DNA from: a virus
Length of the DNA stretch: 64,000 nucleotides
IMG/VR virus record: IMGVR_UViG_3300048839_001249
Coordinates: 1 to 64,000 of that record
Direction: 5' to 3' (one strand)
Shown here: piece by piece, positions 1 through 64,000 of the stretch
How positions within the stretch are numbered: position 1 is the first letter of the stretch
Layout of the letters: each line of letters starts with the position of its first letter
Program-made: the position numbers and the translations under genes
Notes under the pieces: model-generated
Database searches by the model: none
What the model saw: only the letters and a program-made list of their open reading frames with translations
What the model was told of the DNA's origin: nothing

Positions 1-22
1 TATAATTTCCAAATCCCATGAT

Positions 23-382
23 TTAAAGATTGAATGTTTCACCATAGAGTTTTTCGTACCTTGTTTTTGCAAGATTAAATCTGATTTGAGCATCACGAAT
101 TTCAATGCCTAGTTCATCATCTATTTCCATAAATGAATTAGCATCAAAATCTTTTGCTGGTGTAAGGCTTCCAGCATGGGAAGGTGAGAGATCAAGCATA
201 GCTTCTCTCTTTGCTTTCAGTTGTTCAATTTGAAGAGCATAATCTTCTACTCTTCTCCTGTAGATTGTTTTAGAGTCTCTGATAATAGCTTTTGCCCTAT
301 CAGCTTTAATGTCTCTGTTGTTTCTCAGTAATGATGCATGCATCATACCTTTTACTTCTTCTTTTAATACTTCATCACTCAT
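23..382 (-). CDS. hypothetical phage protein (coiled-coil)
   Basis: 119-aa ORF in the leftward gene run; no motif recognised. Confidence 0.75.
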   Translation of the reverse strand: MSDEVLKEEVKGMMHASLLRNNRDIKADRAKAIIRDSKTIYRRRVEDYALQIEQLKAKREAMLDLSPSHAGSLTPAKDFDANSFMEIDDELGIEIRDAQIRFNLAKTRYEKLYGETFNL

Positions 383-404
383 GTTAAATTAATTTAAAGT
401 GTTT

Positions 405-671
405 TTATTCTATTTTTTCATAGGTTTTTTCGAAAATATCAGGTTTGCATGGATAAAATTCTCCATTTATACCTTTGATGATCCAATCACCTTTATTTGC
501 CCTCATTACTCCTTCGAGTGTGTGAATAAGCAAATCACTTGCATCAACCCTAATTGAACGTGCTGAACTTGTTGTTTCTTTTAGTTGTAAAATTTCTACA
601 ACCGAATTTTCTGTACCATCATATTGAATTGCTTCAATTATTACTGATTTTTTTCTGAATCTCTGTGTCAT
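405..671 (-). CDS. widespread small phage protein (RKKxVxIEA...TLEG...GDWIIKG...EFYPCKPDIFEKTY family)
   Basis: Recognisable conserved motifs of a common phage family of unknown function. Confidence 0.85.
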   Translation of the reverse strand: MTQRFRKKSVIIEAIQYDGTENSVVEILQLKETTSSARSIRVDASDLLIHTLEGVMRANKGDWIIKGINGEFYPCKPDIFEKTYEKIE

Positions 672-885
672 GGTTTACCAAGTCTATTTGATGGAATAGC
701 AGTTCTTTGAATTAAATCATCATGTATTTCATACAAAGAATCTTTTTTCTTATTTGGTTTATCTTCTTTTATTTTTGGGAAATATTCATCACATCCATTA
801 CAATAATAATATTCGTTATCATAATCGTGAACTATTGGTGTTTTGCATCCGCAATAAGGACATTCGATAATTTTTTGCTTTTCAT
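668..885 (-). pseudogene. frameshifted zinc-ribbon protein (CPYC...CNGC)
   Basis: Open frame KQKIIECPYCGCK...YYCNGCDEYF...RLGKP ends at TGA 670-668, overlapping the next ATG (ATGA). The ATG at 885 is one base out of frame with it. Confidence 0.6.
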
Positions 886-1169
886 GGCTGGTAGGGTTTT
901 GGTTCGTTGGCTTTCAAATAACCCTCAAATAACTCTTCGTAGGTCTGCGAGCTTCCAGCGTGAGATGAATTTAAAGAGGGTTCATCAAGTAGTCTTTCAA
1001 ACCCTTTCTTTTTCAAATAATCGTATAGTTTCATATGTTTAGCCTCGTGGTTGACTATGGCTTGCTTGGCGTATTCTTCACCAATAGCAATAATAGCAGG
1101 ATACCAGGTTTCTTTTTCAATTCCAGGAAAATGTCTTTTTGCGAATTCCTCAAATGTTTCTTTTGTCAT
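882..1169 (-). CDS. hypothetical protein
   Basis: 95-aa ORF with ATGA coupling at both ends. Confidence 0.75.
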   Translation of the reverse strand: MTKETFEEFAKRHFPGIEKETWYPAIIAIGEEYAKQAIVNHEAKHMKLYDYLKKKGFERLLDEPSLNSSHAGSSQTYEELFEGYLKANEPKPYQP

Positions 1170-1423
1170 GGCTGGTATGGTTTTATGTTCATTACTTTTT
1201 CCATAAATTCAGGACATTTTTTTGCATCCGTACCCATATCAAACCAATCAATCTCTTGTTCAGTTAATGGAAAATCAAGTTTTGCCCTCACGATTATTTC
1301 CCTTGTAAAAGCCTCGTGGTCGGCTATGGCTTTTTCAATAAGCCTTTTAACCTCATTTACATGAATCATTGAGCCGTCATGCTCACATCCTGTTAATAGT
1401 TCGTTAAATTCTTCTTTTGTCAT
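1166..1423 (-). CDS. hypothetical protein
   Basis: 85-aa ORF; shares the MTKE start and KPYQP end with its neighbour. Confidence 0.75.
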   Translation of the reverse strand: MTKEEFNELLTGCEHDGSMIHVNEVKRLIEKAIADHEAFTREIIVRAKLDFPLTEQEIDWFDMGTDAKKCPEFMEKVMNIKPYQP

Positions 1424-1434
1424 GGCTTTAGTTG

Positions 1435-1743
1435 TTATGCTAATTTTATAATTATCAAATCAACTTCTTTGGGAATTTCAGAAACTTTAATTCTAATTTC
1501 ATTTTCATGTTGGTCATTTGTTGTTTTTAATTTTCTTTCAACGCCATTTTCAATATACTTGATTATGTAATCTGGGTCTATATCTTCTAAGTTATTACCA
1601 CTAAGTTTGCCCTTAAAAAACTCACTTGTTTCTTTTGGAAATGATAATTCATTTTCAATACAGAATTTAACTGCTTTAAAATGTTTTTGAAATTCTTTAT
1701 TTTCTGTGCTTGAATAAGCTGTTACATTTATTGATGTTGACAT
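1435..1743 (-). CDS. hypothetical protein
   Basis: 102-aa ORF in the gene run. Confidence 0.75.
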   Translation of the reverse strand: MSTSINVTAYSSTENKEFQKHFKAVKFCIENELSFPKETSEFFKGKLSGNNLEDIDPDYIIKYIENGVERKLKTTNDQHENEIRIKVSEIPKEVDLIIIKLA

Positions 1744-1845
1744 AATATTTTGTTTATTTACTTGTTAAAATAGAAGACCCCCCAGACTTTTCCCCAGATC
1801 TGTTATCAGCTAAACATTAACTAATAAGGGGGTCTTCATGTTGTT

Positions 1846-2256
1846 TTATTCCAGATTCTTGATGTAAATAATTGATCTGAATTTGATTGTTATTGGAAAC
1901 CTGATTGCAAGCTTGGGTTTCTTTTCTTCTTTTTTTGTTTCAATGGCTTTTGCTGATTTGTCTTTGTAGATTTTGTTTTCTTCTTTGTTTATAGCAAGAG
2001 CCATCTGAATGTTGGGTTCACCTGCAAGCCATATGTAAAATTCACTGTGAGCTTGTCTTTTGATAAGCTTAATGATTTTCAGGTTTCTTAATGCTTGTGA
2101 AAATGTAGCACTTATTTTGTACTTTCTTGTAAATTGTGACCATTTTATAGGTTGATTAGCTCTTAACTCATCTTTTGGTAGATAGTTATAAAGCTCTTGA
2201 AGTGCTTCTGTTCTTTTTCTGATAGATATTGGATAATTTTCTTCCATTTTTGTCAT
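1846..2256 (-). CDS. hypothetical basic protein, possibly winged-helix DNA-binding
   Basis: 136 aa, Lys-rich; the segment FTRKYKISATFSQALRNLKII loosely resembles a wHTH. Confidence 0.65.
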   Translation of the reverse strand: MTKMEENYPISIRKRTEALQELYNYLPKDELRANQPIKWSQFTRKYKISATFSQALRNLKIIKLIKRQAHSEFYIWLAGEPNIQMALAINKEENKIYKDKSAKAIETKKEEKKPKLAIRFPITIKFRSIIYIKNLE

Positions 2257-2257
2257 T

Positions 2258-2392
2258 TTAGTTACGTTTTAACATTAATTTCAATCCTATAAGGATTCCT
2301 TCAATTGTACCAACTATCCAGCCTGCTATTACAGCAAACATACTTATGATAATTGATAATATTTTTAATACTTTTTTTGTCCTGTCCAACAT
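2258..2392 (-). CDS. small membrane protein (44 aa)
   Basis: Hand translation MLDRTKKVLKILSIIISMFAVIAGWIVGTIEGILIGLKLMLKRN; fills the gap between neighbours. Confidence 0.55.
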   Translation of the reverse strand: MLDRTKKVLKILSIIISMFAVIAGWIVGTIEGILIGLKLMLKRN

Positions 2393-2565
2393 TCTTTCCA
2401 AAATCGTTTGTATATTGCCCAAGAAGTTTTTCTTTCAAGAAAAAAGAATATAATTAGTAAAGGTGTAAGGAAAAATACTCCTATTAAGAAGGTTGCAGGT
2501 TTTCTTATGTATGCTCTCTCTACTTGATCCAGTGGAGAGAACAAATCTTGTCTTAATGATTTCAT
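2365..2565 (-). CDS. small membrane protein
   Basis: 66 aa with one hydrophobic helix; ATGA-coupled. Confidence 0.65.
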   Translation of the reverse strand: MKSLRQDLFSPLDQVERAYIRKPATFLIGVFFLTPLLIIFFFLERKTSWAIYKRFWKECWTGQKKY

Positions 2566-2939
2566 TTTTTTTCAGGTACGATGATACTTAGATAACTTTT
2601 TCCATTCTGTTCTTGGATTGTACTTTCCAAATTTTGGAAAATTCCCTTCTTTGTGTTTCTGAAAATTTCTTTTGAGTAATCAGCACCGGGAATTATGTTT
2701 ACAATCATTTGGTCAACAGCACGTAAAAATGAAAGTTTTCTTCCTTTTGCTTTGTTGAAAATATCACCTTCACTTACATTGTTTTGTGAACATGCTTCTG
2801 CTACAAGTATTTCTGGTAGTGTTTTATCTTCTTCATCAACAACTCTGGTAATACTACATGTTGTTTTTACTCTTCCGTGTTTTCTTTTCTTGTACTCCCA
2901 TCTTACTCTGAAAGTTTGATTGTCCAGTTGAAATTTCAT
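2562..2939 (-). CDS. conserved phage protein (TxC...DxFNKxKGRKLxxxRA motif)
   Basis: 125 aa; this motif pattern is common in small phage proteins. Confidence 0.75.
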   Translation of the reverse strand: MKFQLDNQTFRVRWEYKKRKHGRVKTTCSITRVVDEEDKTLPEILVAEACSQNNVSEGDIFNKAKGRKLSFLRAVDQMIVNIIPGADYSKEIFRNTKKGIFQNLESTIQEQNGKSYLSIIVPEKK

Positions 2940-3129
2940 TTTCTTGTTTTTTAAATTGTTCGATTAATATTTTGTTAATTTTATTTATTGCATATTTATA
3001 TCCAGCCATCCATACAGCAAATTCTCCACCCAATTTGTTCCAATCATCAGTTGATATTCTATTGTAAGACACATCGAAGTTCTTTCTGGTTGGTAATTCA
3101 ACTTGTGGTAATCTTCTTTTTCTTGCCAT
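2854..3129 (-). CDS. hypothetical protein
   Basis: Likely start MARKRR at 3129; the upstream part of the track ORF overlaps a hairpin. Confidence 0.55.
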   Translation of the reverse strand: MARKRRLPQVELPTRKNFDVSYNRISTDDWNKLGGEFAVWMAGYKYAINKINKILIEQFKKQENEISTGQSNFQSKMGVQEKKTRKSKNNM

Positions 3130-3179
3130 GTAAATAAAAATTAAAAAGGGCGACATGTATCAACACATCACCCTTTGAT

Positions 3180-4724
3180 TTATAACTGAACTAAACTGAT
3201 TAACTCCTGATCAAGTGCCATTTGCATAGCTGTTTCAGGTGTTAATTGCTGTCTTTCTTCATTACTCCCACCAAGTATCAGTGAAATAACTCCACCATCG
3301 AAGCCAGACAACATTACAGTACCTTTATCATCAATTGTGGATGGATAATCATTTGTTCTTTCAGCAACATTCCACCAGATAATTGTTATTGGTGGTAAAC
3401 CAACATAGCGAAGTTTTGACATTGCTTCTTCATAATTGGTTTGTGTTGATCCAGATGGATTGAATTGTAAATCACTTACTACAAGCAATGTATCAGGATA
3501 ATCAGAAATTGGAATTTCAGGATTTGCTGTCCTTATTCTTACAATCTCATCAATAACACTCTGAAAGTTAGTTGATCCCCATGCAGTTGATAATCTTTTG
3601 ATTTGTAGTGCTTTTTCAGAAAATGTACCAAGAAGTTTTAATTTCTGTGATACATTACTAAACATGATAACATGATCTTTGAATGCACCTTCATTCATTG
3701 CTGAGAAGAAGATACCCAATGATACACATACATGATATGGTAATATACTTTCTGGCATGCTTGGATATTTATAGGTCATACTGCCTGATGTATCAAGAGC
3801 ACACCATACATTACCTTTGATTCCAGTTTTATTTGTTTTGAGTAACATTTCAAACTGTTTGTCAATGGTTTTGTTTTTGATTGGGTCAATGCTAACTCTT
3901 TTGAGTAATTCAAATGGATAACCATTAAATTTTACAACAGGCTGTTTGTCAAGCCATTCAGCATATGCTTGTTCAAGGTTGTGATTCTTGAGAAATTTAC
4001 TTTCTACCATCAAAGATAATGCTTTTCCTGGAATTTCAGAAAAGTTGATCTGTGAATAATAGTTCTTACTGATGAGTTGTTGCCATTGATGAGCTTTTCC
4101 TCCAGCTTTGAATTTGCGATATTCTTTAGGATTCATATCCATTTGATCAGCAAATTCTTTTGCTAGCTGATTAAGTATTTGAGCACGTTTGGTTTTACAT
4201 TTGCTCTTTGCCTTAATTGCAGGCATATACTTGATTATAAGATCACACATGCTGGAATCACTTAGTCCATCCATCATTAGATTAAAAATCTTTTTATGAT
4301 TGATTTGATTAAGTCCAAGTTCAATGTCCATTATCATGAGTGTCCATAAATCTTTCCAGCTTCCTGCAAGTGGAATTAACCATATGTTCTTGTAGAATAC
4401 TTCTGGATGAAATGAGGAAAGCCATAATAGCCTTTTCAATGATTCATCCTTTGCTCCCTGTCCTTTTTGTGCAGGTGAAGTGGATGAAAGTTGTTTTACC
4501 CTTCTGGTAATCATTCTTAAATAGAATGTGATTTGAAGGAAAAGTAATGCATTCAAAGTCCATAATGCTGATGCTGTAGCCATTATGTCTCCAAATTCTC
4601 TTCCCCTGTAGTTTGCTGCTTTGGAAAAATCATCAACTATGAGATTTCCAGTTGATGAATTAGACACTGCCATATTTTCAGTGAATGTGTCCTTTTTGGT
4701 TGATGCTTTTAAAAATTGATTCAT
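3180..4724 (-). CDS. DUF2828-family protein: Ro60/TROVE-like helical domain plus vWA domain
   Basis: Motifs TENxAxSxSSTG, GQGAKD, GSWKDL, MIDAS DTSGSM, WGSTNFQSV, SDLQF, IIWWN and MLSGF. Confidence 0.85.
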   Translation of the reverse strand: MNQFLKASTKKDTFTENMAVSNSSTGNLIVDDFSKAANYRGREFGDIMATASALWTLNALLFLQITFYLRMITRRVKQLSSTSPAQKGQGAKDESLKRLLWLSSFHPEVFYKNIWLIPLAGSWKDLWTLMIMDIELGLNQINHKKIFNLMMDGLSDSSMCDLIIKYMPAIKAKSKCKTKRAQILNQLAKEFADQMDMNPKEYRKFKAGGKAHQWQQLISKNYYSQINFSEIPGKALSLMVESKFLKNHNLEQAYAEWLDKQPVVKFNGYPFELLKRVSIDPIKNKTIDKQFEMLLKTNKTGIKGNVWCALDTSGSMTYKYPSMPESILPYHVCVSLGIFFSAMNEGAFKDHVIMFSNVSQKLKLLGTFSEKALQIKRLSTAWGSTNFQSVIDEIVRIRTANPEIPISDYPDTLLVVSDLQFNPSGSTQTNYEEAMSKLRYVGLPPITIIWWNVAERTNDYPSTIDDKGTVMLSGFDGGVISLILGGSNEERQQLTPETAMQMALDQELISLVQL

Positions 4725-4754
4725 GTTGCAAAAGTTTAAAGGTTAATTAATGTA

Positions 4755-4889
4755 AATCGTAGTTCAGCAAGTCGTCTATCTCTGTTGCTAATCCGGTATG
4801 CTACTATAAAAGATTGTTTCATTGCTGATTATTTGCTTGGTTTACCACATCAAGGGTGTGTAGTATTCTTTGCTCGACTACCTACGATT
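4755..4889 (-). ncRNA. putative structured RNA directly upstream of the DUF2828 gene
   Basis: 8-bp closing helix 4755-4762/4882-4889 and helix 4764-4770/4822-4828; shares two sequence motifs with 6309-6414. Confidence 0.5.
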
Positions 4890-4898
4890 CTTTGTTTT

Positions 4899-5097
4899 CA
4901 GGTTACTTTTTACATGGTCAGATTAGGAAACTGATTGTTTTAAATTTGCTGTAAGTAACCTTATAATGAACAGGTATCATTTTTGCAACATGCCAAATAT
5001 GTAGTTTTTTGTAAATTGCTGTGTGATACCTTAATGATGTCAGATGTCTGTTTTTGAAATCAACCCAGATTTATTTTTTATTGCTGTAAGACATCTT
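4899..5097 (-). repeat. three tandem ACAGCAA stem-loop units (candidate small RNAs)
   Basis: Units at 4899-4962, 4971-5032 and 5041-5097. Each has an 8-bp stem of different sequence but full complementarity, then invariant ACAGCAA, an A-rich linker and an inner hairpin. Confidence 0.8.
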
Positions 5098-5294
5098 TAT
5101 TTTTCTCTTAATGGTATTAAAATTGTAACAAGTATAATTATTACACTTATTGCAAGAACTGATACACTTATGTCTTGTATTCTTTCACTTACAGGTGTTA
5201 ATTCCATTATATTAACACTTATGAATAAGAATATACCTGATATTAACATCAATAGTACTGATGAAATTAACATTATCTTGTTTTCTTTTTTCAT
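5097..5294 (-). CDS. small two-TM membrane protein
   Basis: 65 aa with two hydrophobic helices. Confidence 0.7.
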   Translation of the reverse strand: MKKENKIMLISSVLLMLISGIFLFISVNIMELTPVSERIQDISVSVLAISVIIILVTILIPLREK

Positions 5295-5303
5295 ATATTA
5301 GTT

Positions 5304-5600
5304 TTATTGCTGTTCGACATCTTGTTTAAGTTTGTTAATAATTTCTTCTAATATTTTAATACGAATTTCATGATCATCAACAGGCCACCAATAGGTATGA
5401 TTATTAGTTATATATATTGGTTTATAATCCATTAACTCTTTTAAACAATTTTCAATATCACAAAAATAGAATAAATTACGCATTGCTTGGTGACATGCAT
5501 TGCATAAACCAACCCAATGATATATACCTATCTCTTTTTTGTATATTTCAAGTGCAAGTTTGTAAATCTTTAATTTTTCTTGCTTAGTTAATTGTTCCAT
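5304..5600 (-). CDS. hypothetical protein (CNAC motif)
   Basis: Likely start MEQLTK at 5600; the track's longer N-terminus runs through the tRNA. Confidence 0.7.
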   Translation of the reverse strand: MEQLTKQEKLKIYKLALEIYKKEIGIYHWVGLCNACHQAMRNLFYFCDIENCLKELMDYKPIYITNNHTYWWPVDDHEIRIKILEEIINKLKQDVEQQ

Positions 5601-5625
5601 TTCTTTAAAAGTTGAACTATTAATG

Positions 5626-5699
5626 TAGAGTAGGTCAGACTCGAACTGACGACCTCTTGGTTCCAAACCAAGTAATCTAACCAACTGATATACTACTCT
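5626..5699 (-). tRNA. tRNA-Pro(UGG)
   Basis: Acceptor AGAGTAG/CTACTCT, D arm, anticodon arm CTTGG-TTTGGAA-CCAAG, T arm GTCAG-TTCGAGT-CTGAC; no encoded CCA. Confidence 0.9.
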
Positions 5700-5707
5700 G
5701 TAAAACA

Positions 5708-5977
5708 AGCCTGCCCAGTGCCACCTGGAATATCTTGATAAAACTCTTATTTTCTCATTTCGGAGTCATCAGAACTGATGTCTTAATATCATCCAACAAA
5801 CAACGTCCTTTGGCAAAGGACTATGATAAGGTTTTGTTCTGTGGTTCTCTTTAGCATACCACCCGTGCAAAGGTTTAAACCTTTATATTGGCTCCTTAAT
5901 TCTAACTCGGAGTGTCCAAGCAATTTACCTATCTTTCAGTTGATAATACAACCCTCACTGTTTGTTTTCAGCAGGCT
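5708..5977 (-). ncRNA. putative ~270-nt structured RNA
   Basis: Ends pair (AGCCTGC 5708-5714 / GCAGGCT 5971-5977); several internal perfect hairpins; no credible ORF. Confidence 0.4.
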
Positions 5978-6080
5978 ATTACCATGCAACTTTATAGACA
6001 ACAGATTTAATTTGCTTACGCAGTTTTCTCTGCTAACGCTAGATGTTGTGCTTGCATAGTTTCTTTGTATTTTAAATTTG

Positions 6081-6247
6081 CAGGAAAGAGTGGACTCGAA
6101 CCACTGACCCTTAGAACCAGTTGTTTTAATTGCTGTTAGTTATCTTCTATCTTTAATGCTCCTGAGCACCTTTACAGCTTTCTAATTCTGTGATAACAGA
6201 TTACTATTTTTTTCACGCTAATGCTCTACCAACTGAGCTACTTTCCT
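6081..6247 (-). ncRNA. tRNA-like RNA whose anticodon loop is replaced by a ~103-nt insert containing the ACAGCAA motif
   Basis: Acceptor AGGAAAG/CTTTCCT, D arm GCTC-AGTTGGTA-GAGC, stem TTAG/CTAA, T arm AGTGG-TTCGAGT-CCACT; insert spans 6115-6217. Confidence 0.8.
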
Positions 6248-6259
6248 AGTTTCCCCATC

Positions 6260-6749
6260 AGACTGCTTCACCTGTGATACAACCTACATTCTTGCAGATT
6301 AATTGTGTTCGTCTATCTACACCAATAAGGAATTTCACCTTTACTATTCTTACTACTTGATAGAAACTAGTATATATCAAGTAGCCATAGTGCCTGCTAA
6401 TGCTCGACTGCCTATCAGCTTTTGGTGTAAATGTCTTAAAAATCAAAGGCTTTGTTTATACTGGCTTACTCAACACAATCTATTTTTCAAAACTGTGCTC
6501 TTTTACTGTGCAGGTGTTCACATGCAATTTGCCAGACAGGTATCAATTTAATGTCTTACCTCTTCATAATGACAACCTTCGATTAGTCTATCTCCAAGCG
6601 GTGATAACCTTCTTTTTGATAGAAATATTATTTTTTCAATGCATAGCTGGCTATACATCGGGAAATTGTTCGCCTTGACAATCTATCCCATATCTCATGT
6701 GAGTGAGATACTAACTGTTTTCTGCCTTCTCACGTTCAGTTATCAGTCT
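6260..6749 (-). ncRNA. putative large (~490 nt) multi-helix ncRNA
   Basis: Pairings 6260-6265/6744-6749, 6269-6274/6511-6516, 6301-6309/6472-6480, 6316-6325/6422-6431, 6353-6362/6375-6384 and 6691-6697/6704-6710. Confidence 0.55.
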
Positions 6750-7101
6750 TTAAGCCCAACAATCCAATGGTTCATTATAATTTGTTCGGCCTATATTTTA
6801 ATAAAGTAGTTCTTTTTCTCTTGTTGTTCCAATGTCCTCATCAGGTAATTCTGGTAGTTGAGGAATGGATAAGGTGGGATCAGGTACAGTAGTATTGTAA
6901 ATTGTACCTTCATCTTCGTTGTCAATGATGTTATTGTCCATGGCTAACTTGTAAAAGTTATGACAGTTTCATATTTGTACTGTCTTTTTGGAATACCGAT
7001 TTCTTTTTTCCATTCTTTAATAATGGATTTCTTTCTGATTTTCTCAACCTTTTTGTTGATTTGTTCTTTGTCTGTTGTCATGTTTTTATTGTTTTATGTT
7101 G

Positions 7102-7109
7102 CAAAAATA
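7102..7109 (-). promoter_or_regulatory. Bacteroidetes -7 promoter element (TAnnTTTG)
   Basis: TATTTTTG on the minus strand, inside a 20-bp repeat also found at 7555-7574. Confidence 0.5.
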
Positions 7110-7115
7110 TAAAAA

Positions 7116-7544
7116 TTAATGTTCGTTTGTATATTCTTTGTCAACTTCACATTCAAAGACTTCTCTTTTTAGTGCATAGTTGTAAGCATTGCACATTATC
7201 CATTTGTCTTTAATCTTGTAAATGCGAATGTATTTTAGTTGCCATCCCTTTGAATATTTAGCACCATCATCTTTCAGTGTTAACATTCTCCATTTATATT
7301 CACCACCAGATTCAGTGTACAATCTGTTGAGTATTTCTATTACTTCATCTGATGTAAAGAAAAACCTGTTACCATATTTTGACATTTTACCAAAATCATT
7401 GTTTTTTTCTGTCTCAGGTGGTAATTCTTTATCAGCATTTACATAACAATGAAAGTCTCTTGTATCAACATGAATTTGTTTGACCAATCTAATAATGAGT
7501 GGGTCTTTTAAATTTAACATTTCTAATGGTATCCAGTTATCCAT
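7116..7544 (-). CDS. hypothetical protein
   Basis: Likely start MDNW at 7544; flanked by 20-bp direct repeats. Confidence 0.7.
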   Translation of the reverse strand: MDNWIPLEMLNLKDPLIIRLVKQIHVDTRDFHCYVNADKELPPETEKNNDFGKMSKYGNRFFFTSDEVIEILNRLYTESGGEYKWRMLTLKDDGAKYSKGWQLKYIRIYKIKDKWIMCNAYNYALKREVFECEVDKEYTNEH

Positions 7545-7565
7545 TGTGAGTTTTGTTTTATGTTG

Positions 7566-7573
7566 CAAAAATA
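7566..7573 (-). promoter_or_regulatory. Bacteroidetes -7 promoter element (TAnnTTTG)
   Basis: TATTTTTG on the minus strand upstream of the 7544 start. Confidence 0.5.
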
Positions 7574-7579
7574 TGAAAA

Positions 7580-7771
7580 TTAACTATGTGCATGTGTTTT
7601 TTCTTTAATGGTTTTGTTGTGAGGACAGTCTTGATCTTGTCTAATTTTTGAAGGATGATGGCAAATGTAATCTGAAGACGTAAATGTTTTTTCAGACTCA
7701 ACAAATTCTCCATACACACAATCCATACATATTTGACTTTCAGGCCAACGAACTACTTTGATTGTATCCAT
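7580..7771 (-). CDS. small Cys-rich protein
   Basis: CMDC...C...C pattern; likely start MDTIK. Confidence 0.65.
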   Translation of the reverse strand: MDTIKVVRWPESQICMDCVYGEFVESEKTFTSSDYICHHPSKIRQDQDCPHNKTIKEKTHAHS

Positions 7772-7861
7772 AATTGTAAATTTTGTTTTTTGGCTATTAA
7801 AAAAAAGAGAGAGCATGAAATTAATCACACTCTCTTTGACAGTTATGTTTACGACTTTAGG

Positions 7862-8500
7862 TTAGTCTTCCTGGACTTCCCAGCTTTCAGCAAGTTCAAG
7901 TTCAGCTTCAACACTGACAGGCTCACTGCCTAATTCGGCAATGATTTCCTTGCTTCTGTATTCGGGGGTTGTGCCACGTAAGTCCTGATCTTCTCTGTGT
8001 TCTTTCCAGAAAAAGATTTTCCTGTACTGCACACGACCTTCAGGATCAAGGATGATTTCACCTTCTGATTCATGGCCTGCAGGATACCTGAGTACCTGTG
8101 CATTGGCGATGGTATCCAGTGTGATCAGTTTGCGGGAAATTGCGTTCTTCTGTGAATTGGTAAGGATAGGACTGTTGCTCAATACCCTGTAAAGGGTAGC
8201 TTTTTCGGGGATTTTGTCCTGTACATCTTTTACTGTGGTGTTTTCAGGCACATCAATCCACGCAACTCTGGTTTCTTCTGATGTAAACTCCTGCGGTTTT
8301 ACATCAAAATCATCCATGCTAAACACATTCTGTTGCATATCATTGCTGATCTGCATGCCGGGGTATTTGCTGGTTGTGATCACTTTTTGCCTGAGTTCTG
8401 CGGTAAGTGTATGGTCTTTTTGGTAATTGCCTTTGCTTACCAGTGTACACTTTACTTTGCTGCGTTTTTGTGTCTTCACGACATTACTTTCTGTTGTCAT
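7862..8500 (-). CDS. conserved hypothetical early protein
   Basis: 212-aa ORF with higher GC3 and an acidic C-terminus; a hairpin follows at about 7804-7837. Confidence 0.8.
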   Translation of the reverse strand: MTTESNVVKTQKRSKVKCTLVSKGNYQKDHTLTAELRQKVITTSKYPGMQISNDMQQNVFSMDDFDVKPQEFTSEETRVAWIDVPENTTVKDVQDKIPEKATLYRVLSNSPILTNSQKNAISRKLITLDTIANAQVLRYPAGHESEGEIILDPEGRVQYRKIFFWKEHREDQDLRGTTPEYRSKEIIAELGSEPVSVEAELELAESWEVQED

Positions 8501-9136
8501 TTTGTTTGTTTTTTAGATTGTTTAAATTCATTGATTAAGACGTTGATTAATATAGGATATTTTAATTTCCCTACCAAAATAAGATAGGGTTTGAATTTTA
8601 GTTGACGGGTAAAAGGCTATGTATAAACATAGAGATAAAAATGAAGATTTGTACAAATGGTCTGAAACACCTAGTTTGGGCTCTATGTCTACTCTCGCAA
8701 GGCTTTCAAGCCCTCAACAATTTTCAACAAAGTGTTTGTTTGAATTTTTGTTGACGGTAATCAGCACACAATGAAGGATCATTCAGGTTTATATGAATAA
8801 TCTATCACGAAAATAAGATAGGGTTTTAATTAAAAGTAAGAGTTTGCTTTCAATCTCAATGGTTACTACTGGAAGAAAAAGATGGGCTACTGGCATTAAG
8901 ATAGGGTTTAAATCTCAATACCTTATTATATAGGCTTCAAATTTCAATATTGATAGTTGCTCCTGAAAGAAAAAATATGTGAGCTTGGCAAGCCTCCAAT
9001 CAATCAGCTAAGGTTTTCCCCTGCACCCCTTTCCAAAATAGTAGTTGAATGTTAGTTTTGGTTTTGGTTTATTAACTCCTAATTTATTGTCTAGTAGTTA
9101 AGTATTATATTAATATGAGTGGGGGTGATGGCTGCA

Positions 9137-9168
9137 CAAAGCTAAGCTTTTAAATAATACGTGTCAAA
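9137..9168 (-). promoter_or_regulatory. Bacteroidetes sigmaA-type promoter
   Basis: TTTG (9168-9165), 20-nt spacer, TAGCTTTG (9144-9137): matches the -33/-7 consensus. Confidence 0.65.
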
Positions 9169-9209
9169 TTTATTTTGTTAAAAAATGTTAAATTTATTAA
9201 CAATTGAAA

Positions 9210-9230
9210 AGGAAGGCTATTAACCTTCCT
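9210..9230 (-). terminator. intrinsic terminator
   Basis: AGGAAGG/CCTTCCT hairpin with a T-tract on the minus strand, after the 9236 stop. Confidence 0.55.
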
Positions 9231-9235
9231 GATTG

Positions 9236-9397
9236 TTAGTTAATCCAAAATATGACTCTGGGTTTCCTTTCTCTTTGCTTGAGTACTCTTGCATTATTAA
9301 CTATTGTTCTTAATTCTCTTGGTGTAATAGGTTTATTACCATAAGTATCAAGGTAAATGTTAATGGCTTTTTCTAAATAGTCAAAGTCTGTTTCCAT
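9236..9397 (-). CDS. small hypothetical protein (53 aa)
   Basis: Hand translation METDFDYLEKAINIYLDTYGNKPITPRELR...FWIN. Confidence 0.6.
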   Translation of the reverse strand: METDFDYLEKAINIYLDTYGNKPITPRELRTIVNNARVLKQRERKPRVIFWIN

Positions 9398-9428
9398 ATA
9401 TTTAAGTTTTAAGGTTTATAAATAGAAA

Positions 9429-9445
9429 GAGGGCAATCAGCCCTC
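9429..9445 (-). terminator. intrinsic terminator
   Basis: GAGGGC/GCCCTC hairpin after the 9452 stop. Confidence 0.55.
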
Positions 9446-9451
9446 AACTGG

Positions 9452-9586
9452 TTATCCCCAACTGGATGATCTTGAGAGTCTTCCAAACATCTGTTCAATC
9501 TCTCTGTCAATCTTCTTCTCAACTATAGCAACTATGGTTGCTTTAGCTTTAGCTCTGCTGTTCTCAAACTGTTGTTTCCTTGTCAT
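9452..9586 (-). CDS. small hypothetical protein
   Basis: Likely start MTRKQ, just downstream of the repeated leader. Confidence 0.6.
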   Translation of the reverse strand: MTRKQQFENSRAKAKATIVAIVEKKIDREIEQMFGRLSRSSSWG

Positions 9587-9656
9587 GACAATATAATTAA
9601 AGGTTAGTACTGGCACTAAGCAAGGGTTTGAATTAAAATTAACTGCTAAAAACAAA

Positions 9657-9674
9657 GAGAGCATTTCTGCTCTC
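9657..9674 (-). terminator. intrinsic terminator
   Basis: GAGAGCA/TGCTCTC hairpin with a T-tract on the minus strand. Confidence 0.55.
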
Positions 9675-9688
9675 AGTGTTAAGCTGGT

Positions 9689-10099
9689 TTACCGGGGTGC
9701 ATAATAGGCTACCAGTGTTTTATTAGCTGCATAATAGTCCTTCATGGCTTTCTTCAATGCTTTCTTGGCATCTGTTGTATTAGCGAATGGACTACCTGCA
9801 ATAGGCTCATCAATGAACAGGACAAGGTATGTCTTGTCAATGTAATCAACAAACCACACATCATCACCATTATCATTGGTAACAACATGAGATGCTTGTT
9901 TGCCTTTGACACTTGCATCCACCAGTTCATTGATAGCTCTGGTAATGCTTACCGATTTCAATGTCACACTAGCAGTTTCACCATCCAAATTGACTGTTAC
10001 ATATTCATTGTCAATTTGCTGTGCACTTACAGGTGACAACAACGAGAAAATTGCTATCATTGCAATGAGCAAGAGTAGCCAACCGATTGCTTGTTTCAT
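9689..10099 (-). CDS. exported early protein with signal peptide
   Basis: MKQAIGWLLLLIAMIAIFSLLSPVSA-QQ: signal peptide followed by Gln at +1. Confidence 0.75.
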   Translation of the reverse strand: MKQAIGWLLLLIAMIAIFSLLSPVSAQQIDNEYVTVNLDGETASVTLKSVSITRAINELVDASVKGKQASHVVTNDNGDDVWFVDYIDKTYLVLFIDEPIAGSPFANTTDAKKALKKAMKDYYAANKTLVAYYAPR

Positions 10100-10166
10100 A
10101 GTTGTAAAATGTTTAAAGGTTAGTACTGGATATAAGTAAGGGTTTGAATTAAATTGTATAAAGAAT

Positions 10167-10194
10167 AGCAGAACACGATGATCTGTGTTCTGCT
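10167..10194 (-). terminator. intrinsic terminator
   Basis: 10-bp stem AGCAGAACAC/GTGTTCTGCT after the 10201 stop. Confidence 0.6.
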
Positions 10195-10200
10195 TTGGGA

Positions 10201-10464
10201 TCATTTAACACGCAACCATCTGGTAGTGTACTCTTTGCCGTCTTTCCCTGTAAAAGGGTCGGATTCACTGATTTCCCATTGGTTGAGGTCAATCTCTACT
10301 TCCATACCAACAGACAATTCGTTTCTGCTCTTTGTGCAATAACGATGTTCTTCATTGCCACTACGCATAATACCCAACGGGGTATTGATTGCCTGTGACC
10401 ATGTGTTGATAAAACCACCATTTGAGGAAGGTGTCACCTTTTCAAGAATGAGAGTTGTTGCCAT
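10201..10464 (-). CDS. small beta-rich hypothetical protein; first gene of the leftward arm
   Basis: 87-aa ORF downstream of the motif copy at 10506. Confidence 0.75.
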   Translation of the reverse strand: MATTLILEKVTPSSNGGFINTWSQAINTPLGIMRSGNEEHRYCTKSRNELSVGMEVEIDLNQWEISESDPFTGKDGKEYTTRWLRVK

Positions 10465-10801
10465 AACTGTCAGATTTTAGGCATCATGTTGCAATATTGC
10501 GATATTAAGTCAGGGTTTGAACTAATTAATGGTAAGTAGTATATGCAGGTTGCAAAGTGTGACAAGGTATGCATTAGAGTAGCTTTCCAAAAGGTACAAT
10601 GATTAGGTTATGTGATAGGATTCATTGTGTGGAGAGACAGTGAGCTTGTTGTGGTTTCATTGGTGGGGGGGTACACAGAAAACCAACGATGATAGGGCGG
10701 GGTTTGAATCAAGGGCATTCATCCTCTCACAAATCTCCAACAAATTTTTAACCTCCAAAAAATTTTTTAGAATTTTTAAATTGAAAAATATTTCAGATTT
10801 T

Positions 10802-10834
10802 TTTGGATTATTATTCATTTTAATATTAACTTTG
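10802..10834 (+). promoter_or_regulatory. Bacteroidetes sigmaA-type promoter for the rightward arm
   Basis: TTTG 10802-10805, 21-nt spacer, TAACTTTG 10827-10834; ATG at 10852. Confidence 0.7.
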
Positions 10835-10851
10835 TGTCAAGATAAAAAACT

Positions 10852-11202
10852 ATGATAAAAAAGGAAGTAAGACTTACAAGGGATGCTTATTATGCAAAGC
10901 ACCTTGCAATTATCAATCCAATGCTACCAATATCATTGACACCAAAAGAAATAGAAGTACTTGCATCCTTCATGTCACTAAGCGGTGATATAGCAAATGA
11001 CAGATTTGGAACTACAGCACGTAAACTGATAATGGACAAACTATCTATTTCTATCAGTGGATTGGGGAACTACCTTAAAAGCCTGAAAGACAAAGGCTTT
11101 ATCAAAGGAAATAAAATCTTACCTATTTTATTTCCAGAAGAAGAAATACAAGATTACAGATTTAGACTAATTAATTTGACAGACTCAAAACCAAAATCAT
11201 GA
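10852..11202 (+). CDS. winged-helix DNA-binding protein
   Basis: LTPKEIEVL...LSISISGLGNYLKSLKDKGFI, a MarR/wHTH-like pattern. Confidence 0.75.
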   Translation: MIKKEVRLTRDAYYAKHLAIINPMLPISLTPKEIEVLASFMSLSGDIANDRFGTTARKLIMDKLSISISGLGNYLKSLKDKGFIKGNKILPILFPEEEIQDYRFRLINLTDSKPKS

Positions 11203-11342
11203 AAAAAACAAATACAGTATTTGAAGAAACTGGAACATTTCCAAAACCCATTAAAACATGTCCACATTGTAAAAGAGTATTTACTAAAACAGAAGCAAAA
11301 ACACCTATATTTTGCTGCCAAGCTTGTGAGGAAGGATATTAA
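11199..11342 (+). CDS. small zinc-finger protein (47 aa)
   Basis: Hand translation ...CPHCKRVF...FCCQAC; ATGA-coupled to the previous gene. Confidence 0.65.
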   Translation: MKKTNTVFEETGTFPKPIKTCPHCKRVFTKTEAKTPIFCCQACEEGY

Positions 11343-11358
11343 CAGAAAAATTATCATT

Positions 11359-11760
11359 ATGAAAAAACACAGGACATACAAACATAAAAAGATAGATCAT
11401 CATCCTACAAAATGTACTGGTGGATTAATGGAACAAATACAAGATCAAACTTTATACTATAAAGGTGGTATTACTGTAGAAGAATTTGATAAATGGATAG
11501 CTAATGTTCTTTATTCAAGAGAAGATAATCTTGAAAAAAAATCATTAAATTCTAATTTTAAATTCATACGTAAAACATTATGGGAATCGTCTGTTATTTG
11601 TCCTGAATGTAAAACAGAAATGAACAAAATGAAATTCCAACATCATAATAATGTTGATGTTTATCAATGCCCATCATGTTTATACTGGACTACATTTGAT
11701 GAATGGTATGAAATACATCTTGATAATCTATCAAAAAGGCAATTAGAACAAAATATCTAA
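11359..11760 (+). CDS. protein with a C-terminal zinc ribbon
   Basis: CPEC...CPSC; ATG 11359 preferred over the track's TTG 11221. Confidence 0.65.
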   Translation: MKKHRTYKHKKIDHHPTKCTGGLMEQIQDQTLYYKGGITVEEFDKWIANVLYSREDNLEKKSLNSNFKFIRKTLWESSVICPECKTEMNKMKFQHHNNVDVYQCPSCLYWTTFDEWYEIHLDNLSKRQLEQNI

Positions 11761-11761
11761 T

Positions 11762-12124
11762 ATGGCAAAAGGTGATGATATAATACAGCAATATTATGAC
11801 TATCTTTGTTCAAGAAATGAACAACCAGATATGACATTTGAAGATTTCAAAGTTATATGCCAAACCCCATTCATTCATCTCAGGAGGCAAATGTCAGATG
11901 ATGTATTACCTTTGATTAGATTCACTTATCTTGGATCATTTATGGTATTACCCGGAATGATTATTAAGATGGCTGGATATAATCAAATGAGATTTGAAAA
12001 GAATCTTATTACCGAGAAACAATACACAAGATATATGAATTTGCTATTTAGTTACGTAAAAGCAAACAAAGAGCATTTTAAAAAACACATGGACAAACTA
12101 CAACAATGGAAGGATTATTTATAG
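11762..12124 (+). CDS. hypothetical protein, possibly HU/IHF-like
   Basis: IRFTYLGSFMV resembles the HU/IHF beta-arm base. Confidence 0.65.
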   Translation: MAKGDDIIQQYYDYLCSRNEQPDMTFEDFKVICQTPFIHLRRQMSDDVLPLIRFTYLGSFMVLPGMIIKMAGYNQMRFEKNLITEKQYTRYMNLLFSYVKANKEHFKKHMDKLQQWKDYL

Positions 12125-12666
12125 TAGAAGGTACAAGAATTTTACCATCACCTGAATTATTACTAATTGATGAATTCAGATATATATGGGAAAATTACGA
12201 AAAAGAATTGGCAATTGATATTATTGCTTATGCATATTTTATGGTATCTCAATCTTCACGTAATATTTTTATTGGCTACAAAGAAGAATTAAGAAGTGAA
12301 AAGATACTATCACATCTACCTAGTGGTGTAGAAATTAATATATTAATGACAGAAGAAAAACTTAACATCAATCCATTAATTGATACACTAGATGAATTTC
12401 AACAAAAAGCATCACCATCATTAAGATTCTATGAAGCATCAATGCATGGTGCTGAAAAGATGATTAGTTTCTTTAATAGTTTTGATTTTGGTGCGAGAAC
12501 AAATCAGGGAAATGCTGTTTATAAACCAGCAGATATTACAAGAGCATTAAAAGAAACAGCAGAAGTATTAAAAACATTACAAGGACTTCGTGATAAAGTA
12601 AGACAAGAATTACTGGAATCATCAAGAGCAACAAAACAAAGAAGAGTTAATCCATTTGAACGATGA
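12106..12666 (+). CDS. conserved crAss-like protein (terminase small subunit candidate)
   Basis: Helical, with YKPADITRAL and a coiled C-terminus; lies upstream of TerL. Function is inferred. Confidence 0.65.
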   Translation: MEGLFIVEGTRILPSPELLLIDEFRYIWENYEKELAIDIIAYAYFMVSQSSRNIFIGYKEELRSEKILSHLPSGVEINILMTEEKLNINPLIDTLDEFQQKASPSLRFYEASMHGAEKMISFFNSFDFGARTNQGNAVYKPADITRALKETAEVLKTLQGLRDKVRQELLESSRATKQRRVNPFER

Positions 12667-12824
12667 AATACAAATGTGTAAAATGTAAAACAGTATTCAC
12701 TTATAAGGGATGTTATGCAAAATTAAAATGTCCAAAGTGTTACTCAAGAAATGTACTTTCTGTACAAGGATATTCAAAATTAGAAAAAAATGGAGGACTA
12801 GCAATACTAACACAAAATGATTGA
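12663..12824 (+). CDS. small zinc-ribbon protein (53 aa)
   Basis: MKYKCVKC...LKCPKCYSRNV; ATGA-coupled. Confidence 0.65.
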   Translation: MKYKCVKCKTVFTYKGCYAKLKCPKCYSRNVLSVQGYSKLEKNGGLAILTQND

Positions 12825-13206
12825 ATGGACATTAAAACGAGAACCATCAACTGAAATACATACACAAGGTGTATTAACATTGAATGATGGAACAACTCTT
12901 TTTACACTGGAAGATGTAGAAAGAGATAAAAAGATAAAAGGAAGAACTGCAATACCAAAAGGAAAATATGAAGTAGTGTTTACCTACTCAGACAGATTTA
13001 AAAAGAAACTACCACTATTGCTAAATGTTCCAGGATTTGATGGGATAAGAATTCATGCTGGAAATTATCATTCTGATACAGATGGTTGTATATTAGTTGG
13101 TACAACAAGAAACGAAAATGGTGTATTCTCTAGTAAGTTAGCAATGACTATATTAATAAATTTGATAAAAACAATAAACGATAAAATTTATATTAATATA
13201 ATATGA
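12817..13206 (+). CDS. DUF5675-family protein (L,D-transpeptidase-like; endolysin candidate)
   Basis: TAIPKGKY, GFDGIRIHAGN and DTDGCILVG (His...Cys). Confidence 0.8.
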   Translation: MIEWTLKREPSTEIHTQGVLTLNDGTTLFTLEDVERDKKIKGRTAIPKGKYEVVFTYSDRFKKKLPLLLNVPGFDGIRIHAGNYHSDTDGCILVGTTRNENGVFSSKLAMTILINLIKTINDKIYINII

Positions 13207-13511
13207 TCATACTAAAATTAAAAACTTACTACATACCACAAGATTCGTCAAAAGAATTTATTGATGATATGATAGATAATGGTAGTTCAAGAAATGATCT
13301 TCTTGATGAAGGTTATATTTATATTAACATTGACCATATTTGTGCTTTTAATGATGCCAATATGTCAAATGAAACTACTGTCAGATTAACAAATGGTGAT
13401 TGCTGGCCTATACCAATGTCGAAAACAAGACTAATAGAAAAAATGAAACTAGCATTAAAGAAAGAAGGTGAATCATTAAATGTTATAGAATTACAAGAAG
13501 ATGCAAGTTAA
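13203..13511 (+). CDS. hypothetical protein
   Basis: 102 aa, coupled to neighbours. Confidence 0.7.
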   Translation: MIILKLKTYYIPQDSSKEFIDDMIDNGSSRNDLLDEGYIYINIDHICAFNDANMSNETTVRLTNGDCWPIPMSKTRLIEKMKLALKKEGESLNVIELQEDAS

Positions 13512-15624
13512 TGCTCTAAAAAATTCAGATGGCATATTTGTCAACACAGAAGGACTAAGAGAAGAAGCATTACATTTTCTCAAGTATGGTTACTATTGTG
13601 CTGATCCATGGGAAAGTCCTGCATGGACTCAATATTGGGAAGAACAAATTAACAGATGTATAAATGGTTATTCATCTGGTGGTTTAAAAATAACAGGAGA
13701 CCATTATGGATATTTGAATTTTGGACAAATAAAATTAACAAAAGAATTTGAAGATTTAGCAGAAGCAGTAGCGTCAAAAAATACAAGAACAAGAACTGTA
13801 GGAAAAAGAAAAGGTGCAGCTAAAGATGTTACATTTCCTAGTTTTTGGGATTTAGATTATAATTATTTCTGGACACTAGATATTGCAAGATGGGGTGCAA
13901 CAATTGAAGAATATGAAGCACTAGGATTAGAAGTAATAATAGAACCTGATTATCTTAATGGTGGCTGGCACATGATTGTAGGTAAATCAAGACGTAAAGG
14001 ATTTAGTTACAAGAATGGATTCTTACTTGCAAACAGATATAATACTGTTAGAAATTCAGTATCAGTAGTAGGTGCTTATGTAAAAGAATATATGTATCCA
14101 GAAGGTACAATGAAAATGGCATCTGATTACATTAACTTCTTTAATGAATATACAGGGTGGGCAAAAGCAAGAGAATATACTGATAAAGTAAATCATAAGA
14201 AAGCCTCATTTGCAGAAACAGATGATAATAATATTACAGTAGAGAAAGGATACAAATCTACAATACTTGCTTTAACATTTCAAAATAATCCTAATGCAGC
14301 TATTGGTAAAGATGGTACACTTGTATTATTTGAAGAAGCAGGTATGTTTCCTAATTTAAAAGAATCATACACTAAAACAAGACCTACACTTGAAGATGGT
14401 ATTTATACTACAGGTCAAGCAATTATATTTGGTACAGGTGGTGACATGGAAAGTGGAACAACTGATTTTGCTAATCTTTTTTATCATCCAAAAATAAATA
14501 GATTATTACCTTTTAATAATATATGGTCTCCAAAAGTAGCACCAAATGTTAAATGTGGATTTTATGTTCCTGACTACTGGTGTAAGCCGGGATTTATTGA
14601 CAAACATGGTAATAGTGATAAAGTATCTGCATACGAATATGAATTAAAATATAGAAAAGAACTTGAAGAAGAAAGTAACTCAACAGACTTTCAAAACTAT
14701 ATCCAACAATATTCTTTCACACCAGAAGAATCATTTCTGGATGTATCAACTAATGATTTTCCAGTTATAGAATTAAGAAATCAGCTTAATAAGATTAACT
14801 CTGAGGGATTATTTAAGAAAAAAGCACAACCTGTTGAATTATATTGGGATACAGAACTTCAAGCACCATCAATGAAACCTGATCTTTCAAGTAAACTTTC
14901 ACCAGTAAATGCATATCCACCAAAAGATACAATGGATAATACAGGTTGTGTTGTTATCTATGAATCTCCAATACCTAATGCACCAAGAGGATTATATAAA
15001 GCAGGATATGACCCATACAGACAAGATCAATCATCAGGAGCATCATTAGGTGCTTTTTATGTTTATAAATCAAGAAACAAATTTTCATATTCAGGTGATA
15101 CAATTGTAGCTGAATATGTAGGAAGACCAAAAGATTTTGATACATTTAATAAGAATGTCATGTATCTTGCCATGATTTACAATCTTGAATTGATGCATGA
15201 AAATGAAGTACTTGAAGTAAAAAATTATTTTAGACAGAAAAAAAGATTATATCTTTTGGCTGCACAACCTGATGCTGTCATATCTAAAAACATTAAAAAC
15301 TCAAAGGTAGCTAGGGTTTATGGTATTCACATGACAGAAAAATTAAAGGATGCAGGAGAGAAATATATAAAAAAATGGCTACTTGACATAAGGGATTGGG
15401 ATGAAAATGGAAATAAAGTGTTAAATTTGGAAAAAATTTATTCACCCGGATTAATTGAAGAATTGATAGCTTATAATAGAAAAGGTAACTTTGACAGAGT
15501 TATGGCTTTTATGATGGTCATGTTCCAGCTACAGGAAGAAGAAGAAGGAAAAGAATACGAAGAAAACCAACAGCACAGTACTGCTCAACAATTACTTGAA
15601 CTTCAACTATTTAAAAGAAATTAA
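13501..15624 (+). CDS. terL: terminase large subunit
   Basis: GKSRRKGFSY ATPase motif, LFEEAG Walker B, GTGG, GYDPY and NFDRVMA nuclease motifs of crAss-type TerL. Confidence 0.93.
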   Translation: MQVNALKNSDGIFVNTEGLREEALHFLKYGYYCADPWESPAWTQYWEEQINRCINGYSSGGLKITGDHYGYLNFGQIKLTKEFEDLAEAVASKNTRTRTVGKRKGAAKDVTFPSFWDLDYNYFWTLDIARWGATIEEYEALGLEVIIEPDYLNGGWHMIVGKSRRKGFSYKNGFLLANRYNTVRNSVSVVGAYVKEYMYPEGTMKMASDYINFFNEYTGWAKAREYTDKVNHKKASFAETDDNNITVEKGYKSTILALTFQNNPNAAIGKDGTLVLFEEAGMFPNLKESYTKTRPTLEDGIYTTGQAIIFGTGGDMESGTTDFANLFYHPKINRLLPFNNIWSPKVAPNVKCGFYVPDYWCKPGFIDKHGNSDKVSAYEYELKYRKELEEESNSTDFQNYIQQYSFTPEESFLDVSTNDFPVIELRNQLNKINSEGLFKKKAQPVELYWDTELQAPSMKPDLSSKLSPVNAYPPKDTMDNTGCVVIYESPIPNAPRGLYKAGYDPYRQDQSSGASLGAFYVYKSRNKFSYSGDTIVAEYVGRPKDFDTFNKNVMYLAMIYNLELMHENEVLEVKNYFRQKKRLYLLAAQPDAVISKNIKNSKVARVYGIHMTEKLKDAGEKYIKKWLLDIRDWDENGNKVLNLEKIYSPGLIEELIAYNRKGNFDRVMAFMMVMFQLQEEEEGKEYEENQQHSTAQQLLELQLFKRN

Positions 15625-15626
15625 TC

Positions 15627-17999
15627 ATGATTGGAAGAGACAGGAGATTATCCTCTGCGGCAAAAAATGCCAATGAAAAACAATGGTATAAAGATACTAT
15701 TGACTTTCTTGATCATAGAACAACTTATAATACAAGTATATTCTATGATAGTACTGATTATATGAGACAGAAAACTAATTATGATCTCTTTAATGGTATC
15801 ATTAACAGGAAAGATTTTGAATATGTGATAAATCCATTAGGGAATGAAGTAGGAGAGCTTCCTGCAGACTTCACAAATAAAGACATTGTATCTAACAAGA
15901 TCAAAGTACTGCTAGGTATGGAAATGGAAAGACCTTTTCCATGGCGTGTATTTGCAGTAAATGAAGATGCTACAACAAGAAAAGAACAAGAGGCATTTAA
16001 AAGATATAGAGAATATGTTGTGCAACAAATTATGCTTCCAATACAACAGGAAGTTCAAATGAAATATGCACAACAATTACAAGGACAACAATTAAGTCCA
16101 CAACAACAGCAACAAATTCAGCAACAGATGGCTGAAGAAATAAATGCTCAAACTCCTGAAGAGGTTATGATTTACATGAAACGTAAACATCAAGACCCTG
16201 CAGAAGTAATGGCATCTCAGATTCTCAAGTATATTATACAGGAACAACAATGCAAAAGAAAGTTTAATAAGGGATGGAAACATGCAATGCTCTCAGCTTA
16301 TGAAGTTTATTGGGTTGGAATGAGTGACTATAAACCATTATTTGAAGTTATCAATCCAATGTATTTTAACTTTGATAAATCAAAGGATACTGATTTTATT
16401 GAAGATGGTGAATGGGCTGGTGTAGAAATGTGGTTATCACCTACACAAATAATTGAGTTATTTGGTGATGAGCTAACAGAAAAAGAAATTGATGAGTTAT
16501 ATGAAGATTATAATTCAGGTACATCAGAAGATATAGAGTTTTCATTTAACTCATCAAGTGATGATTCAAAAATAAGAGTACTTCATAGGGAGTGGAAAGC
16601 TCTTGAAAAAATTGGATTTCTCAATTACATAGATGAGGTAGGAGAAATTCAAACAACCATTGTTGATGAAACATTTAAGATGGATAAGCAAGCAGGTCAT
16701 ATATCAGTAGATTGGCAATGGATACCAAGAGTATATGAGGGATATAAAATAAACAGAGATATTTATGCAAGACTAAGACCTGTTCCCGGACAAGTTATAA
16801 ATATTGAAGACCCATACAACTGCAAATTACATTATATGGGTGCTGTGTATGATGATATGAATTCACAGCCAACATCACCAATGGATAGAATGAAAATCTA
16901 TCAATACTATTTTAATGTTATTCTGTATAGAATGGAACTATTAATGGCATCAGATAAGGGTAAACTTCTTCTGATGAACATGAACATGATACCTCAATCA
17001 CAAAAGATTGATATGCAAAAATGGCTTTACTATGCAGAAGCATTAAAGATTGGATTTTTAAATCCTAACGAAGAAGGTAATCGTGAAGGGGATATTGCCA
17101 CTTCTGCAAAGGAAATTGATATGTCATTGGCAAGTGATATTGAAAAATATATACGACTTGCTGAGTACATGGATATTAGATGTGGTGCTTCTATTGGTGT
17201 AACAAAAGAAATGGAAGGTAGAATTGGACAATATCAAACTGCACAAACAACAGATAAAGCATTAACAAACAGTGGATATGTAATAGAACCTTACTTTGAA
17301 CTACATAATTCTATAAAAAGAAATGTACTTACAGCATTAATAAATATTGGTAAATATTGTTATGCCATAGGTGATAAAAAATACCTTGATTATATAATGG
17401 ATGATTTTTCAAGGGAACTGATTAGACTTGATAAAGAATTGTTGAATATATCACATTTTGGTTTATTTGTAGCAGACTCAATGCAAGCTAATGATGTTAA
17501 GCAAGATGTAAGATTATTTGCTAATGCAGCAATACAAAATCAGATGCTTGAAATGAGTGATGCAATAAAAGTTCTTAGAGCAGAGAGTATTCCAGAAGCA
17601 GAAGAGTTCCTGATGGTTGGAGAAGAAAAGATGCAGAAAAGAAAGATGGACATCGAAGAACGTAAAATATCAGGTCAAAAAGAACTAATGGCAATGGAAG
17701 AAGAAAACAAAAAAGCAGATCATGAAAGAGCAAAAGAGTTAATTATATTAAAAGAAGAAGAAAATCGCAAAACAGAAATACAAAAACAAGTAATTCTTGC
17801 CATGGGATTCAATGAAGATAAGGATATAGATAATGATAACATACCTGATGTACTGGAAGTTGCAACAAAAGGAGTTGAACTGGCATTAAAAGATAGAAAA
17901 CAATCATTGGATGAACGTAAGTTTGAACACCAAAAAGAAGTAGATAAAGAAAAAATCAAAATTGAAAATAAAAAAGCATCAAAATCTACCAGTAAATAA
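15627..17999 (+). CDS. portal protein
   Basis: 790 aa after TerL; NYDLFNG start, coiled C-terminus with DIDNDNIPD, as in crAss-like portals. Confidence 0.88.
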   Translation: MIGRDRRLSSAAKNANEKQWYKDTIDFLDHRTTYNTSIFYDSTDYMRQKTNYDLFNGIINRKDFEYVINPLGNEVGELPADFTNKDIVSNKIKVLLGMEMERPFPWRVFAVNEDATTRKEQEAFKRYREYVVQQIMLPIQQEVQMKYAQQLQGQQLSPQQQQQIQQQMAEEINAQTPEEVMIYMKRKHQDPAEVMASQILKYIIQEQQCKRKFNKGWKHAMLSAYEVYWVGMSDYKPLFEVINPMYFNFDKSKDTDFIEDGEWAGVEMWLSPTQIIELFGDELTEKEIDELYEDYNSGTSEDIEFSFNSSSDDSKIRVLHREWKALEKIGFLNYIDEVGEIQTTIVDETFKMDKQAGHISVDWQWIPRVYEGYKINRDIYARLRPVPGQVINIEDPYNCKLHYMGAVYDDMNSQPTSPMDRMKIYQYYFNVILYRMELLMASDKGKLLLMNMNMIPQSQKIDMQKWLYYAEALKIGFLNPNEEGNREGDIATSAKEIDMSLASDIEKYIRLAEYMDIRCGASIGVTKEMEGRIGQYQTAQTTDKALTNSGYVIEPYFELHNSIKRNVLTALINIGKYCYAIGDKKYLDYIMDDFSRELIRLDKELLNISHFGLFVADSMQANDVKQDVRLFANAAIQNQMLEMSDAIKVLRAESIPEAEEFLMVGEEKMQKRKMDIEERKISGQKELMAMEEENKKADHERAKELIILKEEENRKTEIQKQVILAMGFNEDKDIDNDNIPDVLEVATKGVELALKDRKQSLDERKFEHQKEVDKEKIKIENKKASKSTSK

Positions 18000-18064
18000 T
18001 TAACGCTATTAGGAGACATTCATAATCAAACTGAATAATTATTAATATTTAAACTTAACTTTGT

Positions 18065-19279
18065 ATGGAAATGACAGAAAAAGAAGACATGGAACTCGAC
18101 AATTTTACATGGGATGGTGAAGGAGTTAAACTTTTTGAAGAAGAAACTGAGGAAAGCCCATTGTCGCAAGAAGAAATTGAACAACTTAAATTAGAAAAAG
18201 ATGAGAAAAGTACCAAGAAATCTAAAAGCTCCAAAAAAGAATCCAAAGAAAAAGGAAGAGGAGACGACAATAAAGATGGAAGTGATACCGGAAGTGGAGA
18301 CGGAGATAGTGGAGACGGAGACAAAAGTGAAGGGGGAGATGGAGACGAAGGAGAATTAGAACCATTCTCTGAAACAGAAACAGAAGAAACAGAAGAACCA
18401 TCAACAAAAAACAAAGAGTTCTTTAAAGTACTGGCAAGTGAATTAAAAGAAGCAGGAGTATTTGCTAATGTTGAAATTGATGAAACACAAGAAATTGATC
18501 AAGAAAAATTCATCGAACTTCAAGATGCAGAAGTAGAAGCAAGGGTTGATGAAACATTTGAAGCTTTTTTTAGTGAACTTGATGATGATGCTAAAAGATT
18601 CTTAAAATTTAAAAAAGAAGGTGGTGATACAAAGCAGTTCTTTGAGTTAATGAAAAGGGGTACTGAAAGGCCAGAAGGTAATATTGAAGATAAAAAATAT
18701 CAAGAAAATATTGTCAGACATTACCTTTCAGCATACGAAAATATGTCAGCAGATGATATTGATGATAGGATTGAGTGGTTACAAAGTACTGCAAAACTAA
18801 AAAAGTTTGCACAAAGCTACGAACAGAAAATTAATACTGAGGAAGAACAACTCAAAGAAGCAATTGTAAAACAAGAAGAAGAAAGAAAAAATCTTCGTGA
18901 ACAAGACAAAGTTGCTTTCATAAAGAAACTTACAGAATCACTTAATACTGTTGAAGAAGTAAATAACATAGTTATCAACAAAAAAGATAAATCAGAGCTT
19001 CTAGGATACATAACAAAACCTGCTGTAAAAATTGGTCAAAACAGATATATAACTCAGTTTCAAGCTGACATGAAAAATTTGACTGATAAACATGATACCC
19101 TTATTTTGTTAGCAAAACTTGTAAAAAATAACTTTGACTTAAAAGACTTGGAAAGAACAATTGAAACAAAGAAAACAATTAACATTAAAAGGAAACTTGA
19201 ATCAACACAAAAAGGATCAAAAACGATAAGTTCTGGAAGTTCTAATAAAAAATCATTATCTGATTATTTTAACGATTAA
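18065..19279 (+). CDS. acidic scaffold-like protein (start may be 18071)
   Basis: Very acidic, low-complexity N-terminus; lies between portal and capsid; TAACTTTG -7 element at 18056-18063. Confidence 0.7.
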   Translation: MEMTEKEDMELDNFTWDGEGVKLFEEETEESPLSQEEIEQLKLEKDEKSTKKSKSSKKESKEKGRGDDNKDGSDTGSGDGDSGDGDKSEGGDGDEGELEPFSETETEETEEPSTKNKEFFKVLASELKEAGVFANVEIDETQEIDQEKFIELQDAEVEARVDETFEAFFSELDDDAKRFLKFKKEGGDTKQFFELMKRGTERPEGNIEDKKYQENIVRHYLSAYENMSADDIDDRIEWLQSTAKLKKFAQSYEQKINTEEEQLKEAIVKQEEERKNLREQDKVAFIKKLTESLNTVEEVNNIVINKKDKSELLGYITKPAVKIGQNRYITQFQADMKNLTDKHDTLILLAKLVKNNFDLKDLERTIETKKTINIKRKLESTQKGSKTISSGSSNKKSLSDYFND

Positions 19280-19305
19280 AAATTAATAGTAAAAACTCTT
19301 AAATT

Positions 19306-20772
19306 ATGGCACAATTACAAAGCAGTCTTATTACCAAACAGATGCCTTGGCATGCCAATATGACAGAGTTGAATCATCTTGGAGCAGCACTGATAGCAAA
19401 ACCTCATGTGTTTGAAGGAAAGATGAACCAACTCTTCACGGCACATAGGTATTCTGATAACCCACTTAGCATGAATCTAATGGGTGTTGGTAGAGAAGAA
19501 ACCATTACCTCAACTGAATGGGAATGGGAACTTAAAGGTGCTGTAACAAGACCACTTGTAGTAACAGAGAACATTGGCAGTTATTCTGACAGTGCTGTAG
19601 CAACACAAGCAGGGCGTTACAAAAACCTTATTAAACTTAAAGTTGATGAGAAGCATTGGGAACCTGGAGATATTGTTTCTCCCGGAACATCAAACAAAAA
19701 GTATCAATGTCGTATTCAGGAAGAAGGTAAGAAAAGTGGAACTGGTTTCCTCTATCTTGCAAGGCTAATGAATGATGATGATGCTGCTTATGTACCTGCA
19801 AAATATTTTGCTCCCGGACAACAGTGGGCAAAATTGTTCTCACAGTATGAAGAAGCTGCTGAACAATCAGGTAGCACTCAATACTCGATGCCAATTGCAT
19901 TGAGAAATCACATGTCAAGGTATCGTAAAAAATACAAAGTAACAGGTGATGCTGCTGATGAAGTATTAGCAGTAAAAATTCCTGACAGCAAAGGAAATTA
20001 CCATGATTCATGGATTAAGTATGCCGAAGTAGAGTATTGGGAACAATGGTACAGGGAAATTGAAAGAGGTTTCTGGTATTCACGTTCAACAGATACAGTA
20101 CTTGGTGCAAATGGAAGACCTGTCAGGACTGGCCCCGGTTTACAGGAACAGCTTGAGGATTCTCACATTCACTATTACTCATTCTTAACAGCAAAACTGG
20201 TTGAAGAATATTTGATGGACATTTTCTATTCAAGGGTAAAACCCGGAAGTGGTAGGAAAATCAAAGGTTTCACTGGTGAATATGGAATGATCCTTTTCCA
20301 CAGGGCAATTCAAAATTGGGCTGAAAGAACTGGTTTCATTACTGTTGTTCAAGACCTTACAATGAGGAAAACAACTTCACCTTTCCATCAAAATGCATTG
20401 GAAGCTGGTTATCAGTTTACAAAATACCAGATGGCAAATGGAGCAGAACTTGAACTCATTCATAATCCTCTCTACGATGATCGTGAAATCAACTTTGAAA
20501 TTGATCCTGTAAGTGGTTATCCAATGGAATCAATGAGGATTACTTTCCTTGATTTTTCAGGACAAGGAGCAAGTTCAAATATCAGGGTTATTAACAAGAA
20601 AAATGGCTACAAACTTGGCTATGTAGCTGGTCTTGTGAACCCTTATGGGCCAAATAACGGAAAACTTATGTCACATTCAGGTAACTATTATGAAATGCAT
20701 GTTGAAAAACAATGTGGTATTCATGTTGAAGATATTACCAAATGTGGTGAATTAATCTTATCACGTAACTAA
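19306..20772 (+). CDS. major capsid protein
   Basis: 488 aa; EWEWELKG, GPGLQEQLE, TGEYG and HNPLYDD motifs; crAss synteny; followed by a strong hairpin. Confidence 0.88.
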   Translation: MAQLQSSLITKQMPWHANMTELNHLGAALIAKPHVFEGKMNQLFTAHRYSDNPLSMNLMGVGREETITSTEWEWELKGAVTRPLVVTENIGSYSDSAVATQAGRYKNLIKLKVDEKHWEPGDIVSPGTSNKKYQCRIQEEGKKSGTGFLYLARLMNDDDAAYVPAKYFAPGQQWAKLFSQYEEAAEQSGSTQYSMPIALRNHMSRYRKKYKVTGDAADEVLAVKIPDSKGNYHDSWIKYAEVEYWEQWYREIERGFWYSRSTDTVLGANGRPVRTGPGLQEQLEDSHIHYYSFLTAKLVEEYLMDIFYSRVKPGSGRKIKGFTGEYGMILFHRAIQNWAERTGFITVVQDLTMRKTTSPFHQNALEAGYQFTKYQMANGAELELIHNPLYDDREINFEIDPVSGYPMESMRITFLDFSGQGASSNIRVINKKNGYKLGYVAGLVNPYGPNNGKLMSHSGNYYEMHVEKQCGIHVEDITKCGELILSRN

Positions 20773-20783
20773 TAATCAATTAT

Positions 20784-20816
20784 ATTTGCAGTAGGGAAAA
20801 CATCCCTACTGCAAAT
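20784..20816 (+). terminator. 14-bp hairpin after the capsid gene
   Basis: ATTTGCAGTAGGGA/TCCCTACTGCAAAT; overlaps a TATATTTG -7 element at 20781-20788. Confidence 0.7.
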
Positions 20817-20842
20817 TAATTAAACATTAAAAACAGACAAAT

Positions 20843-21634
20843 ATGCTAGTAGAAGTTAGACCATTACCATTGAAGAAATGGCATGAGAAATCAGGAAAGG
20901 AAGATTTCACAAGACCTAAAGTAATTGAAGCACTGTATGATGAACAAACACAAAAATATTCTACAGGACTTACAGAAGAAGATAAAGTAAGATTAGGAAA
21001 ATTAACAGGATTTGATTTATCTGATAATTTTAATCATGAACAACCGCATCCATTTTGGAATACAGCAGCAGCAATGATAAAATTGCCAAATTCAACAACG
21101 ATCTTTGACACATCCAAACCACTTGATGAAATTAAGGTTAAAATATTAAAAGCAAGTAAGTTTGTTGCAAATTCAATGAAGGAATGGGAAGAAGGTTTAT
21201 GGCCTGATGCTCATCATGTTATTTTTGATGAACAAGAAGAAGTTGAAATTAAAGCTAAAAAAGTTGAACTGAAAAATAAAGCTACTTCATTATCATTAAA
21301 AATGTCAAAAGATGAAAAGATTAACATCATTCAAATTTTGTCAGACAAATCAGCAAGAGGTATGAGTGATGATTTTGTTAATGTAGAAATTGATAAGATT
21401 GTTACTGAAAAACCAGTTGAATTCGTAAAATATGCAGAAATGGATAATGCTATGGTTTATATCAGAGCTGCAGTATTAGAAGCAATTCATAGAAACATCC
21501 TTACAAAAGATGGTTCAGCAATATACTATATGGGAGATCAGGTAGGTTTTGACATTGAAAGTACTATTGAATATTTTTCAGATGTAAAAAATCAGAAATT
21601 AAAAGCTATCATTTTAGAAAAGTTAAACAGTTAA
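20843..21634 (+). CDS. conserved crAss-like protein downstream of the capsid gene
   Basis: 263 aa; synteny. Confidence 0.7.
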   Translation: MLVEVRPLPLKKWHEKSGKEDFTRPKVIEALYDEQTQKYSTGLTEEDKVRLGKLTGFDLSDNFNHEQPHPFWNTAAAMIKLPNSTTIFDTSKPLDEIKVKILKASKFVANSMKEWEEGLWPDAHHVIFDEQEEVEIKAKKVELKNKATSLSLKMSKDEKINIIQILSDKSARGMSDDFVNVEIDKIVTEKPVEFVKYAEMDNAMVYIRAAVLEAIHRNILTKDGSAIYYMGDQVGFDIESTIEYFSDVKNQKLKAIILEKLNS

Positions 21635-21635
21635 G

Positions 21636-22367
21636 ATGAAAATCGCTGACATGCATTATGACTTTAAGCGAAAGCTTAATAAGCTTGATTCACAAGAATA
21701 CAGAAATCTTAAAATTCCTGAGATTGATTGGATTCTCAATGAAGCTCTTCAGTTATTTGCATTACTTATAGCAGTACCTAGGTTAAGAAATCACTTAGGG
21801 TTTGAAACCTTTCAAAGAACAATTGATGATATTTATCCACTAGTAGTTGATGATCATTATTGTACAGTAGCATCACAAGGAACTGGATATACTATATACT
21901 CACTACCAACAGATTATCTTGCATATCAATCAGTTAATGCTATTGCATACATTGATCAGGATCAACTCAAAACATGTGGTGGAAGAAAGATGGATGTAAC
22001 AGTTATCAAACATAATAATAGAAGTGAAAATCGTTCTTTTTATAATTCATCATTTCAATGGGGGCAACTTAATGTGAGATTTCTTAATACAGGAATAAAA
22101 GCTTATCATGCTGATTTTCTGATTTCAACTTTCAGACTTGACTATATAAAAAGACATGTCTATATACACAATGCTAAGGACTTTCTTGCAGGTGGATATA
22201 CTCTTCCCGGAGGAACAGTTCTTACTGGCTCTGTAGATTGTGAACTTCCAGAACATACTCATACAGAGATTGTAGATATAGCTGTGCTCTTGGCTGCAGG
22301 TGAATTAGAATTACCAACAGCTTATCAATTAAAACAAAACAAACTTAATCTTAAACAATTAAATTAA
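21636..22367 (+). CDS. head-tail ring/adaptor protein
   Basis: EIDWILNEA...CELPEHTHTEIVDIAV pattern of crAss ring proteins. Confidence 0.75.
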   Translation: MKIADMHYDFKRKLNKLDSQEYRNLKIPEIDWILNEALQLFALLIAVPRLRNHLGFETFQRTIDDIYPLVVDDHYCTVASQGTGYTIYSLPTDYLAYQSVNAIAYIDQDQLKTCGGRKMDVTVIKHNNRSENRSFYNSSFQWGQLNVRFLNTGIKAYHADFLISTFRLDYIKRHVYIHNAKDFLAGGYTLPGGTVLTGSVDCELPEHTHTEIVDIAVLLAAGELELPTAYQLKQNKLNLKQLN

Positions 22368-22373
22368 AATATC

Positions 22374-23525
22374 ATGAGTACACTTAATGACGTTTACACA
22401 CTATTGGTACTTCCTAATTCAGCAGCAGTAACTTCTGGTCATATCTCAGCCATGGCTGATGGTGCATGGGGAGTATTTGATGCATCAAATGATACTGCTG
22501 TGAACTTGGGTGCTGGCAGTGGTGCTGGAGCAGCTAATGTACCTGATGCTTTTTATGTTGCATTTAAAGGTTTGACTGGAACTCTTGGAACAACTGGTGT
22601 TATTTACAGGAGTGCAGGTCAATATATTCAATTGAGAAACATCAGGTCTTACAATGAATCTGCAGCAGCAACAGCAGTTAATCAGCAAATTCTAATTACA
22701 CCTAATTATGATCAGGTGTTGTCTGGCAGTGAATATGGAATTGGAATTGAATTCCGTGGAAACACAGAGATTTATGGCAGGTTTGGTTACAATCAAGCCA
22801 AAAAAACCTTTGTATCTGATACACATTGTGCATTAGCAAGTGAAGATGCTGCTTATGCAAACAAAGTACTGTATGACTTGTTCATGGGTATTGTGAATGA
22901 TGAAGATCAGTTCATGGATTTGTCAATTGCTTACACAGGTTCAGGTGGTGCATCTACTATTACCTATACTACTGGTGTTTCTGGAGCAGGTTCAGGTACA
23001 ATTGGTGGAACAGGAACACTTGCTGAACTTATCACACTTGATAGCACAGCAGCAGCCACTATCACAATTACAGTGAAGCCTTTGTCTTCAATGTACAGTT
23101 TTGTGAACATTAATCCTAAGTTCTTCAAACTTCGTCAAATTCAAGGTTATGCTTCCATGTCAGGTTCAAACTGCTCATGGTGCACAATTAACAATGCTTC
23201 AGTTGCAATGGTTTATGGTACAAACTATGGCTATGAACTGAAAGAAATTGAATATGAAGCTGGTGGATGGAATGGAAGACCTGGCCCCTACAGGCAGTCA
23301 GCATTGCATGGATTACCATATCCTGACTTTTTGTATCTTGTACCAAGTGATACTGCACAGTACACAATTCATACATTGCAGTATGAAAATGAATCTGTTG
23401 CAGGTTGGTTGAGACATAAAAACTCAGTTACTACTTATTTCATCTCAATAGATTCTATTGGTGTAGCTGACCTGAATGATGTGATGGATAATATTGTCGC
23501 AGCAGCGGGAGTACTGACCCCGTAA
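22374..23525 (+). CDS. structural protein (auxiliary capsid-like)
   Basis: 383 aa, Ala/Gly/Thr-rich, followed by a terminator. Confidence 0.65.
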   Translation: MSTLNDVYTLLVLPNSAAVTSGHISAMADGAWGVFDASNDTAVNLGAGSGAGAANVPDAFYVAFKGLTGTLGTTGVIYRSAGQYIQLRNIRSYNESAAATAVNQQILITPNYDQVLSGSEYGIGIEFRGNTEIYGRFGYNQAKKTFVSDTHCALASEDAAYANKVLYDLFMGIVNDEDQFMDLSIAYTGSGGASTITYTTGVSGAGSGTIGGTGTLAELITLDSTAAATITITVKPLSSMYSFVNINPKFFKLRQIQGYASMSGSNCSWCTINNASVAMVYGTNYGYELKEIEYEAGGWNGRPGPYRQSALHGLPYPDFLYLVPSDTAQYTIHTLQYENESVAGWLRHKNSVTTYFISIDSIGVADLNDVMDNIVAAAGVLTP

Positions 23526-23550
23526 TTTTTCCTTTCTTTTTTGTCTGTCT

Positions 23551-23577
23551 GAGTGGGAGGAAACTCCCACTCTTTTT
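23551..23577 (+). terminator. intrinsic terminator
   Basis: GAGTGGGAG-GAAA-CTCCCACTC-TTTTT. Confidence 0.85.
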
Positions 23578-23591
23578 AAAATTTTACTACT

Positions 23592-24641
23592 ATGAGGATA
23601 AATACGCCAGGATATAAATTTTATAGAACACTAGATGGTTATTATATTGAGTGTATTGGAAGTGGTACAGTAACCTATTATGTGTATCAGATTGAAAACA
23701 ATTATAAAACACTTGTACTTCAAAATGAATACTTACAAGAAGGTGATCCTGAATTGTTAGAATTTCCAGAAGAAGGTTCTTATATTATATCAATAAGATA
23801 TAGTAGTGAATCAACAAGTTTTCAACCCGGAACATATTATAATTATTATGTAAGATATTATCCAACACTTAGAGCAAGATTAATACCAACCATAAGAAAT
23901 TTAATTTGTCAATGTTCACAAACATCACAAGATTTGTGTACAAATGGACAATACAATAAATCACAACAAATAAGAAATGATATTTATCTGGCAATTAATT
24001 CTCTGGTTGCTTATAAAGACATTTTGCAATCACCATGTTTTGTAAAATATACAGAACATGCATTTAGATTGCTGATAGGTGAAGGTATAGACAGATATGT
24101 TCAGAAGCTTGAATATTATATGGACTATGTGGATACATATGGTTATTCACCTGATACTGAACAACTTCTTCGTGAAACAATGTCATATTTCTATATAATG
24201 GCATATTTCACAGAAAAATCAGAAATTGATTTTGATTATGTAGAAGCACCTGCAACAGCAGGAAGTTCTGATTATAATGATGGAGAACAAGATGCACTTG
24301 ATGAATTATTTGCATTTTCAGAACTTGAAAATTGTTATGCCATATTAGGTATAAATGTAAACATGTGGATTGCAAAATTTGAATCAATATTTACAAGTCA
24401 AATATATACATGTGAGAATGGATTATCTTATTTCTATCAAGATGCAACGTCAAAGTTTGAAGAATTTGTTGAACTTGAAGGTAAGCAAACATTTAATGCA
24501 TTAGCTTTTGAGATTGATAGTAATTCTATTATTTTCATCAATGGTGTTGCAATACCAAGTTCTGATTATATTGTATCTGGTACAACAGTAACATTATCTT
24601 ATGGTCTTAGTGTTGGTGACAGAATAACAATCATAAAGTAA
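23592..24641 (+). CDS. putative tail/fibre-attachment protein
   Basis: 349 aa; C-terminal IFINGV...DYIVSGTTVTL...GDRITI phage beta domain. Confidence 0.65.
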   Translation: MRINTPGYKFYRTLDGYYIECIGSGTVTYYVYQIENNYKTLVLQNEYLQEGDPELLEFPEEGSYIISIRYSSESTSFQPGTYYNYYVRYYPTLRARLIPTIRNLICQCSQTSQDLCTNGQYNKSQQIRNDIYLAINSLVAYKDILQSPCFVKYTEHAFRLLIGEGIDRYVQKLEYYMDYVDTYGYSPDTEQLLRETMSYFYIMAYFTEKSEIDFDYVEAPATAGSSDYNDGEQDALDELFAFSELENCYAILGINVNMWIAKFESIFTSQIYTCENGLSYFYQDATSKFEEFVELEGKQTFNALAFEIDSNSIIFINGVAIPSSDYIVSGTTVTLSYGLSVGDRITIIK

Positions 24642-24958
24642 TGAATGATTTAAAACAAACATACCCATTTGGTGCATATAAAACCATACAAAGTGTTGAC
24701 AATGAAGGAGTATCATCTGTTAAAAAAGCACCTGAAAAAATAAATAAGTATGAAACAATTTATGTTACTCCACCATCATTAAATCCTGGGGATCAAGCAG
24801 TTATAATAGTTCCAGAAGAATCTATTGTACTCAGGCCAGAATCATCAATATTTATTAATGGAATATTAATTTCTTCATCCGAATATACAATATTAAATAA
24901 TGTTGTAACTTTGGAAAACATACCACAAGAGAATTCAAACATTGTAATTGTAAGATAA
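24641..24958 (+). CDS. small structural protein sharing the previous gene's C-terminal domain
   Basis: IFINGILISSSEYTILNNVVTL. Confidence 0.65.
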   Translation: MNDLKQTYPFGAYKTIQSVDNEGVSSVKKAPEKINKYETIYVTPPSLNPGDQAVIIVPEESIVLRPESSIFINGILISSSEYTILNNVVTLENIPQENSNIVIVR

Positions 24959-24959
24959 A

Positions 24960-27152
24960 ATGAAAAAATTATTTACAATATTGTTCCTACTGATCTCTGT
25001 ATCAGTATTTTCTCAAATAAGGACAAATATATTTAGAGTTGCTGATGATTCAACAGATATTTCAACATCAACAGTTGTTCCTGCATCATTAGTATTAAGT
25101 GCTGAAACAAACACACTTTATGTATTACCAACAGGATGTTCAGCAGCTACAGCATTATATGAAATATCAAATAAATATGCAATATCAGCATTAATAGGTC
25201 AGCCAGATAGTACAATGATTGTTGCAGGAAATATTGAACTACCAGATACTAATAAATATATTGTTGTAAATACTGATGGAACTGTAAACTTTGTAGCTGG
25301 TACAGGTGGAGTTGATACTTTATGGTATAAAACTGGTGGATTAATTTATACAAGACCTGATATTACAGATGCTAAAGTTAATGGTAATTTCAATGTAACA
25401 GGATTTTCTGTATTTGATACTACAATTTTTGCAAATATTGTGGTTAAAGAAATAGATGATATGAGTACGATAAGAATGATTGTATATAATTCTGCAGATT
25501 CAGGATTATATTATCTTACTCATGCTGAAATGGATACATTGTTTGGATGGACAGTTGACACAGCAAATAATTTTATGTTTATTACAGATACATCTACACT
25601 CACAGGTATAGGTACAAGAACACCAACTGAACAGTTAGAAGTATTAAATGATATAAAAGCAGATACAGCAATCTTTAATTACTATAAAAATACAACTGGA
25701 ATTTCTACAAATTCTGATAGTTTGTTTATTTATACATACGGAAATAATATAGTAACAGATACAGTTATTATTTTAAATGCTGATACAACATTATGGTCAT
25801 TGGTAGGAACTACAATTACAAATAAAAGCAATCATTTTCTTGAAGCTGATACTACAGTAATATTTTCAGGATTACAAGATGATTCAGGATTAACATCTTC
25901 TGATTATTATCTTGTAGGTATTGATAAAAATGGTGCTGAAAATCTTTACTATATTGATGCAAATAAAGTTACTGATTCTGTTACTGGATATTGGACAAGA
26001 GATAATGACATAGGTGCTTTATATGCTACTACATTAAGTGATTATCTTGGAGTTGGTACAAATTCTCCTGCACATGAATTAGATGTAGATGGTAGTGTTG
26101 GGCTTTCAGGAAATTTATATCTTCCAGCTACAACATCAACAACTGGTATTATTAAATTAGGTGGTGCTAATTTTGCTCATTCAATAGGAACTGGTAATTC
26201 ATTTCTTGGTTATAATGCTGGAAATCTAACAATGTCAGGAGATTATAATACTGGAATTGGAGAAAGATCATTATATGGAAATACTACTGGTGATGAAAAT
26301 ACAACAATTGGATATTATTCTTTATATGCAAATACTACTGGTGGTGGTAATACTGTAATAGGTAGTAATGCTATAAAAAATGCAACTCATACAGCCTCTT
26401 ATAATACAGCAATTGGTAGTAGTGTATTATACAATCATGCTACTGGAAATAACAATGTATTTATTGGTTATAAAGCAGGATATGAAAATGACTTTGGTGC
26501 TAATTCAGTAGCAATAGGTTATGAAGCAGCAGCTTACGATACTAACTCAACAACTTCTGTTTATATTGGTTATCAATCAGGAAGTGGTAATAGTACAAAA
26601 CATAAAAAATCAGGTAATGTATTTATAGGCTATCAATCTGGATTAACAGAAACAGGTGATAACAAACTCATTATAGGAAATTCATCAACATCTAAACTAA
26701 TAGATGGTGACTTTTCTGAAAAAAGTATAGTAATTAATAATACATTAGAATTTGATAGTTCACCTAATGCTGATCAACAATTTAATGGTATCATTTCTAC
26801 TCATACAACAGGAGAAGATGTAAAACAATTTGATCTCTGTTATATGAAATCTGATGGAAAACTTTGGCAAGCAGATGCAAGTGCTACATCTACAGCACCT
26901 TGTTTGTGGATGGCAATAGAAGATGCTAATACTACATCTGGACAATTCATAGAAAGAGGATATGTAAGAAATGATGCATGGACATTAACAGTAGGTGGTA
27001 GTTCAGGAATTGTTTATTTAAGTGCTACAACAGGAGAATTTACACAAACAATACCGTCAGGTGGAGATTTAATACAACCAGTAGGTATTGCAATATCAGC
27101 AGATGTAATGTATTTTAATCCTTCAATAGTATATACAATATCAACACCATAA
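24960..27152 (+). CDS. tail-fibre-like protein with a Sec signal peptide
   Basis: MKKLFTILFLLISVSVFS-Q; GIGT..P linkers; N(T/V)xIG repeats; phage-type C-terminal domain. Confidence 0.75.
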   Translation: MKKLFTILFLLISVSVFSQIRTNIFRVADDSTDISTSTVVPASLVLSAETNTLYVLPTGCSAATALYEISNKYAISALIGQPDSTMIVAGNIELPDTNKYIVVNTDGTVNFVAGTGGVDTLWYKTGGLIYTRPDITDAKVNGNFNVTGFSVFDTTIFANIVVKEIDDMSTIRMIVYNSADSGLYYLTHAEMDTLFGWTVDTANNFMFITDTSTLTGIGTRTPTEQLEVLNDIKADTAIFNYYKNTTGISTNSDSLFIYTYGNNIVTDTVIILNADTTLWSLVGTTITNKSNHFLEADTTVIFSGLQDDSGLTSSDYYLVGIDKNGAENLYYIDANKVTDSVTGYWTRDNDIGALYATTLSDYLGVGTNSPAHELDVDGSVGLSGNLYLPATTSTTGIIKLGGANFAHSIGTGNSFLGYNAGNLTMSGDYNTGIGERSLYGNTTGDENTTIGYYSLYANTTGGGNTVIGSNAIKNATHTASYNTAIGSSVLYNHATGNNNVFIGYKAGYENDFGANSVAIGYEAAAYDTNSTTSVYIGYQSGSGNSTKHKKSGNVFIGYQSGLTETGDNKLIIGNSSTSKLIDGDFSEKSIVINNTLEFDSSPNADQQFNGIISTHTTGEDVKQFDLCYMKSDGKLWQADASATSTAPCLWMAIEDANTTSGQFIERGYVRNDAWTLTVGGSSGIVYLSATTGEFTQTIPSGGDLIQPVGIAISADVMYFNPSIVYTISTP

Positions 27153-27161
27153 TTTAAAAAT

Positions 27162-27599
27162 ATGAAAAAGTTATTTTTTATAGTATTATTTACAATCATT
27201 TGTGTAACAGGATTTTCACAAATAGGTGTAAAACACAGACCATTTTATGTATTAAATGATCTTGCATTAGATACAATTACAGGTGGATTTTTATTTTCTG
27301 ATACTACTATTATTTTAGAAATGCCATTAAATGCTGCTGGTTTTAATGTGATTGGAACATCAGCATCTATTGAAGACTCATTATATGTAAGATTTAAAGT
27401 AGCTGATGATGCAGATAGTACTAATTCTTATGTAGCTTATGGAGATACACTATTATTTGAAGGAAGTACATCACTAACAATGGAGAAAGAATTTTTTACT
27501 TATCCATTTCTAATAATAGAAGTTGAATCTGTTAGTGCAGATACCAATAGTGGATATTTCGATTTAATGTTTAGATTAACAAGAAAATACAAAGAATAA
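27162..27599 (+). CDS. exported beta-rich protein
   Basis: MKKLFFIVLFTIICVTGFS-Q signal peptide. Confidence 0.75.
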   Translation: MKKLFFIVLFTIICVTGFSQIGVKHRPFYVLNDLALDTITGGFLFSDTTIILEMPLNAAGFNVIGTSASIEDSLYVRFKVADDADSTNSYVAYGDTLLFEGSTSLTMEKEFFTYPFLIIEVESVSADTNSGYFDLMFRLTRKYKE

Positions 27600-27618
27600 C
27601 AATTAAAATTAAAAAATC

Positions 27619-28098
27619 ATGAAAGCAAAACTCTTACTTATTGTACTATCCTTATTGGTAGTAGGTACTTCATTTGGTCAAAGAAAGAAAAATATTCTTA
27701 CACCTGATGAAGTAAATGCCAAAATTAAAATGGAAACACCTTTTTTGACAGTAACTAAAACAGCAATGTTTGATAATGTTGTCACAAACACATTTACTGC
27801 TGTAGCAGGTGATACTGTAGAAACAAGTATTAATTGGAAACTTGGTAATTTACAAACTGTTACTGTTGTTGATACAGTAAACTTCACATTAATTGATCCT
27901 TCTTATCCTGCAAGATTAACATTAATACTAGTGCATGATACAAGTAGTACTGCATTTCCAGTCTATTTCGATCCTATAATTTTATGGACAGGTGGAACAG
28001 ATTATACTGGAACTGTAAGTAGTGGAATTGATAAAATTGAATTTACATATGATGGAACTAATTATTTAGGAGATTTTACCAAAGATCACAAAGATTAA
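27619..28098 (+). CDS. exported protein with a phage fibre-tip-like domain
   Basis: Signal ...TSFG-Q; INWKLGNLQTVT...WTGGT...IDKIEFTYDGTNYLG domain common at phage fibre C-termini. Confidence 0.75.
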   Translation: MKAKLLLIVLSLLVVGTSFGQRKKNILTPDEVNAKIKMETPFLTVTKTAMFDNVVTNTFTAVAGDTVETSINWKLGNLQTVTVVDTVNFTLIDPSYPARLTLILVHDTSSTAFPVYFDPIILWTGGTDYTGTVSSGIDKIEFTYDGTNYLGDFTKDHKD

Positions 28099-28104
28099 TA
28101 GTTT

Positions 28105-31100
28105 ATGAAAAGATTTATTATATCACTGCTTTTTTTGATAGTTTCATTTTCTGCTTTTTCTCAAGTACCCACTAAAATGTGGGTACTTGATCGTTTAAAA
28201 AATCTTGGTTATGAATTAAATCAAGATTGGAATGAAGATATTCATGATAGCATTTTAACAATAGTAACTGATAGTACTATTACTATGTGGTATAATCATA
28301 ATGATAGTATTCGCAATAAATCTTTTTTACCTGTTTATATTGATAATGACTTAAAAATTGATGGAAATTTATTAATTGATAGTATCTTTCACACTTCTCA
28401 ATCTGTTGGAGAAGAAATAAATGTTTATGCTCCACTTAAAGTTATTACAGAGATAACATTAGATACTATATATCCTGGAACAAGTACTACTTTATATATG
28501 TTAGATGGTGGACAGGCATCTATACGATATACTACTTTTGATAGTACTCTTAATTTAAACTCACCTGATAGATTTATCTTATCTGGAGGTAATGGTTATG
28601 TGATTATTGATCCTAATGGTATCTATAGATTTAATGTACCCGGAATATCTAAATCATCAATGGGATTAGCCTCCTCTCCTTGGTATGGACTTTACTCTAC
28701 TAACATTAAAGATGATACTACTAATGTATTTTTGACTGTTCCTCTTGCTGAATCTGATACTGTACTTGTTACAAGAAACGATACTATCTTTAAGATGTAC
28801 TTATCCATTGACAGTGTACTCTATGCAGACACAGCCGGATATGCACTAAATAGTTATTGGTATGAAGTTCCTGATGATACTATTAAAACTTACAATCATG
28901 TAGTTGTGGATTCAAGTTTTATGGTTAATTACAAGAATACTATATTTGGACATTATAATACTGGTTTATTTGGTAACGATTCTAATTTAGTGTTTGGTAT
29001 ATTAGAAGATAGTGTATGGATGATAGACCATGTTTGGAGTGAAAGTGAAATGTTAGTGAGAACTATTATGGGAGTTAATTTACTTGATGGGACTACAAGT
29101 GGATTGAGTGCGTCTATGAATAAGACTGTTGGAGGAAGGCATTCTGTTGAACTATTTGCTGGAAATCATACTTCGGTAGCTATTAATAGTAAAGAAAATG
29201 CTACGATAACTGCTGATACATTTAATCTTTATATAGAAAGTGCTATGAATACAGTGCTATCTATAACCGATAGTAATTATAAGTTTACTGGTATTCCCGA
29301 ATCTACTGTTAAATATGTTGCAGGGTTTGATGAAAATGGGACTCTATATAAGGCAGATAGTTCTTTATTCAGTAACTCTACAATAATTCCTTATACGGGA
29401 GATACTCTATGGAAATCAACATATAGTACGGAAGGTTATGATATTATATCTCTTGTAGATTCAGGTAATGTTGTTGCTATTGGTACTGATTATCCTAATG
29501 GTACATTAGATGTTAGAGGTTTTTTAAATGTTTCTTCTGATTTAATTAATCCAGCAGGTTTTGGTGTATATGATACTAACGGTGTGGGATTATCTTATAT
29601 TCCAACCTTACAGTTTATAATAGATAGAAGTAATAGTGATGAAGCAGGCTATACTGCAATGTCTTTAGATTTATCTGAAGAAGGTAATAATCCATTCTAT
29701 TTGTTTAATGGCTCTTTAGAAAATCATTATAACTCATTTTATGCCACTAAGGATAGTCTTGGATATAAAGCTAATGATACTACTAAGGTATTTCATATTA
29801 ATGCTACAGGGGAAGTATATGCTCCATTGATTAGTAATTTAGCTAAATCTAATATTCTATATTACGATACATTAACAGGAGAAATTACGTATGATACTGC
29901 ACAATCAGTAAATGAAACAGACCCTTACTTTACTGCTGATGTTCGAGATAGTGTACTTTCTATAAGCCAAGAACAATGGTTATTAACTTATACTGATACT
30001 TCCAGATATTCTTTTAATTATGCTAAAGATAGTAGTTATGTAAGCATGAATATAGATACCATATACTTATTTACTTTACCGGAACAACATATAGATTACA
30101 TTTATGAAAATCCCGATAATGGTAGTGGATTAGCAACTCCGTGGACTACAAATGAGGTTTGGGTTGTTGCTGATGAAAGAGTACTTGGTAATATAGCAGA
30201 CACAATTATTATTGAATGGAGTGAACCAGCAACAGATACTTGTATTATTACTAATGTGATATATGCTGTCCTTCCCTCTACTGACTCAGTAACAAAATTT
30301 ATTCATACTCCTAATAACTCAATGTCGGTTTGGGATATTGTTAGCATTACTATAAAATCTCCAATATTACCTCCTCTCTATATATATCCTAATCTTCATG
30401 TATTAGGCAATCAAGTAATAGGAGATACAGCTAATTTTCAAACATATCTTAATTTACCTTCTCAGGATTCAGTAATCTATTCAGATACTACATTTTATTA
30501 TAATGAACAAGACCCTATATTCTTATCTAATGTTCGAGATTCTATTATAAGTGTTTCTCAGGAACAGTGGAATTTAATGTATGTAGACACGTCACGATAT
30601 TCATTAACGAGTCTTCATTCAGATAGTGCTAACTATGCACCTATGCCCGATAGTGTTATTCATGCTATATATTCGGATACTGCATTATACTATGATGAAA
30701 TAGACCCTCATTTTATTGATGATGCTAGAGATACTGTTATTGCTATCAGTCAAGAGCAATGGTCACTTAGGTATGCAGATACAGCAAGGTACGCTCTAAA
30801 TGTTGTTCCTTTTCCTGAACCTAATTGGGATACTCTTGCTTACTATGCTAACCTTGATACATTAGATTATTACCAATTAATAACTGATGATCATGATACA
30901 TCATCTACTAACGAACTTCAATTACTTACTTATGATAAGTCAACTGGTATAATGAATATTAGTGATGGAACTGGCGATACAATAAATTTATTTGGTTCTG
31001 CTAATAGAGGATTAGTTCCTCAATCTGGAGGTGGAACATCTAACTATATGAGGGCAGATGGTACATGGGCAACTCCTCCGGGAACAGCAGTAGCAGATAA

Positions 31101-34100
31101 CTTAGGTAATCATATAATGACCCAAAACCTATCAACAACTGATGATTATTTTATAGGGAATAATGGAGAAAATTGGACAGGATTTAAGTTTACAAGATAT
31201 AAGAGTAAGGATAGTTATAAGTTAGCAGGTAATCAATATCAGTTTAGTAATATAATACTATCTAAATTATATGACGATAATACAGCAAGTTACATTGCTC
31301 CAATATGGATTCAGGGTGTTGCTGCAAACGATAACTTTGGAGTAACTGAGTATATTCCAAAAGGATTTACAATTCAGCCTGAAACACAATATCCGATATT
31401 TTCTGATCTTGCTGATACTATTGATGCTGGATACATTATGCTATGGAATCACTATGATAGCGTAGTCAATAAGATTAACAGACATGATTTTATCAATAGC
31501 ATTACCTCTTTTCAGCTATATGATGATACCACTACCTACGATGCTACAAAATATTGGGTAGAACAGCAGGGTTATCTTACATCATTCACAGAACAAGATT
31601 CTGTTATAGGTAATGAAGGAGATACTACAAAACATCATACTGTAGGATGGGGATTGGTAGGAGAGTTCTATAATCAAACAGATAATGTAGAGTGGGAAGC
31701 TGATAGTAGTAAAGTTGCTTCTTTATATGCTCTTAATGATACAGCAACAAATATTAGAGCAGATTTTCCAAATGTAAGTGGGTTTATATCGTGGTCTGAT
31801 ACTAATGTTATTGCAACACAATACTGGGTTAACGATCAAGGTTATTTAACTACTGAGGTTGATGGTAGCATAACCAATGAATTACAGAATTTAACATTTG
31901 CTCAGGCTACTGGAATAATGAATATTAGTTCAGGTACAGGAGATACTATTCATGAGTATGATGGTGAAACAAGAGGGTTAGTTCCTGATGCCTTACCTGT
32001 ATTTACAGGAAATGAGTTTCTCAATATTGACGGCACATGGGATGCTGTTGATATTCCTGTTGAACAAGATAGTGTGATAGGTAATGAGGGTGATACCAGT
32101 AAGTATATTATAGATGGCTTTGGGATTAAAGATTTTGCTTACAACCAGACTCAGGATGCTACTGTCGAAGTAGACACTACTTTAATTACTACATGGAATG
32201 ATGTGGATAGTTTAATAGCACTTGTTGACACAGGGTACTTTAAGAGAACAAACAACTTTACTACACTTAAAAATATAAATGACTCTGTTGGTATAGGAAC
32301 AGATAATCCAAGAACTAAGTTTGATATAATAGGAGAATTATCTCTTACTGGACAATCTAATTCTATTATCTATGATGTAGATAGTAATGAGTTGATTAGG
32401 ATTAATCATGAAGGAGTTAATCCACCAAATTTAGGAAGTTATGTTGATATAGGATTGCATGGTGGAGAATCTTATGGATTAGGATCGTTAAATACATTCT
32501 CGTATAACGATAGTCAATTTTCACTTGCTAATTTTGGTTCAGTAAAAACAAACGGAAGACAATCAAATTATGGAAGTGATCTTCATAATAATATTATGTG
32601 TTTTGATACAGTACCTTCATTATCATACATTATTTTTAAATCTTGGCCAGACGCAGGAGGAAATATTGGTACATTAGTAGTAACAGCAGCAAATGATATT
32701 GGTCTGATAAAAGTTAACTTCTCTGTGCAATACAGTGTCAATTATATTACTGTTATTGATAGTTCAACAACAGTAAGGACAGGAATGTTTTGGGATAGTT
32801 TATTCATTGCCTCACCGAGATTATCTTCTACTTATGATTCCATAATGATACCAGTTTATTCAAGAGTAATTGCATCTGCCGAAAATAACAATAAGGTATC
32901 TGTTAAGGTTGAGTATTTCCATACTGAGAATAATGCTTTTGGAGTAGATATTACTACGACTACCTCTGCCGACATATTAACCTCTTGGGTAGATAAGGTT
33001 AATAAATATGGAATAGACACTGCAACAACAGCTTTTGGAATATACTATGATCCTATTACTGGGGTTACAAGTTATGATTCCGTATCAAGCGGGGGAGGGG
33101 CTGATGGCGATAGTCTTTGGAATCATGTAGTATTACAGGATATAGATATGACAGGATTTAATCTTATCAATCCCGATACATTATTTCACACACCTTATTC
33201 AACAACATTTGTTCCTGCTGATGATGAATTACTTATTTGGGATGATACTGAAAATGCTATTGCAGGAGTTTCTTTAACTGATTTAACATCTAATCTTCCA
33301 TTGGATAACTACCAGTTAAAATCTGATACCTCTACTTATGATGCTACAAAGCATTATGTGGATAGTGTTAATATGTTTCATCAAGAAGATGGAGCAGTGG
33401 AGATGAAAGATAATGACGTATTGAGAATTGATGCTGGTGATGTTTTGTCTTTTGTGAACAATACAGGAGATAGCACTAAAATATATCAGGCAGGAGAGAG
33501 TTTTGTTATCCAACCTCAAAGTACTGTTGAGTACACTCAAATATATAGTGATGTTTATATAGATGGAGATACTCTCATACTTAATGAAATGACTAAGGCT
33601 AAGAAGGCTCACAATGTATTTTATGATGAGGTTTCAGGAGTGCTTACTTATGGAGATACTACTATTACAGCAGCAGAAGTAGATGGCTCGGTTACTAATG
33701 AAGGCTCATTAACAGTTGTTGATCCTGGGGCAAACAAAAGTGCAATAAGAAGTAATACAAGTGGAAGTACTGATGTTACGATAGAGGGTGGAGATAATAT
33801 TACGGTAACTGAGAATACGGGCACTGGAACTATCACAGTAGCAACAAAACAGACGACTGCCATTAATACAACAATGGTTGCAACTGCCACCTTTAGTTTT
33901 AATGATGCGACAACTTACTATTTTGGGGCTTCACAGGTTGGATTTAGCACAACAGAGACAATATCAAGAAGTATTATTATTCCCCATGATGGCACAATAA
34001 CATTAGGACAATTTGTTACAACAACTGTTGCCGCAGGATCATCTCAGGATTGGAGTGTATATTTAAGACTGAATAATACAACGGATTACTTAATAGAAAC

Positions 34101-34266
34101 AATACAATCAGGAGGTAATGTGGAAATTTGGAGAAATGATGGGTTAAGCATAGCTGTTTCTGAAGGAGATGCTCTTTGTTGGAAAATGGTTACTCCTACT
34201 TGGACTACAAATCCACAGATAAGAGGAAATACTGGATGTCATGGAACCATGATAATAACATATTAA
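28105..34266 (+). CDS. 2,053-aa fibre/adhesin-like protein with a signal peptide and internal repeats
   Basis: MKRFIISLLFLIVSFSAFS-Q; RGLVP...DGTW and VGIGT..P fibre motifs; Asp/Ser/Thr-rich. Confidence 0.8.
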   Translation: MKRFIISLLFLIVSFSAFSQVPTKMWVLDRLKNLGYELNQDWNEDIHDSILTIVTDSTITMWYNHNDSIRNKSFLPVYIDNDLKIDGNLLIDSIFHTSQSVGEEINVYAPLKVITEITLDTIYPGTSTTLYMLDGGQASIRYTTFDSTLNLNSPDRFILSGGNGYVIIDPNGIYRFNVPGISKSSMGLASSPWYGLYSTNIKDDTTNVFLTVPLAESDTVLVTRNDTIFKMYLSIDSVLYADTAGYALNSYWYEVPDDTIKTYNHVVVDSSFMVNYKNTIFGHYNTGLFGNDSNLVFGILEDSVWMIDHVWSESEMLVRTIMGVNLLDGTTSGLSASMNKTVGGRHSVELFAGNHTSVAINSKENATITADTFNLYIESAMNTVLSITDSNYKFTGIPESTVKYVAGFDENGTLYKADSSLFSNSTIIPYTGDTLWKSTYSTEGYDIISLVDSGNVVAIGTDYPNGTLDVRGFLNVSSDLINPAGFGVYDTNGVGLSYIPTLQFIIDRSNSDEAGYTAMSLDLSEEGNNPFYLFNGSLENHYNSFYATKDSLGYKANDTTKVFHINATGEVYAPLISNLAKSNILYYDTLTGEITYDTAQSVNETDPYFTADVRDSVLSISQEQWLLTYTDTSRYSFNYAKDSSYVSMNIDTIYLFTLPEQHIDYIYENPDNGSGLATPWTTNEVWVVADERVLGNIADTIIIEWSEPATDTCIITNVIYAVLPSTDSVTKFIHTPNNSMSVWDIVSITIKSPILPPLYIYPNLHVLGNQVIGDTANFQTYLNLPSQDSVIYSDTTFYYNEQDPIFLSNVRDSIISVSQEQWNLMYVDTSRYSLTSLHSDSANYAPMPDSVIHAIYSDTALYYDEIDPHFIDDARDTVIAISQEQWSLRYADTARYALNVVPFPEPNWDTLAYYANLDTLDYYQLITDDHDTSSTNELQLLTYDKSTGIMNISDGTGDTINLFGSANRGLVPQSGGGTSNYMRADGTWATPPGTAVADNLGNHIMTQNLSTTDDYFIGNNGENWTGFKFTRYKSKDSYKLAGNQYQFSNIILSKLYDDNTASYIAPIWIQGVAANDNFGVTEYIPKGFTIQPETQYPIFSDLADTIDAGYIMLWNHYDSVVNKINRHDFINSITSFQLYDDTTTYDATKYWVEQQGYLTSFTEQDSVIGNEGDTTKHHTVGWGLVGEFYNQTDNVEWEADSSKVASLYALNDTATNIRADFPNVSGFISWSDTNVIATQYWVNDQGYLTTEVDGSITNELQNLTFAQATGIMNISSGTGDTIHEYDGETRGLVPDALPVFTGNEFLNIDGTWDAVDIPVEQDSVIGNEGDTSKYIIDGFGIKDFAYNQTQDATVEVDTTLITTWNDVDSLIALVDTGYFKRTNNFTTLKNINDSVGIGTDNPRTKFDIIGELSLTGQSNSIIYDVDSNELIRINHEGVNPPNLGSYVDIGLHGGESYGLGSLNTFSYNDSQFSLANFGSVKTNGRQSNYGSDLHNNIMCFDTVPSLSYIIFKSWPDAGGNIGTLVVTAANDIGLIKVNFSVQYSVNYITVIDSSTTVRTGMFWDSLFIASPRLSSTYDSIMIPVYSRVIASAENNNKVSVKVEYFHTENNAFGVDITTTTSADILTSWVDKVNKYGIDTATTAFGIYYDPITGVTSYDSVSSGGGADGDSLWNHVVLQDIDMTGFNLINPDTLFHTPYSTTFVPADDELLIWDDTENAIAGVSLTDLTSNLPLDNYQLKSDTSTYDATKHYVDSVNMFHQEDGAVEMKDNDVLRIDAGDVLSFVNNTGDSTKIYQAGESFVIQPQSTVEYTQIYSDVYIDGDTLILNEMTKAKKAHNVFYDEVSGVLTYGDTTITAAEVDGSVTNEGSLTVVDPGANKSAIRSNTSGSTDVTIEGGDNITVTENTGTGTITVATKQTTAINTTMVATATFSFNDATTYYFGASQVGFSTTETISRSIIIPHDGTITLGQFVTTTVAAGSSQDWSVYLRLNNTTDYLIETIQSGGNVEIWRNDGLSIAVSEGDALCWKMVTPTWTTNPQIRGNTGCHGTMIITY

Positions 34267-34267
34267 T

Positions 34268-34456
34268 ATGACAATAGATTTATCCATAGGAGAGGTTGAA
34301 TACCTACTCACATTGATCAATATGAATAATGAGTTTGGTGGTCATTACAATGATCCTAAGTATGATATACCTTTGAGGGACAAGTTAAGAGAGTTAAAGA
34401 AAAAGATTAATGAAAAGGTTACTACTGATACTATTAATGATGCCTGTAATTGTTAA
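34268..34456 (+). CDS. small hypothetical protein
   Basis: 62 aa directly after the fibre gene. Confidence 0.55.
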   Translation: MTIDLSIGEVEYLLTLINMNNEFGGHYNDPKYDIPLRDKLRELKKKINEKVTTDTINDACNC

Positions 34457-34853
34457 TGCTCAGGTGCTTACTAAAAAGGATATTATCCCATTGGTCTGTA
34501 CATTTCAGGCAGGGATATATGAAGGCTTTGCTGAAGGATTGAAGTTTCACTATGAAAGCATTGACAGTAAACTTGGATTAAACGATAATTACTGGAATCC
34601 TGCTATGAGTTGCAACAATAAATATAAGAATGGTGATCCTGCACAGGGAGAGGCATTTCCTATGAGTACCACAGTCTTTGTATGGACTACTGATGGTTAT
34701 CATCTTACAAGAGCTGCAAGAAATACCTGTCTTATGGCTGGACTCACATTCAAATTGGGAGAGAAACAAAAGTGGTATGAATACCTTTTGGAATTTATTG
34801 CTTACTATATTACTTTTACATTAGGATTTAACATAACTTATGAACTGCTATGA
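34410..34853 (+). CDS. exported/membrane protein
   Basis: Signal ...IVNA-Q; WNP..S..NKYKNGDP..GE motif; hydrophobic C-terminus. Confidence 0.75.
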   Translation: MKRLLLILLMMPVIVNAQVLTKKDIIPLVCTFQAGIYEGFAEGLKFHYESIDSKLGLNDNYWNPAMSCNNKYKNGDPAQGEAFPMSTTVFVWTTDGYHLTRAARNTCLMAGLTFKLGEKQKWYEYLLEFIAYYITFTLGFNITYELL

Positions 34854-35398
34854 AACTAATTATCTTTGGTAAAGGCGGTTTTGGTAGAGAAGTAGAAGCC
34901 GCTATTAAAAACTCCAGACTATCCAGATTTTACGATATTGTAATGATGGAAGAAGGAGAAGATTTACTACCTATTTATAATGAATGTATTATAGCTATTG
35001 GCGATCCTAATGTAAGAAGTAGATTAGCTAATGAATTACGATATAGCTTTGGAAAGATTATATTAGGTACTTGTTATTCCTCTAATATAGGGGGCGGTAC
35101 AATTATTCAACCCGGAGCTATAATTACTGTTAATTGTAATATTGGTAAGCATGTTCAAGTAAATTTAAATGCTACTGTTGGACATGATTGTAACATAGGA
35201 GATTGTACAACTATTGCTCCAGGGGCCCATATATCAGGAAATGTAACTATTGGAAAAAGATGTTATATAGGAACAGGAGCAGTAATTAAACAGAATATTA
35301 ATATTTGTGATGATGTAACAATAGGTGCTGGTGGAGTAGTAGTAAAAGATATTACTGAATCAGGTATTTATGTTGGTTGTCCAGTTAATAAAAAATAG
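34850..35398 (+). CDS. NeuD/PglD-family sugar acetyltransferase
   Basis: N-terminal IFGKGGFGREV and IAIGDP..R, hexapeptide (LbH) repeats with VGHDC, C-terminal YVGCP. Confidence 0.9.
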   Translation: MKLIIFGKGGFGREVEAAIKNSRLSRFYDIVMMEEGEDLLPIYNECIIAIGDPNVRSRLANELRYSFGKIILGTCYSSNIGGGTIIQPGAIITVNCNIGKHVQVNLNATVGHDCNIGDCTTIAPGAHISGNVTIGKRCYIGTGAVIKQNINICDDVTIGAGGVVVKDITESGIYVGCPVNKK

Positions 35399-35399
35399 T

Positions 35400-35732
35400 A
35401 TGAAGTACATTGTATTTTGGTTATTGGTTATTAATGTTAGCTTGTCTAACAAGCCTAAAATTGATGAGTTTGGTGCAAAAAGTCAATGGACTACTCTTGA
35501 ATATAATATGGGTACTGAATATGAACAGTATTTTAAAATGTTTGATGATAGACAGGCTGCACTTGACTTTCTTAGTAGAGGACAAAATCACTCAAAGGTA
35601 TATGCTATTGCAATAGATAGTGTTAAGATTCCTACAACGGAAGAATATTTTAAGAATTATATTTTGGTATATGACTCGGTTAATTATTATACCTTACCAA
35701 TTTTACATGACACAATAATATTACGCCCATGA
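35400..35732 (+). CDS. exported small protein
   Basis: Likely start MKYIVFWLLVINVSLS; three D-[ST]-[VI] sequons. Confidence 0.6.
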   Translation: MKYIVFWLLVINVSLSNKPKIDEFGAKSQWTTLEYNMGTEYEQYFKMFDDRQAALDFLSRGQNHSKVYAIAIDSVKIPTTEEYFKNYILVYDSVNYYTLPILHDTIILRP

Positions 35733-36292
35733 CAAAACAATTTGTATTTAAGACAGGAGATATTGTATTAGTATCTGGACACTCTAAGAGGGCAGAGATT
35801 ATACAAAAGTTTCAAGAAAAGTCTGATAAAGACTCAGGTAAATGGAATCATTCCATGCTTGTTACAGTAATTAATGGAATACCTTATGTATATGAAGCTG
35901 CTGAGATTGAAGAAAGAAAAGTCAAAGCTGCTGCTAAGTTTACTCACATTAGTGAATATAATGGATATGAACTATTAGTTCTTAGACCTAAGTTTGCTAT
36001 CATTGAAAACGATGTTATTCAATGGTGTGTATTCTATAATGGTACTCCTTATGATTATTCTAGTTTACTTAGAGATCAAATAGTAAGAACACTTACTGGT
36101 TGGTGGTTAGGTAAGAAAGGAGATAAAGCTGCTAGACGTATGGTATGTCACGAGCTTACTCAATTTATTATGAACCTATATAAACCAGACTTATTTCCTG
36201 AATGGTTTAAAGGTGATGTAGCTAAGATATTTCATTCTGTTGATTATAATAAGGTACAATATATACCTAATTACAAATACATTAAACAATAA
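35729..36292 (+). CDS. permuted NlpC/P60 (YiiX/YebB-like) amidase/acyl-enzyme
   Basis: GDIVL...WNHS...GTPYDY...MVCHEL, with His before Cys. Confidence 0.8.
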   Translation: MTKQFVFKTGDIVLVSGHSKRAEIIQKFQEKSDKDSGKWNHSMLVTVINGIPYVYEAAEIEERKVKAAAKFTHISEYNGYELLVLRPKFAIIENDVIQWCVFYNGTPYDYSSLLRDQIVRTLTGWWLGKKGDKAARRMVCHELTQFIMNLYKPDLFPEWFKGDVAKIFHSVDYNKVQYIPNYKYIKQ

Positions 36293-36308
36293 TTTAAATT
36301 AGATTACT

Positions 36309-37202
36309 ATGAAGACAAAAATTTTAGTATTACTATTTAGTGTTGTAATGATCACAGCACTTGCACAAGAAACCTGTATTCGGTATTCAGTGAAAACATC
36401 ACCCTCTTCTGGTTATTCTGGTGGATTTAGGGATGAGTTATGCTATGATGAATATGGTATGTTTCCTACTACTGCACATAACCCATATCAATTAGGTATT
36501 GAGGTTAATGGTGAACTATTACTTAAGTGGAAAGCTTTAGTTGAATTAAGGAAGCCTATATGGGGTGAATTAGGTAATCAGAAGTTTAAAGATTTACTTC
36601 CTGAATATATTGAATCAGTAGATGAATATATCTATATTGAGCAGTTTCCTTGGTTCTCTTTTGATACATTACCCTCATTACCCAAAGGTCATGAATTAGT
36701 ACCTTACGGATATGAGCTTAGAGTATCTTCTGGGGGTAGTGAATATATGTATGTTCAAGGAGCTACTTTAGAGATGGCTGAAATGTTACTTGATCAAGGA
36801 TACTTTGCAGAATGGAGGCCATGGAATAAAGTAGGTCTTCGTATTATGAAAGTAGTCAATCCTGAATATGCTATTGTAGAAGCACAACGTACTCAGATGT
36901 ATATTGATTATGAAAATATAATTAGTACATATCTTGTACAAAGTGCAATTTATAAGTTTCCTAAGTTCTACTATCCTAAGGAATATTATACTTTAAGATG
37001 GTGGATTAAAACATCAGAAGATGCTAATTACGTAGAAGTTACACCTGATAAGGAACATCCTTTATATTCAGATACACGATCTGGTTATATAGATGAAAGA
37101 AAGATAGCTAGAGAGCAAGACAAGAAATCTTGGAATGCTTGGATTAATAGTACTATTTCTTATAGTGGAGATCAGAGAGTTAAAAAATTACTTGGTTACT
37201 AA
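36309..37202 (+). CDS. exported hypothetical protein
   Basis: MKTKILVLLFSVVMITALA-Q signal peptide. Confidence 0.75.
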   Translation: MKTKILVLLFSVVMITALAQETCIRYSVKTSPSSGYSGGFRDELCYDEYGMFPTTAHNPYQLGIEVNGELLLKWKALVELRKPIWGELGNQKFKDLLPEYIESVDEYIYIEQFPWFSFDTLPSLPKGHELVPYGYELRVSSGGSEYMYVQGATLEMAEMLLDQGYFAEWRPWNKVGLRIMKVVNPEYAIVEAQRTQMYIDYENIISTYLVQSAIYKFPKFYYPKEYYTLRWWIKTSEDANYVEVTPDKEHPLYSDTRSGYIDERKIAREQDKKSWNAWINSTISYSGDQRVKKLLGY

Positions 37203-37255
37203 ATATTTTAATCTTAAATAATTCTTAAAATTATTTAATAACAATTAATACTACA

Positions 37256-37519
37256 ATGGCTAAAATACTCAATGAAAATTCCTTTTCGTGGCTTGATAAA
37301 ATTGTAAGTATAATATTATCTGTAATCAGTGGTATAGCTGTAGTTATACTTTTTGTTGCAGATGTAAAAAATACTACTAAAACTAATGCTAATGACATTC
37401 AAAATGTCAAGGATAACTTTAGTGATTTTAAATCAGACATTAAGGATGATGTTAAGGAAATAAAAGAAGATATTGAATATGTTAGGAAACTTATCGAAAA
37501 CAAACACAGCAATGATTAG
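37256..37519 (+). CDS. membrane protein with coiled coil (lysis-associated?)
   Basis: One TM helix plus a coiled coil. Confidence 0.65.
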   Translation: MAKILNENSFSWLDKIVSIILSVISGIAVVILFVADVKNTTKTNANDIQNVKDNFSDFKSDIKDDVKEIKEDIEYVRKLIENKHSND

Positions 37520-37739
37520 AATTGTATGTATTTTAATTTTGTTGTCATTACTTTCATTACCAGTAATATATCTTACTACTCCTATGGAAAAGGAAAACAC
37601 TGAACTAACACAATTTGTAACACGGGGTAGTAGCATAATGAAGATACAATATGAAAGTCAAGATTCATTAACACATTGTTTGGAAGATTTAAAAAAACAA
37701 GTTGATAGTCTTGTAATGACTGTGGAAAAATATTATTAA
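37512..37739 (+). CDS. membrane-anchored coiled-coil protein (spanin-like?)
   Basis: N-terminal TM helix from MIRIVC; two DSL sequons. Confidence 0.55.
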   Translation: MIRIVCILILLSLLSLPVIYLTTPMEKENTELTQFVTRGSSIMKIQYESQDSLTHCLEDLKKQVDSLVMTVEKYY

Positions 37740-37755
37740 CTTAAAAATTATAATT

Positions 37756-38046
37756 ATGAACTACTTAGTATTTTTAATGGCCTTTGCTGGAATTGTACTT
37801 CACTTATTAGTGAAGTATCAAGATTCCAGAAGTAAAAAAGAAATGTTTGCATGGAAAGATCATCTTGTTTATGCAGCTATGTCAGCTATTGCTATGGTTG
37901 CTATTATAGTAGGATGGGAACAAGCTAAAGTGTATTTGGGTATGGGAGATGAATTGTTTCCTTTTACTGCTTTTCTGCTTGGATATTTTTCTGACTCTAT
38001 GATAAAGAATATCAGTAAATTTAATCCTATCAGGATTAAAAAGTAA
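37756..38046 (+). CDS. putative holin
   Basis: 96 aa, three TM helices, basic C-terminus. Confidence 0.6.
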   Translation: MNYLVFLMAFAGIVLHLLVKYQDSRSKKEMFAWKDHLVYAAMSAIAMVAIIVGWEQAKVYLGMGDELFPFTAFLLGYFSDSMIKNISKFNPIRIKK

Positions 38047-38088
38047 AATTTTTAAGATGAATTTTGTATCTTTGTTAAAAGTTCATCA

Positions 38089-38793
38089 ATGAAAAATATA
38101 TCAGATCATTTTAGCGAATTAGAGGTAAATGAAGAATTACATACCTATACACATCAAAGTAACAACCTCATTCCTGTAACAAAACTTTTACAAAACTTTG
38201 TACCAGAATTTGATAAAGAAGGAAAGTCAAAATCTGTAGCAAAAAAAAGAGGAGTAAGTCAGCAGGAAATACTTGATGAATGGGAAAAAACAGGTAGTGA
38301 TGCAAGAAATTTTGGTCACTCAGTTCATCAATTTGCTTATGATTATGGACAATATTATGTAGGTACTGGATCATTACCAGTACCTACATGTCCTGAAATG
38401 ATTGCCATTGTAAAGTTTTTTAAAGAATTAAATCCTAGATTTTTACCAGTAGCATTTGAACAAAAGGTTTATTCCTTAAAATATCAGTATGCTGGTACTG
38501 CAGATATTGTATTTTTTGATGGTAAGAAAGGTTTTATTATTTGTGACTATAAAACTGGAAAGAATATACACAAGAATTACATGGGACAAATGATGTTGTC
38601 ACCATTTCACTATTTACTTGATACACCTTTTAACCATTATCAATTACAATTATCACTCTATCAAATTCCATTAGAAGAACATGGATATTTTGTAAGTGAA
38701 AGATGGGTTGTATGGGCAAAATCTGATGGAACATATCAGAAACTTAATACTCACAATTTTACACAAATGTTAAAACAACATATATCACAATGA
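38089..38793 (+). CDS. PD-(D/E)XK exonuclease
   Basis: G..VH, E..VYS...YAGTAD, DYKT and YQLQLSLY motifs; TATCTTTG -7 element at 38066-38073. Confidence 0.85.
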   Translation: MKNISDHFSELEVNEELHTYTHQSNNLIPVTKLLQNFVPEFDKEGKSKSVAKKRGVSQQEILDEWEKTGSDARNFGHSVHQFAYDYGQYYVGTGSLPVPTCPEMIAIVKFFKELNPRFLPVAFEQKVYSLKYQYAGTADIVFFDGKKGFIICDYKTGKNIHKNYMGQMMLSPFHYLLDTPFNHYQLQLSLYQIPLEEHGYFVSERWVVWAKSDGTYQKLNTHNFTQMLKQHISQ

Positions 38794-39476
38794 GTACTGT
38801 AGGTGAAGTAACACAAAGAATTCATAGCTTGTATTCTAAAGGTGTAGAATCTGATGATACAAGAATGTCAATTAGACTTAGTTACAATAAGTTTATTGGT
38901 ACTCGAATGAAATTGATAATTCAAAGATTAGGTAAAGGAGAAGATAAAAACAATCTTACAGATTGGGATTATCAACCAATAGCTAATATACAAATGGAGA
39001 ATTATTCATTTACAAGTTTAAGCTGTCCAGTAAAAAGAAGTACTGTAAAAATCCCAAAAACAATTATTGATATTTCATCTACTCACATGAGAGTAATTTC
39101 TGTAGATGGAAAAGTAATATATAATACAACAAGAATTGATCGTGCAAAATATATTAAAGGTGGAAAATATACATCAGAATTTCCATATACTTTTATATAT
39201 GATGATTATTTGTTTATTATGAATTCACAAGCTAAGAATGTTACACTTTATTCAATATTCAGAAATCCAATTGAAGCATATTTAATGCATCAAAATAATA
39301 TAGGTGAAAATATACAATGTATAAAATACACAGATATTGATGTATTTACACCTGATGATGTCACTGATATTGCTATTGAAATGTGTGCACAAGAACTAAT
39401 ACAGTTTTTTAATACAATGGGAGTTGAAGATACAAGAAATGATTCTGCTGATAATCCACCTGAAAAATCAAAATGA
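38790..39476 (+). CDS. tail ring protein (crAss-like)
   Basis: Synteny; DD..MS.R start and EDTRNDSAD C-terminus. Confidence 0.65.
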   Translation: MSTVGEVTQRIHSLYSKGVESDDTRMSIRLSYNKFIGTRMKLIIQRLGKGEDKNNLTDWDYQPIANIQMENYSFTSLSCPVKRSTVKIPKTIIDISSTHMRVISVDGKVIYNTTRIDRAKYIKGGKYTSEFPYTFIYDDYLFIMNSQAKNVTLYSIFRNPIEAYLMHQNNIGENIQCIKYTDIDVFTPDDVTDIAIEMCAQELIQFFNTMGVEDTRNDSADNPPEKSK

Positions 39477-39961
39477 ACCAGAAAAGATCAATAGCAACAA
39501 GTTATAAAGATTGTACAGTAAGCATATCATATACTGATTATGCTAAAATTGTTAAAGGATTCATGAAATTTATCATGATGAAAGTATTTGATGGTGATAC
39601 TGTAGAACTTCCTGCAAGAATGGGTGACTTATCAATAAAAGGAAAGAAAGTAACACCAAGATTTGATGAAAATGGTAACATTGTAAATCTTGCACCTGAT
39701 TGGGTTAAGACAAAACAATTATGGGAAAGAGATGAAGAGTCAAGAATAAACAAAACATTGGTCTATCATTTCAATGAGCATACTGGTGGTGTCAGATATA
39801 AGATTTGTTGGAACAAAGGAATGAGTGGTGCAGTAAATAAACTCTTATACATATTTAAACCATCAAGGGAAAACAAAAGAAAAACATGGAAGTCTGTAAC
39901 TGCTGGAAAAGAATTTTATGTCAAACCTAAATTTCATTCAAATGTCAACAACAATATCTGA
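39473..39961 (+). CDS. HU/IHF-like protein of the crAss tail module
   Basis: VELPARMGDLSIKG...DWVKT...YHFNEHT...YIFKPSRENKR. Confidence 0.75.
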   Translation: MNQKRSIATSYKDCTVSISYTDYAKIVKGFMKFIMMKVFDGDTVELPARMGDLSIKGKKVTPRFDENGNIVNLAPDWVKTKQLWERDEESRINKTLVYHFNEHTGGVRYKICWNKGMSGAVNKLLYIFKPSRENKRKTWKSVTAGKEFYVKPKFHSNVNNNI

Positions 39962-40151
39962 AATACGTAAAAGAGATGGTGATACAAGTAACACTATTAC
40001 TGTCGAACAAATTGAAAATGGATTTTTAATTACAAAAAATAAAGAATGGAAAGATAAAAAATCAGAATGGCATTATGAATGTAAAAAATACTATTCTGAA
40101 AAAAATCCATTAGAAGATGCATCCAAAGAACTTGCTGCATATTTTGATTAA
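39942..40151 (+). CDS. small hypothetical protein
   Basis: ITVEQIENGFLIT motif; likely start MSTT. Confidence 0.65.
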   Translation: MSTTISEIRKRDGDTSNTITVEQIENGFLITKNKEWKDKKSEWHYECKKYYSEKNPLEDASKELAAYFD

Positions 40152-40162
40152 TATTATTTACT

Positions 40163-41095
40163 ATGAAATACACATCTATTGATAGAATTTATTCTAAGGT
40201 TATAAGAGACCTAGGAATAAATGCTGATGAAGCAGACCTCATTGAATGGACAGGTGAAGCATTAGAAGCTATTGATGCTCAACGATCTCATGAAGAAGCT
40301 GTTGCATTTTTACAAGTAAAGAATTATCATTGTGAAGTTCCATTTGGGTTACAGTATATTATACAAGTAGCTAAAAATACAAGAACAGATACTTATGCAC
40401 CAATAGAAAGTGATGCTATTGAAGAGAATGCAATTGTTGATCCAGAAGGAGTATGTCCTGTAAGAATTGATTGTAATGGTGCACCAATAGATGATCATGA
40501 ACTTTCTTATTACAGACCTTACTATGATCTTAGATATGAGTATGATTTATGGAGAGATAGTACTGTTGCTACAAGATATTATGAACCTGTAAGACTTGCT
40601 GTACATTCATTTTTTAACAGTATTGTATGTGGTAATGTAGAAAACAATGAACTGTATAAGACAACAAGAAATGAATATTCACTTACAGATGAAGATTCTA
40701 TCATGAGATTTAGTTTTTCTGATGGTCTTGTTGCATTAGCTTATGTTAGAACAGTACTTGATACAAATGGAATACCAAAAATTCCAGACAATTATTCATT
40801 TGTAACTGCAGTTGTAAAGTATATTACTTACAAACTAATGGAAAGACAGTTTTATCTTGGTAAATCAGACTCAGATAAAAAAGTATATAAAGCAGAAAAA
40901 GATTGGCAATGGTATTGTAAACAAGCAAAGAACTCAGCATTTATCATTCAAGGTATTGATGAGATGGAAAACTATCTTGATCAAAGAACATACCTAATAC
41001 CACGAAGAAATGTATATGACAGTTTCTTTGGAAATCTAGCAAAAAGAGAAAACAAAAACATTCTTAATACTTATCAAAGACATAATTCAGAATGA
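40163..41095 (+). CDS. tail tubular/ring protein
   Basis: DLIEWTGEAL...GIPKIPDN...WQWYCKQA; precedes the muzzle gene. Confidence 0.75.
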   Translation: MKYTSIDRIYSKVIRDLGINADEADLIEWTGEALEAIDAQRSHEEAVAFLQVKNYHCEVPFGLQYIIQVAKNTRTDTYAPIESDAIEENAIVDPEGVCPVRIDCNGAPIDDHELSYYRPYYDLRYEYDLWRDSTVATRYYEPVRLAVHSFFNSIVCGNVENNELYKTTRNEYSLTDEDSIMRFSFSDGLVALAYVRTVLDTNGIPKIPDNYSFVTAVVKYITYKLMERQFYLGKSDSDKKVYKAEKDWQWYCKQAKNSAFIIQGIDEMENYLDQRTYLIPRRNVYDSFFGNLAKRENKNILNTYQRHNSE

Positions 41096-44000
41096 TCACA
41101 GATAATGTAACCAGAATATCAAAAGGTCTTTTCAGAGATTCAAATGTACTTGACCAACCAAAAGGTACATACAGATATGCATTAAATACTGTATTAGAAA
41201 CCAGAGAAGGTGATGTGCAAATTATTTCCAATGAAGAAGGAAATCAAGCATATGCTATTACCAATCAGGGTACTACAGAAATGCATATTATTGGTAGTGT
41301 TTATATTGGAGATAATGAACATATATTATTTATTGTTGGTAATTCAGTAAGTATTATTGCATTATTAAAAGAAGGTAATATAGAAAGTCCACTGGTTACA
41401 AATGATAATGTTGAGTTTCTAGTAATTGACAGTGAAGATGTACTTGCATTTTCAGAATTTTCACAAATTCAAGCAGAATACAAATTAAGAAGAGGATGTG
41501 AAAAGTGGATCTATTTTACTGATGAAACAAACAAAATAAGAAGTTTTAATTGTAGTGACCCTGAGAGTTTTAAAACAAATCCTAATGGAGATCCACCAGA
41601 GGGTAAAACTGTATGGAGTAAAGTAAAATTTGAACTACAAAAAGGATATAATAAAAGACCTGAATTTTTATCTGTTGAGATATTAAGTGGTGGTGAATTA
41701 AAATCAGGAACTTATAATTTTGCTATTCAATATGTTGATGAAAATAAAAATCCTACAGAATGGATTACCACATCAATGCCTGTATCTATTTATAAAGATG
41801 GAACATCAGGTAGCTATGATGGTGTAATAGGTTCATCAAATCCACCAGTAGGAGAAACAACACCTTTATTTGGTCAACCACCAACATCAAAATCAATTAA
41901 ACTTATATTAGGTAATCTTGATGATAGTTATAGTCATTATAGAATTGCAATAATTGAAGCTACAGCAGGTAGTGGTTCTCCAAATAGAGCATTAATGTCT
42001 CAGCCATTTTTCATTACAGATACAGAATTTATATATGATGGGAATCCACTGGCATTTACAGTAATTGATCTTAATGAAATTCTTGTAGCTAAAGCTGATC
42101 TTGGCATTCCAAAACATGTATGTCAGGCAGAAGATGTATTGCTTGTAGCTAATATTAATAATACAAGTAAAGATGTATGTTCATTACAACAATATGCATC
42201 AAAAATAACAAGCAATTATGTAACAAAATTTGTATTTGCTTATGACTATAAAGAAAAAGGAAATCCTAAAACACCTGATACTTTATGGGATACAATGACA
42301 GCAATAGGTGGAGAAGTCTATGCCCATGGTATTGTTTATGTATTTGATGATGATACAGAATCACCAGCTTATCATATTCCGGGAAGAAATGCTCATGATA
42401 GAAATGGAAATCCTATTCAATCTGTTGAAGCTATTCCATTAGCTGAATGGGATAATCATGAAGGAGATATAAAGGCAATAACAGGAAGTGATGCTAATGC
42501 AATAGTAGAAGGTGGAAATATTCAAAAATGGAGAGTATATGACACATCAGATGATGATGGAAAAATGTCTTTTTGGCAAGCTCAAAATGCTGAGTATCCT
42601 ATAAGAGAAAATTGTAATGGTGATGATTATTGGGGAGTTGATGCTGATGGATTTGGTCTCACTGGTAAGAAAATAAGACATCACAGGTTTCCGTCAAGGA
42701 ATAAAATTGCTCATGTTATAACTGCTCCTAATGATCCATTAAACCCTAATGTTGGAACCTATTTAAGAATCATTTTAGATTCAATAAAACAACCTAAAAA
42801 TGTTGATCCAATAGATAAAGAATTATATTATAGACTTACATTTAATATTATATTTACTGATGGCTCAACAGAAACAAGATCAGAAAGTGGATTTTTTACT
42901 AGTCTTGATTTTGAGTACATAGCAAATAAAATATGGAATATCAATTACTTTGAAGAGGGAAAAGATATTGAAAGTATTGATAATATAGTACTTGAAGGAT
43001 CATTACGTGATAACTCTGATATTGTATATGCAAATGATGTTGAATTGGAATCTCCGGGTGGTGATTTAGTTACTACTGAAATTACATGGATGGTACAATC
43101 TAAATCTACACTGGAAGGAAGAGAAGATTCAGAAGTAATTCAATTAATAGGTATTAAGTTTGATAATATAGAAATTCCAGAAGGATGTAAAGGTTATTAT
43201 TTTGTAAGAGCAGAAAGAGACACTTTTAACAGAACAATTCTTGATAAAGGATACTCAGGTAGTTTGAGACAGAATGATGAATATATTGCTTTTACAAATA
43301 TAACAGAAACAGTTTATGAAGGAAAAATAATGAATGACCATGGAGAAATATATGATCATAATACTAGGGTCAAGTATTTATTTTCACCACTTAGTTTGTT
43401 TAGAAACAGAACAATAAATCCTGTATATATTACAGTAGAAAGAATATTTCATAAAATACAAGGTTCAAATCCAGTAGGAACTAAAACTGTAAAGAATATT
43501 GATGATGAAAAAGGTGGAATATTTGACAATGATGGCTTTGATTGGAAAGGTGCTTTTATTGTTGATTCATTTATAACTGATGGTCAACCAGTTGCAGAAC
43601 ATAATTATCGTGTACTCCAAACAAAAACTCTTCCACCTGTAAATAAAGATATTGGATTTACAACAAATGATGAGGTAAAAAAAGTATTATATAATTGCTC
43701 ATTTGATAACAGAGTTCAATTTTTGGAACTGGATAGAGATTTTGAATTTGTTGAACCCAAATTAATGATTTCTAATGTACCTCTTGTAGCTGATCATCCA
43801 TTTCAAGATGTGTATTATGTATCATTAAAAGTAGAAAGAGATGTTCATCCTGATATAGATAATATTAAATATTATAAGATGCATAACAATATGCTTACTT
43901 ATGATAGTACAGAAGATGATACAGGTGGTGTGGAAATCTATGGTTATGATGGATTTATTTCACATTTCCCTATAACAACATCTATGTTTCAAGGTGTTGC

Positions 44001-46098
44001 TGGTAAAGTAAGAATACTTGATTTTATTGTTTATGCAATAATTATTATAGCTTCTGCAGTTGTTACTTTCTTTACAGCAGGTGGTGGTACACCAGTTCTT
44101 ATTGCAGCAATAGCTCTTGCAGTAGCAGGATTAACAGTTGCAGCATTTCAAACATTTGCCAGTGATTTTGCTAATAAACCAGAATTTCGTAAATTGATGC
44201 GAAGTATCATGATGACAAAATCAGTGATGGGAGATTTGAATGATGATAGGTATGAAGCTGTAATGGAAAGAGCTACAGGTTTGTTTGTAGAAAGTGAAGT
44301 AAACATAGGATTAAGAGAAAATGTTAATTATGGTTGTTCTGGATTTTTAAAGAGTGATCAAGAAGCTGCTGTTGAAAATTACATGGTTGATAAGTTTACT
44401 TATTATGAAACAGGTAGTGATACAAGCAGACTTAAACTAATTCCATGTCCAGAAGTATATGTTTCAAATTTAGACTTTCAAAGAACAAATAAAGAAAAAG
44501 TATTTTTTGCTTTAGCTTCTAGTTATGACTGTTGCTCTGATTGTAGAGAAAACTTTCCAAACAGAATACATTATTCTCAGAAGGCATTTTCAGAAGAACA
44601 AATTGATAGTTTTAGCAGATTTCTTCCATTGGATTATATTGACATCCCTGGTGAATATGGTGAGATTACAGACATCTTTATGGAAAAGTCATCTCTCTAT
44701 GTCAGGACTGAAGGAGCATTGTGGCTATTGCCTCAAAATGTGCATGAGAGGGTACAAGGTGATGTTGTTAGTTTGATAGGTACAGGTGGATTTTTTGCTA
44801 TTACACCTAAGAAATTATTTGATACAAAGACAGGTGCAGGTGGTGGTTATCAGAAATTTGCAACAATCAAAACACCATTTGGTTCTGTATTTGTTGATGA
44901 AACACAAGGTACATTATATTTATTAAACTTTAGTGCACAGACAGGAACTCAGATAGAAGAACTCACTGCATTAAAATATGGAATGAGTAAGTGGACAAAA
45001 CAGAACTTTAAGATACTATTATCAGAACAAATAAGAAAGACACTAAAAGAAAAATTTGAACATAGCTATAAACCAGCATCAAAATATGGTATAGGAATTC
45101 ATACAGCCTATGATAACGAATATAAAAGATTAATTGTTACCAAAATAGATTATATTATTAAACAAGAAATCATTGATGAAGACAAACTCATATCATTTGA
45201 TCAAGAACCTTATGCATTATATGGATGGAATAGAATTCTCATAGGTGATTATGATGAAAGTCTTGTAGGTGTATTAGGATTTAACATCTATAATAATACA
45301 TTTTGGAAATACACAGAAGATTATATTCATGGTAGTCATGTAATAATGGCAGACCTTATTGAGTTTGATGATACTGATTATTTTGAAGACAAATCTTTTA
45401 CAATTAGTTTTTCATTTAGTACAATGTCATGGGTGAGTTGGCATAGTTATAAACCAAGAAAATATATATTTGATAACAATAATCTATATAGTGCATTGGT
45501 TACAAAAGCTTTTGCTTACAATCCAGGAGACGATTATTTCTATACAGCTAAATTATTCAAACATAATATTGCAGGACAGTATCACAAATACTATGATCAG
45601 AACTATGCATTCATTGTTGAGTATATAGTATTAAAAGAACCAATACTAGATGCAATATTTGATAATATCATGATTCAAACAGTTGCAAAAAAGGATGATG
45701 TAGAACAAAGATTTGTTACATTTAATAAAGCTTTATTTTATAATCATAGACAATTATCTGGTTTACTTAATCTTATTATTGTTGATGAAACAATGGATAC
45801 TGATTATCTTCAACAGTATGTTGTAAATTTACCTGATTCAATCATTGTCAAGAGAAAAAATAAAAATTGGACAATTAATGATTTCAGGGATATTCGAGTA
45901 AATTATTCACTACCTTTGTTTATTGGTGATCTTTGTGGAGATGTAAATACGGATTCCATTGATACTCAGAAAGATTGGACTGAGCTTGAACCATTTATGG
46001 ATAAGTTTCTAGGAGTAAGACTTATACTGGACAATAAGAATGATGTAAAATTACTCTTAAATTATATGCTTGAATCTATAAAACCTGTAATAGGATGA
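41092..46098 (+). CDS. tail stabilisation/muzzle protein
   Basis: 1,668 aa; KGLFRD..QPKGTYRYALN start, IRHHRFP, PNRIHYS, GEITDI and WVSWHSY. Confidence 0.8.
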   Translation: MITDNVTRISKGLFRDSNVLDQPKGTYRYALNTVLETREGDVQIISNEEGNQAYAITNQGTTEMHIIGSVYIGDNEHILFIVGNSVSIIALLKEGNIESPLVTNDNVEFLVIDSEDVLAFSEFSQIQAEYKLRRGCEKWIYFTDETNKIRSFNCSDPESFKTNPNGDPPEGKTVWSKVKFELQKGYNKRPEFLSVEILSGGELKSGTYNFAIQYVDENKNPTEWITTSMPVSIYKDGTSGSYDGVIGSSNPPVGETTPLFGQPPTSKSIKLILGNLDDSYSHYRIAIIEATAGSGSPNRALMSQPFFITDTEFIYDGNPLAFTVIDLNEILVAKADLGIPKHVCQAEDVLLVANINNTSKDVCSLQQYASKITSNYVTKFVFAYDYKEKGNPKTPDTLWDTMTAIGGEVYAHGIVYVFDDDTESPAYHIPGRNAHDRNGNPIQSVEAIPLAEWDNHEGDIKAITGSDANAIVEGGNIQKWRVYDTSDDDGKMSFWQAQNAEYPIRENCNGDDYWGVDADGFGLTGKKIRHHRFPSRNKIAHVITAPNDPLNPNVGTYLRIILDSIKQPKNVDPIDKELYYRLTFNIIFTDGSTETRSESGFFTSLDFEYIANKIWNINYFEEGKDIESIDNIVLEGSLRDNSDIVYANDVELESPGGDLVTTEITWMVQSKSTLEGREDSEVIQLIGIKFDNIEIPEGCKGYYFVRAERDTFNRTILDKGYSGSLRQNDEYIAFTNITETVYEGKIMNDHGEIYDHNTRVKYLFSPLSLFRNRTINPVYITVERIFHKIQGSNPVGTKTVKNIDDEKGGIFDNDGFDWKGAFIVDSFITDGQPVAEHNYRVLQTKTLPPVNKDIGFTTNDEVKKVLYNCSFDNRVQFLELDRDFEFVEPKLMISNVPLVADHPFQDVYYVSLKVERDVHPDIDNIKYYKMHNNMLTYDSTEDDTGGVEIYGYDGFISHFPITTSMFQGVAGKVRILDFIVYAIIIIASAVVTFFTAGGGTPVLIAAIALAVAGLTVAAFQTFASDFANKPEFRKLMRSIMMTKSVMGDLNDDRYEAVMERATGLFVESEVNIGLRENVNYGCSGFLKSDQEAAVENYMVDKFTYYETGSDTSRLKLIPCPEVYVSNLDFQRTNKEKVFFALASSYDCCSDCRENFPNRIHYSQKAFSEEQIDSFSRFLPLDYIDIPGEYGEITDIFMEKSSLYVRTEGALWLLPQNVHERVQGDVVSLIGTGGFFAITPKKLFDTKTGAGGGYQKFATIKTPFGSVFVDETQGTLYLLNFSAQTGTQIEELTALKYGMSKWTKQNFKILLSEQIRKTLKEKFEHSYKPASKYGIGIHTAYDNEYKRLIVTKIDYIIKQEIIDEDKLISFDQEPYALYGWNRILIGDYDESLVGVLGFNIYNNTFWKYTEDYIHGSHVIMADLIEFDDTDYFEDKSFTISFSFSTMSWVSWHSYKPRKYIFDNNNLYSALVTKAFAYNPGDDYFYTAKLFKHNIAGQYHKYYDQNYAFIVEYIVLKEPILDAIFDNIMIQTVAKKDDVEQRFVTFNKALFYNHRQLSGLLNLIIVDETMDTDYLQQYVVNLPDSIIVKRKNKNWTINDFRDIRVNYSLPLFIGDLCGDVNTDSIDTQKDWTELEPFMDKFLGVRLILDNKNDVKLLLNYMLESIKPVIG

Positions 46099-46415
46099 GA
46101 ACTCTTAATACATATTTAGGTAAACCTCGTAAGGATAAAAAACCAAGAAGAAATAAACTTACAGAGGAAGAAAAGTATTATCGTAAAAAAGGCTATCCGA
46201 GAGATTATGTAAAAATGATGGAAAAAGAATCAGTAAACATGTCTCAGCAATCAGATAATGGTATATTTGAAATGCCTACTGATGAAGAAATCAATTTACA
46301 GAAAGCAAGAAAGTTTTATTCAAATACTACTATTCCAGACAATGTAGGTAAAAGGAATAAAAATGTTATTCAATATCTTGAAACAGGGAAGTGGCCTAAA
46401 AAATCTAAAAAGTAA
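46095..46415 (+). CDS. basic hypothetical protein
   Basis: 106 aa, Lys/Arg-rich. Confidence 0.65.
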   Translation: MRTLNTYLGKPRKDKKPRRNKLTEEEKYYRKKGYPRDYVKMMEKESVNMSQQSDNGIFEMPTDEEINLQKARKFYSNTTIPDNVGKRNKNVIQYLETGKWPKKSKK

Positions 46416-46420
46416 TCACT

Positions 46421-47710
46421 ATGGCATATAATATATTTGAGTGGCCTGATGGAGTTGATAATACATCAGTTCCTACTAAAAAAACCAAAGAAGAATGGAA
46501 AATTGAAGCTGGTAAACTGTTATATAAATATCAGAATTATCAAGATAAATATGTGGATGATATTCCATGGGATACAGAAGAAGCCATATTTGTTGGGCCA
46601 CCTGATGAAGGTGAGAGAAAAGTACAATTAGGAGAATTTGAAAAAATTGATAGACGGATTACTCCTAAAAGATTGATACCAAAAACTTCAAGTGGTATCA
46701 GTTCAGACAAAGTTATTCCAACAAAACATCCTGATTATTTAGGACAAAGACCTTATAATCCAACTCCAACAACACCTGTTATTCCTTTTTATGATTTTAA
46801 TATTGAAGATGAAGATTATCCAACAGATGATAGTATTCCAGGATTAGGGGATTTAAAAACTAACAGAGAAAAAACTCCAAAACCTTATAAAGCAAAAAAG
46901 GATAGAAGTGGTGGTAATGGTATGGGAATGGGAGACCTTACTACTGGTGATAAAATAGGACTTGCAAGTTCTGTATTGGGTACAGGACTTAATGCTGCAT
47001 TAACAATAGCAAACAGACTTGGTGACAGACCAAATGAAAATTCATTTCTTACTTATGCCGAAGATGCATTAAGAACAATGGATGAAAGTAAGAGATATGC
47101 TCAAAGCATGTTTGATTATGCATTAGAAGGTATTGATTTTGATGAGGGAACTGCAAGAAGAACTATCACACAAAATGCAAGAGGTATTAATCAACAAAGA
47201 GCATTGCAATTAGGATTACATGTACAAGGTCAATCTGCAAAGAGAAGTGCAAGAATGGATTATGCTAATAAAATGTTAGGTATTAACAGAGAAATTGCAG
47301 GATTACAAGAAAGACATGACAGATTTGCTATGAGTGCAGAAGAAAGAAGACTTGACAAAGATAAAGCTGATAGAGATGCATTCTATACAAATATGTCAAA
47401 AAATGTAACTGATGCTACAATGTTAGGTCAGCATGTAGGTGCATCATTAAACAAGTCATTAGAAACACAGCAGAAATTAAAACTGTTAAATCAGTTTGGT
47501 AAATATGCTTATTTCGATGATGATTTTGATCTTGTTGGAAAAGGTGTAACTGATAATAGTACACCAGCTAAAGCAGCACCAGCAAGTAATACATATTCAT
47601 CTGGAATGTTTTCATTTAATAATTCAATTAATAGTCCATTTGATCCTGAACCAATGAGACTAGGTACTCGTTGGAATCCTGTTACAAAAAAACTTGAAAC
47701 TGTAAGATAA
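46421..47710 (+). CDS. putative ejected cargo protein
   Basis: Gly/Ala hydrophobic segment followed by a helical region; lies before the vRNAP gene. Confidence 0.6.
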   Translation: MAYNIFEWPDGVDNTSVPTKKTKEEWKIEAGKLLYKYQNYQDKYVDDIPWDTEEAIFVGPPDEGERKVQLGEFEKIDRRITPKRLIPKTSSGISSDKVIPTKHPDYLGQRPYNPTPTTPVIPFYDFNIEDEDYPTDDSIPGLGDLKTNREKTPKPYKAKKDRSGGNGMGMGDLTTGDKIGLASSVLGTGLNAALTIANRLGDRPNENSFLTYAEDALRTMDESKRYAQSMFDYALEGIDFDEGTARRTITQNARGINQQRALQLGLHVQGQSAKRSARMDYANKMLGINREIAGLQERHDRFAMSAEERRLDKDKADRDAFYTNMSKNVTDATMLGQHVGASLNKSLETQQKLKLLNQFGKYAYFDDDFDLVGKGVTDNSTPAKAAPASNTYSSGMFSFNNSINSPFDPEPMRLGTRWNPVTKKLETVR

Positions 47711-49836
47711 TGGGAAGGTATTTTAGATCATCGTCACCAAGATACATTGACTTTATGTATGATCTTCCTGAAAGTCAAATGTATAATCTTTTAATGTCAG
47801 TAGACAAAAATGTTGATCAAACATTGAATGATATTGAACAATTAAGATTTAATTATAAAGGAGATACTCAAAATGGATATAATGCTGAGTATCTTCCTGC
47901 TGATGAAGATGCAGCAAAGAAAAGAATAACTGAATTTGAAACAAGCATTGATGAAGTAGCTAAAAAAATACAAGCTAATCCACTAGAATTCAGAAGATTA
48001 AACAGAGATATATCAAGATTGAGAACTGACATTAAATCTGATTTAGCATTTGGTGAACTAGGTACTTATTCAAAACAATTACAAGCAGTAAAAGAATGGA
48101 GAACAAGACAGAAAGATTCTAAGATTGATGCTAATGAAATAGCAAGAATGGAATCTGCAATGATGAGAGAATGGAATGAAAAAGGTGGAACAAACTATGA
48201 TAGGGAAACTGGTAATCATATTCCTATTACTTCATTCTTAGAAGATATTGCTCCCGGAGATATTCGTAAATCAGCATTAACCTATGGTAAAGAGATAAAG
48301 AATAATACAGATAAAAATCATATTGCAAGTACAACATTAACTGCATTATTAACAGATGAAGATGTTGATAAGTATTTAAGACAGCAATGGAAATATGGAT
48401 TGTTATTAACATCAGTTACAGGAATAGATAAAAGTGGCAGTAAAGTAACAAGACAATTAACATTTGATGAAGCTAAGTTAATGGACTTGACAAGAGAAGC
48501 TGCTCTGGCTGCAGAAATTTATTATAAGAAACCTACAAGTAGTGGTAGAGGTGGTAGTGGAAGCAGCAAAGATAATGAGGGTTGGCCTCAAGCACCTTAC
48601 TATGGTAACACAATTAATTTACCATCAGCAGCACAAAGCTTGATGAGTAGTGATTATAATCGAGATGGTAATGGTAATCTGATAGGTGATGATTATGCTA
48701 GTTTTAAAGCTGCAAGAGATAAAAGAGAAAAGGAACTTAAAACTAAATATACTGATGATCAGCTTAAACTAATGGATGCAAGAGGTGATCAATTATTTGA
48801 TCTTACAGAAGAAAAAATAAATTCTCAAGTAATTGATGCTATATACAACGACATTGAATCATCATCAAGAAGAGCAGATGGTACTATTGATGAAAATCTT
48901 GCTAATAGTAAATTTAATGAACTGAAAAAAGGAAGAGATGTTAATATTGAAAGTACATGGTACAAGGAAGGTGTAAGTGAACAAGAAGCTAAAGATATGA
49001 TTGCATCTGTATCTGATGCAGTTAATCAGTTTGATCAATGGAAAGAAGCATCTTTATTGTCAACAATTCCTAGCATGAATAATAGGACACTTGAAGACAT
49101 GGTTAATAGAGGTGATCTTAAATACAAAGATAATAGTGCTACTCGTATCCAAAATATAAAAGATGCATTTCAGGGTAATATTACTAAAGATGCTAATGAA
49201 GCAGAGATAGTTAACATTGGACAAGATGGTACTGTATCATTTACAACATTAGATAATAGTCATGCGTTAATTGAAATAAAAAGAGATAATGGTTATGTAA
49301 GATTATATAGAAATAAAAAAGAAGATACACAATCGGCATTGCAAATTACAGCAGACCCATCAAAAGGTTTTTCTAATTTGGAAATTGAAGCTGATAAAGT
49401 TGCACCTACAAATAATCCAAATCAATATGGTCAAATGATGTGGAGAGTACCAGTTAAATATAATGGTAAAAATGGTATTGAAACTGGTGCTGTTTTTATA
49501 CCTTTTAATGATACTCCGGGATTTGGTATTTACAATGCTGCAGCCAGTGAGCTTTATGATCCAATGGCAATGAAGGTTAATTCATCAGTTAATTTATTAT
49601 ATACTAATAAAATACCAATAGGTACAGAAATTGAAATTGAAAGATCAAGTAACTTAGGTGTATGGTTTACTAAAATTGGAAAGAATCAATCATTTACAGT
49701 AGATGGAAAAACACAACAAGCTAATGAAGACGGTGTTGTTATGTGGATTTCAGGTAATGGTACTGTAAAAGCTGTAACAGACAAGACAGAACAATTAGGA
49801 TTAATGGAAACTTACTTCAAACAGAAAAATCAATGA
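47710..49836 (+). CDS. putative ejected cargo protein
   Basis: 708 aa; synteny. Confidence 0.6.
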   Translation: MGRYFRSSSPRYIDFMYDLPESQMYNLLMSVDKNVDQTLNDIEQLRFNYKGDTQNGYNAEYLPADEDAAKKRITEFETSIDEVAKKIQANPLEFRRLNRDISRLRTDIKSDLAFGELGTYSKQLQAVKEWRTRQKDSKIDANEIARMESAMMREWNEKGGTNYDRETGNHIPITSFLEDIAPGDIRKSALTYGKEIKNNTDKNHIASTTLTALLTDEDVDKYLRQQWKYGLLLTSVTGIDKSGSKVTRQLTFDEAKLMDLTREAALAAEIYYKKPTSSGRGGSGSSKDNEGWPQAPYYGNTINLPSAAQSLMSSDYNRDGNGNLIGDDYASFKAARDKREKELKTKYTDDQLKLMDARGDQLFDLTEEKINSQVIDAIYNDIESSSRRADGTIDENLANSKFNELKKGRDVNIESTWYKEGVSEQEAKDMIASVSDAVNQFDQWKEASLLSTIPSMNNRTLEDMVNRGDLKYKDNSATRIQNIKDAFQGNITKDANEAEIVNIGQDGTVSFTTLDNSHALIEIKRDNGYVRLYRNKKEDTQSALQITADPSKGFSNLEIEADKVAPTNNPNQYGQMMWRVPVKYNGKNGIETGAVFIPFNDTPGFGIYNAAASELYDPMAMKVNSSVNLLYTNKIPIGTEIEIERSSNLGVWFTKIGKNQSFTVDGKTQQANEDGVVMWISGNGTVKAVTDKTEQLGLMETYFKQKNQ

Positions 49837-52800
49837 GACCAAACTTACATGATTTAATTAAAAATGCTCATGTAGCAAAGGAAGAAAAAAAGGAAGAGCC
49901 TAAACAGCCTTCCTTTATTGCCTCATCCAAAACATTAGATGCTGCAAGTGATACAGTATCAGATGAGTTAACAGAATATAGACAACTCAAAGATGATTTT
50001 TATAAGGCAATAAAAGAACAGCAAGCCATTAATACAGAAGAAAAAATAACTAGTGATATTTCTGCAGGGAAATATTTAGTAAAGGGATGGTATAAAACAA
50101 TGGTTAATGGTGGTCTGCTTTTACCACAAATGGTTTTAGGTAGTCCTGATGCATTTAAAGATTTTGCTCTTGGTGCATTATCAACAACACCAGAAGATAT
50201 TGTAAATTATGCGTTTGAAGCATACAGATTTCTTCATGGTGTGGATGAAAAAGATGTACAGGAATTTGAAGCAAGAAAAAATACATTTGCTAGTTTAGCA
50301 AAAGCTACATCAGATAAGTTAAATCCTGTAAACATGATAGCTTCTTCACTTGATAGTCAAGGAAGTGAATCATTGTTTAGTTTGAAAGATAGTGATCTTG
50401 ATAAAGCAATTGAAAATATACCTGAGTTTCTTAAAAATGATTTTAGTATTAGCCCAATAGGTACAGTTGCTAATCTATTACTTCCAGAAGGACAAAGATG
50501 GGATAAAAATACAGTACAGCATCTTGCTGATATACAAGCAAATTTTAATGCAAGACAATATGAAGAAACTCCTATAGATTCAGTATTTGATAAATCTGTA
50601 TGGGGAAATGAAAATCTTGGTATCATAGAAAAGTTAAGTCAGGGTATTGCATATAGTTCACTTGATCCTACAAAAAGAGAGTCATTGATCTATCTATTAA
50701 ATACAGCACCAGAAGGTGTAGCAAGTTTGGCTGCATCCATATCACAAATGGCACTTACTGGTAATGCATTAAAGCTTGCAGGAGTACCAGCAAATCTTAT
50801 AAAAAAGATACAAGCAGTAAGTGGTTCAGTAGGTGAAGCAACTGTTATTGCAAAAGATGTTGAAAACAAAATTAAAGAACAAAAACTAGAAGAGCTTGTT
50901 GGTGAAGATTGGAAAAAGGCAAGTGAACAAGCATTTGAACAAGCATTTCAAGAAGCTAAAGCAAATGGTGAAAATGATAGATTTGCAGAAGAAGCTGGTA
51001 ATCAAGCTAAAAGAGAATTAATTAATCAATTTCTTGCATCAGAAGATAATGCTGATATTCGTAGAAAAGTAGAAGATGCTGCATTTAGAGGAAGGAATAT
51101 TACAGTAGGTATTAACTTACTTACTACTGGTACAAATTATATTCAGGTATCTACTACATTAAAAAATCTTGAAAGACTTGGTACTAAAGTAGGTATTAAT
51201 GCAGCACAGGAAACAATAGAAGGTGGTACAAGAAATATCTTAGCAAAGCCTTTTGTAATTGGCACAAGTAATTTATATAATGCAAAAGCTACACTCAAAA
51301 ATCTTGGTATAGGATTAGAAAACTTTGGAACAGAAGCAATTGAAGAAGGTCTTATTAATCCCATGGCTGAAAGGTTTGGTATAGAATTAGGCATGGATCG
51401 TGAATATAGAATGGGTGACTTTTGGAAAGAAGTAAAGGCAGGTGAATATCTTGATGATGCTTTTTGGGGTGGTATATTTGGACATGGTGCTTATCATGGT
51501 GGTGCTGCAGCTAATTCAATAAAAGGTGCATTTTCTTATAAAAGCAGAAAAAAAGCTTATGAAGCACAACAAGAAATTCTTAAACAGTGGGATAAGATAA
51601 GTAAAGCAGCAGGTACAGATTTACTTAGTGAACTTGTTAATCTTAATGATAATATACATACCATCGCTAAACTTGATAGAGCAGCAAAGAAAGCAGAACA
51701 AGAAGGAAACATTGAATTAGCAAAATCAATTGAAGAAAGAAAGATAACTGTACAAGCAGGTAAAGCATTTAAATCTGGTACTACTGAAAAATTACTTGAG
51801 GCATATCAGACAATTGCTGATAATACTGAGAATACACAAATCAGAGATCATGCTTTAAATGCTATTCAGAAAGTTAAGAAACTGGAAAAGTTATACACCA
51901 ATGCTGCAAAGAAAGAATACTTGAATGTAGAAGAAGTATTCATGAATACTGCACAGAATGATCAGTTAAATAATAATCTTAATGAAATGAATCTTATGTT
52001 GCGGCAGGCAAAAGCATCTGCTGAACAAGTACTTACAAGTATTCAAAAAGATTATAATGCTATATTTGCTATAACAGAGAATGGTATTGTATTCGATGGG
52101 GAACAGAAACAAGAATTTAAAGATGCTGTATTAAATGATGCAGCTATTTCTCAATTTCAAAAGATATTCATAGCAAAAGAAATACTTTCTGCAGCTATTA
52201 CTAAAAACCTACAATCATTTGCTAAGATAACATCTAAAGGTTATCAACAAGAAATTCAAAGAATAAATGAAGTTGCAAGTTCTATCAGAAGAAATAAAAA
52301 TCTTTTTACACTAGAAGATAAAAAAGATTTTATGAGAGAAGTTGAATTAGTCATGGCTCAGAAAAATCTGAAAGAAGTTAATAAAGAACAGATAAGAAAA
52401 GTGTTTGCTAAAGAATATGATGTATTCAATGTACAAAAACAATTAGTAGAATCTCTTGCAGCCAGATCAAAAAACAAAGATGCAACACCACCCAAGAAAG
52501 GTATTGCTAGTGTTTTTTCAAAGTTTAGAAATAGAATAGAAGCTAAACGCAAAAAGAAAAGTCATCTTTCAGTAGCTAAGAAAGAAAAGGTAGATATGTT
52601 ACCTGCTGAACTTGATGAAGAAATGGATGATGCTACCAAACAAGTAATCAAAGAACAGATGGCAGAATTAATTTCAAATGAAGGAGATAATCCAACATTT
52701 GAACAATTAATTAATACAGCCATACAATCATTGGAAGGTGAAACAGCAGAAGATACTAAAAAAACAATAGAAGAAGATTTTAATGTTTATGTATTAGGAT

Positions 52801-55800
52801 GGAGATTAAATAATAAAGAATTAACAGATGAAGAAGCTGTAAGAGTATATAACAAGTTTTTTACAAAGAGAACAAGATTATCTACTTCAATAACTAAAAA
52901 AGCTAAGAAGACACAACAAGAGAAGACAGAACCACCAATAGAACTAGAAAAAGTTATAGGACAAGAAATTGCTAATGAAGTTGTTACAGAACAAGAAATC
53001 AAAAAACCTGTTAATCCTGTTGCAGTACAAAGACTAGGTATTCCTACTGTTGCATGGATTACAGTTGATGATATTATTGAAGGAAAAGATAGTAACGATA
53101 TTATTAGTCATAGATTAGCTGATCCAACAAGAAATAATCCCGGTGATCCTGTAACTGTTGTTGCTTATAATGAACAAGAAGAAAAAGGTAATTACAAAGG
53201 GAAAATAACATTTCCTAATGGTAAGAAAGGAAATATATTTACATTTTGGGAAAACAAACTTTCACCAAGGACATCACATAGTGTAACTGGAACTGAAGAT
53301 TCAAGTTCTACTACTACTGTTAAAGAAAGAGGTAATAAAATAACTTTTGAAGAAAAGCATAAAGTAAGCAATAATAAAAAAGTCATAAAGCTTTACAAGA
53401 CTTATGATAATAAAAAAGACAAAATTACTGAACATTTTTTGGTAAAAGATGATCAGGATGTTGCTACACTCAATGCTGATAATATTCAAGAAGTACGTTT
53501 ATATAGTATTAATTTATCTGATACAGGAGAAGCAGTTCTTAAATTAAAAATTATTCATAATGATGATACTACTGAAACTAAAGATATAGTTACATACAAT
53601 GATAAAAATAATTATCAACCATTATTAATAAAAGACAGTGAAGGAAATAATCTTGCATGGGTAGCTTCACCTAAATATACAGCAATGGATAGAGCTACAA
53701 TGTTAAGAACTGCTGAGTTTCGTAGAAAAGTCATAAATGCAGGTGGAACTTTTCAAACTACAATTGCTAAGAAGATACCACAAAGTCAGGGTGGTGTAGT
53801 ACATAGTCATACAATAAACAATACACCATTATCAGAAGTATGTCCTACTGCAATACCTACTGTATATAAAGATGGTGCATTTAGAATTGGTGAAGAAAGT
53901 TTTGAAAACGAAGAAAGAGTTATTACTAACCTTGATCGTATAAATCCTAGTAGTGGATATACTTATGATATGAGGTTAATAGGTTATAATGAAAAAGGAC
54001 AACAAGAATATATTGCTTGTGCTAACAAAATGATGCCAGAGTTAGCACCAGAAGCATTTTCTACAGTAATGTGGGTATTGAAAACTTATCTATCAAAACA
54101 TGATAAAAATCAATCATTAAGCTCAGAAATTACCAAAGAACAATCACAGAAAATAATAGATTTCTTTAAAAAGAATTTTAAGATTGATGTTACATCACAG
54201 AATGGACTTGAACAAATACTTTCAATGTTTATTAATCTTGGAAGTGCTGCTACAAGAGAAAAAACACAACTGAGTGATGGTAATATTTCACCCAAAAGAT
54301 TTGAAGAATATCTTAATTCTCAACCAAAAGGTAAGCCTGTATTACTTATGAGTAATACTAATTTGTTTTTTGGTGTTGCAGGTCAAAAAATAAATGGAGA
54401 AAATTATGTTATTCTTTCTACAGGTACAGCAGAAAAGGGATTAGACAGGGTTAGTGTAAATAGAATAAAAGCTGCAATGCAAGCATTAGTAGCTACAGGA
54501 TCAAAATTACCTTTAAGTAATAATATAAAAATGGCAGGTAATGAAATGCCTATGCCAATAATTGATAATAATGGTAATCCTTCAACAAAAGGTAAATATT
54601 CTGATTGGTTAAAAACAAGACTTCTTACTACTACAAGAGCCACAAAACTTAAATGGAAAGATAAAGATGGTAATGATATTTATACATCAAGACATACTGC
54701 TGTTATTGAACTTAACGAGGAACAAGCAATACCAGTAAAACCAACAGAAAGAATTGAACCTAAACCTGATGATGAGTCTTTAATAGAAGAGAAAACACAA
54801 GATGAGATTACATTAATTAAGAAGCTACAGGTTGCATTTACAGAACTTGGCATAACTGATTTAAATTCGTTGCTTGATACAGTTGATTATCTACCAGAAA
54901 GTCAAGAAGATGCATTTTTAAGAACTGTAAATCCTATTCCAGGAGTAAACTTACAGCAATTACATGAAATGGTTAATAACCTTTTCAATAGAGTTGTATC
55001 AGAACATAACAATGAGAGATTTACAGATGAGCAGATCAGGTCATACACTAAAGGAAAAGAATTATTTGAAAAACATATACTTCCAACAAGGGAAAAATAT
55101 ATAAAGCTTATACAGGAAGTTACTCAATTATATGAAACTGATCCTGTTAAATATTCTAATTTTTCGTTTATATTAATGTCTATTCAAAATAGACTTAATA
55201 TATATGATGTTATTGAAGAACATTTTTCAGAAGTAGAAACAAGAGTTGCTGAAAGACTTCGTAAATATTCAGGTATCAAAATAGAAGGAGAAGATCAAAC
55301 TGGTGATGAACAAGACAAAGTTTATTCTAAATCATCAGAAGAAAATCTATTAAAAGATAGTATTACATCAGAACTCAGAAGATTTTTTGCTGGTATAACA
55401 GATGTTAATGAAAAAGGTACTGTATATGGGTTTTTAGGTTTAGAAAATCATGTTAATTTTAATAAAGCTTTTGATACAGTAGCATCAATACTTGGTACTG
55501 CTCCAACATCAAGTATGAATTTTACTGATGCAATTAATATCCTTTCAGAATATACTGACGCATATCCATGGATGGAAGGATTTATTAATAAGATTAAAGA
55601 TGCAGATGAACAAATGAAGAATATGTTCATCTACAATTGTGTTAACCAAAATCTCAATATGAAATTCTTAATGTATTATTGGGAAAAAGGTCAACTTCAA
55701 ACAAGAGTATATGATACCAATTCCAGTGAGATCAGCAATATTATTAGAGATGGATGGGTATCTGGATTTATGAAATCTGATCTTGTCAAATATGAAAAAT

Positions 55801-58800
55801 CAATTGATGAAAATGTAATTAATAAAGCAAAAGCTCAAGAACTAGTAGACAAGTTTAATACATGGAAAGACAAACATCCATCAAATGATGAACTCATTCT
55901 TTGGCTTTCAGAAGTAGGTATTACACTTTCAGATCAAACAATCAATCAAATTAGAGAATATGGTTTAGATTTAAATGGTAGAGTACTATCATTTAATGAT
56001 ATGTTTGGTGATAGTGAAAAAAGTGCTGGACTATTTGGTGGTATAGCTTATAAATTAAAATTACAAGCTAAACAAGAACGAACAATTATAGATGAAAAAG
56101 GAAATGAAATTCCTTTCTCTAATATTAAAAACACTATAAAGGAAATTGCAAAAATAGAAGCTAAGTTTTCTAACAGAACTGTTACAATTTCTTTCAGGGA
56201 TGGTGATAAATCTATATCTGGTTTAATACCAATGAGGTTTGCATCAGATAAGATACAAGCATTAAAATGGAATATAGAAGAAAGGAACAAAATGTTGAAT
56301 GATCCTTTCTCCAGACATTCAATGTTACTTAATCTTATTAATAGAAGTAATGATGTAAGAGATGCAGTATATGTTAATCAGCTTGGAGTAACAGCAATGA
56401 AGACAAGAGGACAGTCTTCTGATAGTATATCCATTACTGATTTATCAGCAGAAGATCAGGAGTTTGTACAACTTGGATTCTTTTGGGATAGAAGACAGGG
56501 AAAAGTACCAGTAAGTTACTGGACATCAGGAAGAAAAAATACATCTATTCCATTAAGAATGGCTAATATGTTTTTTCCTGTCATGAGTGATAAGTCACAA
56601 ATGTTATCAATGTATATGCCTGTACTTGATCTCAATAGTGCACATTTTAAAACAACTGAAAATGGTAAAATAATTATTCATGATGATGTTCTTGCAATAT
56701 TATTTGAACAATTAGTAAGACCTGAATTAGGAAGAATAATAGAAAATGCTAAAAAATTAAAATCAGGAAGTGAATCTAATTGTGCAGGTTATGATTTAGG
56801 TGCTCAAATATTTCAAATGATTCCAGAACTTAATAATGTAACTGTTACAGTAGAAGGAAGGGAAGTATCATTAGTAAAACTATTAAATGAAAATCCAGAA
56901 GCATATCCTGAATCATGGGTATTAAATGATCCACAAGCAAAAGAAAGAATTAACAATGTATTACTTGATCTTATTGATAAGGAAGTTAATAGTAAGTTAG
57001 AAGATTGGAAGAGAATAGGAATAACAAAAGAAAATAAACTGGATGGTAGTCAAGAAGTAGCAAAAATAAGTGGTGAATATTTATCAGAAACAGGATTTAC
57101 TGATCTTAAACATATTGCTGCTGACTTTGTGATTAATAATCTAATATCCATGTCAAATATATTTCAGCTTGTTGCTGGTGATTTGGCTTTTTATTCTCAG
57201 GATAAACTATACAATGATTTTGGATATAATAAAGATTTAACAAGAGGCATTGTCGGATTTGAAAATATTAATTCTTATGCTGATCTTCAAGAAGCATTAA
57301 AGTCAGAAAGAGAAAGTCTTACTGATGAACAATACAATTATATAAAAAGTAATGCAAAGCCATTGGCTTATGAACCAACATCAAAAAATGCCTATGTCAA
57401 GCTCTCAGAAAGCCTTGGAACTAACTTGGGTAAAAGGTTGGCATTGTTATTGACTCCGGGAAAAAGGATTGCCACATCAAAAAATAATGCCTATATTCAG
57501 GTATTCCTGAATGATGTTGCTGTACCTGCAAGTAATTTCTCATTCCTAATTAAAACCTTTTATGGAAAAGATGCATTGACTGATGAAGTTAAAGAACTGA
57601 TTTCTAATAATGATACAAAAGCAATTGTAAGTTTATTTCCAAAATTAAAAGCTTTTGAAAAAATTGACTCAACAGATGCACAAGAATATACAACATTACT
57701 AGAGCATATTGATGTATTATATGGAAAAGGAAGATTAAGTACTGAGTTATATAACAGAGTAAAAGAAAAAGCATTAAGTCAAATGAAAGATGGACTTAAT
57801 GATAACAACAGGATTGATGATGAAGATTTTAGGCTTATTCTTCAACCAATGAAACCTGTTGCTACTGGAAGCATAATGGATGAGAAAAATAAAAATCAGA
57901 GAATGATCTATATTAAATCATCATCTTTTCCATTATGTGCTCAAATTACAGAAAATACTAACCTTGACAATCTTAGGAAAGTCATGGAAGAAACTCAGTT
58001 GCGTGAAGGAAAATCTGTAAGAGCATGTTACAAAACAGGTGTTAAAGTTGGTGCTACTGTTAGTGGTGTTGATATTTACAAACCTGATCTTTCTGTTGAC
58101 GATTTAATAGGTAGTTCAATTATCATACCTAGAGATAATTTTAAAGTTCAGCAAGATGTACCTGTACATTTTCTTTATGAAAATGAAGACAAAATATTAA
58201 TGGGTACTCAGTTAATGAAATTATTATTTGGTGATGGAGTAACAGAACTTGATATTGAATTTAATGGTAATCCAGTTAAAGGTAGAGAACTATTAAATGT
58301 ATATAATAACACATTTAAACAAATCATAGATACAATAAAGAATGATCTCTTTAAAGAACTTGGATTAAATAAGAATGGTATTCCTGTCAATCAGGAAGAG
58401 TTTATGAGAGCCATTTCTAAAATCTTAAAACGTGAGGCCAAAGAAAGAGGATATTCACAACAAAGTATTGATTCTCTTAGCATCAAAGCTCAGGTTGATG
58501 ATTTTGGGATGATAACAGATTTTACTTTTGTGTCTCCATTATGGTCTTCTTCTGATAGTATGAGATTTGAATCATTACTTAATTCTATAATTACTAAACG
58601 ATTAATCAAACTTAAATTACCCGGATATAGTTATGTAGCTGGTAGTCAAACAGGATTTGAGAAAAAATCAGAAGAAGATATTACAAATAAATCTGATATT
58701 ATCTATACTAAATTCTATGATGGTAAAGGATTAAAACCAAAAGATGAAAATGGTAATGCACAAGTATTTTTACCATCAAGATTTAGAGATACTACTGGTA

Positions 58801-61800
58801 AATTAATTGATCTTTTTGCACAGAATGAAGATGGATATATTTACATAGAAAAAGATGAAAATGGAAACTGGAAATTAAAAGATGGAAAGATTGCTGATGA
58901 ACTTTTGAGTATTCCTACATTTCGTATTCCTACATCATCATTAGTATCATCATCTTTTGTTACAATAGCAGGATTTCTTCCTGTTACATCAGGTGACTTG
59001 ATGATTGTACCAAAAGAGCTTATTACTCAGAAAGGACTTGACTTTGATATTGATAAAGAATATGGTTATCATTTATGGCATTATACTGATGAACAAGGAA
59101 ATATAGCACCTATTGAACAGTTAACCACATTAGAAAATCTTGATGATTTTATCAGTAGTGGTCAAGAATGGTTAGGACAAGTAAAAAGAGCAGTGTCTAA
59201 AGATCAGTACATGCTAAAGAAAATTCAAGAAATGGAAGAAGAAAATTCTGTTCTTGATGAGTTAGATGAAGAAGAAATGTATGATGTAGAAGATATTATG
59301 GAAGAGTTTGATAACTTTCTCCATAAAAAATCAAATTACAGCATGCAAGACATAGAAAAAGGTATTAAAGATTTAAAGTACGCAAAGTCATTAAAAAGAA
59401 AGCTTCTCGAAAATCAAATAATCAGAATACATAATGCTGTAATATCAAGTAAAAATCCTGAAATAGAAAGAAAAGTTAATTCAGTTCTATCAATGGAATT
59501 TGCTAAACAACAAGCAAGTATGCTTGAACAAGAAGATAAAGGATTTACAACTATACTTAGTGATAGATACCAAAGAAAAAAAATGAATTTGGGAAGTGCT
59601 GGTAAAATGGGTATTGGTGTATATTCTAATGCAGTAACATTAAATTCACTTATTCAACAATCAGATTCACCTATTTCATTAATTGTAAATACTGATGAAG
59701 GTAAATTACCATTAAGATTAAAAATAGGTAATCATGAATTTAATGGTAATCTTGGAAGATATATATCTATCATTCAGTCAGGTCAGTTAAATGAAATATT
59801 TAAATTAATAACTGATGAAAAGTTAAGACAAAGAATTAGAGATGGTAAAATATCATTAACTGAATTATCAAAAGTTATAGATAATGCTGGTGGAAATTCT
59901 ACAATATTATTAAACGGTATAAGAACCATTACAGAAGTTTTTGCTGAACGTCAAAATACTGCTACTGATAATGAAAAAGAACAGATCATGGGTCGTTGTC
60001 ATGTTAATGATATGACAATTAATGTTGACTGTTTATTATCATTAATGGGATTTGATAAAGGAAATGATATTATTGACATAGATGGAAATCAATTACCAGC
60101 ATCAATATCTTATTTGATTTTATCACAACCTGTCATAAAAGAATATGTACAGGAAATGAAGAAAGCAAAATCAAGAACTGGTGCATATGCTAGTGAGGAA
60201 GAAATTATAAATAAAATTTTTGAAAAATATCAGGTTAGTGATAAACAGGTTACTGTAACCAGTTTAGATACACAAACATTATATGATAATATTTTCAAAC
60301 AAACCGCCAGTGATGTTCAGGTTGCAGTATTTAACTTGTTTCTTAATCTTAATGCTACATCAAAAAAAATGGGTAATATCCAAAAGATACTTGGAATTAC
60401 TGGTGGAGGCCCAAATGCAGGATTAGGTAAAAGCATATTTGATACTAATTCAAAATTTAAAAGAATCATTCAATTAGTATCAAATCAGAATGATAATGAA
60501 ATACATATAGCTAATGTTAAAAAACTCATAGGTGATTTTATCCATATAAAAGATTTAGAAACATTTGGAGATGAAAAGTCTGATAATCCTATTGCAATAG
60601 CTAGAGCAGAAGGTTACATTGATTTTGGTGAATATATGATAAAACCAACAACAGCAATTGGTCACATGATTGTTAATAGTGTGCAAATTGGATATGATAC
60701 ATGGAATCAATTCTTTCCTTTTGAACATCCAGTAATTAACAAAATCATGGATGAGATAATGAGATTGCAAAAAAGTGATACTACAAAATGGGGAGATGCT
60801 AAAATTATCGAACTTAAAAGAAAGATTATTAAAGAAATACAGAAAATGCTATTCTCAAATCCTGATTATGGTGTTATATCAGGTAATTCAACAACAGAAA
60901 GGAGAAGGCTTTTTAAAGATACTGAGGATAAACCATCATTAGCAAGTTATTTACAGAAACTTGTTGATGATAAAAATCCTGAAATCATAGCAAATGAACT
61001 TATTAAGAAAATGAAGTTTGACATTAAACCTAATAAGATAGCAGATGTATCAAGAATTATATTTGATAATACAGTAGAGAATGATTTTGATGAAGAGTAT
61101 TTACATAATTCATTTTATGATTTACTTTATAATGAAAGACCACTTCCTGATAATATATCATTTGATCCCGGAATAAAACATGCTGAAAATCCAATGACAT
61201 TTGGAAAGAACAGTTCAGAATTAATTGTTGCAGGAAAAAAGAAGTTAGATATAAGAGAATCTCATAATGAAGAATTTGTACAAGGTGAACCATTAATTCA
61301 GATTATTAATGGTCAAAGATATAAGATCACATATCTTGGAAATATTAATCAGAATGATCTGAATATACATTCAGGTAAATCTGTAAGTATTAACAATGAA
61401 CTTGGTAAATCACAATTAAATCCTATAGAAGCAAAATTTGCACAAGGAGAATCAAAACATGTATATAAGATTGAAGCTGTATATACTACAACTCAATTAG
61501 CTAAAGACCTCATTGCATATTCTTATCTCAGTGGTGGTATTCAAGGAGCTATTGAATTTATAAAGTACATACCATTAAGTTATCTTGAAACATCAGGTTT
61601 ATTATCCGCAATGAGAGAATTTGATATTAATGATGATAATACATTTGCTAATGAATTAGGAACAACAATTGATGGTATTTTGAGTAAAATGACTGTTCAA
61701 TATTATCAGCATAATCCAGAAGAACTTCCTACAATGTCATTGAAAGATGCTGGACTTAGTGCTGTACCAGTTGATGAAATATTCAGTTTTGCATCTAAAA

Positions 61801-64000
61801 AGGAAAATTCATCACCAATGATTGCTATACCTTTACAAAAAAGTGACTACATGGTATTTTTACTTGGTTCTGATAATGTTTATTATAGAATTCATGCTCT
61901 TGGTACTCATGGTATGAGTGAATACAATATTCAAAAGTATAATCCTAATTCAATACTTACTGATCGTGCTCAACCTCAGATGTTAACCAAACTTGAACCA
62001 TCAAGAAGAAGATTATCAAATAAAAATGTAAATACATTTGGTATTGAAAATGGTGATTCCAGAGCAGTACTGGAAAGGATAGCAAAAGAAGGTAATGAAT
62101 ATGAAAAGAAGCTCGCTACTGAATTATTAAAATATGATAATGATGTTAAACTAACTGTTGAAAATATTTATGCAGCAGGAGTTTATAGTCATAATAATCA
62201 TACTATCACTATCAGTACTAAAATTCTTTCACCTATAAGTAAGAAATGGTCATTAGGAAATAACAATAATCAAGATAAGATTGCTTCTGTGTTTTTGCAT
62301 GAATATATACACAGTTTGACAGCAAGAGAACTTAATAATTATTTTGATGATGAAGGTAATCTTATTGTTGATAATCCTCCACAATATATTGTAAATCTTC
62401 AAAAAATATTTTTACAAGCAAGAACAAAACTTAATGTTAACAGAAATAATGTTAATGATGTAAGAAATAAAATGAACAATAGTACTATACTTACAGAAGA
62501 TGAGAGAGGAAGAATATATCCTTTTGTAAATGTAGGAGAATTTGTTGCACAATTAATGTCAACAGACACTCAGTTCAGAGAAAAGCTTGCTGAATTACAA
62601 TATGAAGGTGAAGATAAATCATTACTTGATAAGTTTAGGGAATTCATTAATGATCTGTTAAATTCACTAGGTGTAAACACTGATGAAAACATGTTAAAAG
62701 CTGCTCAGATTGCTACATTAGATTTTATAGCCAGTGAAAATGCACCTGTACAAGAATTACCTGAACTTACAGAAGAACCTTATTATCCTATTATGGGTGA
62801 AGAAGATGAACCTTTTGTTGATATTTTAAATCCAACACCTCCAACCAGACCTGAAATGAAATATCGTCTATTAGCACAGCAGCAATCAGATGATATGAAT
62901 TATATTGAATTCTTGCATGATGCTACATCTGGATTTGTTTACAGACTTGTTACAACTCCTGATGGCAAATTACAAATGAATAAAGCAAACTTAAATGATA
63001 AGAAGTTTTCTCCTGTAGTAGGTGATGAACTTAATGCACTTACCAGTGGATCAATTAAGGAATTTATAATCAAGGAATTTGGTAGTGATGTATGGCAGAA
63101 ATTAAAACCTGTTAAGAAAGAGGTTACAAGACCTAAGAAGATCATCTCTGGTGCACAAACTGGTGGTGATAGGGGTGCATTATTAGGTGCAAAAGAAATA
63201 GGTATTGAAACTGGTGGAAAAATGCCAAAAGGTTTTAAAACTGCAGAAGGTAGCAGACCTGATGTTGCTAAAGAATTTGGATTATCAGAAACAAATTCAG
63301 CAGATTATCCACAAAGAACAATGGAAAATGTAGATGATTCTGATGGAACAATGGCAGTTCTTTGGGGAAATAGTGTGGGTACTGGTAAAACAATTGGATA
63401 TGCACAAAATCATACTTGGGGATATGGAAATAATAAATCCAAGGATGATGGATACAGACCCGTGTTAGTAATTACTACACATGATGTTAAAGAAGCTGCA
63501 CAACAATTAAAAGATTTCATTAAACGTAATGGTATTGAAACTCTTAATGTAGCTGGACATAGAGAAGGTAGTCAGCCAGGTATTCAAGAGTTTACTCGTC
63601 AAGTAATTGTTGAAGCATTTAAAGAAGAAACTACAGAACAAGAAACTCAAACTAGAGAATACACACCTGATAATATAACTTCTTTAAAACCTAATGAAAT
63701 ATTTGTATTTGGTAGTAATGAAGGAGATTCTAGAGGTGGTAAGCCTACACATGGTAGAGGTGCAGCTAAAACTGCAAGAGAAAAATTTGGTGCTATTCAA
63801 GGACAATCTAGGGGATTACAAGGACAGTCTTATGCTGTAGTAACAAAAAAATATTGGGATATTGAAAAATCTTCTACTCTTGATGAAATAAAGAAAGAAC
63901 TTACAGCTTTTGTTTACTTTGCACATGAACATCCTGAACTTAAATTTTATGTTACTAAGTTAGGTAGTAGTTTAGCTGGATATTCAATAAATGAAATAAA
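49833..64000 (+). CDS. giant virion RNA polymerase polyprotein (>4,700 aa, 3' truncated by the window)
   Basis: ATG 49833 (ATGA overlap). The same frame holds FRIPT (~58920), GLDFDIDK (59034-59057), HEYIH (62298) and the C-terminal domains. Its absence from the ORF track fits no stop before the window end. Confidence 0.88.
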   Translation, partial: MRPNLHDLIKNAHVAKEEKKEEPKQPSFIASSKTLDAASDTVSDELTEYRQLKDDFYKAIKEQQAINTEEKITSDISAGKYLVKGWYKTMVNGGLLLPQMVLGSPDAFKDFALGALSTTPEDIVNYAFEAYRFLHGVDEKDVQEFEARKNTFASLAKATSDKLNPVNMIASSLDSQGSESLFSLKDSDLDKAIENIPEFLKNDFSISPIGTVANLLLPEGQRWDKNTVQHLADIQANFNARQYEETPIDSVFDKSVWGNENLGIIEKLSQGIAYSSLDPTKRESLIYLLNTAPEGVASLAASISQMALTGNALKLAGVPANLIKKIQAVSGSVGEATVIAKDVENKIKEQKLEELVGEDWKKASEQAFEQAFQEAKANGENDRFAEEAGNQAKRELINQFLASEDNADIRRKVEDAAFRGRNITVGINLLTTGTNYIQVSTTLKNLERLGTKVGINAAQETIEGGTRNILAKPFVIGTSNLYNAKATLKNLGIGLENFGTEAIEEGLINPMAERFGIELGMDREYRMGDFWKEVKAGEYLDDAFWGGIFGHGAYHGGAAANSIKGAFSYKSRKKAYEAQQEILKQWDKISKAAGTDLLSELVNLNDNIHTIAKLDRAAKKAEQEGNIELAKSIEERKITVQAGKAFKSGTTEKLLEAYQTIADNTENTQIRDHALNAIQKVKKLEKLYTNAAKKEYLNVEEVFMNTAQNDQLNNNLNEMNLMLRQAKASAEQVLTSIQKDYNAIFAITENGIVFDGEQKQEFKDAVLNDAAISQFQKIFIAKEILSAAITKNLQSFAKITSKGYQQEIQRINEVASSIRRNKNLFTLEDKKDFMREVELVMAQKNLKEVNKEQIRKVFAKEYDVFNVQKQLVESLAARSKNKDATPPKKGIASVFSKFRNRIEAKRKKKSHLSVAKKEKVDMLPAELDEEMDDATKQVIKEQMAELISNEGDNPTFEQLINTAIQSLEGETAEDTKKTIEEDFNVYVLGWRLNNKELTDEEAVRVYNKFFTKRTRLSTSITKKAKKTQQEKTEPPIELEKVIGQEIANEVVTEQEIKKPVNPVAVQRLGIPTVAWITVDDIIEGKDSNDIISHRLADPTRNNPGDPVTVVAYNEQEEKGNYKGKITFPNGKKGNIFTFWENKLSPRTSHSVTGTEDSSSTTTVKERGNKITFEEKHKVSNNKKVIKLYKTYDNKKDKITEHFLVKDDQDVATLNADNIQEVRLYSINLSDTGEAVLKLKIIHNDDTTETKDIVTYNDKNNYQPLLIKDSEGNNLAWVASPKYTAMDRATMLRTAEFRRKVINAGGTFQTTIAKKIPQSQGGVVHSHTINNTPLSEVCPTAIPTVYKDGAFRIGEESFENEERVITNLDRINPSSGYTYDMRLIGYNEKGQQEYIACANKMMPELAPEAFSTVMWVLKTYLSKHDKNQSLSSEITKEQSQKIIDFFKKNFKIDVTSQNGLEQILSMFINLGSAATREKTQLSDGNISPKRFEEYLNSQPKGKPVLLMSNTNLFFGVAGQKINGENYVILSTGTAEKGLDRVSVNRIKAAMQALVATGSKLPLSNNIKMAGNEMPMPIIDNNGNPSTKGKYSDWLKTRLLTTTRATKLKWKDKDGNDIYTSRHTAVIELNEEQAIPVKPTERIEPKPDDESLIEEKTQDEITLIKKLQVAFTELGITDLNSLLDTVDYLPESQEDAFLRTVNPIPGVNLQQLHEMVNNLFNRVVSEHNNERFTDEQIRSYTKGKELFEKHILPTREKYIKLIQEVTQLYETDPVKYSNFSFILMSIQNRLNIYDVIEEHFSEVETRVAERLRKYSGIKIEGEDQTGDEQDKVYSKSSEENLLKDSITSELRRFFAGITDVNEKGTVYGFLGLENHVNFNKAFDTVASILGTAPTSSMNFTDAINILSEYTDAYPWMEGFINKIKDADEQMKNMFIYNCVNQNLNMKFLMYYWEKGQLQTRVYDTNSSEISNIIRDGWVSGFMKSDLVKYEKSIDENVINKAKAQELVDKFNTWKDKHPSNDELILWLSEVGITLSDQTINQIREYGLDLNGRVLSFNDMFGDSEKSAGLFGGIAYKLKLQAKQERTIIDEKGNEIPFSNIKNTIKEIAKIEAKFSNRTVTISFRDGDKSISGLIPMRFASDKIQALKWNIEERNKMLNDPFSRHSMLLNLINRSNDVRDAVYVNQLGVTAMKTRGQSSDSISITDLSAEDQEFVQLGFFWDRRQGKVPVSYWTSGRKNTSIPLRMANMFFPVMSDKSQMLSMYMPVLDLNSAHFKTTENGKIIIHDDVLAILFEQLVRPELGRIIENAKKLKSGSESNCAGYDLGAQIFQMIPELNNVTVTVEGREVSLVKLLNENPEAYPESWVLNDPQAKERINNVLLDLIDKEVNSKLEDWKRIGITKENKLDGSQEVAKISGEYLSETGFTDLKHIAADFVINNLISMSNIFQLVAGDLAFYSQDKLYNDFGYNKDLTRGIVGFENINSYADLQEALKSERESLTDEQYNYIKSNAKPLAYEPTSKNAYVKLSESLGTNLGKRLALLLTPGKRIATSKNNAYIQVFLNDVAVPASNFSFLIKTFYGKDALTDEVKELISNNDTKAIVSLFPKLKAFEKIDSTDAQEYTTLLEHIDVLYGKGRLSTELYNRVKEKALSQMKDGLNDNNRIDDEDFRLILQPMKPVATGSIMDEKNKNQRMIYIKSSSFPLCAQITENTNLDNLRKVMEETQLREGKSVRACYKTGVKVGATVSGVDIYKPDLSVDDLIGSSIIIPRDNFKVQQDVPVHFLYENEDKILMGTQLMKLLFGDGVTELDIEFNGNPVKGRELLNVYNNTFKQIIDTIKNDLFKELGLNKNGIPVNQEEFMRAISKILKREAKERGYSQQSIDSLSIKAQVDDFGMITDFTFVSPLWSSSDSMRFESLLNSIITKRLIKLKLPGYSYVAGSQTGFEKKSEEDITNKSDIIYTKFYDGKGLKPKDENGNAQVFLPSRFRDTTGKLIDLFAQNEDGYIYIEKDENGNWKLKDGKIADELLSIPTFRIPTSSLVSSSFVTIAGFLPVTSGDLMIVPKELITQKGLDFDIDKEYGYHLWHYTDEQGNIAPIEQLTTLENLDDFISSGQEWLGQVKRAVSKDQYMLKKIQEMEEENSVLDELDEEEMYDVEDIMEEFDNFLHKKSNYSMQDIEKGIKDLKYAKSLKRKLLENQIIRIHNAVISSKNPEIERKVNSVLSMEFAKQQASMLEQEDKGFTTILSDRYQRKKMNLGSAGKMGIGVYSNAVTLNSLIQQSDSPISLIVNTDEGKLPLRLKIGNHEFNGNLGRYISIIQSGQLNEIFKLITDEKLRQRIRDGKISLTELSKVIDNAGGNSTILLNGIRTITEVFAERQNTATDNEKEQIMGRCHVNDMTINVDCLLSLMGFDKGNDIIDIDGNQLPASISYLILSQPVIKEYVQEMKKAKSRTGAYASEEEIINKIFEKYQVSDKQVTVTSLDTQTLYDNIFKQTASDVQVAVFNLFLNLNATSKKMGNIQKILGITGGGPNAGLGKSIFDTNSKFKRIIQLVSNQNDNEIHIANVKKLIGDFIHIKDLETFGDEKSDNPIAIARAEGYIDFGEYMIKPTTAIGHMIVNSVQIGYDTWNQFFPFEHPVINKIMDEIMRLQKSDTTKWGDAKIIELKRKIIKEIQKMLFSNPDYGVISGNSTTERRRLFKDTEDKPSLASYLQKLVDDKNPEIIANELIKKMKFDIKPNKIADVSRIIFDNTVENDFDEEYLHNSFYDLLYNERPLPDNISFDPGIKHAENPMTFGKNSSELIVAGKKKLDIRESHNEEFVQGEPLIQIINGQRYKITYLGNINQNDLNIHSGKSVSINNELGKSQLNPIEAKFAQGESKHVYKIEAVYTTTQLAKDLIAYSYLSGGIQGAIEFIKYIPLSYLETSGLLSAMREFDINDDNTFANELGTTIDGILSKMTVQYYQHNPEELPTMSLKDAGLSAVPVDEIFSFASKKENSSPMIAIPLQKSDYMVFLLGSDNVYYRIHALGTHGMSEYNIQKYNPNSILTDRAQPQMLTKLEPSRRRLSNKNVNTFGIENGDSRAVLERIAKEGNEYEKKLATELLKYDNDVKLTVENIYAAGVYSHNNHTITISTKILSPISKKWSLGNNNNQDKIASVFLHEYIHSLTARELNNYFDDEGNLIVDNPPQYIVNLQKIFLQARTKLNVNRNNVNDVRNKMNNSTILTEDERGRIYPFVNVGEFVAQLMSTDTQFREKLAELQYEGEDKSLLDKFREFINDLLNSLGVNTDENMLKAAQIATLDFIASENAPVQELPELTEEPYYPIMGEEDEPFVDILNPTPPTRPEMKYRLLAQQQSDDMNYIEFLHDATSGFVYRLVTTPDGKLQMNKANLNDKKFSPVVGDELNALTSGSIKEFIIKEFGSDVWQKLKPVKKEVTRPKKIISGAQTGGDRGALLGAKEIGIETGGKMPKGFKTAEGSRPDVAKEFGLSETNSADYPQRTMENVDDSDGTMAVLWGNSVGTGKTIGYAQNHTWGYGNNKSKDDGYRPVLVITTHDVKEAAQQLKDFIKRNGIETLNVAGHREGSQPGIQEFTRQVIVEAFKEETTEQETQTREYTPDNITSLKPNEIFVFGSNEGDSRGGKPTHGRGAAKTAREKFGAIQGQSRGLQGQSYAVVTKKYWDIEKSSTLDEIKKELTAFVYFAHEHPELKFYVTKLGSSLAGYSINEI

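What the first reader, a model, noticed from the sequence alone, without database searches (positions are those of the whole stretch)
6081..6247. tRNA body with a circularly permuted ACAGCAA module in place of the anticodon loop
Seen: intact acceptor, D and T arms but no anticodon. The insert has the motif's 3' strand first (AGTAATCT-G, 6205-6197) and its 5' strand later (AGATAACT-A-ACAGCAA, 6145-6130); these pair at 7 of 8 positions. The order is the reverse of that in the free hairpins. Established: in YrlA the Ro-binding helix replaces the anticodon arm and the acceptor stem is closed by a loop. Inference: a permuted YrlA analogue with free tRNA-like ends that RNase P and the CCA-adding enzyme could process. 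It supports reading ACAGCAA as the Ro-like binding site.
Basis: partly seen in the sequence, partly recalled or inferred. Interest (0 to 1): 0.82.

Follow-up and report, generated by a model that had tools for sequence, protein, structure and literature searches.

The report
tRNA-shaped RNA with Ro60-type handle
A phage of Flavobacteria-type hosts encodes a tRNA-shaped RNA whose anticodon end is replaced by a conserved "helix plus ACAGCAA" arm; this is most likely the docking handle for the Ro60-like ring protein encoded next door, which would make it a rearranged relative of the Ro60/Y-RNA particles.

Summary
Window 6081-6247 (minus strand) matches the Rfam tRNA model at 47 bits, with about 100 nt where the anticodon loop should be. 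The insert carries the same module as three free hairpins 1 kb downstream, in circularly permuted order.

The helix alone is not beyond chance. Helix plus flanks (A-rich run, CUGU, AAG) arises in 0.5% of shuffles, and the helix forms on its own once the cloverleaf is fixed.

- **Protein next door:** the DUF2828 protein (3180-4724) folds like Ro60; all 12 best PDB matches are Ro60/TROVE.
- **Family:** more than 100 phage contigs carry the module inside tRNA genes, usually at position 28/29. DUF2828 genes travel with it.
- **Free hairpins:** they score just below threshold on Rfam's Dictyostelium Class I RNA model.
- **Link to YrlA:** a related phage (L096) has YrlA-like sealed tRNA bodies inside the same handle.

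Best reading (0.55): a stable tRNA-shaped partner RNA of the Ro60-like protein, not an intron-bearing tRNA. Removing the insert does not give a clean tRNA. Binding and processing are untested, and I found no orthologue of this element.

This scan has already noted the family on many other genomes. I found no description of it in the papers I could search.

The parts
6081..6247 (-). Whole tRNA-shaped RNA gene (167 nt): acceptor 6247-6241 / 6088-6082, discriminator G at 6081, no encoded CCA
   Evidence: Rfam RF00005, 47.2 bits, E 5.8e-7; sequence
6223..6238 (-). D arm (GCUC AGUUGGUA GAGC)
   Evidence: cmscan alignment
6089..6105 (-). T arm (AGUGG UUCGAGU CCACU); variable loop GGGUC at 6110-6106
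   Evidence: cmscan alignment
6218..6221 (-). Anticodon-stem 5' strand UUAG; pairs with CUAA at 6114-6111 and closes the inserted arm
6206..6217 (-). A-rich strand CGUGAAAAAAAU. It fits the family pattern of A-rich bases then U just before the helix. It also contains the possible loop remnant GUGAAAA (anticodon GAA).
   Evidence: Position counts on 39 family members
6196..6205 (-). Helix strand AGUAAUCU followed by GU. This corresponds to the 3' end strand plus CUGU tail of free (Class I-type) modules.
   Evidence: CUGU end described in PMC7919456
6146..6195 (-). About 50 nt joining the two helix strands. Predicted to extend the helix (UUAUC/GAUAG) and form two small hairpins (CUGU..ACAG region and GUGCUC/GAGCAU).
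   Evidence: Constrained and free folds (z -1.7)
6130..6145 (-). Helix strand AGAUAACU (preceded by A, giving AAG), spacer A, and the invariant word ACAGCAA (6136-6130)
6115..6129 (-). 3' linker UUAAAACAACUGGUU back to the anticodon stem. Closely resembles the stretch after ACAGCAA in free module 3 (AUUUAAAACAAUCAG).
4893..5097 (-). Three tandem free modules: AAG, stem, ACAGCAA, linker, inner hairpin, A-rich run, stem, CUG
   Evidence: Rfam RF01414 at 36.8, 17.3 and 27.4 bits (gathering score 41.5); folds; composite test
3180..4724 (-). Gene for the DUF2828/DUF7788 protein: Ro60-like ring plus vWA domain with a DxSxS metal site. Proposed protein partner.
   Evidence: Pfam; PHROG 850; model pLDDT 84.6; Foldseek top 12 matches are Ro60/TROVE, E 8e-8 to 6e-5
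5625..5699 (-). Ordinary tRNA-Pro(UGG) on the same strand of the same RNA gene cluster

Best explanation
The 167-nt gene encodes a stable small RNA with a normal tRNA core (acceptor, D and T arms, free 5' and 3' ends). A long arm stands in place of its anticodon loop. At the base of that arm lies a two-helix junction. One strand is A-rich (GAAAAAAAU). The other carries UA-ACAGCAA-UUAAAA.

This junction is the same module as in the three free hairpins just upstream of the Ro60-like DUF2828 gene, but opened at a different point (a circular permutation).

Proposed mechanism:
- Inferred: the transcript is trimmed like a tRNA.
- Inferred from co-occurrence and the Ro60 fold: the DUF2828 ring protein docks on the helix+ACAGCAA junction.
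- Inferred by analogy with Y RNAs: the exposed tRNA core acts as the effector end, bringing a tRNA-binding host or phage factor to the protein, or gating the protein.

Shown here: the anatomy, the permutation, the Ro60 fold of the protein, and the family-wide linkage.
For: - tRNA core matches at 47 bits, and the tertiary-pair nucleotides U8, A14, G18G19, G15/C48 and the T-loop UUCGA can be read from that alignment.
- Helix plus flanks occurs in 0.5% of shuffles. The helix forms in the constrained lowest-energy fold.
- The A-rich-then-U pattern before the helix matches 39 family members.
- Family evidence: 125 of 141 pattern matches in viral contigs are interrupted or odd tRNA-like genes carrying the module. 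The hairpin covaries, with 7 of 7 pairs showing double changes.
- A DUF2828 gene lies in 31 of 117 pattern-selected stretches, against 1 of 26 control tRNA stretches.
- Both near-complete genomes that I checked further also carry a DUF2828 gene.
- Most loci chosen by the protein alone carry modules beside the gene.
- A cultured Enterococcus phage has three modules directly upstream of its DUF2828 gene.
- The protein has the Ro60 fold.
- Forms with no exons at all (free hairpins) and with sealed acceptor stems (L096; YrlA match at E 2e-6) cannot be introns, so the module has a function of its own.
- Other members also lack an anticodon loop: L004, L039:768, L146.
- A phage Ro60 is known to bind Y-like RNAs encoded upstream of its gene (PMC12135203).
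Against: - I found no orthologue of this particular element, so there is no conservation or covariation evidence for it.
- My covariance model of the embedded module scores it only 13.8 bits, E 0.37, because of the 50-nt helix loop.
- The whole-RNA fold is not unusually stable (z -0.98), and the cloverleaf fold is 4.4 kcal/mol above the unconstrained minimum.
- No expression, processing or binding data exist.
- Most family members regain a perfect anticodon arm when the insert is deleted. That fits splicing at least as well as a permanent handle.
Confidence: 0.55

Rival explanations
1. It is an intron-bearing tRNA gene. The 94-nt module is cut out, by an unknown protein machinery possibly guided by the DUF2828 protein plus a ligase, and leaves a decoding tRNA (GAA, Phe-like).
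For: In 43 family members, deleting the insert restores a 5-bp stem and a 7-nt loop with U33, with many different anticodons. Here deletion after position 38 gives UUAGC.GUGAAAA.UCUAA, close to the phage tRNA-Phe arm UUAGA.CUGAAAA.UCUAA in L021/L025.
Against: - The product here would have a C31-U39 mismatch, G32, and G73 instead of the A73 that tRNA-Phe carries (A73 from my own knowledge).
- The body is at least as similar to phage tRNA-Gly.
- The A-rich run that supplies 'GAA' is a family feature.
- At 94-103 nt the insert is too short for a group I or II intron by my knowledge of their sizes, and no Rfam intron or ribozyme matched.
- I know of no bacterial mechanism that splices in a tRNA stem.
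- The same module exists without exons and on sealed tRNA bodies.
Confidence: 0.12
2. It is a dead tRNA gene, disrupted when a piece of the neighbouring module array recombined into its anticodon loop. It has no function of its own.
For: No orthologue was found. The helix alone is not beyond chance. The model score is insignificant. The 3' part of the insert is a close paralogue of free module 3. The 50-nt helix loop is atypical for the family, where loops of 3-8 nt are the commonest class.
Against: The tRNA core is fully intact at 47 bits in a 31% GC genome. All handle features are kept in register: A-rich run then U, CUGU, AAG, spacer, UUAAAA. L128:6349 is another member with a 36-nt helix loop in a phage that also encodes DUF2828.
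Confidence: 0.15
3. ACAGCAA with its helix is a processing or transcription signal (a nuclease site or promoter-like hairpin) that marks where RNAs of this cluster are cut or started. It is not a protein docking handle.
For: The AAG and CUGU flanks are the mature ends of Dictyostelium Class I RNAs (PMC7919456). The modules sit between tRNA genes and in the leader of the DUF2828 gene.
Against: A signal would not need to be kept inside a closed hairpin within a tRNA arm. It would not need to covary as a helix. It would not be expected to track one particular RNA-binding protein across unrelated phages.
Confidence: 0.08

Closest known systems
YrlA-type Y RNAs with Ro60/Rsr in bacteria and phages (Rfam RF02553; Chen et al. 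2014, PMC4201824; Thermus phage phiLo Ro60 with Yrl1/Yrl2, PMC12135203)
   Same: A small RNA gene on the same strand, just upstream of a Ro60-fold protein gene. It has a tRNA-like D/T core plus a separate helix module for the protein. Several RNA partners sit at one locus.
   Different: The topology is inverted: the ends lie at the acceptor stem and the protein-side helix is closed by a loop. The motif is ACAGCAA beside an A-rich strand, not GNCGAA. The protein is DUF2828/DUF7788, which Pfam does not call TROVE, although the fold matches Ro60. The element has no RF02553 match.
Class I RNAs of dictyostelid social amoebae (Rfam RF01414; Kjellin et al. 2021, PMC7919456)
   Same: A short covarying stem, an adjacent conserved word containing ACAGCAA, and AAG and CUGU flanks. 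The window's free modules score 36.8, 27.4 and 17.3 bits on RF01414.
   Different: All scores are below the gathering score of 41.5. In this element the stem does not join the RNA ends; it is closed internally, and the variable region is a whole tRNA body. The source is a phage, not an amoeba. The known amoebal binding protein is the RRM protein Rnp1A, and no link to DUF2828 is reported.
Phage tRNA genes interrupted at 28/29 by hairpin+ACAGCAA
   Same: The same module inside the anticodon arm of a tRNA-shaped gene, in a genome that encodes DUF2828.
   Different: The insert sits at 38/39 (or replaces the loop) instead of 28/29. No clean anticodon arm remains. The helix loop is about 50 nt instead of the usual 3-8 nt. 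The host phage is crAss-like.

Membership tests
tRNA (RF00005) | Acceptor, D and T arms with conserved core nucleotides | tested here: met
   47.2 bits against a gathering score of 29
tRNA (RF00005) | 5-bp anticodon stem closing a 7-nt loop | tested here: not met
   103 nt stand in place of 9 positions. ARAGORN default makes no call. Only a forced call with an abnormal arm appears when introns are allowed.
YrlA (RF02553) | Encoded near a Ro60 orthologue on the same strand | tested here: met
   1.36 kb upstream of a protein with the Ro60 fold
YrlA (RF02553) | Acceptor-like stem closed by a loop, with the RNA ends in the Ro-binding stem | tested here: not met
   The acceptor stem is open and the handle helix is closed
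YrlA (RF02553) | GNCGAAN0-1G motif and a covariance-model score of at least 69 bits | tested here: not met
   No RF02553 match at E up to 10 in 5500-6800. The motif is absent from the sequence.
Dictyostelid Class I RNA (RF01414) | Conserved word with ACAGCAA next to the 5' stem strand, plus AAG and CUGU flanks | tested here: met
   AAG-AUAACU-A-ACAGCAA and AGUAAUC-UGU; features as described in PMC7919456
Dictyostelid Class I RNA (RF01414) | 6-bp stem joining the 5' and 3' ends of a 42-65 nt RNA; model score of at least 41.5 bits | tested here: not met
   The stem is internal to a 167-nt RNA and the element has no RF01414 match. The neighbouring free modules reach 36.8 bits.
Helix+ACAGCAA handle RNAs of DUF2828 phages (undescribed family) | Helix ending 0-3 nt before ACAGCAA, with an A-rich strand then U before the helix and a U/A-rich stretch after the word | tested here: met
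Helix+ACAGCAA handle RNAs of DUF2828 phages (undescribed family) | Significant match to a covariance model built from 26 embedded modules | tested here: inconclusive
   13.8 bits, E 0.37. The model skips the helix because of the 50-nt loop.
Helix+ACAGCAA handle RNAs of DUF2828 phages (undescribed family) | A DUF2828 gene in the same genome | tested here: met
   Gene at 3180-4724
Group I / group II / bulge-helix-bulge tRNA introns | Catalytic core or bulge-helix-bulge motif at the exon junctions | tested here: not met
   No Rfam intron or ribozyme match. I saw no bulge-helix-bulge by eye at the junctions I wrote out from the sequences.

The most novel reading that the evidence does not exclude
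The helix+ACAGCAA junction is the universal docking site of DUF2828 (Ro60-fold) proteins. Phages graft it onto tRNA bodies to make adaptor RNAs that tether tRNA-handling host factors to the ring, for example anticodon nucleases, or repair and processing enzymes. The orphan Class I RNAs of Dictyostelium would then be the cellular version of the same particle. The window element is the form in which the tRNA keeps free, processable ends.
Probability: 0.25. Interest if true: 0.85.

Novelty: new variant of a known kind. Interest (0 to 1): 0.66.

Why it matters
- **RNA partners for DUF2828:** Ro60/Y-RNA particles are known from animals, some bacteria and a few phages. Here a large, unstudied protein family with the Ro60 fold gains candidate RNA partners. 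DUF2828 is present in about 700 cultured phage records.
- **One handle, three layouts:** the handle is modular. It occurs as a free hairpin, around a sealed tRNA body, and inside an open tRNA.
- **Value of this element:** this genome holds both permutations side by side. That argues the junction works as a folded unit, not as an intron boundary.
- **Link to Class I RNAs:** the resemblance offers a testable lead for an RNA class whose function is unknown and which was reported as unique to social amoebae (PMC7919456).
- **Testable now:** cultured Enterococcus phages carry the same locus.

Tried and rejected
- **Cyanobacterial tRNA intron or small repeat:** my first idea. Dropped once the genome proved to be a crAss-like phage; its portal protein is 46% identical to that of Flavobacterium phage Fpv1.
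- **Group I intron, ribozyme or tmRNA-like readings:** no Rfam support, and reading on from the GCA inside ACAGCAA by eye gave no consistent short tag frame.
- **Suppressor tRNA for a recoded phage:** long ORFs read through in the standard code, and no CUA or UCA anticodon loop can be built.
- **Alternative helix register GUUAUC/GAUAAC (6 of 6):** 3.9 kcal/mol worse in the constrained fold, and it lacks the CUGU and AAG flanks.
- **Single-sequence structure prediction of the protein:** failed at pLDDT 38.7. A 31-sequence alignment solved it.
- **Sequence search of the PDB:** only insignificant Ro60/TROVE matches, E 0.24-0.5.
- **Orthologue hunts:** an exact 3'-half pattern found an unrelated tRNA-Met. 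A protein-guided search of viral and metagenome contigs found related loci that lack this element. A degenerate pattern returned only chance matches.
- **Isotype assignment by similarity:** ambiguous between Gly and Phe.
- **Possible second interrupted tRNA at 91383-91484 of the genome:** no Rfam support.

Full report
**1. What is there**

On the minus strand, 6247-6081 reads AGGAAAG-UA-GCUC-AGUUGGUA-GAGC-A-UUAG, then 103 nt, then CUAA-GGGUC-AGUGG-UUCGAGU-CCACU-CUUUCCU-G. Rfam's tRNA model matches end to end at 47.2 bits (gathering score 29), with 103 nt in place of 9 model positions. ARAGORN in its default mode sees only the neighbouring tRNA-Pro(UGG) at 5625-5699.

The genome is a 92.7-kb virus record with about 31% GC. 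Its portal protein is 46% identical to that of Flavobacterium phage Fpv1, and the other matches are Bacteroides, Cellulophaga and crAssphage records. It is therefore a crAss-like phage of a Bacteroidota host.

**2. The insert**

The insert reads CGUGAAAAAAAU / AGUAAUCU / GU... about 50 nt ...AGA / AGAUAACU / A / ACAGCAA / UUAAAACAACUGGUU.

That alone means little:
- 26% of shuffles of the insert give a 6-bp partner.
- Nearly every ACAGCAA in the window has some 7/8 partner within 110 nt.

What is not chance is the register with the flanks. The three free hairpins at 5097-4893 all have AAG, a stem, 0-2 nt, ACAGCAA, a U/A-rich linker, an inner hairpin, an A-rich run, the second stem strand, then CUG. 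The insert has the same pieces in rotated order: A-rich run plus U, stem strand, CUGU, a loop, AAG, stem strand, A, ACAGCAA, UUAAAA.

I wrote this composite as a test and found:
- Of the 32 ACAGCAA sites in the window, only the four in this cluster and one marginal site pass.
- Only 104 of 20000 shuffles of the insert pass.

The helix is UAGU.AAUC / GAUA.ACUA, 8 of 9 pairs, and continues into UUAUC/GAUAG and two small hairpins. The 70-nt arm has z = -1.7. A rival register, GUUAUC/GAUAAC, is 3.9 kcal/mol worse.

**3. 'No anticodon' needs a caveat**

GUGAAAA follows the 5' stem strand. Deleting 94 nt after position 38 gives UUAGC.GUGAAAA.UCUAA. ARAGORN with introns allowed forces a tRNA-Phe call with an abnormal arm.

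Against a real Phe anticodon:
- The product would have a C31-U39 mismatch, G32 and G73.
- The body resembles phage tRNA-Gly at least as much as tRNA-Phe.
- An A-rich run ending in U before the helix is a position-specific feature of 39 other family members. The GAA is therefore probably part of the handle.

**4. The family**

Of 141 matches, 125 are not ordinary tRNAs.

For 43 of them, deleting the insert restores a canonical anticodon arm. The insert lies mostly at 28/29 or 29/30, and sometimes at 36/37 or 38/39. Others have no anticodon loop, like the window element: L004:12577, L039:768 and L146:1002. L128:6349 has a 36-nt helix loop and an insert at 38/39, and is the nearest analogue.

A short-loop hairpin just before ACAGCAA is present in 45 of 130 distinct sequences, against 10% of shuffles. 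In 26 aligned examples it is 94% paired, and all seven pairs show changes on both sides. Those 26 were chosen for having a hairpin, so that count is biased upwards.

**5. The protein**

ORF 3180-4724 matches DUF7788 and DUF2828 in Pfam and PHROG 850, 'RNA-binding protein'. Folded alone it fails. With 31 homologues taken from the fetched loci it gives pLDDT 84.6 and pTM 0.84. Foldseek then returns Ro60/TROVE structures as the 12 best PDB matches, aligned over the full length, with E from 8e-8 to 6e-5. They include frog and human Ro60, Deinococcus Rsr and Thermus phage phiLo Ro60. The alignment keeps a DxSxS metal-site motif.

**6. Linkage of RNA and protein**

- Stretches picked only by the DNA pattern carry a DUF2828 gene in 31 of 117 cases, against 1 of 26 control tRNA stretches.
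- Five module-bearing records had no such gene in the stretch I held. Three of them have it elsewhere in the record, including both that are at least 90% complete.
- Loci picked only by the protein show free modules immediately beside the gene: L001, L002 and most of L149-L157.
- Cultured Enterococcus phage EA1 has three modules directly upstream of its DUF2828 gene.

**7. Links to described RNAs**

The window's free modules match Rfam RF01414 (Dictyostelium Class I RNA) at 36.8, 27.4 and 17.3 bits, against a gathering score of 41.5. Class I RNAs are defined by a 6-bp end stem, an 11-nt motif next to its 5' strand, an AAG start and a CUGU end. They were reported as unique to Dictyostelia (PMC7919456).

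In L096, whose DUF2828 protein is 33% identical to the window's, three tandem units have the terminal helix plus ACAGCA(A/U). Two of them enclose tRNA-like bodies with full D and T arms and an acceptor stem sealed by a loop; the third is a reduced copy with no D arm. One unit matches Rfam YrlA at 37.2 bits, E 2e-6, below the gathering score of 69.

One handle therefore occurs in three layouts:
- Ends at the handle with a small cargo (Class I-like).
- Ends at the handle with a sealed tRNA cargo (YrlA-like).
- Ends at the tRNA acceptor with the handle closed (the window element).

My model of the embedded form scores best in the window at 4938-4986 (24.4 bits, E 2e-4). That site is the junction between two tandem free modules. 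This suggests the permutation arose by tandem duplication. The same model scores the element itself only 13.8 bits (E 0.37), because it cannot span the 50-nt loop.

**8. Reading**

The module exists without exons and on bodies that cannot be aminoacylated, so it has a function of its own. Its constant companion is a Ro60-fold protein. A phage Ro60 is known to bind Y-like RNAs encoded upstream of its gene and to recruit host PNPase (PMC12135203).

I therefore read the element as a tRNA-shaped partner RNA with the docking handle in its anticodon arm (confidence 0.55). The rivals are:
- An intron-bearing tRNA (0.12).
- A dead tRNA gene hit by recombination with the module array (0.15).
- A processing or transcription signal (0.08).

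For the wider family, the intron question stays open, because most members regain perfect anticodon arms when the insert is deleted.

**9. Limits**

- I found no orthologue of this element, so it has no covariation support of its own.
- There are no expression or binding data.
- E-values from my own model are rough.
- I defined the composite test after seeing the free modules.

**10. Prior notes**

Earlier notes of this scan describe the same handle in many other phage and giant-virus genomes, and reach the same Ro60/Class I reading. I reached the RF01414 and YrlA matches and the Ro60 fold independently here. I found no paper that describes the family.

Noticed in passing
window 5299-5329 (-): A half-module, AAGAUGUCGA-ACAGCAA-UAAAAC, lies at the very end of ORF 5304-5708. 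Its stem strand GAUGUC is the same as in free module 1, 230 nt downstream. Between them lies a small hydrophobic ORF of about 66 aa (about 5295-5095). It may be a module split by an inserted gene, or a leftover of duplication.
   Followed up: partly
window 4938-4986 (-): The junction between tandem free modules 2 and 3 is the window's best match to my model of the tRNA-embedded, permuted form (24.4 bits, E 2e-4). This hints that the permuted form arose from a tandem array.
   Followed up: partly
The insert has no hairpin before the word, and Rfam gives no tRNA match at E up to 1. It is possibly a second degenerate tRNA-like element.
   Followed up: partly
L096:4850-5330 (-): Three tandem units sit downstream of a DUF2828 gene, each with a terminal helix plus ACAGCA(A/U). 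Two enclose tRNA-like bodies whose acceptor stems are closed by a loop; the third is a reduced copy without a D arm. One unit matches Rfam YrlA at 37.2 bits.
   Followed up: yes
L277 (Enterococcus phage EA1, PQ571287.1) 5350-5900: Three ACAGCAA modules with tRNA-like T arms lie directly upstream of the annotated 'RNA-binding protein' (DUF2828) gene, after a run of 11 ordinary tRNAs. This is a cultured system in which the RNAs could be tested.
   Followed up: partly
window 5805-5821 (-): A terminator-like hairpin, GUCCUUUGCCAAAGGAC plus a U-rich tail, lies between the tRNA-shaped gene and tRNA-Pro. It may end the transcript that carries the element.
   Followed up: no
L011:8864 / L026:760 and L024:7893: Other phage tRNA-like genes share the same D arm but have odd anticodon arms: a short UCGCG loop in L011 and L026, and a near-perfect 12-bp palindrome with no loop in L024. 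None has ACAGCAA.
   Followed up: no
window 6260-6749 and 4772-4884 (-): ORF-poor stretches flank the RNA cluster, and earlier notes flagged them as further structured RNAs. Rfam gave nothing significant in 4700-6800, the part of these stretches that I scanned at a permissive threshold.
   Followed up: no

What the first reader, a model, noticed from the sequence alone, without database searches (positions are those of the whole stretch)
24960..37739. Candidate system: phage fibre proteins exported by Sec and O-glycosylated by the host in the periplasm
Seen: four consecutive genes in the tail-fibre position (24960, 27162, 27619, 28105) start with cleavable-type signal peptides followed by Gln, as do 34410 and 36309. 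The first four are packed with D-[ST]-[AILMTV]. Hand counts: about 56 in the 2,053-aa protein, 12 in the first ~345 aa of the 730-aa protein, 5 in 145 aa, 2 in 159 aa, and 3 in the 35400 protein. Controls are about 2 in the capsid (488 aa), 2 in TerL (707 aa) and 6 in the muzzle (1,668 aa). Established: this tripeptide is the sequon of the Bacteroidetes general O-glycosylation system, which acts on exported proteins, and Gln at +1 is typical of Bacteroidetes signal peptidase I substrates. Virion fibres normally fold in the cytoplasm without signal peptides. Inference: the phage sends fibre/decoration proteins to the periplasm, has them glycosylated, and adds them to particles at or after lysis as a glycan coat. 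Alternatively it displays them on the infected cell.
Basis: partly seen in the sequence, partly recalled or inferred. Interest (0 to 1): 0.93.

Follow-up and report, generated by a model that had tools for sequence, protein, structure and literature searches.

The report
Exported, sequon-saturated crAss-like phage fibre genes
A crAss-like phage of a Bacteroidota host puts that phylum's secretion signal on every fibre-like gene it has and loads them with about ten times the usual density of its sugar-attachment motif, so this host-recognition gear is probably exported and glycosylated in the periplasm, a route I found described for no tailed phage.

Summary
Six genes (24960, 27162, 27619, 28105, 34410, 36309) begin with classic Sec/SPI signal peptides, each with Gln at +1 (the Bacteroidetes Q-rule). 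The first four are strongly enriched in D-[ST]-[AILMTV]:
- 2,053-aa protein: 56 sites against 14.5±3.5 in shuffles (z 11.9). Control motifs are not enriched.
- 730-aa protein: 12 sites against 3.0, all in residues 19-345.
- 145-aa protein: 5 against 0.8.
- Pooled density is 24.9 per 1000 aa, against 2.3 in the rest of the phage and 3.2 in 105 exported proteins from Bacteroidota genomes.

The genes lie between a tail-hub-like gene and the lysis genes, where PhicrAss001 and Fpv3 encode fibres without signal peptides or sequon enrichment. I found no other fibre-like gene in the 92.7-kb genome.

Export is very likely and glycosylation likely. Whether these proteins join the virion at lysis or act as non-virion envelope or released proteins remains open. 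Two facts pull in opposite directions:
- Cellulophaga phage phi18:3 gp085-087 also carry such leaders, and their record annotates them as structural from MS/MS.
- The 730-aa protein's relatives are mostly ordinary exported proteins of Bacteroidota cells.

This scan has already noted the same pattern in at least 35 other genomes. My searches of the held paper library found no paper describing it.

The parts
23551..23572 (+). Strong terminator-like hairpin (9-bp stem with 6 GC pairs, followed by a T run). It marks the upstream edge of the variable hub-fibre-lysis module.
   Evidence: tblastn conservation with 80 related loci stops at the preceding gene, 22374-23525.
23592..24641 (+). 349-aa tail protein in the tail-hub position. 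Its stop overlaps the start of the next gene.
   Evidence: Weak match to phrog_15330, the family of Fpv3 gp18. 33 homologues were found. The AF2 model has pLDDT 75. Its C-terminal domain (residues 284-349) matches small beta domains of phage tail and neck complexes and of CBA120 TSP4, Z 8.1-8.7, rmsd 1.7-2.4 A over 60-64 residues. No match to PhicrAss001 gp38 was obtained.
24641..24958 (+). 105-aa protein without a leader, in the position and of the size of PhicrAss001 tail hub B (gp39, 114 aa).
   Evidence: Position only. No sequence match was found.
24960..27152 (+). 730-aa exported fibre-like protein. Signal peptide is residues 1-18 (24960-25013). The sequon-rich N-terminal part is residues 19-345 (25014-25994, 12 sequons). 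The NTxG repeat fibre domain is about residues 385-650 (26112-26909).
   Evidence: PHROG virion and tail-spike families match residues 400-600. Tail-fibre genes of other phages match residues 385-650. The protein has 959 or more homologues.
27162..27599 (+). 145-aa exported protein with 5 sequons (34.5 per 1000). No family match.
27619..28098 (+). 159-aa exported protein with 2 sequons, which is not significant. No family match.
28105..34266 (+). 2,053-aa exported giant protein with 56 strict sequons (66 under the extended motif), spread along its whole length.
   Evidence: It shares modules with the leader-bearing proteins P0001, P0002 and P0126.
34410..34853 (+). 147-aa protein with a signal peptide and Gln at +1, a hydrophobic C-terminus and no sequon. 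Its stop overlaps the start of the next gene by 4 nt.
34850..35398 (+). 182-aa NeuD/PglB/VioB (PglD-type) nucleotide-sugar acetyltransferase. It is cytoplasmic, with no leader.
   Evidence: Pfam Hexapep plus PglD_N. TIGR03570 scores 151 bits, E 2.5e-44, just under its cut-off of 160.8. A homologue sits inside a glycan-synthesis cluster of Flavobacterium phage immuto.
35370..35732 (+). 120-aa ORF. From Met11 (35400) it reads MKYIVFWLLVINVSLS|N, a weaker leader without Gln, and it holds 3 sequons.
   Evidence: (3 against 0.4, p 0.005).
35729..36292 (+). 187-aa protein with no leader. It weakly resembles YiiX-type permuted papain-like enzymes and is a candidate endolysin.
   Evidence: NF007458, E 0.011, far below its cut-off. 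This and its position are the only basis.
36309..37202 (+). 297-aa protein with a signal peptide and Gln at +1 and 1 sequon. Function unknown.
37256..38046 (+). Three small membrane proteins (87, 88 and 96 aa). They are candidate holin and spanin genes and close the module.
   Evidence: Hydrophobic segments. The position matches PhicrAss001 gp27-gp28, annotated as lysis regulator and holin. No family support beyond a weak PHROG match.

Best explanation
The window is a nearly complete crAss-like phage. Its closest cultured relatives are the Flavobacterium psychrophilum phages FpV4 and Fpv3, and its host is a Bacteroidota bacterium.

Its hub-fibre-lysis module has replaced the usual cytoplasmic fibres with four proteins made as Sec precursors. 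Signal peptidase I would cut each before Gln, and the host glutaminyl cyclase would convert that Gln to pyroglutamate. In the periplasm the host's general O-glycosylation system would then add its glycan to many of the roughly 75 D-[ST]-h sites (56 on the giant). This would give heavily glycosylated fibre or decoration proteins.

These proteins carry no detected outer-membrane export signal, so they would stay in the periplasm until the holin and endolysin act. They would then meet the cytoplasmically built particles and dock on the tail hub, by the same kind of late fibre addition that works in vitro for T4.

The phage-encoded PglD/NeuD-type acetyltransferase may alter the sugar that ends up in that glycan.

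My graded confidence:
- Export: about 0.9.
- Glycosylation, given export: about 0.75.
- Virion membership and attachment at lysis: about 0.5.
For: - All six leaders have the n-h-c form, small residues at -3 and -1, and Gln at +1. That is the rule for most Bacteroidetes SPI substrates (PMC5837995, PMC10653852).
- The sequon excess is specific to the motif. The third residue is L/I/V/T/A/S/M in 85% of the giant's D-[ST]-x, and E-, N-, reversed and non-hydrophobic variants are not enriched.
- The density exceeds every one of 84 exported Bacteroidota proteins of 300 aa or more that I sampled (maximum 18.7 per 1000, against 27.3 here).
- The review PMC12871550 states that motif sites in non-cytoplasmic proteins are nearly fully substituted. 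It also states that engineered motifs become glycosylated and that glycosylation works across species.
- 11 of 20 giant sequons in aligned columns are conserved in P0001 at about 40% identity.
- Position: the genes follow a tail protein and a hub-B-sized gene with a 1-nt gap and precede the lysis genes. PhicrAss001 has the same fibres-then-lysis order, gp22-26 followed by gp27-30.
- Residues 385-650 of the 730-aa protein match tail-fibre and structural proteins of many phages.
- No other fibre-like gene was found in the 92.7-kb genome. The 1,647-aa ORF belongs to a PHROG family of unknown function (phrog_14721), which I take to be cargo-type from its position after the giant polymerase ORF.
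- Precedent: Cellulophaga phage phi18:3 gp085, gp086 and gp087 begin with the same kind of leader plus Gln. Their record annotates them as virion or structural proteins 'based on experimental MS/MS proteomics'.
- No T9SS C-terminal domain was detected, so the periplasm is the default destination.
Against: - Nothing here shows the proteins are in particles.
- 80 related loci, Fpv3, PhicrAss001 and two phages with the same hub family all have leaderless, sequon-poor genes at this position. The arrangement is therefore a recent replacement and not a lineage habit.
- The closest relatives of the 730-aa protein are cellular exported proteins that lie among housekeeping genes. The block could be captured host surface genes with a non-virion role.
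- In that family the leader and sequon density do not co-vary.
- Leader-bearing P0002-4 and phi18:3 gp085-087 are not sequon-rich.
- No N-terminal hub-docking segment could be recognised.
- The host is unknown, so the presence of its O-glycosylation system is inferred from the phylum.
Confidence: 0.45

Rival explanations
1. The proteins are exported and glycosylated but are not virion parts. On this reading the block is captured or convergent cell-surface fibre genes, like MAT-type adhesins. The phage expresses them late to remodel or mask the infected cell's envelope. Possible uses are blocking superinfection, keeping progeny from sticking to debris (as T5 Llp does by another means), or providing soluble glycoproteins released at lysis.
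For: - 82 of 119 listed homologues of the 730-aa protein have leaders, 64 of them with Gln at +1. In 8 bacterial loci that I inspected they sit in chromosomes beside housekeeping genes such as groES/groEL and near response-regulator-like genes, often as tandem paralogues, with no terminase- or portal-sized genes beside them.
- Signal-peptide-bearing, phage-tail-fibre-like adhesins on a cell surface are established for Bdellovibrio (PMC10769870).
- P. gingivalis prophages encode Q-rule leader proteins that their authors read as host-surface modifiers (PMC10367356).
- Relatives of this phage manage with leaderless fibres.
Against: - The phage would then have no recognisable fibre or receptor-binding gene besides the muzzle.
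- A 2,053-aa accessory protein placed straight after the hub genes in a lytic-type crAss-like late module is costly.
- No outer-membrane targeting signal (T9SS CTD, lipobox) was detected that would put the proteins on the surface.
- The leader-bearing proteins of phi18:3 are annotated from MS/MS as virion components.
Confidence: 0.3
2. The proteins are exported, but the D-[ST]-h excess is a structural feature of these beta-rich fibres (strand starts, metal sites) and not a set of used glycosylation sites.
For: - Half of the aligned sequons are positionally conserved between the giant and P0001, as a structural motif would be.
- The related N-[ST]-h motif is 2.9-fold enriched across the 730-aa family purely because of the NTxG repeat.
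Against: - The enrichment needs exactly the residues the glycosylation system accepts at position 3 and only Asp at position 1. D-[ST]-non-h, E-[ST]-h and the reversed motif are at or below expectation.
- The sites lie in many unrelated contexts.
- Leaderless relatives and the fibres of PhicrAss001 and Fpv3 lack the excess.
- In Bacteroidota, motif sites in exported proteins are reported to be almost always occupied (PMC12871550).
Confidence: 0.1
3. The N-terminal hydrophobic segments are not used as signal peptides. They are hub-docking or membrane-associated helices of cytoplasmically assembled fibres.
For: PhicrAss001 gp22 docks in the hub through its first 26 residues (PMC10172136).
Against: - gp22's N-terminus is not signal-peptide-like.
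- All six leaders, including those on two non-fibre proteins, obey the -3/-1 rule and the phylum-specific Gln at +1 rule.
- The same leader type heads hundreds of cellular homologues.
Confidence: 0.05
4. The giant acts as a glycan sink. Its dozens of acceptor sites would drain lipid-linked O-glycan or undecaprenyl phosphate late in infection, weakening envelope or capsule synthesis to help lysis or block other phages.
For: Only the extreme site density, which is higher than in any sampled host protein, and the adjacent sugar acetyltransferase.
Against: This is pure inference with no known precedent. It does not explain the fibre-type domains or the position next to the hub genes.
Confidence: 0.03

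Closest known systems
Tail fibres of cultured crAss-like phages: PhicrAss001 gp22-gp26 (PMC10172136) and the Flavobacterium phage Fpv3/FpV4 gp19 region
   Same: The genes lie in the virion module, next to hub-type genes and just before the lysis genes. The rest of the module (MCP, ring-type proteins, muzzle, giant polymerase protein) is homologous.
   Different: Those fibres have no signal peptide and ordinary sequon densities of 1-7 per 1000. gp22 docks in the hub by its own N-terminus. None of the four proteins here is detectably homologous to them.
Cellulophaga phage phi18:3 (Pachyviridae) gp085, gp086, gp087
   Same: This is a cultured Bacteroidota phage with three consecutive large proteins whose leaders end ...YS|Q...SA|Q and ...NA|Q. 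The record annotates them as virion, structural or tail proteins from MS/MS.
   Different: It is a podovirus of another family. Its proteins have one sequon each, below expectation, and no sequence similarity to the proteins here. The leaders are not remarked on in the record's annotation.
Substrates of the general O-glycosylation system of Bacteroidota (review PMC12871550)
   Same: Non-cytoplasmic proteins bearing D-(S/T)-(L/I/V/T/A/S/M). The third-residue spectrum in the giant (V, I, T, S, L, A) mirrors the measured one.
   Different: They are encoded by a virus, and the site density is 8-10 times that of sampled exported host proteins. Glycosylation was not measured.
Cell-surface phage-tail-like trimeric fibres: Bdellovibrio MAT proteins (PMC10769870) and the Bacteroidota 'tail fiber domain' / PTL_trimer-S74 family found here
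   Same: A signal peptide followed by beta-helical fibre repeats. The 730-aa protein is a sequence relative of the Bacteroidota family (E down to 4e-111).
   Different: Those proteins are chromosomal genes of cells and usually end in an S74 chaperone domain. The phage protein has no S74 match, adds a unique sequon-rich N-terminal half, and sits in a virion operon.
Q-rule leader proteins of Porphyromonas gingivalis prophages (PMC10367356)
   Same: Published case of Bacteroidota phages encoding proteins with SPI leaders that expose Gln.
   Different: Those are small proteins of unknown function in temperate phages, read by the authors as host-surface modifiers. They are not fibre-position genes, and no link to glycosylation was made.
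Glycosylated mycobacteriophage virions (phage-encoded glycosyltransferases acting on capsid and tail-tube proteins; from my own knowledge, alluded to in PMC11256854)
   Same: Virion proteins of a tailed phage that carry glycans.
   Different: There the phage's own enzymes act in the cytoplasm. Here the host's periplasmic system would act on exported proteins.

Membership tests
Sec/SPI substrates obeying the Bacteroidetes Q-rule | Tripartite leader: basic n-region, hydrophobic core, c-region with small residues at -3 and -1 | tested here: met
   All six N-termini fit. The test used a rule-based detector, not SignalP.
Sec/SPI substrates obeying the Bacteroidetes Q-rule | Gln at +1 of the cleavage site | tested here: met
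   6 of 6. The rule is described in PMC5837995.
Sec/SPI substrates obeying the Bacteroidetes Q-rule | Cleavage and cyclisation to pyroglutamate in vivo | not testable with these tools
   Needs N-terminal mass spectrometry.
Substrates of Bacteroidota general O-glycosylation | Non-cytoplasmic location | tested here: met
   Predicted from the leaders. This is a prediction only.
Substrates of Bacteroidota general O-glycosylation | D-(S/T)-(A/I/L/V/M/T) motif present, and above chance | tested here: met
   Giant z 11.9, 730-aa N-terminal half p<1/3000, 145-aa z 5.0. The 159-aa protein is not significant.
Substrates of Bacteroidota general O-glycosylation | Glycan actually attached, in a host that has the system | not testable with these tools
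   The host is unknown. Bacteroidota is inferred from the Q-rule leaders and from relatives that infect Flavobacterium.
Tailed-phage tail fibres (crAss-like type) | Encoded in the virion module beside hub genes | tested here: met
Tailed-phage tail fibres (crAss-like type) | Fibre-type domain homologous to known fibres | tested here: met
   730-aa residues 385-650. The giant only shares modules with other uncharacterised leader-bearing fibre-like proteins.
Tailed-phage tail fibres (crAss-like type) | N-terminal segment that docks in the tail hub | tested here: inconclusive
   No similarity to gp22 residues 1-26 or to the fibre N-termini of relatives.
Tailed-phage tail fibres (crAss-like type) | Present in purified particles | not testable with these tools
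   The phage is uncultured. The only precedent is phi18:3.
Cell-surface PTL_trimer/S74 or MAT-type fibres | C-terminal S74 intramolecular chaperone, present in most members | tested here: not met
   No PF13884 match in any of the four proteins. It is present in P0010, P0052 and P0053.
Cell-surface PTL_trimer/S74 or MAT-type fibres | Encoded by a cellular genome outside phage modules | tested here: not met
   The record is a 98%-complete virus genome.
Type IX secretion cargo | C-terminal sorting domain (TIGR04183 or TIGR04131, PF18962) | tested here: inconclusive
   No match at E up to 1 in NCBIfam or 0.01 in Pfam. Divergent CTDs could be missed.
NeuD/PglB/VioB sugar acetyltransferases (34850-35398) | PglD_N domain plus left-handed beta-helix hexapeptide repeats | tested here: met
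   PF17836 and PF00132 above their cut-offs. TIGR03570 at 151 bits is just under its cut-off of 160.8.

The most novel reading that the evidence does not exclude
A tailed phage builds part of its virion outside the cytoplasm. Its fibres are secreted by Sec, trimmed and capped by the host's Q-rule machinery, and coated with dozens of host O-glycans in the periplasm. They are then added to finished particles only when lysis merges the two compartments. The progeny would carry a host-made glycan coat, which the phage's own sugar acetyltransferase might modify.
Probability: 0.35. Interest if true: 0.9.

Novelty: new variant of a known kind. Interest (0 to 1): 0.78.

Why it matters
Tailed-phage particles are taught as cytoplasmic assemblies. 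Fibres that mature in the periplasm would add a compartment and a step (attachment at lysis) to that scheme. It would also make the host's secretion, glutaminyl-cyclase and O-glycosylation systems host factors for infectivity.

A host-derived glycan coat on fibres could affect adsorption, protease resistance, sticking to mucus or particles, and recognition by animal immune systems. That is relevant to crAss-like phages in guts and to phage use against fish-pathogenic Flavobacterium.

Practically, these genes would be mis-annotated as bacterial surface proteins, and recombinant fibres made in E. coli cytoplasm would lack their native form. The scan has noted the same pattern in many other Bacteroidota phages, so it may be a general, overlooked habit and not a curiosity of one genome.

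Tried and rejected
- AF2 model of the 730-aa protein was poor: mean pLDDT 50, with only about residues 410-600 confident. Foldseek against PDB gave nothing meaningful. Surface exposure of the sequons could therefore not be tested.
- Complex prediction with two hub proteins, the 105-aa protein and three copies of the mature fibre N-terminus returned no verdict.
- Sequence searches of PDB with the hub, the 730-aa protein and the giant found nothing.
- Hub model against PDB: Foldseek found nothing below E 0.001. The VIA wide search matched only the C-terminal small domain. PhicrAss001 gp38 did not appear, so the 'tail hub A' label stays positional.
- tblastn of the giant and of P0001 against 50,697 phage records gave no match.
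- The search for related loci: the hub protein alone found nothing. Alignments A1 and A2 were too divergent to search with. P0008 found nothing in viral contigs.
- ESM Atlas: the giant's N-terminus gave only weak leads to viral clusters (score 0.89). The 297-aa protein gave no usable hit.
- Sequencing runs: two runs with small word shares and no RNA holder listed.
- No T9SS CTD and no S74 domain were detected.
- I looked for paired cysteines as a sign of periplasmic folding. The four proteins have only 0-4 Cys each, so this says nothing.
- Literature searches for exported or signal-peptide-bearing tail fibres found no paper that describes them.
- One mistyped call (43) returned an error.

Full report
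**What the window is.** The window is the first 64 kb of a 92,688-bp IMG/VR virus record rated 98% complete, with about 31% G+C. Its layout is crAss-like:
- TerL at 13501, portal at 15627, major capsid protein at 19306.
- Ring- and auxiliary-type proteins, a 1,668-aa muzzle-type protein at 41092 and a 5,366-aa giant ORF from 49833, in the position of the crAss-type virion RNA polymerase protein.

The capsid protein is 61% identical to that of the Flavobacterium psychrophilum phages FpV4 and Fpv3, and more distantly related to PhicrAss001. The host is therefore very probably a member of the Bacteroidota, plausibly Flavobacteriales. This is an inference.

Six ORFs (24960, 27162, 27619, 28105, 34410, 36309) start with a basic n-region, a hydrophobic core of 10-14 residues, small residues at -3 and -1, and Gln at +1. 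I could not run SignalP. A rule-based detector of my own marks these six and the weaker 35400 start. Elsewhere in the genome it marks one lipoprotein and one small membrane protein, and no capsid, portal, terminase, muzzle or replication protein. Gln at +1 in six of six is the signature of Bacteroidetes signal peptidase I substrates (PMC5837995, PMC10653852).

| Protein | Observed | Shuffle expectation | Result |
|---|---|---|---|
| 2,053-aa giant | 56 | 14.5±3.5 | z 11.9 |
| 730-aa, whole | 12 | 4.8 | z 3.5 |
| 730-aa, residues 19-345 | 12 | 3.0 | 0 of 3000 shuffles reach it |
| 730-aa, residues 346-730 | 0 | 1.9 | none |
| 145-aa | 5 | 0.8 | z 5.0 |
| 159-aa | 2 | 1.3 | not significant |

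The excess is specific to the motif. In the giant, E-[ST]-h, N-[ST]-h, the reversed motif and D-[ST]-non-hydrophobic are all at or below expectation. After D-[ST], a permitted residue follows in 72% of cases, against a 40% background. A first-order Markov expectation is 36. With Ser allowed at position 3, as measured glycoproteomes show (PMC12871550), the giant has 66 sites against 17.8 (z 13.5). The sites lie in mostly unique contexts along the whole protein.

Pooled, the four mature proteins carry 24.9 sites per 1000 residues, against 2.3 in the rest of the phage. For a host-side baseline I scored 105 leader-plus-Gln proteins from 44 Bacteroidota genome loci. They have 3.2 sites per 1000 and an observed/expected ratio of 1.1. 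The maximum among the 84 proteins of 300 aa or more is 18.7 per 1000. The phage proteins are therefore far outside ordinary exported host proteins.

**Surroundings.** A strong terminator-like hairpin at 23551-23572 coincides with the point where similarity to 80 related IMG/VR loci stops. The module that follows contains, in order:
- A 349-aa protein and a 105-aa protein.
- The four leader-bearing genes, packed with gaps of 1-19 nt.
- A small cassette: a 147-aa leader protein, a PglD/NeuD-family sugar acetyltransferase whose start overlaps that protein's stop, and a 120-aa sequon-bearing protein.
- A weak YiiX-like peptidase candidate, a 297-aa leader protein and three small membrane proteins.
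- The conserved exonuclease, ring and muzzle genes.

PhicrAss001 has the same logic of fibres gp22-26 followed by lysis genes gp27-30, at another place in its module. I modelled the 349-aa protein from 18 homologues (pLDDT 75). Its C-terminal 65 residues match a small beta domain of CBA120 tailspike TSP4 and of several phage portal-tail and neck complexes (Z 8.1-8.7). It is therefore a tail part. Identity with crAss001 hub protein gp38 was not shown.

No other fibre-like gene turned up in the genome. The 1,647-aa ORF after the giant polymerase ORF belongs to a PHROG family of unknown function, which I take to be cargo-type from its position.

**What the proteins are related to.**
- *The 730-aa protein.* Residues 385-650 match tail-fibre and virion structural proteins of cyanophages, pelagiphages, roseophages and others.
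  - In the 5.8-billion-protein set it has more than 950 relatives. Of the 119 listed, 82 carry leaders and 64 have Gln at +1.
  - I fetched 44 genome loci and inspected the gene neighbourhoods of eight. There the relatives sit in Bacteroidota chromosomes among housekeeping genes, often as tandem leader-bearing paralogues, with no terminase- or portal-sized genes beside them. Many relatives end in an S74 chaperone domain.
  - They resemble the signal-peptide-bearing MAT fibres on Bdellovibrio cells (PMC10769870).
  - Family-wide, the N-[ST]-h motif is 2.9-fold enriched because of the NTxG repeat. The D-[ST]-h sequon is not enriched, with or without a leader (0.99 against 0.90).
  - The sequon load of the phage protein lies wholly in its unique N-terminal half.
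- *The giant.* It has almost no relatives.
  - The nearest, P0001 (1,549 aa, about 40% identity over several segments) and P0126, both have leaders with Gln and are sequon-rich (29 against 9.5 and 13 against 5.7).
  - More distant leader-bearing proteins (P0002-4) and leaderless ones (P0128-131) are not enriched.
  - In aligned columns, 11 of 20 giant sequons are conserved in P0001.
  - Enrichment thus occurs only in exported versions, but a leader alone does not predict it.

**Comparison within the lineage.** All of the following have leaderless, sequon-poor genes at the fibre position:
- Fpv3.
- PhicrAss001 gp22-26.
- The 16 related loci that extend far enough downstream.
- Two phages that share this hub family.

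The leader-bearing block is a recent replacement in this phage.

**How it most likely works.**
1. *Shown by sequence:* the leaders and the sequon excess.
2. *Established elsewhere:* Bacteroidota glycosylate D-(S/T)-hydrophobic sites of non-cytoplasmic proteins nearly to completion, including engineered and foreign proteins. Q-rule substrates are cyclised to pyroglutamate.
3. *Inferred:* the four proteins are exported, capped and heavily O-glycosylated. Lacking any detected outer-membrane sorting signal, they wait in the periplasm until lysis.
4. *More tentatively inferred:* they then attach to the hub of finished particles.

Two points favour virion membership. There is no alternative fibre gene. 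In addition, I confirmed that the three leader-plus-Gln proteins gp085-087 of cultured Cellulophaga phage phi18:3 are annotated as structural from virion MS/MS. That lead came from earlier notes of this scan. Late addition of fibres to fibreless particles is classical for T4 in vitro (my own knowledge).

The main rival is that these are non-virion envelope or released proteins, captured from or convergent with the cellular fibre family. P. gingivalis prophage Q-rule proteins have been read that way (PMC10367356).

The acetyltransferase has a homologue inside a large glycan-synthesis cluster of Flavobacterium phage immuto. Its link to the fibres' glycan is speculation.

**Novelty.** Searches of the paper library found no description of Sec-exported tail fibres or of host O-glycosylation of phage proteins. 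The nearest published remark is the P. gingivalis prophage note. Earlier notes of this scan report the same pattern in at least 35 other genomes. This window is one strong instance of a recurrent, apparently unpublished theme. It stands out for four consecutive genes, the highest site count I saw (56-66 on one protein) and the neighbouring sugar acetyltransferase.

**Limits.** There was no SignalP, no usable structure for the sequon-rich regions and no verdict from the complex prediction. The host is unknown.

Noticed in passing
window 23551-23572 and 22374-23525: A strong terminator-like hairpin sits exactly where tblastn conservation with 80 related phage loci ends. Everything from the hub gene to the lysis genes (23592-38046) behaves as one exchangeable cassette.
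   Followed up: partly
window 34850-35398; L132:6001-6573: The phage encodes a NeuD/PglD-type sugar acetyltransferase. Its homologue in Flavobacterium phage immuto lies in a 10-gene glycan-synthesis cluster with glycosyltransferases, aminotransferases, an epimerase and a methyltransferase.
   Followed up: partly
L086, L090, L091, L096, L098, L102 (Bacteroidota genome loci): Cellular leader-bearing 'tail-fibre-like' proteins come in tandem clusters of 2-4 paralogues with further leader-bearing partners of about 460 aa. In L090 and L102 they lie near genes whose products begin like response regulators (identified from N-termini only).
   Followed up: no
L131:12204-14302 (same genes in L130): Three consecutive fibre-position genes of a related phage share a conserved N-terminus (roughly HI[AS]V[RK]DE.A[VI]FG..R[ED]AGT). 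This looks like alternative fibres sharing one hub-docking segment.
   Followed up: no
G000:C1:88592-88927 (minus strand, beyond the window): A 111-aa ORF with a lipoprotein-type leader (…LLLVTLAS|C) lies next to an 84-aa membrane protein in the early or replication region.
   Followed up: no
window 38089-38793: An exonuclease-family gene (phrog_298) is embedded in the virion module between the lysis genes and the ring protein. Fpv3 gp24 has the same placement.
   Followed up: no
P0001 residues 1057-1108: The giant's closest relative carries a dockerin type I domain (PF00404, E 3e-5). This is an extracellular calcium-binding module, consistent with life outside the cytoplasm.
   Followed up: no
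window 24960-27152, residues about 400-600: N-[ST]-h is also enriched in the 730-aa protein (13 against 5.5). This comes from the NTxG fibre repeat shared by the whole family and should not be mistaken for a glycosylation signal.
   Followed up: yes
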